In this document: piece after piece, positions 1 to 32,000 of the stretch
How the letters are laid out: each line of letters opens with the position of its first letter
Position numbering within the stretch: the first letter of the stretch is position 1
DNA from: a virus
Virus record (IMG/VR): IMGVR_UViG_3300029634_000134
Span: 2,567 to 34,566 of that record
Reading direction: 5' to 3' (one strand)
DNA: 32,000 bases
Notes under the pieces: model-generated
Database searches by the model: none
What the model saw: the letters and a program-made list of their open reading frames with translations, nothing else
What the model was told of the DNA's origin: nothing
Program-made: the position numbers and the translations under genes

Positions 1-40
1 GGCGGGGATAATACAGCTTGGCCAGCTCGTAGGGCGTCAT
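1..40 (-). CDS. 5' end of a small ORF running off the window (MTPYELAKLYYPR...), possibly a second XkdX-like protein
   Basis: ATG at 40 overlaps the stop of 37..258 (ATGA). The N-terminus resembles the XkdX-like ORF 1906..2061 in style and in position after a fibre module. Confidence 0.3.
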   Translation of the reverse strand, partial: MTPYELAKLYYPR

Positions 41-258
41 AGACTCACCCCCTGCACAGCGGCCAGGAAGTCCACGTCGGCCCGGAGCTGTTCGGCTGGG
101 GTCGGCTCCGGCTGCTGGACCGGGTTCAAGGAAGGCAGGCCCAGCGGCAAACTACCCCGGAACACCTCGGATGAAACCTCCGTAAATCCCTTCGGAGGCA
201 CAAAGCCTTCGGTGTATGCCACGGGTTTCCCCTCAACATACTTAATAAAATACCCCAT
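37..258 (-). CDS. Small fibre-associated hypothetical protein (73 aa)
   Basis: ORF directly downstream of fibre gene 268..1869, in the same position as 2054..2350 after the first fibre gene. No family recognised. Confidence 0.6.
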   Translation of the reverse strand: MGYFIKYVEGKPVAYTEGFVPPKGFTEVSSEVFRGSLPLGLPSLNPVQQPEPTPAEQLRADVDFLAAVQGVSL

Positions 259-267
259 ACTTTTCTC

Positions 268-1869
268 CTACATTTTCGCTTTAATATAGAACACCGGGGA
301 GGTCGTCGTCTCGTCCCTACATGTTTCCCTCGCCTTATATGCCATTTCCTGGTTAAGCTGACCTAAAAACGGAACCGTGACTAAGGTGTCCCAAGTGACC
401 AGCTTTTTGGGGCTGTTGTAGGTTGCAATGTTTAAAGCCAAGGGCTCCAGGGCCAAGATCCCACACTCGAACTCCGTACTTGTCGCCCACTCCGTGGTCA
501 GATCCGCCACCACTTCAAGGAAAGAACGGGTAGCGTCCAAATGTACAACATGCCACTGTGCATCGTTTCCATCTTTAAGCAGGATCGAGCACAAAACATA
601 TTGCGCCGGATCATCAAATGCGAAAATCCCATTCCCATTGAGGAGGTTCAGATAAACGGAGGACGCTTTCAAAGGGAACGGGAGCTTTTCCCATGTAGCC
701 GTAATGACCCCCGGCTCCTCGCTTGTGATCTTGTATCTTTGGCCTGCGGAATCAAACCACACCGTGTCATTAATGACAACAACGCCGTAATAATTGTTAC
801 TTACATTCGCTGAAATCTGTTCCCAGCTCTTTGCGGGCGTTCCCCACCACACAAAGGCCGTGCCTACACGGGCGTAGTAACCATGACTCACATATACAAG
901 ATCTGTTCGATTCCCATATGAAATATTTACCGGGGCTCCAATACTGACAAATCTGTTTGTATCCGCCGTCACGTTAAACTCAACCCTGTATCCATACTTC
1001 TCGGCGCCGTTTTGCCCCACGTAGCAATAAATTGCGGATACCGTCTGTGCCGCCTCATCATAGTAGAAATTTGAAACCGCTGCGCTTCCAACTTGTTCGG
1101 TGGACGACACGTTGAAATGGATCACTCTCATATCCAGTTCAGCCGCAGTTGTGGCCGTGTTCTGAAATGAAAAAGCGAAAAGCTCTACATAGCTGCTTCT
1201 GGGGTTTTCCCCGACGATCAAATAAGTATGGTCCCCTACGATCTTGTAGGAAAAACTGTATGTCGATGAGCCATACACCCTCGCATAGCCATTGTACAAG
1301 GCAGAGAACAAGGCGGTCCGTGCTCCGGTATTGATGTCGTAAATATCGTAATACAGAGTATCCCTGTTCGGATTGCTTGTGACCGTGCCCCAAAACACCC
1401 CGATCAGGTTTTCTGTGATCCGCTTCATATAGAAAACCTTGTACCCTACATTTTGAGGGGTCTCAATTTTGATGGTGGCGTCCCGCACCTTCTCCACTGG
1501 AGACAGCCCAAACCGATTTCCCAGAAAAGAACTTAGCTCGGGGTACGCATCTTTACGAATGGCCGTTCCATCACAGGCCAACCACTCCGCCGTTCCAGGG
1601 GAAACCGCCTTATCAGACAGATCCCTCACACTGGCCCGAATGTCTCCAATCTGATCGACCTGCGTCCTGAAGGCATCATCCACCGTAGGATTATCAGCGG
1701 GATTCAGCCCCAAATTTTCAGCGGTTGAATCCTTCAGCAATGTTGCCTTGTTCAGCGGTGTGCCCTCTTGAACGGGGGAATCCGCCCGTTTCAAATCAAA
1801 CGTGTCCGGCTGTCCAGGCACCGGAATCAGCTTTACCCTTCCGGGGTAGGTAGGCACTCTATCTTCCAC
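268..1869 (-). CDS. Tail fibre / receptor-binding protein, paralog 2
   Basis: The ORF track gives 268..1890. I prefer GTG 1869, preceded by GGTGGAGG (1878-1885). With that start the N-terminus (M)EDRVPTYPGRVKLIPVPGQPDTFD aligns with MRDRVPKYPGRVRLIPVAGKADTFD of 2347..3429. The roughly 75-aa N-terminal block is shared and the C-terminus is unrelated. Confidence 0.75.
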   Translation of the reverse strand: MEDRVPTYPGRVKLIPVPGQPDTFDLKRADSPVQEGTPLNKATLLKDSTAENLGLNPADNPTVDDAFRTQVDQIGDIRASVRDLSDKAVSPGTAEWLACDGTAIRKDAYPELSSFLGNRFGLSPVEKVRDATIKIETPQNVGYKVFYMKRITENLIGVFWGTVTSNPNRDTLYYDIYDINTGARTALFSALYNGYARVYGSSTYSFSYKIVGDHTYLIVGENPRSSYVELFAFSFQNTATTAAELDMRVIHFNVSSTEQVGSAAVSNFYYDEAAQTVSAIYCYVGQNGAEKYGYRVEFNVTADTNRFVSIGAPVNISYGNRTDLVYVSHGYYARVGTAFVWWGTPAKSWEQISANVSNNYYGVVVINDTVWFDSAGQRYKITSEEPGVITATWEKLPFPLKASSVYLNLLNGNGIFAFDDPAQYVLCSILLKDGNDAQWHVVHLDATRSFLEVVADLTTEWATSTEFECGILALEPLALNIATYNSPKKLVTWDTLVTVPFLGQLNQEMAYKARETCRDETTTSPVFYIKAKM

Positions 1870-1905
1870 AGATCGTAACCTCCACCCCATGCGGAAGGGC
1901 TACGC

Positions 1906-2061
1906 TTATCCAAGATTTAGGAGCCCCCCCCCGGTAATTTTTTCCAATTCCTTGATCTCGTCCGCCTGTTCCCTGGAGATCACGGAAAGCTCCACATACC
2001 GCTCCAGTTGGGCGTCGGTGATGTAATACTTCTGATACCGCTCCTTGATCTTCTCAAACAT
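1906..2061 (-). CDS. XkdX-like small phage protein (51 aa, below ORF-track cutoff)
   Basis: Translation is MFEKIKERYQKYYITDAQLERYVELSVISREQADEIKELEKITGGGLLNLG. A GGGAGGG SD lies upstream of ATG 2061, and the ORF overlaps the stop of 2054..2350 by 8 nt. Size, sequence style and position match the short XkdX-type proteins that follow PBSX-like fibre genes. Confidence 0.6.
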   Translation of the reverse strand: MFEKIKERYQKYYITDAQLERYVELSVISREQADEIKELEKITGGGLLNLG

Positions 2062-2350
2062 TGCTCTTCCCTCCCAAAATCATCAGCTCCAGATCCGTGT
2101 GGGCCTGTCCCTGCTCAATGGCCGCCAGCTCCAGGTCCGTCACCGCCTGCCCCAGCTCGATGATGGACAGCTCTTTGTCGGTGATCTCCTGCTGGGCCTG
2201 CTCCAGGGGCGTGTATTCGTGCGGCGGGGCGTAGGCCTCTCCGATTACGCACCCCTCATAGACCGGCAGGGCCCCCAGCTCGGCGGCCACCTCCGGCTCG
2301 GCTACAATGATGTTTTCCACCATCCCACTGTTTACGATAGCGCAGTTCAT
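2054..2350 (-). CDS. Small fibre-associated hypothetical protein (98 aa, XkdW-like position)
   Basis: The ATG overlaps the stop of the glycine-rich fibre gene (ATGA at 2347-2350). It has an acidic helical C-terminal half. No family recognised. Confidence 0.65.
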   Translation of the reverse strand: MNCAIVNSGMVENIIVAEPEVAAELGALPVYEGCVIGEAYAPPHEYTPLEQAQQEITDKELSIIELGQAVTDLELAAIEQGQAHTDLELMILGGKSNV

Positions 2351-3429
2351 GACGCAACCCTCCAGATAATCGTGACCCTGCCGCTGCCACCTCCGGCGCC
2401 CGGATAGTTGCCGATACTGCCGCCTCCGCCGCCGCCTGGGGCGCTTCCAGACTGAGCCCTTTGTGTACTGCCCCAGTTATCCGTCAGGCTGCCTCTGCCC
2501 CCGCACGGGCTGCCTGCGTTCGCATACTCGCTGGAATAGGATGCCGTGCTGATCCCGGCGCCGCCGCCCCCGCCGCCGCCTCCAGTTCCGTCCGTAGCAA
2601 GGGCAGGCGGGAAACTTCCGGTAAGATAGCCGCCGGTGCCATTGCCGGAACCGCCACGACTTCCAGACGCCCCTTGTCCACCGGCGGCAGATACATCCAT
2701 AAAGCTGCTCGTGCCTCCACGTCCTCCGCTGGAGCCGCTCGAGCCTTCCCCGCCGCTTCCCACCACAGCCGTCAGCGGGGTGGAGTAAGGTGGGACTACG
2801 TTCGTTTTGCGCACGACGTATCCACCGCCGCCTCCGCTGTTCTGCGCATTTCCGCCACCGCCGCCGCCAACATTGATAATATCGATATCAGTTACATAGG
2901 GACTGAAAAGAATGTTGGTTGTGGTCGTCACAATCCCCTTTGTGCCTGCGGTGGGGGCACTCAATTCCAAAACCGCCGTGACAATCGTTTTCAGTGGGGT
3001 GCTTATTGTTTTGGATACCTTGGGCATATCCAGATAATCCAGGGTGGTCAGCGTTGTGCTTTCCGTGGTTGCCAGCCCTACCGCAGTTCCATCAGCCTTT
3101 GTGTACAAAGTCCCGCCGCTCAGATCCGTCAGTCCTTCAATGGGCAGTCCCGCTTTTGCCGGATGGCCGCCCACGGTCACGGTCAGCCTCACCAAGCAGG
3201 CGCTTTTACTAGACAAAACAGACGCCACGAAAGCGTCGTCCACCGTTGGGTCATCGGTGGGGACCAGCCCAAGAAACTCCGCCGTCTCGTCCGACAGCAG
3301 CGTCGCCTTGCTGAGGGCCGTCCCCTCCTCCACCGGCTCGTCGGCCCGCACCATGTCGAAGGTGTCCGCCTTTCCCGCCACCGGGATCAGCCTCACCCGG
3401 CCCGGATACTTGGGCACTCTGTCTCTCAT
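2347..3429 (-). CDS. Glycine-rich tail fibre protein, paralog 1
   Basis: The track start is 3450, but ATG 3429 has a GGGGAGG SD and lies 4 nt after the upstream stop. The N-terminal block is shared with 268..1869. The C-terminal half is full of poly-Gly runs (GGGGGG, GGSG), as in glycine-rich phage fibre domains. Confidence 0.75.
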   Translation of the reverse strand: MRDRVPKYPGRVRLIPVAGKADTFDMVRADEPVEEGTALSKATLLSDETAEFLGLVPTDDPTVDDAFVASVLSSKSACLVRLTVTVGGHPAKAGLPIEGLTDLSGGTLYTKADGTAVGLATTESTTLTTLDYLDMPKVSKTISTPLKTIVTAVLELSAPTAGTKGIVTTTTNILFSPYVTDIDIINVGGGGGGNAQNSGGGGGYVVRKTNVVPPYSTPLTAVVGSGGEGSSGSSGGRGGTSSFMDVSAAGGQGASGSRGGSGNGTGGYLTGSFPPALATDGTGGGGGGGGAGISTASYSSEYANAGSPCGGRGSLTDNWGSTQRAQSGSAPGGGGGGSIGNYPGAGGGSGRVTIIWRVAS

Positions 3430-3433
3430 ACCT

Positions 3434-3847
3434 TCATACCTCCCCGGCATAGATCTCGCCGCAGTAGTACCAAGCGGCGGCCATATTGTTCAGCAGAAAT
3501 TCAAGGTCGGCCAGGATCTTTTCGATATCGTTGGCCTGCTCCCAGGTCAGTCCGGCCATGCTCCCAGGCACGGGCGGCGTGGTCTCCATCATCCGCAGCG
3601 CACCCCGCAGCGCCCGCAGGTCCGCCAGATATCGGTCCATATCCGCCTGCCAGGGGATATCCTCCATGGTCCAGTTCACCTTCGGAGCGATGGAAACCCC
3701 ATACCCACAGGCCCGGAACCGTCCGGCCAGATAGGCCTGGGCCTCCCCCACCCGATTGAGGTCCGTGGCGTTGTACGTGCCCTTCTCGTTCAGCGCCGCC
3801 ACGTCCTGCGCCGTCCGATCCAGAACCAGAGTGTCAATCACGCCCAA
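3434..3847 (-). CDS. Tail-tip associated hypothetical protein (137 aa)
   Basis: Tightly packed between the Tal-like gene and the fibre gene. Coding-like composition. No family recognised. Confidence 0.65.
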   Translation of the reverse strand: MGVIDTLVLDRTAQDVAALNEKGTYNATDLNRVGEAQAYLAGRFRACGYGVSIAPKVNWTMEDIPWQADMDRYLADLRALRGALRMMETTPPVPGSMAGLTWEQANDIEKILADLEFLLNNMAAAWYYCGEIYAGEV

Positions 3848-3848
3848 G

Positions 3849-5630
3849 CTAGTCTCCTCCTCCCCACGCCTTGGTGTCGGCGCTCAACCCGCCGTCAAAG
3901 CTGAACTCCTCTTTGAGAATGATGGCCTTCCGGTCCTCGCCGTAGGCGTCGGAGACCCGCACCGTGTCCCCCACCTCCCGGGCGGGGTTGCCCCGCTCCC
4001 GGATAGGGTAGACAAGCCGCCGCTGTTCCAGGGCAAGCCGCCGCTCTCCCACCTGCCGGGCCAGGGCATCGGAACACACCAGCGGGTTTTCGATCTCCAC
4101 CGCCTGCTCCGTCTCCCCCGGCTCAAGGGCCTGGACCACGCACACGCTCTCCGAGGCATCCAGGCTGACGCCGGCCACGACGACAGTGGCCGTCCCGTTC
4201 CCCGTCATGGTGAGCTTGGCGGCATAGAGATAGTATTCGGCGGAGGTCAGCGTCCCGCCGCTCACAGTGGCCGCCGCCCCCCGCACAGGCCCGGAAAACT
4301 TCGCCCAAAGCACGGTTTCGCCCTTCAGCTCCACCGTGCCCTTGTAGACCTCTCCCGCCTGTGTGCCCGTGGGGGCCTGGAGGCCATAAGCGCACACCTC
4401 CACGGTGTTGACCCGCTCCGCCACCTCCACGTCCGGCGGCTCCTCCATGTTGTTCATGTCCAGCGCATCCACCGTCTCCCCCTCCTGGAGGTCCACAAAA
4501 TGGAGCACATCGTCACGTCCCATGAAACACACCGCCATAGCCGCCTGGGCCACCAGCCGCAAGGCCTCCCTGTGAGACACCAGGGGCACCGCCCAGCCGA
4601 TCACGGTATTCCCCACGGCGGGGTCGATTTCCGCCGTAAGCCCCGTTCCGCTGTCGGCCAGAATGTCCGCCACAATGGTCGAAACCGTGTCTGTCCCCTC
4701 CCGGCCCTTTCGGTAGGTCCCCCGGTCCAGCAGGAACAGCCGGTCCCGTGCCGTGATTTGGGCGGTCATGCCGCTGTCGCTGGCGCTGGAGCGGTAAAAG
4801 TAATGCCGTCCCATATTCACCAGCTCCACGTCCCGTTTCGCCCCCACACCCAACACCGTGTTCAACGCCTGCCCCTGCTGAAGGTAGCGGTATGCCCCGG
4901 TTGGGTTGACCATGTTATACATCCGGTCCCGGTTGTCGATGGTAATGACCAGCTCACCCACGGGCAGGCTGTCCATCCTGGGGTCGATCTCATAGAGCAG
5001 CTTCAGATCCACGGTATTGTCCTTCCGAAAGCTCTGCACCACCCCAAAGACCACCTCGGCCACCCGCACCCGGCGGAAGGGCCTGGACGTGCGGCGGAAC
5101 ACCAGCTCCAAGCGCCGGTATCCGTAGGACGGCACACTGGAGACGTACACCGGCCCGCTGTTCCCTCGAACCTCCTCCAGGCTCAGACGGTTCCCCTCGG
5201 CGTCGTAGGTCATCAGGTCGAAGTCCGTGGCCCACTCCCCGGCGGCCTCGTCGAAGTGGATGGTAAAGCCCACGCTGGAGTGGGGCAATGTGAAGTCGAA
5301 GGCCAGGGACGGCGGCTCCTCAAATCGTCCGTCCTCCCCCGAGAGGACCCCGCTCCACCAGCCGGTCTCCTCCCCAGACAGATCGGCCTTGGGCGGCTCA
5401 AATGTCCCGTCCAGAGCCCAATAGTTCCGCTCCAGCACCGCCCACCGTTTTTCGATGGCCTCCACCCCGTCGTGGGTCTGGCCCAACTGAGAAATGGGGG
5501 CCTCTCCGCTGCACACTGGGACGGCTTCCCCGGCGGCGGTGGTGTCCTCCAGCCGAAAGGTCACCCTGGCATCCGCCCACCGGGCATCGGCATAGACCCC
5601 GGCTCCCCAGGCCGGACCGGTCTCCACCAT
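3849..5630 (-). CDS. Tail tip / Tal-like (baseplate hub) protein
   Basis: 593-aa ORF two genes downstream of the tape measure gene. This is the canonical siphovirus order TMP-Dit-Tal. Confidence 0.7.
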   Translation of the reverse strand: MVETGPAWGAGVYADARWADARVTFRLEDTTAAGEAVPVCSGEAPISQLGQTHDGVEAIEKRWAVLERNYWALDGTFEPPKADLSGEETGWWSGVLSGEDGRFEEPPSLAFDFTLPHSSVGFTIHFDEAAGEWATDFDLMTYDAEGNRLSLEEVRGNSGPVYVSSVPSYGYRRLELVFRRTSRPFRRVRVAEVVFGVVQSFRKDNTVDLKLLYEIDPRMDSLPVGELVITIDNRDRMYNMVNPTGAYRYLQQGQALNTVLGVGAKRDVELVNMGRHYFYRSSASDSGMTAQITARDRLFLLDRGTYRKGREGTDTVSTIVADILADSGTGLTAEIDPAVGNTVIGWAVPLVSHREALRLVAQAAMAVCFMGRDDVLHFVDLQEGETVDALDMNNMEEPPDVEVAERVNTVEVCAYGLQAPTGTQAGEVYKGTVELKGETVLWAKFSGPVRGAAATVSGGTLTSAEYYLYAAKLTMTGNGTATVVVAGVSLDASESVCVVQALEPGETEQAVEIENPLVCSDALARQVGERRLALEQRRLVYPIRERGNPAREVGDTVRVSDAYGEDRKAIILKEEFSFDGGLSADTKAWGGGD

Positions 5631-6014
5631 TTAAACCACCTCCTGGGCCTTCATCGTCAGGGAGGCCCCATACCACCGGGGCTCTCCAGCCACGAAGCGG
5701 AAAATGCCCACGTCGGGATAGTTCACGCTGAACAGCCCGGAAGCCGCCCCAGCCACCGGGTCGGGGTACTCCACGAGAAAATAGCCGCCCCGCCGCAAGA
5801 GCTCGTGAAGCCTCCGCACGGTTTCCACCGGAAGCCACTCCCACTCCGCCCGGATGGTGGCCCGGAAGCCCTTGACCTCCTTCACCAGCCTGCCGGAGGC
5901 CATGGCCTTCTCCGTCGCCACCTCCTCGCCGCCCAGCGTGACGGCCCGCACCCTGGGCATGATAATCTCCACCGCCCTGTCAGGGCTCGATATGGTGATG
6001 CGGTCCATGTTCAT
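5631..6014 (-). CDS. Distal tail protein-like (short, 127 aa)
   Basis: Immediately follows the tape measure gene and abuts the Tal-like gene. The call rests on position. Confidence 0.55.
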   Translation of the reverse strand: MNMDRITISSPDRAVEIIMPRVRAVTLGGEEVATEKAMASGRLVKEVKGFRATIRAEWEWLPVETVRRLHELLRRGGYFLVEYPDPVAGAASGLFSVNYPDVGIFRFVAGEPRWYGASLTMKAQEVV

Positions 6015-6020
6015 CCCTCC

Positions 6021-9000
6021 TTACGCGGGAACCAGTGACTTCCCGCCTCTCCGCCGCCCTTCGTCCACCAGCGGGTCATACACCACACTGGCAATCTGCT
6101 TTCCGTCCAGATTGATATTCAAGGTCACATTCTGGCCGCCTCCGCCCCGCTCCATCAGCGGAGCCAAAGCGTTCACCAGCCCGGAGACCAGATCAGCAGA
6201 AGTGTTTCCGCCGCCTGTGACGGGCAGGCTCCCCATGATCTCGTCGGCGCCGCGGCGCATCCGCCGTTTCACGTTCGCCATCTCCGACTCGAAGCCGACC
6301 ATGATCCCCTGGGCCGTGGGGACGCCCACCAGCTCGGCCATCTTCCGGCTCGGGGAGTGGATATCCAGGGCCCGCCGCATCTCGGCCACGATGGCGTCGG
6401 CAATGCTTCTCGCCGTGGCGATGGCCCTGCGCCCCTCGCTCTCCAGCCCGGAGCGCAGCCCCGCCATTGCGTCCCGGCCCGCCCGCTGGAACTTCCCGGC
6501 ACTGGCGGAAAAAGTGGCGCACACGGCCTCCACCGACTCCCCGGCGGCCCCCGTCAGTTGGGCCAGGGCGGCCTGAAATCCCCGGACCGTCTCGGTCATG
6601 ACCCCGGCCCCGGCGGCCTGGGTCCGCTCCGCCTGTCCGGCCACACCCTGGGCAAAGGCCCCCGCCGTCTCCTCTCCCGCCGTCTGGGCCTCTCCGGTTC
6701 CGGCCAGGGCGGAGGCAATGGTCTGCCCGACCTGGGCAAGCTGCTCCTCGGCCAGGGCGCCCAGCTCCACCGGCACCTCCACCGCAGGGATCTCCCGCTC
6801 GGCCTGTTCGGCGGCAAGCTGTCCCTTTTTGGCAAAGAGCTCAGCGTACTCGTCTAACTGCTTGTCGGAGAGCTGCAAAAGAGCGTGCAGCTCGTCCGCC
6901 GCCTTGGGCCCCATGTCCCGCAGCTCGTCCAGCAGCGGCCCGGTGATGCCCCGCCCGGCCAGGGCTTCCATGTCCGCCTGCCAGCCCTCAAAGGCCTTGA
7001 CTTGATCCCGCAGGTTCTTCAGCAGTTCCCGCCCGGACACGTCGTTTTTCTTCTCCACGCTGTCGAAAAGACCGGCGAAGCCCTCCAGGCTCTTGGCCCT
7101 GGACTGGACCGCCTTCTCGTACTCGTCGAAGGCCTTCTTCTGCTCGTCATAGATCTTCTGTTCCGCAGCCTGCTCTTCCTTCATCAGGTTTTGGCGGGCG
7201 GTGTACAGGTTCTTTTCCGCCTCGGCCTGCTCGTCGGCCAGCAGATTGTGGCGCTCCACCACCCGCTCCCAGGCCTCCACCTCCTCCTGGGCGGACAGCC
7301 GGTGATAAAACTTCTCGTTGTCGATCCATTTTTTCGAGTAGGTGTAGGCGTCCTTGGATGCCTTTGCGGAGGCGTCGGCGGCCTCCTTGGCCTCCTGCTT
7401 CCGGGCCTTGTAGAGGTTTTGGTCAATCTCTTTGAGCTCTTCGGCCCCCAGACCGCCCACCTCTTTGAGGGCTTCCCAGAAGTCGGCCTCCTCCCCTATG
7501 GTGAGCTGATCCAGGGCCTTCTTGTCCTTGACCCATCCGGAGGCGGCGTCATAGATGGCCTCCGACAGCTCTTCGGCGGTCTTGATGGCCTTCCCCTTCT
7601 TGTTCTCCATGCCCAGGGCAAAGCCCTCCACGGTGAACCCGCCCAGCTCGGCAAAGACGGTAGAGGGGGAATGGATTCCGAGGAAGTTTTTCACCCCGTC
7701 CACCACACCAGAGAAAAAGCCCTTCACCTGCTCCATGAGCCAGGCGCCCATGCCTTTGATACCCTCCCAGATGCCGGTGACCATGTTATTCCCGGCCTCT
7801 TTCAGGTCGTTCCACAGGTTTCCAATTCCCATCACCACCGTGGCCACGATCTCCCCGGCGGCCTGGCCCAGGTTGGAAAGCCCGCTTTTGATCCCCTCCA
7901 CCAGCTTGACAATCAGCTCCCCCGCCGCCTCCAGCAGCTTGGGGGCGTTGGTCACGATGGCCGAAACCAGCTTCCCCACAATCTCCGGCGCCTTCTCCAC
8001 CAGCCGGGGCAGGGCGGAAATCAGCCCGTCCGCCAGGGCAAAAACGAGGTCGATCCCGGCGTCCACAATCTGGTCGATGTCGCCCAGCAGTCCGTCCACA
8101 ATGGTGAGCACGGCGTCCACCGCCGCCGGGATCAGTGTGGGCAATGCGTTCGTGATGCCGCCCACCATCGCCAGCACCATCTGACGGGCCCCGTTCACGA
8201 CGCCGGGCAGGGCGCTCACCATGCCCTCCGTGACTTGCCCCAGGATGTTCCCGGCCTCATCGACAAGCCCCTGGAAGCCGCCCGCCTCGAACGCCTGGGT
8301 GAGCTGTCCAACGTACTGCGTTGCGGTCTGGGCCGCCTGTTTCAGCGGAGCGCCGATGCCCTCATAAACGGCAATTCCAAAGCCCTCGATGGAGGACTTC
8401 ATAATGGTAACAGCGCCCTTGAGGTTGTCTATCTGCACGTCGGCCATGTCCTGCATGGCGCCCCCGCTGTCGCTCACGGCGGCGGCCAGGGTGTCGAACT
8501 CCTCCCCACACCCGGCCAGCATGGCCTGGACGGACTTGAGGTCCACCTTATTGAACATTTCATTGAGGGCCGCCGTTTTCTCGCCCTCGGTCATTTGGGC
8601 CATGGAGGAGTCCAGGTCCTTGAACACCTCATTGAGGGGCCGCAGATTGCCCGAGGCGTCGTAAACCTCCAGCCCCAGGGCCTTCATCTGCTTTGCCGCC
8701 TTGTCGGTGGGGGCGGACAGGGACAGAATGATGTTTCTCAAAGCGGTGCCGCCCTCGGCCCCCTTGATGCCCCGGTTCGCCAGGACGCCCAGGGAGGTGT
8801 TGAGCTCCGTCACGCCCCCCGCCAGCCCCTTGGCCGTGCCGCCCACGGTAAGCGTGGCCTCGCCAAGCTGGGCCACGCTGGTGTTGGCCTTACTGGCCGT
8901 CCGGGCCATCTTGTCCCCGAACTCCGTCAGGCTTTCCTGGGACGCCTCGATCCCAAGCGCCGCCATGGCGTCGGTGGCTAGGTCGGAGGCGTAGGCCAAA

Positions 9001-9785
9001 TCCAGCCCGCCAGCCGCCGCCAGATTGAGGACAGCGGGAAGGGCGTCCGAGGCCTTTTCAGCGTCATATCCGGCCAGAGCCAGATAATTGAGGGCTTCCG
9101 CCGACTCCGTGGCGCTGAACTTCGTGGATGCCCCGGCGTCTTTGGCCGCCTGCTTCAGCGTTTCAAAGGCCTCGCTTCCGGCGGCGATCTCCTCCGGCGA
9201 CATTCCCATGGTGGCCGCCACCTGGGACATACCCTCCTCAAAGTCGGCACCGGCGCCCACAAACTCCTTCAGGGCCCGCCCCAGCTCCCTGGCCGCCGCC
9301 ACGACGGCCACCTGCATGGCGGTGATGCCCTGTTTGAACTTCTCCGTTTTGTCCCCGGTGGCCTGGGCCGTCCGCCCGAACTCGTCCAGCTTGTTCCCGG
9401 CCTCGTCGTACCCCCGCCGGACATTGGTCAGGTCCCGTTCGTTCTCCTCCAGGGCTTGCCCCAGCCGGTTCAGCTCCGTCTGAGCCCTGTTGACCTGCTG
9501 CTGCCACTTCTGGACAACCTCGCTGTTGTCGTCATATTTGCCCCGGGCGGCCTCCAGGCCCCTCTGCATCTCGGCCAGCTTCGTCTTCTGGGTGTCATAC
9601 TGCTTATTCAGCACTTCGCCCCTGGCGGTCAAGGCGGCCTCGCTCTTGTCCGTCTTGTCGAACGCAGACGCCACCATGCCCAGCTCGGTCCCCAGGGTCT
9701 TCATGGTGGTGTTGATGCCCTGGATGGCCCGCCGGAACTCGGCCTCCCCATCAATTCCAATTTTCGGTCCAATATCGTAGGACAT
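6021..9785 (-). CDS. Tail tape measure protein
   Basis: About 1254 aa, rich in Ala/Glu/Lys/Gly with a coiled-coil style. It carries two IHSPS motifs (GIHSPSTVFAELGG and DIHSPSRKMAELVG) typical of tape measure proteins. ATG 9785 is preceded by GGGAGGTG; the ORF track starts at GTG 9794. Confidence 0.9.
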   Translation of the reverse strand: MSYDIGPKIGIDGEAEFRRAIQGINTTMKTLGTELGMVASAFDKTDKSEAALTARGEVLNKQYDTQKTKLAEMQRGLEAARGKYDDNSEVVQKWQQQVNRAQTELNRLGQALEENERDLTNVRRGYDEAGNKLDEFGRTAQATGDKTEKFKQGITAMQVAVVAAARELGRALKEFVGAGADFEEGMSQVAATMGMSPEEIAAGSEAFETLKQAAKDAGASTKFSATESAEALNYLALAGYDAEKASDALPAVLNLAAAGGLDLAYASDLATDAMAALGIEASQESLTEFGDKMARTASKANTSVAQLGEATLTVGGTAKGLAGGVTELNTSLGVLANRGIKGAEGGTALRNIILSLSAPTDKAAKQMKALGLEVYDASGNLRPLNEVFKDLDSSMAQMTEGEKTAALNEMFNKVDLKSVQAMLAGCGEEFDTLAAAVSDSGGAMQDMADVQIDNLKGAVTIMKSSIEGFGIAVYEGIGAPLKQAAQTATQYVGQLTQAFEAGGFQGLVDEAGNILGQVTEGMVSALPGVVNGARQMVLAMVGGITNALPTLIPAAVDAVLTIVDGLLGDIDQIVDAGIDLVFALADGLISALPRLVEKAPEIVGKLVSAIVTNAPKLLEAAGELIVKLVEGIKSGLSNLGQAAGEIVATVVMGIGNLWNDLKEAGNNMVTGIWEGIKGMGAWLMEQVKGFFSGVVDGVKNFLGIHSPSTVFAELGGFTVEGFALGMENKKGKAIKTAEELSEAIYDAASGWVKDKKALDQLTIGEEADFWEALKEVGGLGAEELKEIDQNLYKARKQEAKEAADASAKASKDAYTYSKKWIDNEKFYHRLSAQEEVEAWERVVERHNLLADEQAEAEKNLYTARQNLMKEEQAAEQKIYDEQKKAFDEYEKAVQSRAKSLEGFAGLFDSVEKKNDVSGRELLKNLRDQVKAFEGWQADMEALAGRGITGPLLDELRDMGPKAADELHALLQLSDKQLDEYAELFAKKGQLAAEQAEREIPAVEVPVELGALAEEQLAQVGQTIASALAGTGEAQTAGEETAGAFAQGVAGQAERTQAAGAGVMTETVRGFQAALAQLTGAAGESVEAVCATFSASAGKFQRAGRDAMAGLRSGLESEGRRAIATARSIADAIVAEMRRALDIHSPSRKMAELVGVPTAQGIMVGFESEMANVKRRMRRGADEIMGSLPVTGGGNTSADLVSGLVNALAPLMERGGGGQNVTLNINLDGKQIASVVYDPLVDEGRRRGGKSLVPA

Positions 9786-9802
9786 ACCAGCCACCTCCCG
9801 GC

Positions 9803-9835
9803 AAATAAAAGAGCCGTCCGAACTTCGGACAGCTC
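9803..9835 (-). terminator. Intrinsic terminator oriented for the minus strand, 3 nt upstream of the tape measure SD
   Basis: The stem 9811-9835 (GAGCCGTCCG/CGGACAGCTC) has one C.A mismatch on the plus strand that becomes a G.U pair on the minus strand. On the minus strand it is followed by TTTTATTT (9810-9803). Confidence 0.55.
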
Positions 9836-9857
9836 TCTCTTATTAATTTCAATTTCC

Positions 9858-9886
9858 GTGACATTTTTGTAAAATCATGGTATTAT
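9858..9886 (+). promoter_or_regulatory. Sigma70-type promoter with extended -10 for the 2-TM protein gene
   Basis: gTGACA (9858-9863), 17-nt spacer, TGg TATTAT (-10 at 9881-9886). Confidence 0.55.
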
Positions 9887-9896
9887 AAACAAAAAG

Positions 9897-10532
9897 ATGT
9901 TGAACCTTAAGGAGATGTTTGACTTGTCCGATGGAATTGTTCTATTCCTTTTTGTCTTGTTTTTCGTCATTATCTGTATCTATGTTTCTGCACTCGCAAT
10001 CGCCCTGGATTTAACACTTCAAACAAACCGGCTTTACAAGGCTTTTTCCGCGCTTTTTCTATCAACATTTGAAAAAGAGATTGATGATGCCCGTTTAAAC
10101 GATTTGACTATCCGCTCTAAAAATATATTCTCTTCCCTTTGTGGACCAGAAAAGAGTAACAATACTTTTCAAAGAAGGATCCGCAATTACCTCACTAGAC
10201 TATATGACAATCCACGCTCCGTAAAAGTGGCCTTTGACAAGCGAGATCGGGTGGCCGATCTTGTTATGGCAATGATTAACCGGATGGAAGCAACCACTCC
10301 CGAATACTCGGAGATCCCATCTAAGGCAGGCGCCATTTTTGTTCAACTGGACGAAGCCTTAACGTTAAATAACACCCTCGCCGCAAAGAGCCATTTAAAT
10401 CTGCTTTCCACTGAGGTAAAAGCCCTTTTTGAGGAAAATAGAAAGCAGCAGAAACAAACAAAGTTAGCCACCTATACTTCATTCGCCGGTATTGCGCTTA
10501 CCATTATATTTGGGATTATATCAATGAAATAG
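9897..10532 (+). CDS. Two-pass membrane protein of unknown family (about 202-211 aa)
   Basis: Visibly AT-rich ORF. It has an N-terminal hydrophobic helix (IVLFLFVLFFVIICIYVSALAIALDL), a helical soluble domain of about 150 aa, and a C-terminal helix (YTSFAGIALTIIFGIISMK). The start is ambiguous: ATG 9897 is almost leaderless relative to the promoter, while in-frame TTG 9924 lies 9 nt after AAGGAG. Confidence 0.7.
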   Translation: MLNLKEMFDLSDGIVLFLFVLFFVIICIYVSALAIALDLTLQTNRLYKAFSALFLSTFEKEIDDARLNDLTIRSKNIFSSLCGPEKSNNTFQRRIRNYLTRLYDNPRSVKVAFDKRDRVADLVMAMINRMEATTPEYSEIPSKAGAIFVQLDEALTLNNTLAAKSHLNLLSTEVKALFEENRKQQKQTKLATYTSFAGIALTIIFGIISMK

Positions 10533-10542
10533 CCCCTAAAAG

Positions 10543-10568
10543 CGCCGGCCTATCAGGTCGGCGTTTTT
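10543..10568 (+). terminator. Intrinsic terminator, possibly bidirectional
   Basis: CGCCGGCC-TATCA-GGTCGGCG stem-loop followed by TTTTT, 11 nt after the stop at 10532. On the minus strand the same stem is followed by CTTTTA. Confidence 0.65.
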
Positions 10569-10603
10569 GATGAAACAATTTGAAAGAAAATATGTGAAAA
10601 CGC

Positions 10604-10632
10604 TTGACAAATATACGTACGTATGTTATTAT
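10604..10632 (+). promoter_or_regulatory. Near-consensus sigma70 promoter for the small-peptide/RHH operon
   Basis: TTGACA (10604-10609), 17-nt spacer, TGt TATTAT (-10 at 10627-10632). Confidence 0.65.
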
Positions 10633-10655
10633 TATATCAGAAAGGAGGTCAAGCA

Positions 10656-10775
10656 TTGAGCAAGAAAAAGAAAAGCGGCAACAAGGAGCAGCCCGCCAGC
10701 TACATCACCCTTGTTACCGCCATCATCAACCTCGTGGTTTCTCTCATACTGCTGTATGAAAAGCTCACGAGTTGA
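10656..10775 (+). CDS. 39-aa membrane peptide (candidate type I toxin-like)
   Basis: TTG start 7 nt after AAAGGAGG. Translation is MSKKKKSGNKEQPASYITLVTAIINLVVSLILLYEKLTS: a Lys-rich N-terminus followed by one hydrophobic helix. Below the ORF-track cutoff. Confidence 0.5.
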   Translation: MSKKKKSGNKEQPASYITLVTAIINLVVSLILLYEKLTS

Positions 10776-10778
10776 GGC

Positions 10779-10798
10779 GAGGGGGAGCAATCCCCCTC
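10779..10798. promoter_or_regulatory. Stable 8-bp stem-loop between the two peptide ORFs
   Basis: GAGGGGGA-GCAA-TCCCCCTC is a perfect stem with a GNRA-type loop on the plus strand and no U-tract. It coincides with the predicted 5' end of the antisense transcript. Confidence 0.5.
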
Positions 10799-10805
10799 CC
10801 CTCAG

Positions 10806-10834
10806 ATGATAGCAAATAAGCCGCTCAATGTCAA
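10806..10834 (-). promoter_or_regulatory. Antisense promoter convergent on the 39-aa peptide gene
   Basis: Minus strand reads TTGACA (10834-10829), 17-nt spacer, TATCAT (10811-10806). The predicted start near 10799 is the first base of the 10798-10779 hairpin. Confidence 0.5.
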
Positions 10835-10839
10835 ACACT

Positions 10840-10938
10840 ATGGATACTTTGGTTTATGTGCTCCTTGGAATCAACATCGTTCTTTCCATCGTCGCCATCA
10901 TTCTGTCCGTCAAGGCCATCCGGAACGGGAGGAAATAA
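10840..10938 (+). CDS. 32-aa membrane peptide
   Basis: Translation is MDTLVYVLLGINIVLSIVAIILSVKAIRNGRK: one hydrophobic helix plus a basic tail. The stop lies 1 nt before the RHH gene ATG. No obvious SD, so confidence is low. Confidence 0.4.
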   Translation: MDTLVYVLLGINIVLSIVAIILSVKAIRNGRK

Positions 10939-10939
10939 T

Positions 10940-11266
10940 ATGCTGGAAGAGAGCAAGTATAAATCCCAAATGAAAAACCTGCGTAAGAACTATGTCCGCT
11001 TTCCCTTGGACCTGAAACCGGAAGTTCTGGACGGCTTCAAAGCTGCCTGTTCGGCCAACGGGACCACCCCCACTACGGAAATCAAAAAATTTATTGCCCG
11101 ATACTGCGCTAAATATGGCCGGGGCGTTCCCGGTCTGACGACGGACGTCGAAGTTGAACTTCCCGCCAACCTTGCCCGCTTCGCCACTGAACAAGGCATT
11201 GACTTAAATGACTTTTTGGTTGACTTATTGACTGAAAAGCTGGGTTCAGATGGAGAAAAAACATGA
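10940..11266 (+). CDS. Tandem ribbon-helix-helix (Arc/CopG-like) DNA-binding protein (108 aa)
   Basis: Internal ATG of track ORF 10856..11266, preceded by GGGAGG. Two strand-helix-helix units can be read: YVRFPLDLKPEVLDGFKAACSANGTTPTTEIKKFIARY and VEVELPANLARFATEQGIDLNDFLVDLLTEKL. Confidence 0.65.
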   Translation: MLEESKYKSQMKNLRKNYVRFPLDLKPEVLDGFKAACSANGTTPTTEIKKFIARYCAKYGRGVPGLTTDVEVELPANLARFATEQGIDLNDFLVDLLTEKLGSDGEKT

Positions 11267-11772
11267 CGTTCCACGGCATGAGCGGCACACGTCTCTACCG
11301 CATTTACAGCGGAATGAAACAGCGTTGCTACAACCCCCACGCTCCTCAATACTCCCGTTATGGTGGGCGTGGTATCACCGTCTGCCCTGCATGGCTTGGC
11401 CCCGAAGGGTTCCAGCACTTTTATAAATGGGCGATGGAACATGGTTACAAAGACCCGCTTACGATTGACCGAATCAACTCAAATCAGGGTTATGCGCCGG
11501 AAAATTGCCAATGGCTCACTTTGAGCGACAATTCCTCAAAGGCCCAGCGAGAAAAGAGCCTTCGCCGTTGGGACGGACACGGACCGCATGCGTTGCCAGA
11601 CATGAGCAAATGCTCTCTTTTCGTCCAGGGACTTTTGAAAAAAGGATGGCGGCCCGCTTTTGCGTCTGCCGACCAAGTCCTTCTTAAAAAGGGCCATCAA
11701 AAAATTACGGTTCCTATCAAAGACGAGCCAAAGGAAAAAATAAAGCAACTGCTGTCTCCCATCATCAAATAG
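11263..11772 (+). CDS. Phage-type DNA-binding protein of the YGGRGI...IDRI-N-x-Y-x-x-NCxW (degenerate HNH/AP2-like) family, with a C-terminal extension
   Basis: The N-terminus TRLYRIYSGMKQRCYNPHAPQYSRYGGRGITVCPAWL...LTIDRINSNQGYAPENCQWLT matches a widespread phage family often annotated as HNH endonuclease but lacking the first catalytic His. The ATG overlaps the stop of the RHH gene (ATGA at 11263-11266). Confidence 0.75.
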   Translation: MTFHGMSGTRLYRIYSGMKQRCYNPHAPQYSRYGGRGITVCPAWLGPEGFQHFYKWAMEHGYKDPLTIDRINSNQGYAPENCQWLTLSDNSSKAQREKSLRRWDGHGPHALPDMSKCSLFVQGLLKKGWRPAFASADQVLLKKGHQKITVPIKDEPKEKIKQLLSPIIK

Positions 11773-11804
11773 CCGGAGGCCCCCACGGGCCCCCGGCTTT
11801 TCTT
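11771..11804 (+). terminator. Intrinsic terminator ending the plus-strand island
   Basis: The stem GCCGGAGGCCC/GGGCCCCCGGC has 10 bp plus one A.C mismatch and a CCAC loop. It is followed by TTTTCTT and starts at the stop codon of 11263..11772. Confidence 0.7.
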
Positions 11805-11807
11805 GTC

Positions 11808-11915
11808 CTATGGGATATCCGGAAGCATTTCCTCGTCGTCCACCGCTCTGGCCTCCCTGGCCCCCTTGCTGATATTGTAGCAGGCAATGAGGTCCAACAG
11901 CTCCCCGTATGGCAT
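11808..11915 (-). CDS. 35-aa ORF in the -1 frame of the tail chaperone (gpT-like tail or independent small protein)
   Basis: Translation is MPYGELLDLIACYNISKGAREARAVDDEEMLPDIP. GGGAGGTG lies 6 nt upstream of ATG 11915. The same frame is open upstream back to the A7 slippery run at 12003-12009. Confidence 0.45.
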   Translation of the reverse strand: MPYGELLDLIACYNISKGAREARAVDDEEMLPDIP

Positions 11916-11947
11916 ACACCACACCTCCCGCTGAGAGAGACCTATCT

Positions 11948-12397
11948 TCAGTCCGAGGTAGAGGCACCACGCAAAGGTTCCTCCCCCTGCGTGGCCGCCC
12001 CGTTTTTTTCGCCGTCCTCCGGCTCAGTCTCCACGGTGCGAGTCATGCTGCGGTTCATCGTGGCGAACACTTTCTTCATCAGCCCATTTATGTCGATGCC
12101 ATCCATGAGAATGGAAATTTCCTCCTGGGTGGGAGCCGTGTCATTGGCCCCCTCCAAAAGGTTCCGCCTCGCAACCCCCTGATTCACCAGCAGGGCCAGC
12201 ATCCAAAACAGGTTTTCCATCAGATTCGCTTCGTCGTTCCCTGGAAAAAGCGTGTTCATTTTTTCCAGAGAGCCACACCGTCCCACCACGGCCTGGGTCG
12301 CCGCCAGAGAGAAAACCATGGGGTAATCCTTTCCCCCGATAGAGACGGAAGGGTAATCCCGGCCAGCCAGACAAATGGTATCCTTCACCCCATCCAT
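11948..12397 (-). CDS. Tail assembly chaperone (gpG-like)
   Basis: 149-aa acidic protein directly downstream of the major tail protein gene. A slippery heptamer lies near its 3' end. Confidence 0.7.
   Translation of the reverse strand: MDGVKDTICLAGRDYPSVSIGGKDYPMVFSLAATQAVVGRCGSLEKMNTLFPGNDEANLMENLFWMLALLVNQGVARRNLLEGANDTAPTQEEISILMDGIDINGLMKKVFATMNRSMTRTVETEPEDGEKNGAATQGEEPLRGASTSD
12002..12008 (-). promoter_or_regulatory. Candidate -1 programmed frameshift heptamer A_AAA_AAC
   Basis: In the chaperone frame the codons are GAA AAA AAC, giving X_XXY_YYZ. The -1 frame then runs stop-free for about 65 codons to the TAG at 11808-11810. Confidence 0.4.
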
Positions 12398-12409
12398 GCC
12401 GCCGCCCCC

Positions 12410-13282
12410 TTACGCCCCGGCGGTCTTAGTGACCGTCACGGTGTACACCTTCTTGGCCCCGCCGTTGGTGACGGTGATGGTGACAGTGTTTTCCCCCTCC
12501 GCCCAGGTGGCGGCGGTGCCATTGGCGACGGTGGTCCCGCCCACGTCGATGGTCACAGCGGCGCCGGTGGCGGCGGTGGCCGTGATGGTGTTGGTGGCGT
12601 TGGCGGTCTCGGCGGCATACAGGGTCACCGCCGGGTCAAAGGCCGGGGTCAGGGTGAGGCTTCCCAGGCTCAGGCCGGTCAAAGCGGCGCTCTCCTCCAC
12701 GATGTTCAGCTTCTGCTTGATGTAGGCCCTGGCAAGCGCCTCGCTCTCCACCGTGGCCTCCATTTTCCAGTTGTGCTCCTCGGTGTCGTCCCGCATGATG
12801 GTGCCCTCCAGCTTGGGGGTCTGCCACTCGATTTTCTCCCCCATGGTCTTGGCGCTGTCCTCGGGCACACTGAACTTGACCTTGGGCAGGACCACCGCAC
12901 GGAAGAGTAGCTTGCCGTCCTTCTTCTTGGGAATGATGATGCCCATGCCCAGATCGGGGTCCTTCCGGTTCTCCCCGAAGGCCAGCTCCATCACGGTCTT
13001 TTCCCCCACCTTCACCTCACGGGGCTCCACCCCGAGAATGGCGGCGCCGACCTCCTGGGTCAAATCATCGGTGGTGATGCTCACCGTGCCGCCCGCAAAA
13101 CTGGTGTCACTCTCGGCCACCCCGTCGTCGGCATAAAGGTTATTGTCGCTTGCGCTCTCGATCTTGGCGGAAAACTCCACCGCCTTGCCCAGCAGACCGC
13201 CGCCGGAATAGCTCACGGCGCCCGTCACCGGGTCCACGGTGTATTTGGCGAAATAGGGAGATCTCAGTCCGATCCCTGCCAT
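12410..13282 (-). CDS. Major tail protein with a C-terminal Ig/cadherin-like decoration domain
   Basis: Position between the neck genes and the chaperone. ATG 13282 lies 8 nt after GAAGGAG. The C-terminal part, LTGLSLGSLTLTPAFDPAVTLYAAE...TVTITVTNGGAKKVYTVTVTK, looks like a cadherin-like beta-sandwich repeat. Confidence 0.8.
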   Translation of the reverse strand: MAGIGLRSPYFAKYTVDPVTGAVSYSGGGLLGKAVEFSAKIESASDNNLYADDGVAESDTSFAGGTVSITTDDLTQEVGAAILGVEPREVKVGEKTVMELAFGENRKDPDLGMGIIIPKKKDGKLLFRAVVLPKVKFSVPEDSAKTMGEKIEWQTPKLEGTIMRDDTEEHNWKMEATVESEALARAYIKQKLNIVEESAALTGLSLGSLTLTPAFDPAVTLYAAETANATNTITATAATGAAVTIDVGGTTVANGTAATWAEGENTVTITVTNGGAKKVYTVTVTKTAGA

Positions 13283-13287
13283 ATCAA

Positions 13288-13770
13288 TCACTCCTTCATT
13301 GTTTTCTGAATTTCTTCCTCGACCACACGGCCCATCTCCGCCTCCGCCTTTTTCCTCACGGCGGTAACGGCGGGCCGGACAAAGGGCGTTTTTTGCCGCA
13401 CAGAAGACCCGCTTTCAACGGCTCGGGCCAACAGTTGATTCGGCACACCCTTCGGATATTTCTTGGTCGGATTGGAGCCGTACCCGTCAAATCCGACCTT
13501 GGCGCTAATGTATCCGTCTCCGCCAATCTGGATCGGCGTAATCCCAAAGGATTCCTCCAAATCCCGCTTTTGCCGGGCTGGAAGGCCGGAAAAAAGCTCT
13601 CTCTTCCCCAAGCGCCGAAAGCGCTCCTCCGGCAAAGCAGTCAGATTCTTTTTCACTGCGTCGGCCACGATCCCGGCCCCGGCGTAAACTGACTTTTTCG
13701 CAATCTCCTCCGACCCGGAGGCCAGCTTGGAGAGCTTGAGGGCGTATTCCTCCCCCAGCTTGAGCGTCAT
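13288..13770 (-). CDS. HK97 gp10-like neck/tail completion protein
   Basis: Internal ATG 13770 overlaps the upstream stop (ATGA). The sequence MTLKLGEEYALKLSKL...PFVRPAV and the position fit the gp10 family. Confidence 0.65.
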   Translation of the reverse strand: MTLKLGEEYALKLSKLASGSEEIAKKSVYAGAGIVADAVKKNLTALPEERFRRLGKRELFSGLPARQKRDLEESFGITPIQIGGDGYISAKVGFDGYGSNPTKKYPKGVPNQLLARAVESGSSVRQKTPFVRPAVTAVRKKAEAEMGRVVEEEIQKTMKE

Positions 13771-14102
13771 GTGTCCCACGGTGCCATCGCCCCTTCCCAC
13801 ACCCACTCATAGTGATAAAGCCGGGCTTCATCCTCATACTGGATGCTGTTCAGCCGCCACGCCATTCCGGCTTGTGTCAGCACGGTCTGGACCTTTCCGG
13901 CCAGCGGATCGTATTCCCGCTGTGTGAAAAGGTCCACCGTGCCTTGCAGGGCCATGTCCTCCCCGGCGTTATCGGCATAGACGCTTTCTCCCTGGCTGTC
14001 CTCCGCCCATACCAAATAGGGCGCCGTCGGACACCGGGCGGAAAAGTGGGACACGTCCGGCGTTACGGCTCTTAGCCGGGCCTCAAATTCCCGCAAGGTC
14101 AA
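13767..14102 (-). CDS. Neck/head-tail joining protein (family not recognised)
   Basis: Track ORF 13767..14156. I favour TTG 14102, which lies 6 nt after AAAGGGTGGGGA and has a shorter overlap with the upstream gene than the track start. Confidence 0.5.
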   Translation of the reverse strand: MTLREFEARLRAVTPDVSHFSARCPTAPYLVWAEDSQGESVYADNAGEDMALQGTVDLFTQREYDPLAGKVQTVLTQAGMAWRLNSIQYEDEARLYHYEWVWEGAMAPWDT

Positions 14103-14397
14103 AGTGCGTCCCCACCCTTTCCAGGGACAGGTCTGTGACCTGGAGCCCGTCTTCATCCAAGGTGTGCTGGACCTGGAGGATACGGTACTGATTCTCCCCG
14201 ATGCCGCACATGTCGGAAGTGAGGACGTCCCGGTCCCTCCAGATACGCACCAGAAGGTCCGTCCTGAGGTTTTCCGCCAAGGAGGCGTAATAGCGGCTCA
14301 TTCCAACCGTGCGTTCTCCATAGGGATGTTCCCGCAGAGGGACCCACCCCTGTTTCGTCTCCCGGTAGAGCTTCAGCCGCCCACTGTCAAACAGCAT
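14083..14397 (-). CDS. Head closure / head-tail adaptor protein
   Basis: 104 aa. The motif style (VRIWRDRDVLTSDM...YRILQV) and the position after the gp6-like gene fit this role. Confidence 0.65.
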   Translation of the reverse strand: MLFDSGRLKLYRETKQGWVPLREHPYGERTVGMSRYYASLAENLRTDLLVRIWRDRDVLTSDMCGIGENQYRILQVQHTLDEDGLQVTDLSLERVGTHFDLAGI

Positions 14398-14677
14398 CGC
14401 TCCCGCCTCCCACCGCCTGGGCCACTATGAGATCGTGCCGCATCCGCCGCAAGAACTCCGGTTCGGCCTCGCCGTTCACCCGCTTGCGGTACATCCAGGC
14501 TGCGGTCCCAACGGTCAAATAGGCGCAGTCCTCACCGGAATCGTCCCGGACGCCCTGCCGCTCCAGGTGCTTTTTGGCCGCCCGGAGCAGCAGGCGCAAA
14601 TAATCTTCGTCCCCCAGGTCGGCGCCGGTGCGCTGAAGGTCGATTTTCAACAGCGTCAAAAGCTCGTCTTCGCCCAT
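14387..14677 (-). CDS. gp6-like head-tail connector protein
   Basis: 96 aa immediately after the capsid gene. It has the LLKIDLQRTGADLGDEDYLRLLLRAAKKHLE pattern typical of this family. Confidence 0.7.
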   Translation of the reverse strand: MGEDELLTLLKIDLQRTGADLGDEDYLRLLLRAAKKHLERQGVRDDSGEDCAYLTVGTAAWMYRKRVNGEAEPEFLRRMRHDLIVAQAVGGGSDAV

Positions 14678-14689
14678 CGGCGCACCTCT

Positions 14690-16069
14690 TTACTTTCCGG
14701 AGTTGGCGGGCGCCACAGGCTCGGTCTGGCCGGCGAAGTCCACACTGGTGGTCGGGGCCTTACCGGAGATGTTCAGTCCCACGAAGCCTTCGGGGATGGC
14801 AGGAACACCGTCATACCGGGCGGTCCCTTTGAAGATGGTCTGGTCCTCGACGAACCGGGCGTGCTCACTCTGGCCGATGGCCGCACCGGCCCGCTCGGCC
14901 AGCAGGTAGAGGTCGCCGTAACCGCCCACCACGTCGCCGTCGGGGATGAAGTCCAGCTCCACAATGTCGCCGCCCACAATAGGCATCGTCCCATTCTGGG
15001 CGGAGACAACGGCCCCGGCGGCGTTGAAGGTGACGGCCTCCGCCTGAAGCATGGTCTTGGTGGTCTCGCTCATAGCCCAGAACTTGACCCCCCGGCTGAA
15101 CTTGCCCTTGGCTTTGCCGGAGGCCAGCACCAGAGCCTTGAACAGATCCACACCGCTCTTGCCGCTGATGGTAACCAGGTTGCTGGTATGCAGGTCTTCC
15201 CAGGGCCGGGCGGTGGCGGAATAATCGGAGGGCTTGGCGGTCTGGGCCAGCCGGGTCATGACGCCCAGGGGCATCTTGACGCCCTTGCCGTACAGCACGG
15301 CCTTGTCCAGGGCGTAGCCGATGGCCTGCCCCAGAGCGGTGATGATCTCAGAGGCCAGGGCAATGTCGGAATCCTCCATCGTGGCGTTGCACACGGCGAT
15401 AAAGCCGCCCACCTTGTAGCCGTCCACCTCCACGTTGTTGAAGGTAAGGGACAGCTCATTCAGACTGGCGCACATCTCCGTCCAAACGCCCTCGGGGATG
15501 GTCCCCATGATGTTCTGGCGGGCCTTGCCGGGTACAGGCCTGACATTGACATACTTGTAGAGCTTGCTGTACCCCTGGACCTGCTCCCGAATCAGGCCCA
15601 GCATCACCTCGGGGATCAACAGCTCCGAGCCGTTGATGGCCCGCTTCTGTCCGGCCAGCTCCCGCACCCGCACGAGGAAGTCTTTCACATCCTCCCTCGC
15701 CAGGAAGGCGTCCCGCCGCTCCATGGTCATACCGAAAAACGCTCTCGTCTCCATCTGAACCTCTCCCTTTCTCTCCTGTCCGCCGGTGGGGGCGGGCTTC
15801 TTCCGCTCCAACGCCTCCACCTCGGTTTCGATTTCTTTGATCTCGCCCTCCAGGGCGGTGGCCGCCTTCTCGTTGGCGTCCTTATCCCGGTCATACTGCT
15901 CCACGGCCTCTTCCACGGCCTGCTTCTCCTCGTCGCTCCGGGCCTCGTCGATATCCTTTTCCAACTCGGCCTCCCGCCGCTGGAAGTCCTCGGCCTGCCG
16001 CCGCAGCTCTTCCAGCTCCGTGCGCTTCTCCTCCAGCTTCTTGCGAAGCATCAATACCTTCAGCGCCAT
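14690..16069 (-). CDS. Major capsid protein, HK97 family, with an N-terminal coiled-coil delta domain
   Basis: 459 aa. The N-terminus is rich in charged, coiled-coil-style sequence. It directly follows the prohead protease gene. Confidence 0.9.
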   Translation of the reverse strand: MALKVLMLRKKLEEKRTELEELRRQAEDFQRREAELEKDIDEARSDEEKQAVEEAVEQYDRDKDANEKAATALEGEIKEIETEVEALERKKPAPTGGQERKGEVQMETRAFFGMTMERRDAFLAREDVKDFLVRVRELAGQKRAINGSELLIPEVMLGLIREQVQGYSKLYKYVNVRPVPGKARQNIMGTIPEGVWTEMCASLNELSLTFNNVEVDGYKVGGFIAVCNATMEDSDIALASEIITALGQAIGYALDKAVLYGKGVKMPLGVMTRLAQTAKPSDYSATARPWEDLHTSNLVTISGKSGVDLFKALVLASGKAKGKFSRGVKFWAMSETTKTMLQAEAVTFNAAGAVVSAQNGTMPIVGGDIVELDFIPDGDVVGGYGDLYLLAERAGAAIGQSEHARFVEDQTIFKGTARYDGVPAIPEGFVGLNISGKAPTTSVDFAGQTEPVAPANSGK

Positions 16070-16651
16070 TTACTCACTCGCTCCCTTCTTCATCTTGTTG
16101 CGCATCTCTTCCCGCCACATCTCCAGGCGGCGGGTCCGCACCGCTTCGTAATCCCGCTTCCGGGCCGCCACCCCCGTCTCCTCGTAGGCCGGGAACGTGA
16201 CCACGCTCACCTCGTAGAGCCTGACCTTTTTGATGGTCCAGTGGACCGTCCCGTCCTCCTTGTAGTCGGTCTCCTCGTCCAGAATGTCAAACCCAAAGGA
16301 ACACTGGGACACGTCCCCCCGCTGGACCCTGGCGTACAGGTTCATGGCGTCGGTGTCGTCCTGGTTGAGCCGAATCCGGCCCCACAGCCCCCGGCTGTCC
16401 TCCCGGAGCTCCAGCGTTCCCGCCGCCGTCCGGCCCAGCACCAACCGGGTCTCATGGTCCACCAGGGCCCGCACGTCTGCGGACAGGGCATCTGAAAAGG
16501 CCCCCGGCGCCACGCTCTCCGTGGCCCCCGGCCACAGCTCGTAGTTACTGCCGAAAACCGAGAAATATCCCTCGATGTACTTTTCTCCCGTCTCCTCCCT
16601 GGTCTGGAACTCCGCCGGAAGGCTCCTCGTCTGCATCTGTTTCCTATCCAT
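16070..16651 (-). CDS. HK97-family prohead serine protease
   Basis: Contains the [11 protein letters not shown] motif and lies between the portal and capsid genes. ATG 16651 lies 8 nt after GGAGG. Confidence 0.85.
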
Positions 16652-17843
16652 CCGCTTCACCTCCGTTCAGCTTTTTTTGCTCCCCGATCATGCCTCGGGG
16701 GATGTAGTTCTCCAGGATCACCAGTTCGTCCAGCCCGTCCTTGGGGCTCAGGCCCAGCCAGTCCCGAACCTCGTTGCCCGTCATGATGCCCCGCACGAAC
16801 TGATCGTCCCCCACCTGGGCCAGCTCCTTGATATCGTAAGCGTGGAGGGCCCTGGCGTTGAACCGGAAATAGAGCTCGGGAGAAACCAGCAGCTTGCGGG
16901 TCAACTCTTGCTCGATCCCTCGGGCAATGGGCAGAATGGTGGCGTCAATGAAGCTGTTCCACTCATCCCGCTTGAACTCTCCCACGCCCACCACAAAGGG
17001 GGGCACATGGAAAATCCCGGCCACCGTCCGCTTGTCGATGGTAACGGAATCGTTGAGCGCCAGATCATTGAGCGTCAGCGGCTTCACCTGTTCCACGTCG
17101 ATGAGGTCGGCGGGCAGCACCCAGGGCGTCCCGGCCTCCTCCGTCCTCATGTACTTTTCCAGCAGGGCGTCCCGGCCCCGCTCCGACGCCATCTCTTCAG
17201 CGCTGGAGTTGACCCGCACGATAATAGAGGGCTTCCACTTGGATTCCATGAAGCCCTTCTTGGTCTGCGCCGCCTGCCGGAGGTTGTGGACCACATCCCG
17301 CAGGGCCACCCTGGCCCCCCGGCCCATCCATGGCCGCTCCGGGTCTGGGTTATAGACGAAATGGAGCACTTCATCCGGGCGGTATACCGCCCCGCCGCAG
17401 CGGATCAGATAGCCGTCCCCCTCCGCCTGGAACGTGAGAGAGGAAGGCTTGAGCGGGGCCAGATTGTCGATGCGCCCGCCCGAAATTTCGGGCAGGACCA
17501 CGGCGTTTCCGACCCCCTCCAGAAGCATGGTCCTCACCAGATTTGTCATAAAGGTCATCCGGGTCATGTTCCGGCTGGGCTCAATGTCGATTTTCCGACT
17601 CAGCCCGTTTTTGATTCTCACATCTCCCCGGTCCGTGTTCTGCATGAGGTGGATCGTCATAGACCCGATGAGCCCGGCGATACGGTCCACCGCCATCAAC
17701 ACCTCCGGGTTTTCCGACAGACGGGTGAATCCAGGCACACACAGCCCGTCATACCCTTCCTGAGACAGCAGGAAGGCCACCGCCCCGTCCTGGGGCTTGT
17801 CCCTGGCCGGGTGGCCCCTCAGCTTTTTCTTACTCAATGCCAT
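16644..17843 (-). CDS. Portal protein (HK97 family)
   Basis: 399 aa immediately after the large terminase gene. AAGGGGG SD. Confidence 0.9.
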
Positions 17844-17849
17844 ACCCCC

Positions 17850-19616
17850 TTATAGCCACTGTTTTGCTTTTTCGTTGAGCTCCATAGCCTCCAGCTTCCG
17901 CACACAGGCGAAAACCGAGGCGTCAAAAACGTCGATACGCTGCTCCGGCTCAACTTTTTCATATTGAATCATGTCGTCGGTCTTCTCGATGGCCCGGACA
18001 TTCTGGACGCAATACTCGAAGGGGTCGGCATGGAGGTAATAAAGCTCACCGTTCTTGGCCTTGACCTCGATATGCCGGAACCCCTCCGACTTCTTGTAGT
18101 AAAGCTGCGGCTGATCCACCACGTTGAATCCCGCCGTTTTCATACCCACGTAATACTCCCGGCAGAATTTCCGGTCATGGCCCACCTGTTTGATCTTGAA
18201 GCCCTTACGCCGCATCTCCACAAACCAGTTGACCACCTCCGCATGGTTCACCGTGGGGCTGTTGCACATGTCCAGCCATCCGTCGTCCTTCCAGCCGAAG
18301 AGGGGGATGCCGTCCTCGTCGGCCTTCTGGTGGGCGGCCACCACCGGGAACCAGGCGTGAGGGATGATAATGTCCACGTCCACCTTCTTTCCATCCGCCC
18401 GCTCCCAGCCGTACAGGGTCCCATAGAGCACGGCGGCGGTCAAATCGTGGAGTTTGGACAGGTCGGCGCCGCCATACCACGCCACCGGCAGGGCGGCCAG
18501 ATCTTCCAGGCTCCAGTCGTACAGCTCGTCGGAGCGCTGGAACTCCCCCAGGTCGAAATAGGCCCGCAGGGCGGAGGTGTAAACGTTCAGGCTCTTCGCC
18601 AGAAAGTCTTTTCTCTGCTGGGGGTCGTTCTGGGCCTCCAGGGCGTCGTTCATAATGTCGTCCGGGCGGATGGTCACACCGTAAGCCGGGTTTGCCATTT
18701 CATGGATGCGGGGATTCGTGAAATCCACATCCCCGTTCTCCCCCTCTTCCGCCTTGCAGATGAAAATGAAGAGCTGCTCGTTCTTCACCAGACCGTCCAG
18801 CACCTTCTTGCAGTATTGAAGCCGCCGGTAGCAAAAGCTGGACATGTTGTCGCCCGCCGTGGTGATCCCGATCATCAGCTTATTGGTATAAGCCTTCATG
18901 GCCTCCTTGATGATGTTGTACTGCTTGGGGCTTTTGAAGGCGTGGATCTCGTCGGCAATCGCCACGTTGCAGTTCAAGGAATCCTGAGCGTCCGGGTTGG
19001 CCGCCAAGGCCTGGATGAAGAGCGAACCCCCGTCCAGTTCCCCGCTGATGGAGTGTTCCTGATTGTTGTCGATCACCCGGAAGTTGTCCTTCTCCCCCAT
19101 CTCCCCCAGATTGAAGTTGATGAAGTCAAAGCTCTCCAAGCTCTGCTTCAGGGCGGCGGCCACGATATAAACCTTACTGCCGCTCTTCCGGTTGAGCACC
19201 GCCAGGGCCCAGGCCAGGGCGGCGGAGAAGGAGGTCTTGACGTTCTTCCGGGGGATATAGATAAAGGCCTCCTTGAAGCGGCGGACCTTCCGGTCTGTCC
19301 CCGCCTCATAGAAGCCCAAGAGGTTATAGACGATGAACTTGTGAAAGGGCAGCAGCAGAAACGGCTTGCCCCGCATGGGGGTTCCGTCCAGCGCTTCCCC
19401 CTGTTGATGGACAAAGGTCTGCTCAATGAGCCGGATAACAAACTCGGCCTCTCGGGTGTCGAACTCAAACGCCGGGTCCTCCAGGTCCCGCAAAAACCGC
19501 TCACACGCCTGCTTCAGCTCCGGACAGGCAATTTTCCGCCCCTCCACGATCCCGCTGACATAATCCATGACCTCCCGCCGGTTTGGCGAGGGGGCGCCGC
19601 CCCTTTTACGGCCCAC
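17850..19616 (-). CDS. terL: Terminase large subunit
   Basis: 588 aa with an ATPase-like N-terminal half. It follows the small terminase gene with an 11-nt overlap. GTG start lies 9 nt after GGAGG. Confidence 0.9.
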
Positions 19617-20043
19617 CCGTCAACGCCTCCGACAGCTTCGACGTCTTTCTAGGGGTCAGCCCCTTGTCGTGGATTTTTTTGAGCCCCGCCGGGGTCAGCC
19701 CCAAGATACCCTCCAGCCGGGTCAATTCGTCCCGCAGGCTTTCAATGGACCGGTACAGCTCCGTTTTGCAGTTGTTGGCCGCCTTGGCCTTATTGACGTA
19801 GACCTCTGTGATCTTGCAGCCCTCCAAATACCACTGAGCCATCAGCACATCGAATTGGAGGCGCATGTCCGCATAGCGCCGGATGGCCGGGAGAAATTCG
19901 TCCTTGTAGGTCCCCACGGATTTCATGTCCCGGACGGTCTGCTCCAAAATCTCGTCCACATACCGCTCCCGGCTCTCGTCGTTCAGCGCCAGCACACCGG
20001 CTTCCTTCTCGTCCCCCGCTTCGTTCCCCGTCTTGTTCCCCAC
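19606..20043 (-). CDS. terS: Terminase small subunit (P27-like)
   Basis: 145 aa, sitting between the HNH and TerL genes. The sequence style fits P27-family small terminases. Confidence 0.75.
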
Positions 20044-20119
20044 CGTGCCAGCACCCCCCTTTCAAAAAACCTCGCTCTATTGGAAAAAGTTACCCTACCC
20101 AGTAACCTGAAACCGAAAA

Positions 20120-20434
20120 TCAATCGTCTTTGGGTGGGGGGGTATGTCTTCTCCACCACTCCCCCAGCTCTGTGAGCTTCCCCGTCTTCCTGTCGTGCAT
20201 CATGTTGTTTGCCCCATCCGACAGACTGAGAAGGTTCCAGTCGGCCAAGGCATACTCGGGGTAATCCTCCAGAGGCCAGATGTGATGTACTGTCGTAGCC
20301 CCTACCCGTCGACCATACCGAAGCGCTTCCCGGCAGAGATATCGGTCACGCCTCAAAATCTGTTTGCGCTTCGCTCTCCATTGCTTGGACCGATAGAACT
20401 CCTCACTTGTCACCATCACACCTCGGCTTTCCAA
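20120..20434 (-). CDS. HNH endonuclease (packaging-associated)
   Basis: The motif CREALRYGRRVGATTVHHIWPLEDYPE...NLLSLSDGANNMMH is an HNH motif. It sits in the classic position upstream of terS in HK97-like cos phages. Confidence 0.85.
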   Translation of the reverse strand: MESRGVMVTSEEFYRSKQWRAKRKQILRRDRYLCREALRYGRRVGATTVHHIWPLEDYPEYALADWNLLSLSDGANNMMHDRKTGKLTELGEWWRRHTPPPKDD

Positions 20435-20440
20435 TATTTG

Positions 20441-20469
20441 TTTACATCAATTTTTAAACATGATATAAT
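20441..20469 (+). promoter_or_regulatory. Near-consensus sigma70 promoter for the Zn-ribbon insert
   Basis: TTTACA (20441-20446), 17-nt spacer, TGa TATAAT (-10 at 20464-20469). Confidence 0.65.
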
Positions 20470-20499
20470 GCACTAAATTAAATTTTAGGAGGTATTGTT

Positions 20500-20643
20500 A
20501 TGTCCAAAGAGAACACTTGCCCAATATGCAGCAAAAAGTTTTCTGCCGATGAAGGCGCTATCAGCGACAACGGTAATTATATTTGCCAAGAATGTGCAGA
20601 AAAAGAACTGGATGACCTCATCCCAACAGATGAAAAATCCTAA
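20500..20643 (+). CDS. 47-aa zinc-ribbon protein
   Basis: AGGAGG lies 7 nt upstream. Translation is MSKENTCPICSKKFSADEGAISDNGNYICQECAEKELDDLIPTDEKS, with CxxC...CxxC. AT-rich relative to its flanks and below the ORF-track cutoff. Confidence 0.7.
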   Translation: MSKENTCPICSKKFSADEGAISDNGNYICQECAEKELDDLIPTDEKS

Positions 20644-20656
20644 TCTCATAAACACT

Positions 20657-20695
20657 ACCGCCGGAGGATTTATATATCCCCCGGCGGTCTTTTTT
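20657..20695 (+). terminator. Intrinsic terminator of the Zn-ribbon insert
   Basis: The ACCGCCGGAGGA/TCCCCCGGCGGT stem has one A.C mismatch and is followed by CTTTTTT. Confidence 0.75.
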
Positions 20696-20699
20696 AGTT

Positions 20700-21105
20700 C
20701 CACACTATCGCAGGGGCTTTCGTTGGATCTGAGAGGCAGCGGGAGAATACCCCGCCTTGCGTCACCTCTCAGATCATTGGAGCCACCATCAGCCTCGTGC
20801 GGCCAAGAGTGACATATACCCCTCTTCGGGGTACGTTGCAGGCTCAACGGCTTTTCCTGCTTGCCGTGGCCCTCCCCCTTTCGGGTGAAGGAAACGGAAA
20901 CGGCCCCTGCCGTCCTCATGCGGACAGCCTGGGCATGGGGCCCGACGAGGCTGGCACCCCGCCGGGCTGGTAGGAAAGGAGGCGCCCGTTACTCATGCCG
21001 CCACGGTGCCGGGCGACAGAAAGGCCGGAAGGGGCCTTACCTTGGCCCACTTCCATGGTTAGAGCATATCACGGTTTTTCTGGAAAATCGTCTCCTGAAA
21101 TTCTC
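20700..21105. other. GC-rich, ORF-free, helix-dense region (candidate late leader RNA or regulatory region)
   Basis: No credible ORF. The helices found are an 11-bp perfect helix 20726-20736/20765-20775 with nested 20739-43/20751-55, a 9-bp helix 20790-20798/20945-20953, a hairpin at 20817-20833, and a 10-bp bulged hairpin at 21027-21054. Confidence 0.4.
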
Positions 21106-21558
21106 CTAGCTCTCAGTTACCCCATACATGGCAAGCGTAAATTTGCGCAACGCCCTATCCTTGCGCTTGTAGACACCTGGAGGGTTCTCGATGTTCAGCT
21201 CTTCGCATAAACGTTCCACGTTCCCCTTTCCACGGTGGATGAACATTAATTCCAAGATCCTGCGCTCCTCTTCGTCCAGCACAGAGAGCCCTTTTTCCAC
21301 CATCCTCACCCGCCGCTGGGCAAGCTCCAAGTTCTTTTTGATCTCGTCCCGTTTAACAATGTTGGATAGGAGTTTGTCCCCAACTTCACCGCCGCCGCCA
21401 GTGACATGTTCACCCTCCCCCAAGGAGCTTCGCAAGGCTGATCTTTCTAACTCCAACCTCTCCAACTCCCCAGGCAGCGTAGCAAGGCTCATCCGCTGGG
21501 CCGGGTAGTTTTTTAACATGTCAATCGCTTCTCGCTTCCAGTCCATCAGTATGGCCAC
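21106..21558 (-). CDS. Late-gene transcriptional activator, sigma-70 region-4-like (RinA/ArpU-like)
   Basis: The C-terminus LSVLDEEERRILELMFIHRGKGNVERLCEELNIENPPGVYKRKDRALRKF is a region-4 type HTH. It sits just upstream of the packaging module. Confidence 0.7.
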   Translation of the reverse strand: MAILMDWKREAIDMLKNYPAQRMSLATLPGELERLELERSALRSSLGEGEHVTGGGGEVGDKLLSNIVKRDEIKKNLELAQRRVRMVEKGLSVLDEEERRILELMFIHRGKGNVERLCEELNIENPPGVYKRKDRALRKFTLAMYGVTES

Positions 21559-21770
21559 TCCTTCCTCGGCCGATCAGGTATGTACTTCGGACAAGCCTTG
21601 ACACTCCAGGTCTTGCCTATCACCGACTTGCCTACCCTCTCTGCCGTCCAGCCAGGAACGGGTCTGAAATCAAGAGACCATTCACATCCACGACGCCCAT
21701 CCTCAGTCGGTACAGCGTTCTGACAGCTCCAGCATAGTTGAGCCGTGGAAGCCGGTCTATTCGTCACCAT
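21546..21770 (-). CDS. Cys-rich small protein (74 aa)
   Basis: Internal ATG 21770 is preceded by GGGAGGGG. Translation starts MVTNRPASTAQLCWSCQNAV...GCEWS...VKACPKY. Confidence 0.55.
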   Translation of the reverse strand: MVTNRPASTAQLCWSCQNAVPTEDGRRGCEWSLDFRPVPGWTAERVGKSVIGKTWSVKACPKYIPDRPRKEWPY

Positions 21771-21921
21771 GAAACCCCTCCCGAAAAAGCGCCTCTGCCT
21801 CCACGACTTTCTCCAAGTGCCCTTTGGCCGTCTCATTGCCTTCCGAGGCCATGAGCTCCCAAATGCGCCTTTCCTTCTGGAACAAGCGAAGCACCAGCTC
21901 TCGCATCTCCATTTCATTCAT
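21757..21921 (-). CDS. Small helical hypothetical protein (54 aa)
   Basis: ATG 21921 lies 7 nt after GGAGGAGG and overlaps the upstream stop (ATGA). Confidence 0.5.
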   Translation of the reverse strand: MNEMEMRELVLRLFQKERRIWELMASEGNETAKGHLEKVVEAEALFREGFHGDE

Positions 21922-22082
21922 CTGCAATCCTCCTCCGTGTGCCAGGGGCACGATACTGTGTGCCTTTCGTTATCGCAACGATTACACATATCGGCATCCT
22001 CCAGACAATCCTTGGTCATGAAAAGCCCGCAAAGCCTACAAACGCACTCCCGGCATTCATAGTCCATGTCGCCCCTATACAT
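21918..22082 (-). CDS. Cys-rich small protein (54 aa)
   Basis: Translation starts MYRGDMDYECRECVCRLCG...CNRCDNERHTVSCPW. It is chained to its neighbours by overlaps. Confidence 0.5.
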   Translation of the reverse strand: MYRGDMDYECRECVCRLCGLFMTKDCLEDADMCNRCDNERHTVSCPWHTEEDCR

Positions 22083-23394
22083 TGCCGCCACTCTCCTCAA
22101 ATGGGACCGGGGCGTCTCCCAGGTCCACTAAAGTCGTTTGCTCACCCATCCGCTCCCAGCCGTAGGCCTTAGACGGCCCCTTCCCCGGTGGGTAAAACCG
22201 GCACGAATCCGAATCGAACTCTAACCCGACCTTGCCCCGCTTCCCCCGGTTGCGGACCTTCATCACGTAGACCAGCGAGGAACAGCCCTCGTTCTCGGCC
22301 TCCTCGTCGGAGAGCCGCCGCACAGAAAACACGTTATCCGCAAGGTTTGCGATATCACCGGAGCCGGAAATATCGTCCCCGTCCGTCACCGGCTTGCCCT
22401 GCTGGGTCTTCCGGGGATGTGCCACCAAGTGGACGTGGACCCCTTGGGCTTTGGCAAATCGGGTCAACCGCTGGGTGAACATGGACTGAGCCCGGTAGAA
22501 ATCCCGGTCCCCTGAAAGGCGGGTGGTCATGATGTTGTCCACCAGGAACACGTCACAGCCAAGAACACGATTTGCATAAGTAAACTCATCCAGGATTCGG
22601 TCCTCATCGTGGGCAGAGCCGTCCCGAATATCGTTGAGGTAATACCGCCCGGCCCACCACTCGTCCACCCGCCGGGCGGCCATGGGCTGGGCACAGCTTA
22701 TCTGCTCCCCCACCTCCGGGTCCTGGAACAGATCCAGGTGTCCTGGCCCCACCGCTTGGACCAGGGCCCAGGCCTTGAACTGCCCGGCGGGCAGTTCCCC
22801 GGAGTAGGCGCAGACCTTGTGCCCTTGGTCGATGGCCTCCAGAAGGATCTGGCTCAGGAGGGTGGACTTTCCCTCCCCCCGCTTGCCCGTCCAGACAGAC
22901 AATTCCCCGGAACGGAAACCGCCGGTGAGCTTGTCCAGCACCGGCAGGCCGGAGAGCGTGCGGGGGACCTCCCGCTCATCCAGGACCGAGACCCGGGCCA
23001 GCTCCAGAAGCCCGTAAGAGGGCTCCATCACCGCCCCGTACAAGATGCCATTGATCTCGCTTGGCAGATGGGCTTCCAGGAAAGCCGTAATGGAGGGATA
23101 GCCCCCAAAAGCCCCCTCCCGTGGGGAGAGCACCGGCAGGCCCCGGACATGGCGCCGCACCTGCTCCACCAGCTCCCGGTCCGGGGAGGCCACGAACACG
23201 AAGGGAAACTGGGAGAGCCAATCCCCGCAGTTCTTCACGTCCTCCCACCGCCCTGTCACTGAGAGACAGACGGCGTTGACACCGACGGCCTGCACATCCT
23301 CTGGAGACTGACACCACCAAAGGCCGGTGCTCATGCTCGGGTCGATCATCCGGGGCTCACAGAGAAGGACGTCATTAAAGCAGAGTCGGCCCAT
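22075..23394 (-). CDS. DnaB-family (T7 gp4/Twinkle-like) replicative helicase
   Basis: Walker A GKRGEGKST, Walker B-like DVFLVDNIM, and VHVHLVAHPRK. ATG 23394 lies 9 nt after AAGGAGG. Confidence 0.8.
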   Translation of the reverse strand: MGRLCFNDVLLCEPRMIDPSMSTGLWWCQSPEDVQAVGVNAVCLSVTGRWEDVKNCGDWLSQFPFVFVASPDRELVEQVRRHVRGLPVLSPREGAFGGYPSITAFLEAHLPSEINGILYGAVMEPSYGLLELARVSVLDEREVPRTLSGLPVLDKLTGGFRSGELSVWTGKRGEGKSTLLSQILLEAIDQGHKVCAYSGELPAGQFKAWALVQAVGPGHLDLFQDPEVGEQISCAQPMAARRVDEWWAGRYYLNDIRDGSAHDEDRILDEFTYANRVLGCDVFLVDNIMTTRLSGDRDFYRAQSMFTQRLTRFAKAQGVHVHLVAHPRKTQQGKPVTDGDDISGSGDIANLADNVFSVRRLSDEEAENEGCSSLVYVMKVRNRGKRGKVGLEFDSDSCRFYPPGKGPSKAYGWERMGEQTTLVDLGDAPVPFEESGGNV

Positions 23395-24031
23395 AGCCGT
23401 CATCCTCCTTGGTGCGTTCCGGGGAACAGGACCGGTCCCGCCTCTCCCAAGTCCTTACCGCCGCTTTCCAATCCACAATAGGCTTTCCCCGCCCCTGCTT
23501 CCAGCCGTTGGCCTCGTAATGATCCACGAACAGCTCTGGGTCCACATGATAATGCTTCTCCAGGCAATAGGCGGAAACCTCTTTCAGGGTGGGAGGAACA
23601 AACTTTTTACGAGCGGGAGGAGACGTCGTAGACGTCCCCTCTATTATTTCTTTATTATTAAATAAGGAAGGTTCGTTATTTTGTTGTTGTTTAGGTGTTG
23701 TCTTGTTCGTTGCCGCTTGGTACTCGGCGTAATTTTTCACTGTAATTACAGTGCCTTTAGGGAACGAAGTGCTCGTTATGGTGTTCGTTAATTTCAAACG
23801 CTCTAACGCCGTCCTCGTCTGCTGGTATGAAAGACCGGTTTCCAACGCCAGTTTTTTAACGCTACACAGCCTTTGTCCTCTTTTTATGACCATCCCTCGG
23901 ATCTTGTGATCTTGATATTCGACGGTCAAAAGCAGATGGATAAAAAGGCGGCAGACGTTGATATCGTCATACCATTCCCAGCTCAGGATAGACCGATGGA
24001 GCGAGATAAACCCCCAGTTGTCTCCAATCAC
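23375..24031 (-). CDS. Replication initiator / DnaD-like replisome organiser
   Basis: The N-terminus WGFISLHRSILSWEWYDDINVCRLFIHLLL plus an HTH-like segment fit this role. The C-terminus EVSAYCLEKHYHVDPELFVDHYEANGWKQGRGKPIVDWKAAVRTWE is typical of the phage DnaD-like C-terminal domain. Confidence 0.7.
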   Translation of the reverse strand: MIGDNWGFISLHRSILSWEWYDDINVCRLFIHLLLTVEYQDHKIRGMVIKRGQRLCSVKKLALETGLSYQQTRTALERLKLTNTITSTSFPKGTVITVKNYAEYQAATNKTTPKQQQNNEPSLFNNKEIIEGTSTTSPPARKKFVPPTLKEVSAYCLEKHYHVDPELFVDHYEANGWKQGRGKPIVDWKAAVRTWERRDRSCSPERTKEDDGYGPTLL

Positions 24032-24049
24032 ATATTTACCCTCCAGACC

Positions 24050-24688
24050 CTATCCAGCCGCTTGCCCGTGGCCTTTCTCAGGTTTTTTAACGTCACATTT
24101 TTCCTCCTTCGCTCTGCCCACGGCCCCATTGATGGCTGGCATAGCCTCCCACAGCGCTTCGTCTTCCTCAAAGGTGAGGAGGTCCAGGTAATATCCTATC
24201 GTCTCGATTTCCCGCAGGGCGTTGGCGTAGGTGTCTGGTATGGAGCCGGGAACAGCCAGTGCCCCACCCACCTTGACCATAAGCCACAGGGCCCGGAAAC
24301 GACGTGTCAGCACTAAGAGGGCGTCTTTCCGCCACGCCTGAAACTGGCGCTTCCTCTCCCGCTCGGCCTCAGCCATAGCCACCGCCACCGGGTCCGCTGG
24401 GGCGCCAAGGTCTATCCCAAGGTGAAACACCTCATTGATCTCCTTGGCGGCCTCCAGCAACGGAACGTCCAGAAGCGCCGCTACAAGATCCATAACGTCC
24501 CCGTGGGCATCACATCCAAAACAGTGATACCGCTGTTGGTACAGGTGAAACGACGGGGTTTTCTCCCCATGAAACGGACAGCAACACCAGCCCCGCCGGT
24601 CAGGCTCAAGGCCAAAGTGCCGGGCTACCTCCGAGATATCCACGGCTTCCTTGACCCGCTGAAAGGCAGTAGGATCAATCCTGCTCAT
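24050..24688 (-). CDS. CHC2 zinc-finger (primase-type) protein
   Basis: The motif CCCPFHGEKTPSFHLYQQRYHCFGCDAHGDVMDLV is the DnaG-type CHC2 zinc finger. Confidence 0.8.
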   Translation of the reverse strand: MSRIDPTAFQRVKEAVDISEVARHFGLEPDRRGWCCCPFHGEKTPSFHLYQQRYHCFGCDAHGDVMDLVAALLDVPLLEAAKEINEVFHLGIDLGAPADPVAVAMAEAERERKRQFQAWRKDALLVLTRRFRALWLMVKVGGALAVPGSIPDTYANALREIETIGYYLDLLTFEEDEALWEAMPAINGAVGRAKEEKCDVKKPEKGHGQAAG

Positions 24689-24899
24689 GCCTCTGGTACT
24701 CCGCCTGTCTTTTTTCCCGCCTAGCCTCCGCCCGCTCTGCTTTCCGGCCCTGGATAAACCCGAAAAGGAAGCAGTTGGCCGCAGCTTTCAACCCATATCC
24801 ACCAGAGGCGCCGCAGATATCGGAAAGCTCTCCGAGCTTACAGCCGTGCCGTCCAGGCTTAACCTTCTGAATGTCTTTCATGAGCTTGTCAATATTCAT
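24675..24899 (-). CDS. Hypothetical protein (74 aa)
   Basis: The ATG overlaps the upstream stop (ATGA). Part of the overlapping early gene chain. Confidence 0.55.
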   Translation of the reverse strand: MNIDKLMKDIQKVKPGRHGCKLGELSDICGASGGYGLKAAANCFLFGFIQGRKAERAEARREKRQAEYQRHEQD

Positions 24900-25189
24900 G
24901 CGCCCGCCACCTCCTCCCCCAGCTCCCTGGCCAGCTTCATGCCCAGGCGGAAACCGTTGATGAAACCCTGCTTTTCATAAACGAGAGCAAATTCACCACC
25001 GATGGTTTCCAGGAGGTCCTTTTCATCTACCGTCAGATTCAAGGCATACACTTTCTTAGAAAAACATTCAGAAACATTTTCGGCCTCTTCAATCCTCTCA
25101 TAGAACTCCGCCAGTTTCGTGCCGTCCGCCTTAACGTTGCTCTCGTCCGCACACGCCCAATACAGACGTTCCAAAAATTCCTTGTTCAA
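24896..25189 (-). CDS. Hypothetical protein (97 aa)
   Basis: The track start is 25249, but I prefer TTG 25189, which overlaps the upstream TGA and has AAAGGAG 9 nt upstream. Confidence 0.5.
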   Translation of the reverse strand: MNKEFLERLYWACADESNVKADGTKLAEFYERIEEAENVSECFSKKVYALNLTVDEKDLLETIGGEFALVYEKQGFINGFRLGMKLARELGEEVAGA

Positions 25190-25494
25190 AGTTTCATCGC
25201 TCCTTTCGTTGCGTCCAGCCGCCCCTGTTCCCAGCAGAGACGTTCCCATTTGAGCAGAAGGCCCAACAATTTAACCTCTTCGTGCGTCATATGCTGCTTT
25301 CCCTTAAACTCACACCATTGCTCCGACGCAACCTCGAAATCCCTCAAATGATCCTCTTTGTTGATTCCTGCCACTCCGTCGTTGTAGAAACTACGCAAAA
25401 GCTGAATCAAAGGATCTGCCATCTCTTCCCCAAGCGCTCCCGTAATAGCGTCAATGATTTTAGGCGGAAGATCATAAATTTTTTTGCTTTTCAT
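25186..25494 (-). CDS. Hypothetical protein (102 aa)
   Basis: Coding-like composition. Chained to its neighbours by 4-nt overlaps. Confidence 0.6.
   Translation of the reverse strand: MKSKKIYDLPPKIIDAITGALGEEMADPLIQLLRSFYNDGVAGINKEDHLRDFEVASEQWCEFKGKQHMTHEEVKLLGLLLKWERLCWEQGRLDATKGAMKL

Positions 25495-32000: not shown

What the first reader, a model, noticed from the sequence alone, without database searches (positions are those of the whole stretch)
9803..11804. Opposite-strand, AT-rich accessory island splitting the tail chaperone from the tape measure gene
In siphoviruses the chaperone (G/GT) and tape measure genes are normally adjacent and co-expressed. Here they are separated by about 2 kb encoded on the other strand. 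By eye, the left half of the island (about 9.9-10.7 kb) is clearly AT-rich compared with the GC-rich structural genes. The island has its own near-consensus promoters with extended -10 boxes (9858-9886, 10604-10632) and its own terminators (10543-10568, 11771-11804). It encodes nothing that looks like a virion part: a 2-TM protein, two mini membrane peptides, a tandem-RHH protein and a degenerate-HNH-like protein. The layout is that of a lysogen-expressed insert. The content suggests a superinfection-exclusion, abortive-infection or toxin-antitoxin function, but I cannot match it to any named defence system.
Basis: partly seen in the sequence, partly recalled or inferred. Interest (0 to 1): 0.8.

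Follow-up and report, generated by a model that had tools for sequence, protein, structure and literature searches.

The report
Moron island between chaperone and tape-measure
A 2-kb block of foreign genes with its own on/off signals sits backwards between two tail genes of a gut-bacterium prophage, at the site where the first phage "moron" was described; it is real but of a familiar kind, and what its cargo does is still unknown.

Summary
[quoted passage not shown] Five related Oscillospiraceae phages have TMP 12-25 nt after the chaperone. A sixth carries a different insert at the same slot. Three of the window's four near-consensus extended -10 promoters lie in the island, along with three strong hairpin terminators.

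The island is nested. Unit 1 is P1, a 2-TM protein (p211) and a bidirectional terminator. p211 belongs to a rare family with no known fold.

Unit 2 is a portable cassette:
- an operator-bearing promoter P2;
- a toxin-like mini-peptide (p36/p32);
- a probable tandem-RHH protein (p108), whose gene overlaps the next;
- p169, an I-HmuI-type HNH domain lacking the catalytic His and Asn, plus a HicA-like fold.

This is a moron. It occupies the same slot as HK97 gene 15, and its layout is analogous to the P22 "ant moron" (sieA, RHH repressors, sar RNA). No known defence system matches. Defence, exclusion or addiction remain plausible but unshown. Interest is moderate.

The parts
12002..12008 (-). A_AAA_AAC slippery heptamer for the -1 frameshift that makes the GT chaperone fusion. 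It marks the true end of the tail-chaperone unit on the island's right side.
   Evidence: Sequence reading. The T-part ORF is in the -1 frame and is conserved in relatives.
11808..11924 (-). T part of the G/GT chaperone (right flank; not part of the insert).
   Evidence: 43-60% identical in L094, L095, L096, L097, L111, L112 and L113, always directly after the chaperone.
11771..11807 (+). Right-hand terminator T_R of the cassette (hairpin 11771-11798 followed by UUUUCUUGU). It stops P2 transcripts from running antisense into GT.
   Evidence: strand folding gives dG -23 kcal/mol, z -3.9. In the late-operon direction the hairpin is -29 kcal/mol but has a poor U tract.
11263..11772 (+). p169: N-terminal I-HmuI-type HNH (beta-beta-alpha-metal) domain with a degenerate active site (D69-R70, K93), joined to a C-terminal alpha-beta-beta-beta-alpha domain with a HicA-like fold.
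   Evidence: PHROG 3377/374 'HNH endonuclease', 2e-39. More than 1000 homologues, and no Pfam model covers the N domain. The family profile hits 1U3E at E 3.4e-4. AF2 pLDDT 84.6; Foldseek top hits are HicA (probability 0.97, E 0.15). HMM and hhalign comparisons with HicA are not significant.
10940..11266 (+). p108: probable tandem ribbon-helix-helix (Arc-like) DNA-binding protein. Its stop overlaps the p169 start (ATGA).
   Evidence: PHROG 582 Arc-like repressor, 5.5e-5. Sub-threshold ParG and HicB-RHH hits for the two halves. Full-length homologues always precede full-length p169 homologues.
10828..10938 (+). p36/p32 mini-ORF (likely ATG 10840): a hydrophobic helix with a basic tail. It ends 1 nt before the p108 start.
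   Evidence: Same position and character in four diverged cassette versions, and it has a consensus RBS in two of them. There is no SD sequence in the window copy.
10806..10834 (-). P3, the antisense promoter (TTGACA-17-TATCAT with TG).
   Evidence: The hexamers are conserved at the same place in four diverged versions while the spacers differ.
10665..10799 (-). Predicted ~135-nt cis-antisense RNA covering the p39 ORF. It has a 5' GC hairpin (10773-10804) and a 3' intrinsic terminator (long hairpin followed by UUUUCUUUUUC, encoded opposite the KKKSG codons).
   Evidence: strand folding z -4.6. The terminator hairpin forms in all four versions (dG -25 to -31) with different stem sequences. RNAalifold finds 15 pairs with compensatory changes. 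No Rfam family matches.
10656..10775 (+). p39 mini-ORF (MSKKKKSG...TAIINLV...), with TTG start 7 nt after AGGAGG.
   Evidence: Homologues in L009/L125, L126 and L132 (43% identity to L009; a shared M[ST]xKKKSG...TAI[IL]N[LF][IV] pattern is seen by eye).
10604..10632 (+). P2 promoter (TTGACA-17-TATTAT with TG), with the perfect palindrome ATACGTACGTAT (10613-10624) in its spacer. The palindrome is a presumed operator.
   Evidence: Other cassette versions carry a different spacer palindrome together with a different DNA-binding gene.
10537..10569 (.). Bidirectional terminator ending unit 1 (A tract, hairpin, U tract).
   Evidence: strand folding gives dG -22.3, z -5.8.
9897..10532 (+). p211: membrane protein with N- and C-terminal TM helices flanking a ~150-aa helical domain (alternative starts at 9915 and 9924).
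   Evidence: Only 26 remote homologues among 1.84 billion representatives, all about 200 aa with the same architecture. G198, T202, F205 and G206 in TM2 are invariant. AF2 pLDDT 87.8, all helical. No analogue in PDB or BFVD. No match in 50,697 phage records.
9858..9886 (+). P1 promoter (GTGACA-17-TATTAT with TG) for p211.
9807..9839 (-). Left-hand terminator T_L (15-bp stem followed by UUUUAUUU on the minus strand), just upstream of the TMP RBS (GGGAGG 9800-9795).
   Evidence: strand folding gives dG -24, z -6.3. A near-identical hairpin bounds the cassette in L079 and L127.

Best explanation
Window 9801-11807 is a moron island. It is foreign DNA inserted exactly between the G/GT chaperone stop and the TMP ribosome-binding site of an integrated temperate siphophage of an Oscillospiraceae-type host. 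It is built to be transcribed on its own, against the direction of the late operon.

The island is nested.

Unit 1 (P1, p211, bidirectional terminator; GC 0.40) sits inside an older portable cassette. It encodes a protein with two TM helices. I infer from the basic residues flanking both helices that the ends face out and the ~150-aa helical domain is cytoplasmic. I infer that it is made in the lysogen and acts at the membrane. The most likely role is superinfection exclusion at the DNA-entry step, as for HK97 gp15, which is encoded at the same slot.

Unit 2 (T_L, P2, p39, antisense RNA from P3, p32, p108, p169, T_R) is a self-regulating expression cassette.
- P2 carries an operator palindrome in its spacer, which I infer the RHH protein p108 binds.
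- P3 faces P2 and makes a ~135-nt antisense RNA across p39. I infer that this RNA lowers expression of the downstream genes by RNA pairing and promoter interference.
- The cargo p169 is a homing-endonuclease-derived HNH domain that has lost its catalytic His and Asn, fused to a HicA-like fold. It is therefore more likely a nucleic-acid-binding regulator or effector than a nuclease.

The layout is functionally analogous to the P22 'ant moron' (sieA, Arc and Mnt RHH repressors, sar antisense RNA, cargo).

Shown: the insertion, composition, promoters, terminators, modularity, conservation of the antisense unit, domain identities and degenerate active site.
Inferred: prophage expression, operator-repressor pairing, the effect of the antisense RNA, and every biological role.
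For: Insertion: five relatives have T part and TMP adjacent, and L094 has a different insert in the same slot.

Foreign composition.

Independent signals: three of the four strongest promoters of the window lie in the island, against an expectation of 0.02. There are three hairpin terminators with z -3.9 to -6.3.

Temperate, integrated phage.

Nesting: the L079, L081, L127 and L129 variants go from the T_L-like hairpin straight to P2', so they lack the p211 unit promoter-to-promoter.

Portability of the small-ORF and antisense unit: four diverged versions keep the sense promoter, p39, hairpin, antisense promoter and p32, but carry different DNA-binding genes and different spacer palindromes.

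Antisense RNA: its terminator hairpin is kept in all four versions with different stem sequences, and it is followed by a U tract that exists only on the antisense strand.

Portability of p108/p169: full-length homologue pairs lie on the opposite strand to flanking structural genes at three other sites. These are upstream of TerS (L122), after a protein end that by its motif I read as a tape-measure C-terminus, next to a LysM gene (L123), and beside a probable tail gene (L124).

p169 active site.

p211: a coherent rare membrane family with a confident all-helical model.

Precedents: HK97 gene 15 lies between the chaperone and TMP genes and encodes an inner-membrane exclusion protein (PMC3594210). 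The P22 ant moron contains sieA, mnt, arc, sar and ant and varies between close relatives (PMC2629481).
Against: No expression data exist, so prophage expression rests on promoter consensus and orientation only.

p211 has no similarity to any known exclusion or defence protein. The Pfam SieB hit has E 0.084, PADLOC finds nothing, and there is no structural analogue. Its remote homologues sit on short contigs with no clear phage context.

p108 is only moderately supported as RHH, and its second half only weakly.

The antisense RNA covers p39, not the toxin-like p32 or the p108 RBS, so its target and effect are guesses.

The p32 ORF has no Shine-Dalgarno sequence in the window copy.

p169 has no similarity to known antirepressors, so the P22 analogy is one of layout, not homology.

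A strong terminator in the late direction sits directly in front of TMP. That would be costly unless late transcription reads through, and this is unexplained.
Confidence: 0.6

Rival explanations
1. The right half is a toxin-antitoxin or addiction module that stabilises the prophage or aborts infection. One version is type I: p39 or the hydrophobic, basic-tailed p32 is the toxin, held in check by the P3 antisense RNA. The other is a HicAB-like type II pair, with p108 as the RHH antitoxin and p169 as the toxin.
For: A convergent sense/antisense small-ORF unit is conserved in four versions. p32-type peptides match the 'hydrophobic N-terminal region and positively charged tail' described for prophage type I toxins of C. 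difficile, and p39 has the same AGGAGG-7-nt RBS (PMC7699646). The p108 and p169 genes overlap by 4 bp, as in many type II pairs. The p169 C-terminus has a HicA-like fold. The p108 C-terminal half gives a weak HicB RHH hit. Some family members carry a HicB-like domain (PF15919).
Against: The antisense RNA does not overlap p32. p39 homologues are amphipathic rather than clearly transmembrane. The HicA catalytic His is absent in the window copy, and sequence-profile tests against HicA are not significant. The gene order and domain make-up differ from hicAB. PADLOC finds nothing. Toxicity has not been tested.
Confidence: 0.25
2. The right half is, or descends from, a selfish free-standing homing-endonuclease cassette that spread into intergenic gaps of conserved structural operons. 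It gives the host nothing. The promoters and repressor only limit its cost.
For: The p169 N domain is homologous to the homing endonuclease I-HmuI. It occurs in 986 cultured phage genomes, including Staphylococcus and Bacillus phages of 140-170 kb (which I take to be lytic myophages), often in several copies and annotated as HNH homing endonuclease. The family shows modular fusions to DNA-binding domains. The cassette is found at four different intergenic sites in structural modules. The L079/L081 chimera has its join inside the cassette.
Against: The general-base His and one metal ligand are replaced in this subfamily, so cleavage, and hence homing, is doubtful. The constant opposite-strand orientation, with its own strong promoters, operator and antisense RNA, points to selected, regulated expression rather than mere persistence.
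Confidence: 0.2
3. The island serves the lytic cycle. Its terminators and convergent promoters set the dose of TMP and downstream tail genes relative to tube and chaperone, or its proteins act in tail assembly.
For: A strong late-direction terminator lies immediately before the TMP RBS, and two more hairpins lie in the path of late transcripts. From general knowledge, TMP is needed in far fewer copies than tube protein. The P22 literature proposes that the ant moron affects read-through into the tailspike gene (PMC2629481).
Against: Five relatives with homologous tail genes do without any insert. The genes are on the opposite strand, have foreign composition, and resemble no virion or assembly protein.
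Confidence: 0.07
4. The island is an assembly artefact or chimera.
For: Metagenome-derived relatives include chimeric-looking contigs (L079, L081).
Against: The same junctions, at 99.7-100% identity, are present in the 16 loci fetched from independent ENA, JGI and Logan assemblies, including contigs of about 90-100 kb. The p211 and p169 clusters are also recorded on a 471-kb contig.
Confidence: 0.01

Closest known systems
HK97 gene 15 moron (gp15 superinfection-exclusion protein)
   Same: [quoted passage not shown] It has its own promoter and terminator, its GC differs from its neighbours, and related phages lack it. The product is a small inner-membrane protein, as p211 is predicted to be a membrane protein (PMC3594210).
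   Different: There is no sequence or fold similarity. From my own recollection, not checked here, gp15 is a single small YebO-like protein encoded on the late strand. Here there are five ORFs, at least two nested units and an antisense RNA, all on the opposite strand. Exclusion by p211 has not been shown.
P22-like 'ant moron' (sieA + immI: mnt, arc, sar RNA, ant)
   Same: It is a variable insert inside the late operon. It combines a membrane exclusion gene, RHH repressors, a small antisense RNA (sar) that helps control the cargo gene, and a cargo gene. Late transcripts must read through it (PMC2629481). Other versions of the cassette found here carry a Bro-N antirepressor-type protein as cargo (L132).
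   Different: Only a PHROG Arc-like match for p108 links the two by sequence. There is no Mnt and no Ant homologue. By my recollection sar pairs with the arc-ant junction, whereas the antisense RNA here covers an upstream mini-ORF. Two mini-peptides are added. The cargo is a degenerate HNH / HicA-like protein. The orientation is opposite to the late operon.
Type I toxin-antitoxin modules of Clostridioides difficile prophages (CD0977.1/RCd11 and others)
   Same: Prophage-borne small ORFs of 34-47 aa with a consensus AGGAGG RBS 7-8 nt upstream, a hydrophobic N-terminus, a basic tail and a convergent antisense RNA (PMC7699646). p39 shares the RBS and the antisense cover. p32 shares the toxin-like shape.
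   Different: The two features fall on different ORFs. The unit is the leader of a longer operon rather than a stand-alone pair. There is no sequence similarity, and toxicity is untested.
I-HmuI-type HNH homing endonucleases (PDB 1U3E; PHROG 3377/374)
   Same: The beta-beta-alpha-metal core aligns (E 3.4e-4) and Asp69 matches Asp74. The gene is phage-borne and free-standing, lies in intergenic gaps, and shows modular fusion to DNA-binding domains.
   Different: The general-base His75 is replaced by Arg70 in at least 90% of the aligned family members. The position that I recall as the metal ligand Asn96 is Lys93 in this subfamily. No nuclease activity can be assumed.
HicAB type II toxin-antitoxin
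   Same: The p169 C-terminal domain is predicted to be alpha-beta-beta-beta-alpha, and its best structural matches are HicA toxins (TM 0.55 on the target, probability 0.97). The partner p108 has a weak HicB-type RHH match.
   Different: Sequence-profile tests are not significant. The catalytic His is absent in the window copy. From general knowledge of hicAB, the usual gene order is reversed here, and the domain is fused to an HNH-like domain.

Membership tests
Moron (sense of Juhala/Hendrix 2000, as summarised in PMC3594210) | Extra DNA present in one phage and absent at the same place in related phages | tested here: met
   Five relatives have T part and TMP 12-25 nt apart. L094 has a different insert there.
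Moron | GC content differs from that of surrounding genes | tested here: met
   GC 0.46 (units 0.40 and 0.50) against 0.61-0.64. GC3 0.44-0.56 against 0.69-0.87.
Moron | Own promoter and terminator | tested here: met
   P1, P2 and P3 reach >=10/12 with an extended -10, against an expectation of 0.02. Three hairpin terminators have z -3.9 to -6.3. This is sequence-level evidence only.
Moron | Expressed from the repressed prophage | not testable with these tools
   Needs RNA-seq or a reporter in a lysogen.
P22 immI-type secondary immunity region | RHH repressor encoded in the operon it represses, with an operator at the promoter | tested here: inconclusive
   p108 matches Arc-like PHROG 582 at 5.5e-5. 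The palindrome ATACGTACGTAT lies in the P2 spacer, and other versions pair other palindromes with other DNA-binding genes. Binding has not been tested.
P22 immI-type secondary immunity region | Small antisense RNA from a promoter convergent with the operon promoter | tested here: met
   P3 and its terminator are conserved in four diverged versions. The transcript itself has not been observed.
P22 immI-type secondary immunity region | Antirepressor (Ant) as cargo, and a Mnt maintenance repressor | tested here: not met
   No Ant or Bro-N match for p169 and no divergent mnt-like gene in the island. A Bro-N cargo is present only in the L132/L135 version.
HNH endonuclease (I-HmuI / HNH_3 type) | Homologous beta-beta-alpha-metal core | tested here: met
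   The family profile hits 1U3E at E 3.4e-4. PHROG HNH families match at 2e-39.
HNH endonuclease (I-HmuI / HNH_3 type) | General-base His (I-HmuI His75) and metal-ligand Asn (Asn96; residue roles from my own knowledge of I-HmuI) | tested here: not met
   Arg70 aligns with His75 and Lys93 with Asn96. Asp69 (matching Asp74) is kept.
HicA toxin | HicA (dsRBD-like) fold | tested here: inconclusive
   The Foldseek top hits are 4c26, 6g26 and 6hpb (probability 0.93-0.97 for the first two, 0.33 for 6hpb; TM on target 0.54-0.57; E 0.15-2).
HicA toxin | Sequence-profile membership and the catalytic His | tested here: not met
   No Pfam or PDB profile hit, and hhalign gives E 0.13. The aligned position reads SADQ in the window copy, while a His is present in P0033 and P0034.
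Type I toxin-antitoxin | Small hydrophobic toxin with a basic tail and a strong RBS | tested here: inconclusive
   p32 has the shape (KD 2.85) but no SD sequence in the window. p39 has AGGAGG but an inverted charge pattern.
Type I toxin-antitoxin | Antisense RNA overlapping the toxin mRNA | tested here: inconclusive
   The predicted antisense RNA covers p39 fully and p32 not at all.
Type I toxin-antitoxin | Toxicity of the peptide, neutralised by the RNA | not testable with these tools
   Needs expression tests.
Known anti-phage defence systems (PADLOC-DB 2.0) and Sie families in Pfam | Profile match to a component | tested here: not met
   PADLOC gives no hit at E<=1 for any of the five products. 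Pfam SieB gives E 0.084, far below its cut-off.

The most novel reading that the evidence does not exclude
The unit made of operator-bearing promoter, Lys-rich mini-ORF, conserved cis-antisense RNA, toxin-like mini-peptide and small DNA-binding protein is an undescribed family of portable, antisense-gated switch cassettes in phages of gut Clostridia. It delivers varied cargo into late operons: a degenerate-HNH / HicA-like protein here, and a Bro-N antirepressor-type protein elsewhere. It acts as a second immunity, addiction or defence locus. Beside it, p211 founds a new family of membrane exclusion proteins genetically linked to the tape-measure gene.
Probability: 0.25. Interest if true: 0.6.

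Novelty: new variant of a known kind. Interest (0 to 1): 0.4.

Why it matters
As a class this is familiar. Morons in late operons are long known, including one at this very junction. What would matter if it holds:

1. A compact cassette conserved in four diverged versions, with swapped repressor genes and matching operator palindromes. That gives a ready-made natural set for studying antisense RNA plus repressor control in poorly studied phages of gut Oscillospiraceae.
2. A rare, confidently folded two-TM protein family with no known relative, placed next to the tape-measure gene. It is a concrete candidate for a new exclusion mechanism.
3. An HNH homing-endonuclease domain that has lost its catalytic residues and is reused with RHH, HTH or HicA-like partners. 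This may be an example of domestication of a selfish nuclease.
4. The question of how late transcription passes a strong terminator placed directly before TMP.

Tried and rejected
- DNA similarity of 9000-12500 to 50,697 phage records: no match.
- Chaperone as a probe for relatives: nothing in IMG/VR and only near-identical copies in the protein database. I switched to the major tail protein, which worked.
- Pfam, NCBIfam and PADLOC on all five products: nothing significant.
- PDB sequence searches with p211, p108 and p169 alone: nothing.
- p211: word-based homologue search found only itself. The exhaustive search gave 26 remote homologues. Foldseek against PDB and BFVD and a profile search against PDB found no analogue. 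The weak Spore_III_AB and SieB Pfam hits were not borne out. Genomic contexts of four homologues were short and uninformative.
- HicA homology of the p169 C-terminus: the profile against PDB, Pfam and hhalign were all non-significant. I keep it only as a fold resemblance.
- Internal repeat of p108: BLASTP of one half against the other finds nothing.
- Rfam on the island at a permissive threshold: only sub-threshold, terminator-driven hits.
- Operator-like direct or inverted repeats beyond the P2 palindrome: none convincing.
- The consensus terminator scan missed the three main hairpins, so I folded them directly.
- Misassembly: rejected.

Full report
**Setting.** The window is almost a whole integrated temperate siphophage. 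The structural genes run on the minus strand:
- TerL 17850-19616, portal 16644-17843, protease 16070-16660, capsid 14690-16069
- major tail protein 12410-13291 (PHROG 88), tail chaperone 11948-12397 (PHROG 2115)
- TMP 6021-9794 (PF10145)
- tail tip and fibre genes further left.

An integrase (30365-31603), an XRE repressor (28870-29379) and tRNA-Val (31690-31766) mark the lysogeny end. The clusters of the p211 and p169 proteins are also recorded on a 471-kb contig. Relatives found through the major tail protein lie mostly in Oscillospiraceae genomes: Butyricicoccus, Pseudoflavonifractor, Intestinimonas.

Five plus-strand ORFs fill 9897-11772. Island GC is 0.46 (left unit 0.40, right unit 0.50), against 0.61 and 0.64 in the flanks. 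GC3 of the three larger genes is 0.44-0.56, against 0.69-0.87 for structural genes.

A re-scan of the whole 32 kb finds only four sites with at least 10 of 12 consensus positions plus an extended -10, and three are in the island. A first-order Markov model of the island predicts 0.02. The consensus scan tool had missed them.

**It is an insertion.** The small ORF 11808-11924 is the T part of a canonical G/GT pair. It is in the -1 frame, and an A_AAA_AAC heptamer lies at 12008-12002. The T part is conserved in relatives. In L095/L109, L096, L111, L112 and L114, TMP begins 12-25 nt after the T part, or directly after the chaperone region. In L094 the same gap holds a different 2.6-kb same-strand insert with a Bro-N/Ant protein. 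So the gap between T and TMP is a variable slot, and the island is 9801-11807. All copies with an identical chaperone are the same phage at 99.7-100% identity in many independent assemblies, which rules out misassembly.

1. A third near-consensus promoter, P3, on the minus strand at 10834-10806. It faces P2.
2. A strong minus-strand terminator at 9807-9839 (-24 kcal/mol, followed by UUUUAUUU) just upstream of the TMP RBS.
3. The island is nested. Contigs L079, L081, L127 and L129 carry the right half, but there a hairpin almost identical to 9807-9839 is followed at once by the P2 promoter. The whole p211 unit is therefore absent, promoter to promoter.

**Unit 1 (p211).**
- Hydropathy and the AlphaFold model (pLDDT 87.8) give two terminal TM helices and a ~150-aa helical domain.
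- Basic residues flank both TM helices on the domain side. I therefore infer that the ends face out and the domain is cytoplasmic.
- An exhaustive search of 1.84 billion representatives finds only 26 remote homologues. All are about 200 aa with the same layout. They share a conserved P-x-x-x-P-x-KEA motif and invariant G198, T202, F205 and G206 in TM2.
- Pfam, PHROG, PADLOC, PDB and BFVD give no significant match, and there is no match in 50,697 phage records.
- Its function is therefore inferred only from layout. A separately promoted membrane protein next to TMP recalls HK97 gp15.

**Unit 2, the leader.** P2 has the perfect palindrome ATACGTACGTAT in its spacer. It drives p39 (AGGAGG, 7 nt, TTG). 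After p39 come a GC hairpin, P3 on the other strand, then p32/p36, whose stop lies 1 nt before the p108 start.

A pattern search found the same arrangement in three other diverged versions: L009/L125, L126-type and L132-type. In all four versions:
- The sense promoter, the p39-like ORF (M[ST]xKKKSG...TAI[IL]N[LF][IV]), the hairpin, the antisense promoter hexamers (TTGACA, 17-18 nt, TATC[AC]T) and a hydrophobic, basic-tailed mini-ORF keep their places.
- The spacers and most other bases differ.
- On the antisense strand a long hairpin (-25 to -31 kcal/mol) with different stem sequences is followed by UUUUCUUUUUC, the complement of the KKKSG codons.
- RNAalifold finds 15 pairs with changes on both sides.

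This is good comparative evidence for a ~135-nt cis-antisense RNA. No Rfam family matches it. The gene that follows differs between versions: tandem RHH here, a 71-aa HTH in L127, a 66-aa XRE in L126, and a 69-aa protein plus a Bro-N protein in L132. The spacer palindrome differs with it. That fits an autoregulated, portable switch.

**Unit 2, the cargo.**
- p108 matches Arc-like PHROG 582 (5.5e-5). It has sub-threshold ParG and HicB-RHH hits for its two halves.
- The p169 gene overlaps p108 by ATGA.
- The p169 N domain has more than 1000 homologues and no Pfam model. PHROG calls the family HNH endonuclease (2e-39). A family profile hits I-HmuI (1U3E) at 3.4e-4.
- In that alignment Asp69 is kept, the general-base His is Arg70, and the metal-ligand Asn is Lys93.
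- The domain occurs in 986 cultured phage genomes, including Staphylococcus and Bacillus phages with 140-170-kb genomes. It is often multi-copy and annotated as a homing endonuclease.
- The closest relatives fuse it to XRE HTH domains and follow a small XRE or RHH gene.
- The C-terminal 50 residues are predicted as alpha-beta-beta-beta-alpha, and HicA toxins are the best structural matches (probability 0.97, E 0.15). Sequence-profile tests are not significant, and the catalytic His is missing here.
- Full-length p108/p169 pairs occur at three other sites, always on the opposite strand to flanking phage genes. They lie upstream of TerS (L122, with two more mini TM peptides downstream), after a protein end that by its motif I read as a tape-measure C-terminus, next to a LysM gene (L123), and beside a probable tail gene (L124).

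**Comparison with what is known.**
- The term moron was first applied to HK97 gene 15. That gene lies between the chaperone and TMP genes, has its own promoter and terminator, differs in GC, and encodes an inner-membrane exclusion protein (PMC3594210).
- The 'ant moron' of P22-like phages lies in the late operon. It holds sieA, the RHH repressors Mnt and Arc, the antisense RNA sar and ant. It shows ten types in sixteen genomes, and late transcripts must read through it (PMC2629481). The island here has the same logic but, apart from a PHROG Arc-like match for p108, no shared sequences.
- Type I TA modules of C. difficile prophages share the small-ORF and antisense-RNA theme (PMC7699646). However, the toxin-like ORF and the antisense cover do not coincide here.

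**Verdict.**
- The island is a genuine, well-delimited moron, nested from two mobile units (about 0.9).
- The antisense RNA is probably real (about 0.75).
- p108 as autorepressor at the palindrome is plausible (about 0.5).
- p169 as a non-catalytic binding protein is likely (about 0.5).
- p211 as an exclusion protein is a reasoned guess (about 0.3).
- Toxin-antitoxin and selfish-element readings of the right half remain open.

The finding is a new variant of a known kind, of moderate interest.

Noticed in passing
window 20441-20643 (+), with 20650-21100: A second opposite-strand mini-unit. The window's fourth strong promoter (TTTACA-17-TATAAT with TG, 20441-20469) is followed by AGGAGG and a 47-aa CxxC...CxxC ORF (20500-20643). 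It lies between the phage HNH gene (20120-20434, minus) and the next minus-strand gene (21106-21558, unannotated; by eye possibly a late regulator). About 450 nt of GC-rich, ORF-poor DNA follows.
   Followed up: partly
L079 and L081, about 9560-10340 (window equivalent 10597): Two independent assemblies join this phage's TerS-to-GT genes and island unit 2 to another phage's HNH-TerS-TerL-portal-ClpP-capsid module. The join lies inside the P2 spacer, next to a T_L-like hairpin. The cassette seems to act as a recombination joint between phages.
   Followed up: partly
window 9795-9839 (-): A strong intrinsic terminator in the late-operon direction sits directly before the TMP RBS, and two more hairpins lie in the path. 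How TMP and the downstream tail and lysis genes are transcribed is unexplained. Antitermination or deliberate attenuation are possibilities.
   Followed up: no
L094 9255-11634: A related phage fills the same chaperone|TMP slot with a different, same-strand 2.6-kb insert: a 298-aa unknown, an 89-aa protein with a weak, sub-threshold DUF6809 hit, and a 264-aa Bro-N/Ant antirepressor-type protein.
   Followed up: partly
L132/L135 (about 8000-9400 of L132): One version of the small-ORF and antisense cassette carries a 69-aa protein and a Bro-N domain protein as cargo. This links the cassette type to antirepressor-like genes.
   Followed up: no
window 12002-12008 and 11808-11924 (-): A canonical A_AAA_AAC -1 frameshift site gives a GT fusion. 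The T part is 43-60% identical in relatives although the G part is only 26-34% identical.
   Followed up: yes
window 12410-13291 (-): The major tail protein carries a C-terminal cadherin-like beta-sandwich domain (PF12733, 1.7e-8). That domain also matches the decoration-like end of PHROG 10 head proteins, and several unrelated viral contigs share only this domain.
   Followed up: no
L008 4308-4933: A canonical-looking hicA (60 aa, sequence read by eye) and a 144-aa hicB-like gene lie next to an RHH + HNH-like/HTH pair in another viral contig. This may be coincidence, or may bear on the HicA-like fold of p169.
   Followed up: no
window 9000-13000 (method note): The consensus terminator scan did not report the hairpins at 9807-9839 and 10537-10569, and reported only the inner 5-bp stem of the one at 11771-11798. 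Direct folding shows all three with z -3.9 to -6.3.
   Followed up: yes

Follow-up and report, generated by a model that had tools for sequence, protein, structure and literature searches.

Toxin-antitoxin (TA) systems of type I have been described chiefly in enterobacteria, Bacillus, staphylococci, enterococci and C. difficile. The antisense RNAs of txpA/RatA and bsrG/SR4 overlap the 3' end of the toxin gene only, and the Sib RNAs, about 110-150 nt in length, lie opposite nearly the whole of the tiny Ibs ORF. In hok mRNA, translation is subject to fold-back inhibition by long-range pairing between 5' and 3' regions. A ribbon-helix-helix (RHH) autorepressor and a short countertranscript are combined in one operon in CopG/RNA II of the pMV158 family and in Arc/sar of P22 immI; to our knowledge, no described type I system has a protein autorepressor within its operon. 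Among prophage loci, yonT/yoyJ/SR6 of the B. subtilis prophage SPbeta is a type I TA system with two toxins (PMC5848175), and CD0977.1/RCd11 and related pairs of C. difficile prophages have been proposed to act in the maintenance of mobile elements (PMC7699646).

Oscillospiraceae are a dominant, hard-to-culture family of the human gut, for which no type I TA system was found described in the literature. Here, a cassette in a 32-kb stretch of viral DNA (the window) was compared with the systems above and with about 100 related loci in Oscillospiraceae phages and prophages, which are referred to by L numbers. Judged from its sequence, the cassette appears to represent a family akin to type I TA systems that has not been described before. 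The likeness to yonT/yoyJ/SR6 extends to the prophage setting, two small toxin-like ORFs (here pep1 and pep2) on a polycistronic mRNA from the promoter of the first gene, a stable antisense sRNA of ~100-140 nt between or over the ORFs, which in our case is predicted, and duplex degradation by RNase III as the expected mode of action (PMC5848175). In SR6 the overlap takes in the yonT 3' end together with the yoyJ 5' end, whereas the RNA predicted here covers almost all of pep1 and none of pep2; there is no sequence similarity, the peptides have 39 and 32 aa compared with 58 aa for yonT, and the B. subtilis system has no operon-encoded autorepressor (PMC5848175). One antisense RNA spanning both peptide genes is not predicted at this locus: the predicted start near 10799 lies 41 nt upstream of pep2 (10840) and transcription runs away from it.

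The C. difficile pairs are likewise prophage-borne in Clostridia and encode peptides of 34-53 aa with one hydrophobic helix and a Lys-rich end, with convergent promoters and consensus Shine-Dalgarno sequences (PMC7699646). Their toxins are hydrophobic at the N-terminus and Lys-rich at the C-terminus, which is also the order in pep2 and is reversed in pep1, and their antitoxins overlap the toxin transcript at the 3' ends, with neither a protein regulator nor a second peptide (PMC7699646). Profile searches gave no sequence match between these toxins and pep1 or pep2. The polarity of pep1, with a basic N-terminus and a hydrophobic C-terminus, is opposite to that of most Gram-positive type I toxins, a point against a TA reading.

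With Ibs/Sib the locus would share an antisense RNA opposite nearly the whole of a tiny ORF, and with hok/sok a long-range 5'-3' pairing, here predicted, that covers the translation start. Both of those belong to another phylum and show no homology (Rfam SIB_RNA scores E 5.9, far below threshold); in addition, the predicted antisense terminator is here made of codons of the target ORF, and the mRNA runs into further genes. The resemblance to CopG/RNA II and Arc/sar lies in a putative RHH autorepressor with a candidate operator within the promoter, and in a predicted short countertranscript with its promoter inside the operon. In those systems a replication initiator or an antirepressor is controlled and the RHH gene comes first, whereas here the RHH gene is last, two membrane peptides are the products and there is no rep or ant gene. 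With type II TA operons only the presumed autoregulatory logic is shared, and no sign was seen that the RHH protein touches the peptides.

Operon layout, peptide genes and regulator

The operon is read from the promoter P1 in the order pep1, pep2, RHH regulator and HNH endonuclease (Table 1). The HNH gene is the fourth gene in this window only and is missing from most other cassette versions. The sequence-only reading had described a consensus promoter and a strong Shine-Dalgarno sequence ahead of a 39-codon ORF for a Lys-rich peptide with a single hydrophobic helix, a second mini peptide beyond an antisense promoter, and this antisense promoter itself as a facing TTGACA-17-TATCAT element on the other strand. 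All of these are present where they had been placed; the facing promoter is conserved among relatives and the peptide ORFs are borne out by the comparisons below. Related loci keep P1 as TTGAC(A/T)-17-TGnTA(T/A)AAT, and the Shine-Dalgarno sequence is nearly invariant among the aligned cassette modules.

Table 1. Positions of the features of the cassette in the 32-kb window; promoters, operator, RNAs, terminators and pairing arms are predictions.
Feature	Position	Strand	Sequence or remark
P1, extended -10 sigma-70-type promoter	10604..10632	+	TTGACA 10604-10609, 17-nt spacer, TGtTATTAT (TG 10624-10625, TATTAT 10627-10632); predicted start near 10639
Operator candidate	10613..10624		ATACGTACGTAT, perfect 12-bp palindrome within the P1 spacer
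Shine-Dalgarno sequence of pep1	10640..10648	+	GAAAGGAGG, 7 nt 5' of the pep1 TTG start
5' arm of long-range pairing	10653..10661	+	GCAUUGAGC, covers the pep1 TTG start codon; partner 10823-10831
pep1, 39 aa	10656..10775	+	MSKKKKSGNKEQPASYITLVTAIINLVVSLILLYEKLTS; TTG start 10656-10658, stop 10773-10775
SL3, predicted intrinsic terminator of antisense RNA	10721-10674	-	U tract 10673-10661 next
SL2 of antisense RNA	10775-10726	-	Middle hairpin
SL1, GC-rich hairpin, 5' end of antisense RNA	10773..10804	both	Inner stem 10779-10798, perfect 8 bp
Predicted antisense sRNA, ~135 nt	10799..10665	-	Three hairpins and U tract
Pas, antisense promoter	10834..10806	-	TTGACA 10834-10829, 17-nt spacer, TGcTATCAT (TG 10814-10813, TATCAT 10811-10806); predicted start near 10799
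3' arm of long-range pairing	10823..10831	+	GCUCAAUGU, in the Pas spacer, overlapping the -35 hexamer; outside the predicted antisense RNA
pep2, 32 aa	10840..10938	+	MDTLVYVLLGINIVLSIVAIILSVKAIRNGRK; N-terminal hydrophobic helix, basic tail
RHH protein, 108 aa, predicted P1 autorepressor	10940..11266	+	N-terminal ribbon-helix-helix domain
HNH endonuclease	11263..11772	+	phrog_3377, E 2e-39; start overlaps RHH stop (ATGA)
Terminator-like hairpin and T-rich tail	11787..11809	+	Likely end of the P1 operon

In pep1, a Lys-rich N-terminus is followed by a single 18-residue hydrophobic helix, and the gene agrees with the generic form of a type I toxin gene, a short ORF (less than ~60 aa) that has a ribosome-binding site of its own and encodes a hydrophobic or membrane peptide. 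Its frame is kept in 33 distinct versions with a pN/pS of 0.48; for pep2, the corresponding value is 0.45 (29 versions, pS = 0.69). Taken together, the pN/pS values, the kept frames and the conserved Shine-Dalgarno sequence indicate, at the level of sequence, that both ORFs are coding. At synonymous sites pep1 has diverged less than pep2 (0.42 against 0.69), which would be expected of a gene overlapped by a second functional RNA, and part of the amino-acid conservation of pep1 (SGNK and LVTA motifs) may stem from the RNA stem rather than from peptide function. pep2 has no Shine-Dalgarno sequence of its own; its final codons form that of the regulator gene, and its stop overlaps or adjoins the regulator start codon.

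The pep1 family comprises 175 clusters at 50% identity, mostly of 36-43 aa, and peptides identical to that of the window occur in 170 indexed blocks of the assembly collection. Distant members of the family have an amphipathic helix that is not plainly membrane-spanning. Searches of pep1, pep2 and their variants against Pfam, NCBIfam, PADLOC and PHROGs returned no significant match and no known toxin family; matches to DUF5316, DUF4190 and FixS lay far under the cut-offs and were discarded.

The 108-aa protein carries a profile-detectable RHH domain of the kind found in CopG, Arc and ParG regulators. It matches phrog_582 (Arc-like repressor) at E 5.5e-5 and the RHH family of the cassettes at an hhalign probability of 93%; the profile of this family in turn reaches ParG at 4.7e-7 as well as AvtR and VapB26, and the L019-type regulator scores 29.1 bits against RHH_1 (cut-off 20.5 bits). 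The candidate operator in the P1 spacer is present as a single copy: a search that allowed up to 2 mismatches returned no second one in the window, and the related loci likewise have one copy each. Palindromes of 12-18 bp occupy the P1 spacer across cassettes and change with the regulator family (RHH subfamilies, HTH_17). In relatives of the window RHH protein, the spacer reads ATATACG-CA-CGTATAT in L087 and ATACACGTACGTGTAT in the second cassette of L026. L003, probably a chimeric assembly, is the exception to this match between operator and regulator. Between cassettes the regulator can be replaced by another (three RHH subfamilies, HTH_17 and one unknown fold), whereas the peptides and the predicted RNA remain.

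The predicted antisense RNA and the pairing over the pep1 start

The antisense promoter Pas sits between pep1 and pep2, convergent to P1. About 25 distinct versions preserve its -35 hexamer, extended TG and -10 hexamer, and the middle of the spacer is variable. The -35 TTGACA is almost invariant (TTGACT in L017, TTGACG in L087 and L089), the spacing is retained at 17 nt, as is the -10, and nearly all versions have the extended TG, which is missing in L016 and L105. As far as sequence can tell, this pattern of conservation is that of a promoter. Pas is unlikely to drive the minus-strand phage genes further downstream, given the conserved terminator directly after it.

From Pas, a minus-strand RNA of ~135 nt is predicted, with three hairpins and a U tract. 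The sequence-only reading had noted the perfect GC stem after the pep1 stop and had placed the antisense start there, both of which hold for SL1 (Table 1); its loop GCAA is a GNRA loop on the plus strand, and the stem can be extended to 13 bp with one C/C mismatch. The same reading had taken a hairpin at 10543-10568 as a bidirectional terminator and had accordingly proposed an antisense RNA of about 250 nt. This hairpin is strongly asymmetric (-22.3 kcal/mol on the plus strand, -12.3 kcal/mol on the minus strand); because of its weakness on the minus strand and its position outside the conserved module, it was rejected as the end of the antisense RNA, for which SL3 inside pep1 is the better terminator. 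As a plus-strand intrinsic terminator of pep1, the stem at 10779-10798 was dismissed, as the T run after the stem is absent in every version.

The predicted RNA has a minimum free energy of -66.6 kcal/mol (z -5.9), and its three-hairpin shape is found in nearly all of 33 distinct versions and in the distant L105. Paired cells make up 90.5% of the antisense RNA, as against 45-67% in slid controls; changes on both sides are seen in 11 pairs, and none of 500 shuffles reached these values. In helix 1 (SL1), 97% of cells are paired and three pairs have changed on both sides. RNAalifold on a plain MAFFT alignment recovered SL1 and SL3 and missed SL2, as one subgroup was out of register by a single base; SL2 was specified by hand for the pair counts, and its counts are underestimates.

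Several observations point to the minus strand as the one that folds. G.U pairs account for 71 cells on the minus strand, compared with 20 that would be G.U on the plus strand; SL3 folds with -30.8 kcal/mol on the minus strand and -15.9 kcal/mol on the plus strand, and its cells are paired to 100% and 92.5%, respectively. An exception is L087, in which the SL3 variant favours the plus strand. The arms of SL3 are the SGNK and LVTA codons of pep1, and the U tract is the antisense of Lys codons. Within SL3, CTTGTTACCGC shows no synonymous change in any of 40 loci, many of which had been located through a peptide pattern and not a DNA pattern, and in L105 two pairs have changed in a fully compensatory manner (T-A to G-C and G-C to A-T).

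The RNA so predicted would match pep1 in perfect complementarity between about codon 4 and a point just beyond the stop, with its terminator within codons 2-22. It ends ~10 nt past the pep1 start codon and leaves the Shine-Dalgarno sequence uncovered. An RNA gene with its own promoter and its own end, complementary to the toxin mRNA, as is characteristic of type I systems, can be recognised at the level of the sequence. At gathering thresholds, Rfam reported one tRNA only in the whole window, and a permissive scan of the region gave best E values of 0.15-9.5, all far below thresholds.

A further predicted element, which the sequence-only reading did not contain, is a long-range pairing in the mRNA that covers the pep1 start codon. 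The two arms lie ~165 nt apart and pair in the mRNA fold. A duplex of 9-13 bp is present in 23 of 24 versions, with -14.7 kcal/mol compared with -5.3 kcal/mol for shuffled partners, and compensatory changes occur in L024, L026, L087 and L105. The 3' arm corresponds to the block of high information content that adjoins the Pas -35. Many type I systems, though not all, hold back synthesis of the toxin through folding of its mRNA, and the pairing may have such an effect here. The candidate operator matched to the regulator and the conservation of the pep2 ORF are likewise new with respect to that reading.

Distribution and mobility of the cassette

The conserved portable cassette measures ~335 bp, extended to ~1.2 kb in this window, and its carriers include Pseudoflavonifractor phocaeensis 1362 (L035), whose pep1 is identical to that of the window, and P. 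capillosus An386a (L036). For the search for distant loci, a four-member peptide alignment was used, as a 16-peptide alignment was too diverse. The sequence-only reading had called for conservation of the peptide ORF and the antisense promoter in homologous islands, and both were found across dozens of diverged loci. It had also named conserved DNA with broken ORFs as an observation that would speak against it; L038 has both ORFs disrupted, and this locus was set aside as a decayed remnant, as its hairpin is deleted too. In L105, with 48% peptide identity, pep1 and the antisense unit are kept, and the operon contains neither pep2 nor a regulator. BLAST gave no match for the island among cultured phage records, nor for the cassette among plasmids.

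TA and addiction modules are typically mobile, and signs of such movement are seen here. An identical cassette occurs in at least four genomic contexts, beside HNH or IS30-like genes, and in a sister phage the slot of the cassette is occupied by ParE/HicB. The cassette is usually opposite in orientation to the flanking phage genes and its slots differ between phage genomes; in many phages it is found upstream of the terminase genes, where early and late genes meet.

Candidate roles of the cassette

On the comparative sequence evidence, the balance leans modestly towards an RNA-controlled, type I-like TA or addiction module with an added protein autorepressor. The sequence-only reading had likened the locus to prophage type I pairs such as txpA/RatA and bsrG/SR4. 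What stands of this comparison is its core, the small hydrophobic peptide gene faced by an antisense promoter, which is supported by the conservation of this promoter, the persistence of the pep1/antisense pair in L105 and the compensatory changes in the three-hairpin fold; the overlap restricted to the 3' end falls away, since the RNA would cover almost the whole ORF, and neither peptide belongs to a known toxin family. Further points that speak against a module of this kind are the polarity of pep1, the absence of an Rfam match for the RNA, the amphipathic helix of distant relatives, the autorepressor within the operon, the Shine-Dalgarno sequence left uncovered by the predicted RNA, the plus-strand preference of SL3 in L087 and the share of pep1 conservation that may be owed to the RNA stem.

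In such a module, the near-consensus P1 would drive pep1, pep2 and a small DNA-binding protein, here together with HNH, and the regulator would bind the palindrome in the P1 spacer and hold P1 low. The weak TTG start and the long-range pairing would limit translation of pep1. The minus-strand RNA from Pas, with its three hairpins, would end at the terminator built of pep1 codons; its length of ~135 nt follows from reading the last hairpin and the U tract as an intrinsic terminator. By pairing with pep1 mRNA, it may block initiation at the edge of the ribosome-binding window, and the resulting long RNA duplex would be exposed to RNase III. Loss of the element or of its transcription, stress or superinfection could then lead to decay of the RNA and the repressor, upon which the membrane peptide or peptides would be made and the cell harmed, with the prophage stabilised or an infection aborted as the outcome.

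A more specific reading, which is tentative and on balance doubtful, regards the 335-bp unit as a class of hybrid addiction cassettes of gut Oscillospiraceae phages, in which two membrane peptides would be under three controls: an exchangeable autorepressor with its operator in the spacer, a hok-like fold-back on the TTG start and an antisense terminator built of codons. As the terminator stem and the U tract lie within the conserved SGNK/LVTA and poly-Lys codons, peptide and RNA terminator would constrain each other. In this reading, the long-range helix might also place the pep1 Shine-Dalgarno sequence beside the AUG of pep2 and so switch translation between the peptides. Near-identity of the cassette in unrelated phages would make it a hot spot of recombination, and copies on incoming phages could be cross-silenced by its antisense RNA.

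The cassette is widespread yet unannotated, being absent from Pfam, Rfam, PHROGs and PADLOC. If functional, it would offer a compact model for an antisense terminator embedded in the coding sequence that it regulates, for the joint control of a toxic product by RNA and by an autoregulating protein, and for the movement of modules with HNH and IS30 elements, including recombination and assembly breakpoints. It might also serve as a tool for counter-selection or containment in gut Clostridia, as the C. difficile systems do (PMC7699646).

Three other accounts of the locus can be weighed against an addiction module. Small membrane peptides of prophages need not be toxic, and pep1 and pep2 could be the products of a lysogenic-conversion 'moron', acting for example in superinfection exclusion or in the modulation of host membrane proteins, with the controls serving only to keep a low and steady dose. 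This account is rather unlikely, although a unit with its own promoter, in this window also with its own terminator, set opposite to its flanking genes and in varied slots has the classic layout of a moron, and negative autoregulation by a dedicated repressor leads to steady expression. The lack of resemblance to known toxins, the amphipathic helices of distant family members and a neighbouring 211-aa membrane protein with a weak, non-significant SieB match point the same way. However, three layers of repression on a 39-aa peptide, namely the operator in the promoter, the sequesterable weak TTG start and the full-length antisense RNA with its terminator, are typical of products that are harmful when overproduced; moreover, the pair of peptide and antisense RNA persists while everything else is exchanged, and the cassette moves in the company of selfish elements, in a slot that can also be taken by a ParE/HicB pair.

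It is improbable that the locus is a regulatory switch with the DNA-binding protein as its payload, in which the facing promoters, the antisense RNA and the autorepressor would make up a control circuit and pep1 and pep2 would be leader or coupling ORFs for translation of the regulator. The combination of an RHH autorepressor and a countertranscript in one operon recalls the logic of pMV158 copy control and P22 immI, pep2 supplies the regulator gene with its Shine-Dalgarno sequence and an overlapping or adjacent stop, and the frequent position at the early/late junction, upstream of the terminase genes, would suit a switch. Nevertheless, the operator occurs only once, in P1, with no sign of control by the regulator over other phage promoters, and it is the regulator that is swapped between cassettes while the peptides and the RNA stay constant. 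In addition, purifying selection acts on the amino-acid sequences of both peptides, pep1 and the RNA are retained in L105 with neither pep2 nor a regulator in the operon, and the cassette has no fixed place in phage genomes.

Finally, a chance co-occurrence of hexamers, a hairpin and short ORFs in an AT-rich intergenic stretch deserves practically no credence and is refuted by the comparative data: the GC content of 43% is below that of the rest of the window and makes promoter-like hexamers likelier (8 promoter-like sites in a looser scan, 2.7 expected), whereas the strict pattern TTGACA-N14-TGN-TATNAT has only two matches in the whole 32-kb window, P1 on the plus and Pas on the minus strand, and none in 100 dinucleotide-preserving shuffles, each element keeps its place in dozens of diverged loci, among which compensatory changes are seen, and the peptide family has the size given above.

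Genomic setting and conserved parts of the cassette

The window derives from a phage or prophage whose host is a high-GC Firmicute, and its structural genes lie on the minus strand. Between its tail and tape-measure genes sits a plus-strand island (9897-11772) of 43% GC, against ~60% GC around it. Within this island, the start of the HNH gene overlaps the stop codon of the ribbon-helix-helix (RHH) gene (ATGA), which joins HNH to the cassette operon only in the window's phage lineage. The minus-strand ORF overlapping HNH is probably no gene, because only a 35-aa ORF is called there in the sister locus L001. Upstream of the cassette lies a separate moron (9858-10569), for whose 211-aa product only weak, non-significant SieB and SpoIIIAB matches were obtained. 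In the sister phage L002 this slot is occupied by a ParE/HicB pair, which makes the tape-measure/tail junction a hot spot for cargo of an accessory or defence-like kind. Near the window end, beside a lower-GC stretch (28-30 kb), a tRNA-Val (GAC) gene at 31690-31766 (minus strand) may mark a prophage attachment site and lysogeny module.

Features of the cassette and its surroundings, in window coordinates
Feature	Position	Strand	Remark
Tape measure gene	6021-9794	-	
Promoter of upstream moron	9858-9886	+	GTGACA-17-TGnTATTAT
211-aa protein	9897-10532	+	in island, upstream of cassette; hydrophobic N- and C-termini
Strong terminator of upstream moron	~10537-10569	+	hairpin 10543-10568
P1, sense promoter	10604-10632	+	
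pep1, 39-codon ORF	10656-10775	+	in island; TTG start at 10656
SL3, predicted terminator	10721-10674	-	
SL2	10775-10726	-	
SL1	very 5' end of predicted antisense RNA	-	stem of the sequence-only reading
Pas, antisense promoter	10834-10806	-	
pep2, 32-codon ORF	10840-10938	+	in island
108-aa Arc-like RHH protein	10940-11266	+	in island; phrog_582, E 5.5e-5
169-aa HNH endonuclease	11263-11772	+	in island; phrog_3377, E 2e-39
144-codon ORF overlapping HNH gene	11536-11970	-	
Tail protein gene	11948-12397	-	
Capsid gene	14690-16069	-	
Portal gene	16644-17843	-	
Large terminase gene	17850-19616	-	

All elements listed by the sequence-only reading, which had proposed a type I toxin-antitoxin-like layout, are found in the sequence, and the observation is confirmed. 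P1 and Pas are the sole two matches to TTGACA-N14-TGN-TATNAT in the 32-kb window, with 0 matches in 100 shuffles; chance co-occurrence of the elements is excluded. Diverged relatives (pep1 identity 55-85%) were collected through a protein search, a DNA pattern and a peptide pattern, and a distant branch that includes the locus L105 was reached with a second peptide pattern. Both the pep1 ORF and the antisense promoter, whose conservation the earlier reading had proposed to look for, are retained across these homologous loci, and all complete versions, 33 distinct sequences for pep1 and 29 for pep2, keep the respective frame intact. P1 reads TTGAC(A/T), a 17-nt spacer and TGnTA(T/A)AAT. Hardly any change is seen in the Shine-Dalgarno sequence GAAAGGAGG, and pep1 starts with TTG in most versions and ATG in a few. 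In Pas, TTGACA changes only rarely, and a spacer of constant length (17 nt), whose middle 8-9 nt are free to vary, separates it from a -10 hexamer of TATCAT, TATCCT, TACTAT or TACCAT; nearly all versions have an extended TG. Judged from the aligned loci, this conservation pattern is that of a working promoter. This internal antisense promoter is thus conserved within a predicted operon of pep1, pep2 and regulator (plus HNH in the window) driven by P1.

The pep2 ORF (25-42 aa across loci) starts 5-6 nt past the Pas -35 hexamer, has no Shine-Dalgarno sequence and encodes an N-terminal hydrophobic helix with a basic tail. The third gene encodes a small DNA-binding protein, its Shine-Dalgarno sequence lying inside the last pep2 codons. 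Values of pN/pS are 0.48 for pep1 (33 distinct sequences) and 0.45 for pep2 (29 distinct sequences). Synonymous divergence is lower in pep1 (0.42) than in pep2 (0.69), a difference expected if a second functional RNA overlaps pep1 and not pep2. In distant members of the pep1 family, the helix is amphipathic and not clearly membrane-spanning.

Predicted antisense RNA and long-range mRNA pairing

The sequence-only reading had let the antisense RNA run to the hairpin at 10543-10568. This end does not hold: the hairpin reaches -22.3 kcal/mol on the plus strand and only -12.3 on the minus strand, and DNA alignment places it with the upstream 211-aa gene, outside the cassette. Instead, the antisense RNA is predicted to be structured, ~135 nt long and terminated by a signal of its own inside pep1. 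It would start ~7 nt past the -10 hexamer (near 10799), fold into three hairpins (MFE -66.6 kcal/mol, z -5.9) and be complementary to pep1 between about codon 4 and a point past the stop codon. In SL3, 10721-10708 pairs with 10687-10674 and is followed by a U tract (10673-10661) that lies opposite the Lys codons AAGAAAAAGAAAA; its energy is -30.8 kcal/mol on the minus strand versus -15.9 on the plus strand. The GC hairpin at 10779-10798, extendable to 10773-10804, carries a GNRA loop on the plus strand (GCAA, GAAA or GTAA across loci) and is not an intrinsic terminator of pep1, because no T run follows it on that strand.

The three-hairpin shape is predicted in nearly all of 33 distinct versions. 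In a 21-sequence alignment whose structure was set by hand, with SL2 register errors in one subgroup, 90.5% of cells are paired, versus 45-67% with partners slid by 1-3 columns, and 11 pairs show both-sided changes. The observed pairing values were reached by 0 of 500 shuffles, a control that overstates significance because the sequences are related; the sounder evidence for the fold is the slid-partner control together with the comparison to L105. Reading the pairs on the minus strand gives 71 G.U cells, against 20 if they are read on the plus strand. Synonymous sites of the SL3 arm CTTGTTACCGC (Leu-Val-Thr-Ala codons) are invariant in 40 of 40 distinct sequences, some of them found with a DNA pattern that fixes SL3-arm bases; adjacent codons vary, and the arm is equally invariant in loci found by protein or peptide pattern. 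The decisive case for the predicted SL3 is L105 (48% peptide identity), whose arms GCGGCAATCAGG and CCTGATTACCGC, compared with GCGGCAACAAGG and CCTTGTTACCGC in the window, differ by two fully compensatory pair changes through synonymous and non-synonymous substitutions, and which keeps the three-hairpin fold and the U tract. The conserved SGNK and LVTA motifs of pep1 may owe their constraint to the RNA stem no less than to a function of the peptide.

On the plus strand, GCAUUGAGC (10653-10661, over the TTG start) is predicted to pair with GCUCAAUGU (10823-10831), a pairing able to cover the pep1 start codon. The 3' arm falls within the Pas spacer and -35 hexamer and is not part of the predicted antisense RNA; its pairing role would account for a conserved block near the -35 that a promoter does not need. 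This duplex comprises 9-13 bp in 23 of 24 distinct versions, with a mean energy of -14.7 kcal/mol versus -5.3 +/- 2.3 for shuffled partners. Compensatory cases are provided by ATG-start versions (L024, L105), which carry GCTCATTG, by L026, where AGT pairs with ACTCAATG, and by L087, where ACGTTGAGC pairs with GCTTGACGT. The arrangement resembles the fold-back inhibition of hok mRNA, and here too it would act on translation.

Predicted operator, proposed mechanism and alternatives

The 17-nt P1 spacer always holds a palindrome, a predicted operator whose type co-varies with the third gene: ATAGTGCACTAT goes with RHH proteins of the 'QKQLRVWL' type (at least 15 loci), CATACTGCAAGCAGTATG with those of the 'VISVRVPKDL' type (Pfam RHH_1, 29.1 bits), ACACG-N4-CGTGT or CACGATATCGTG with HTH_17 helix-turn-helix (HTH) proteins (30.2 bits) and ATACGTACGTAT with the window's RHH, two independent relatives of which have ATATACG-CA-CGTATAT (L087) and ATACACGTACGTGTAT (second cassette of L026). 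L105 combines the palindrome TCACAAAATTTTGTGA with XRE-type regulator genes alongside. Allowing up to 2 mismatches, the window contains the predicted operator only once, and each related locus likewise has a single copy; therefore, the regulator appears dedicated to its own promoter.

In the proposed mechanism, the regulator would repress P1, and the TTG start and fold-back pairing would limit pep1 translation. The antisense RNA would act at the downstream end of the ribosome-binding site to block initiation, and would trigger duplex cleavage; upon loss of RNA and repressor, the membrane peptide(s) would accumulate. In logic and layout, the predicted cassette is a type I toxin-antitoxin system plus a protein autorepressor. 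The type I-like interpretation is partly supported, its layout standing at the sequence level and its RNA end being replaced, and considerably extended. A serious, though less likely, alternative is a non-toxic moron, in which small membrane proteins are kept under tight dosage control; RNA ends, expression and toxicity of the cassette are all predictions. It is improbable that the cassette is purely a regulatory switch whose payload is the DNA-binding protein; this reading is disfavoured since the regulator is the exchangeable part and has a single operator, and since pep1 and the RNA persist as a pair without it.

Generic structural features of type I systems are present in the cassette at the level of sequence. 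Whole-ORF overlap by the antisense RNA is known from Ibs/Sib and is predicted for the cassette as well, and its putative pairing of an RHH autorepressor with a countertranscript likens it to CopG/RNA II of pMV158 and Arc/sar of P22. Among the nearest described systems are the type I systems of C. difficile prophages (PMC7699646) and yonT/yoyJ/SR6 of SPbeta, in which two toxins on one mRNA face one antisense RNA (PMC5848175). The cassette was tested for membership of named toxin or antitoxin families and belongs to none, and the SR6-type overlap of both toxin genes is absent from it. New is the predicted union of a type I-like layout, an in-operon autorepressor and an antisense terminator within the target's codons; no paper on such a system in Oscillospiraceae was found.

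Spread and rearrangement of the cassette

Among phages of gut Oscillospiraceae, this type I-like cassette is widespread and lacks annotation. In the assembly collection, 170 indexed blocks contain the exact 39-aa peptide, which occurs in at least four genomic contexts: the tape-measure/tail interval, as in the window; the same slot, where it is preceded by a ParE/HicB pair and followed by an HTH_17 gene; between the small terminase gene and the early genes; and downstream of an endolysin gene. DNA alignment shows these to be near-identical from the P1 -35 hexamer to the pep2 stop, with unrelated flanks, and several contigs terminate within this block. L003 is probably an assembly chimera or recombinant, because the left flank of one context is joined to the right flank of another. 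Near-identical cassettes were also seen in different phages of the same samples (L003, L005, L006 and L007), the contigs breaking at the cassette. This pattern suggests that recombination concentrates at the cassette, that the cassette gives rise to chimeric metagenome assemblies, or both.

A peptide profile yields 175 clusters at 50% identity, almost all of 36-43 aa. Where genome records name a host, it belongs to the Oscillospiraceae (Oscillibacter, Pseudoflavonifractor, Dysosmobacter and relatives); the sole exception, L039, is labelled Bacteroidaceae, probably a binning error in the MAG and not a real host jump. In ~15 loci (e.g. L048, 2014-3063; also L074 and L087 types), a 349-aa ORF with an HTH_38-type N-terminus (Pfam, 42 bits for the L087 homologue) lies directly 3' of the RHH gene and is judged a putative IS30-family transposase; besides travelling with HNH genes, the cassette may move as IS-element cargo.

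Tandem and decayed copies were also observed. On the minus strand of L026, a second, divergent cassette lies ~600-1250 nt downstream of the first. In this copy, P1' carries the operator ATACACGTACGTGTAT and is accompanied by a GNRA hairpin and by genes for a Lys-rich peptide (MGKKKKKPKSKLETVESIVTILAGISSIGFAIYSILKG), for a membrane protein of 56 aa with two helices and for an RHH that closely resembles the window's. In L038 (~1600-2100, an Oscillospiraceae MAG), P1 and the pep1 start are replaced, the pep1 C-terminus and hairpin deleted and pep2 truncated, the antisense -35 and -10 hexamers being still recognisable. L105 has the same parts in different wiring: pep1 and the antisense unit lie between two XRE-type HTH genes (338-565 and 882-1270, minus strand) with near-identical C-termini (…LARIADYLDCSVDYLLGRTD…), and a gene for a 38-aa membrane peptide converges on the antisense promoter. 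Its P1 promoter and leader hairpin are repeated at 1304-1359, in a second, divergent tandem cassette.
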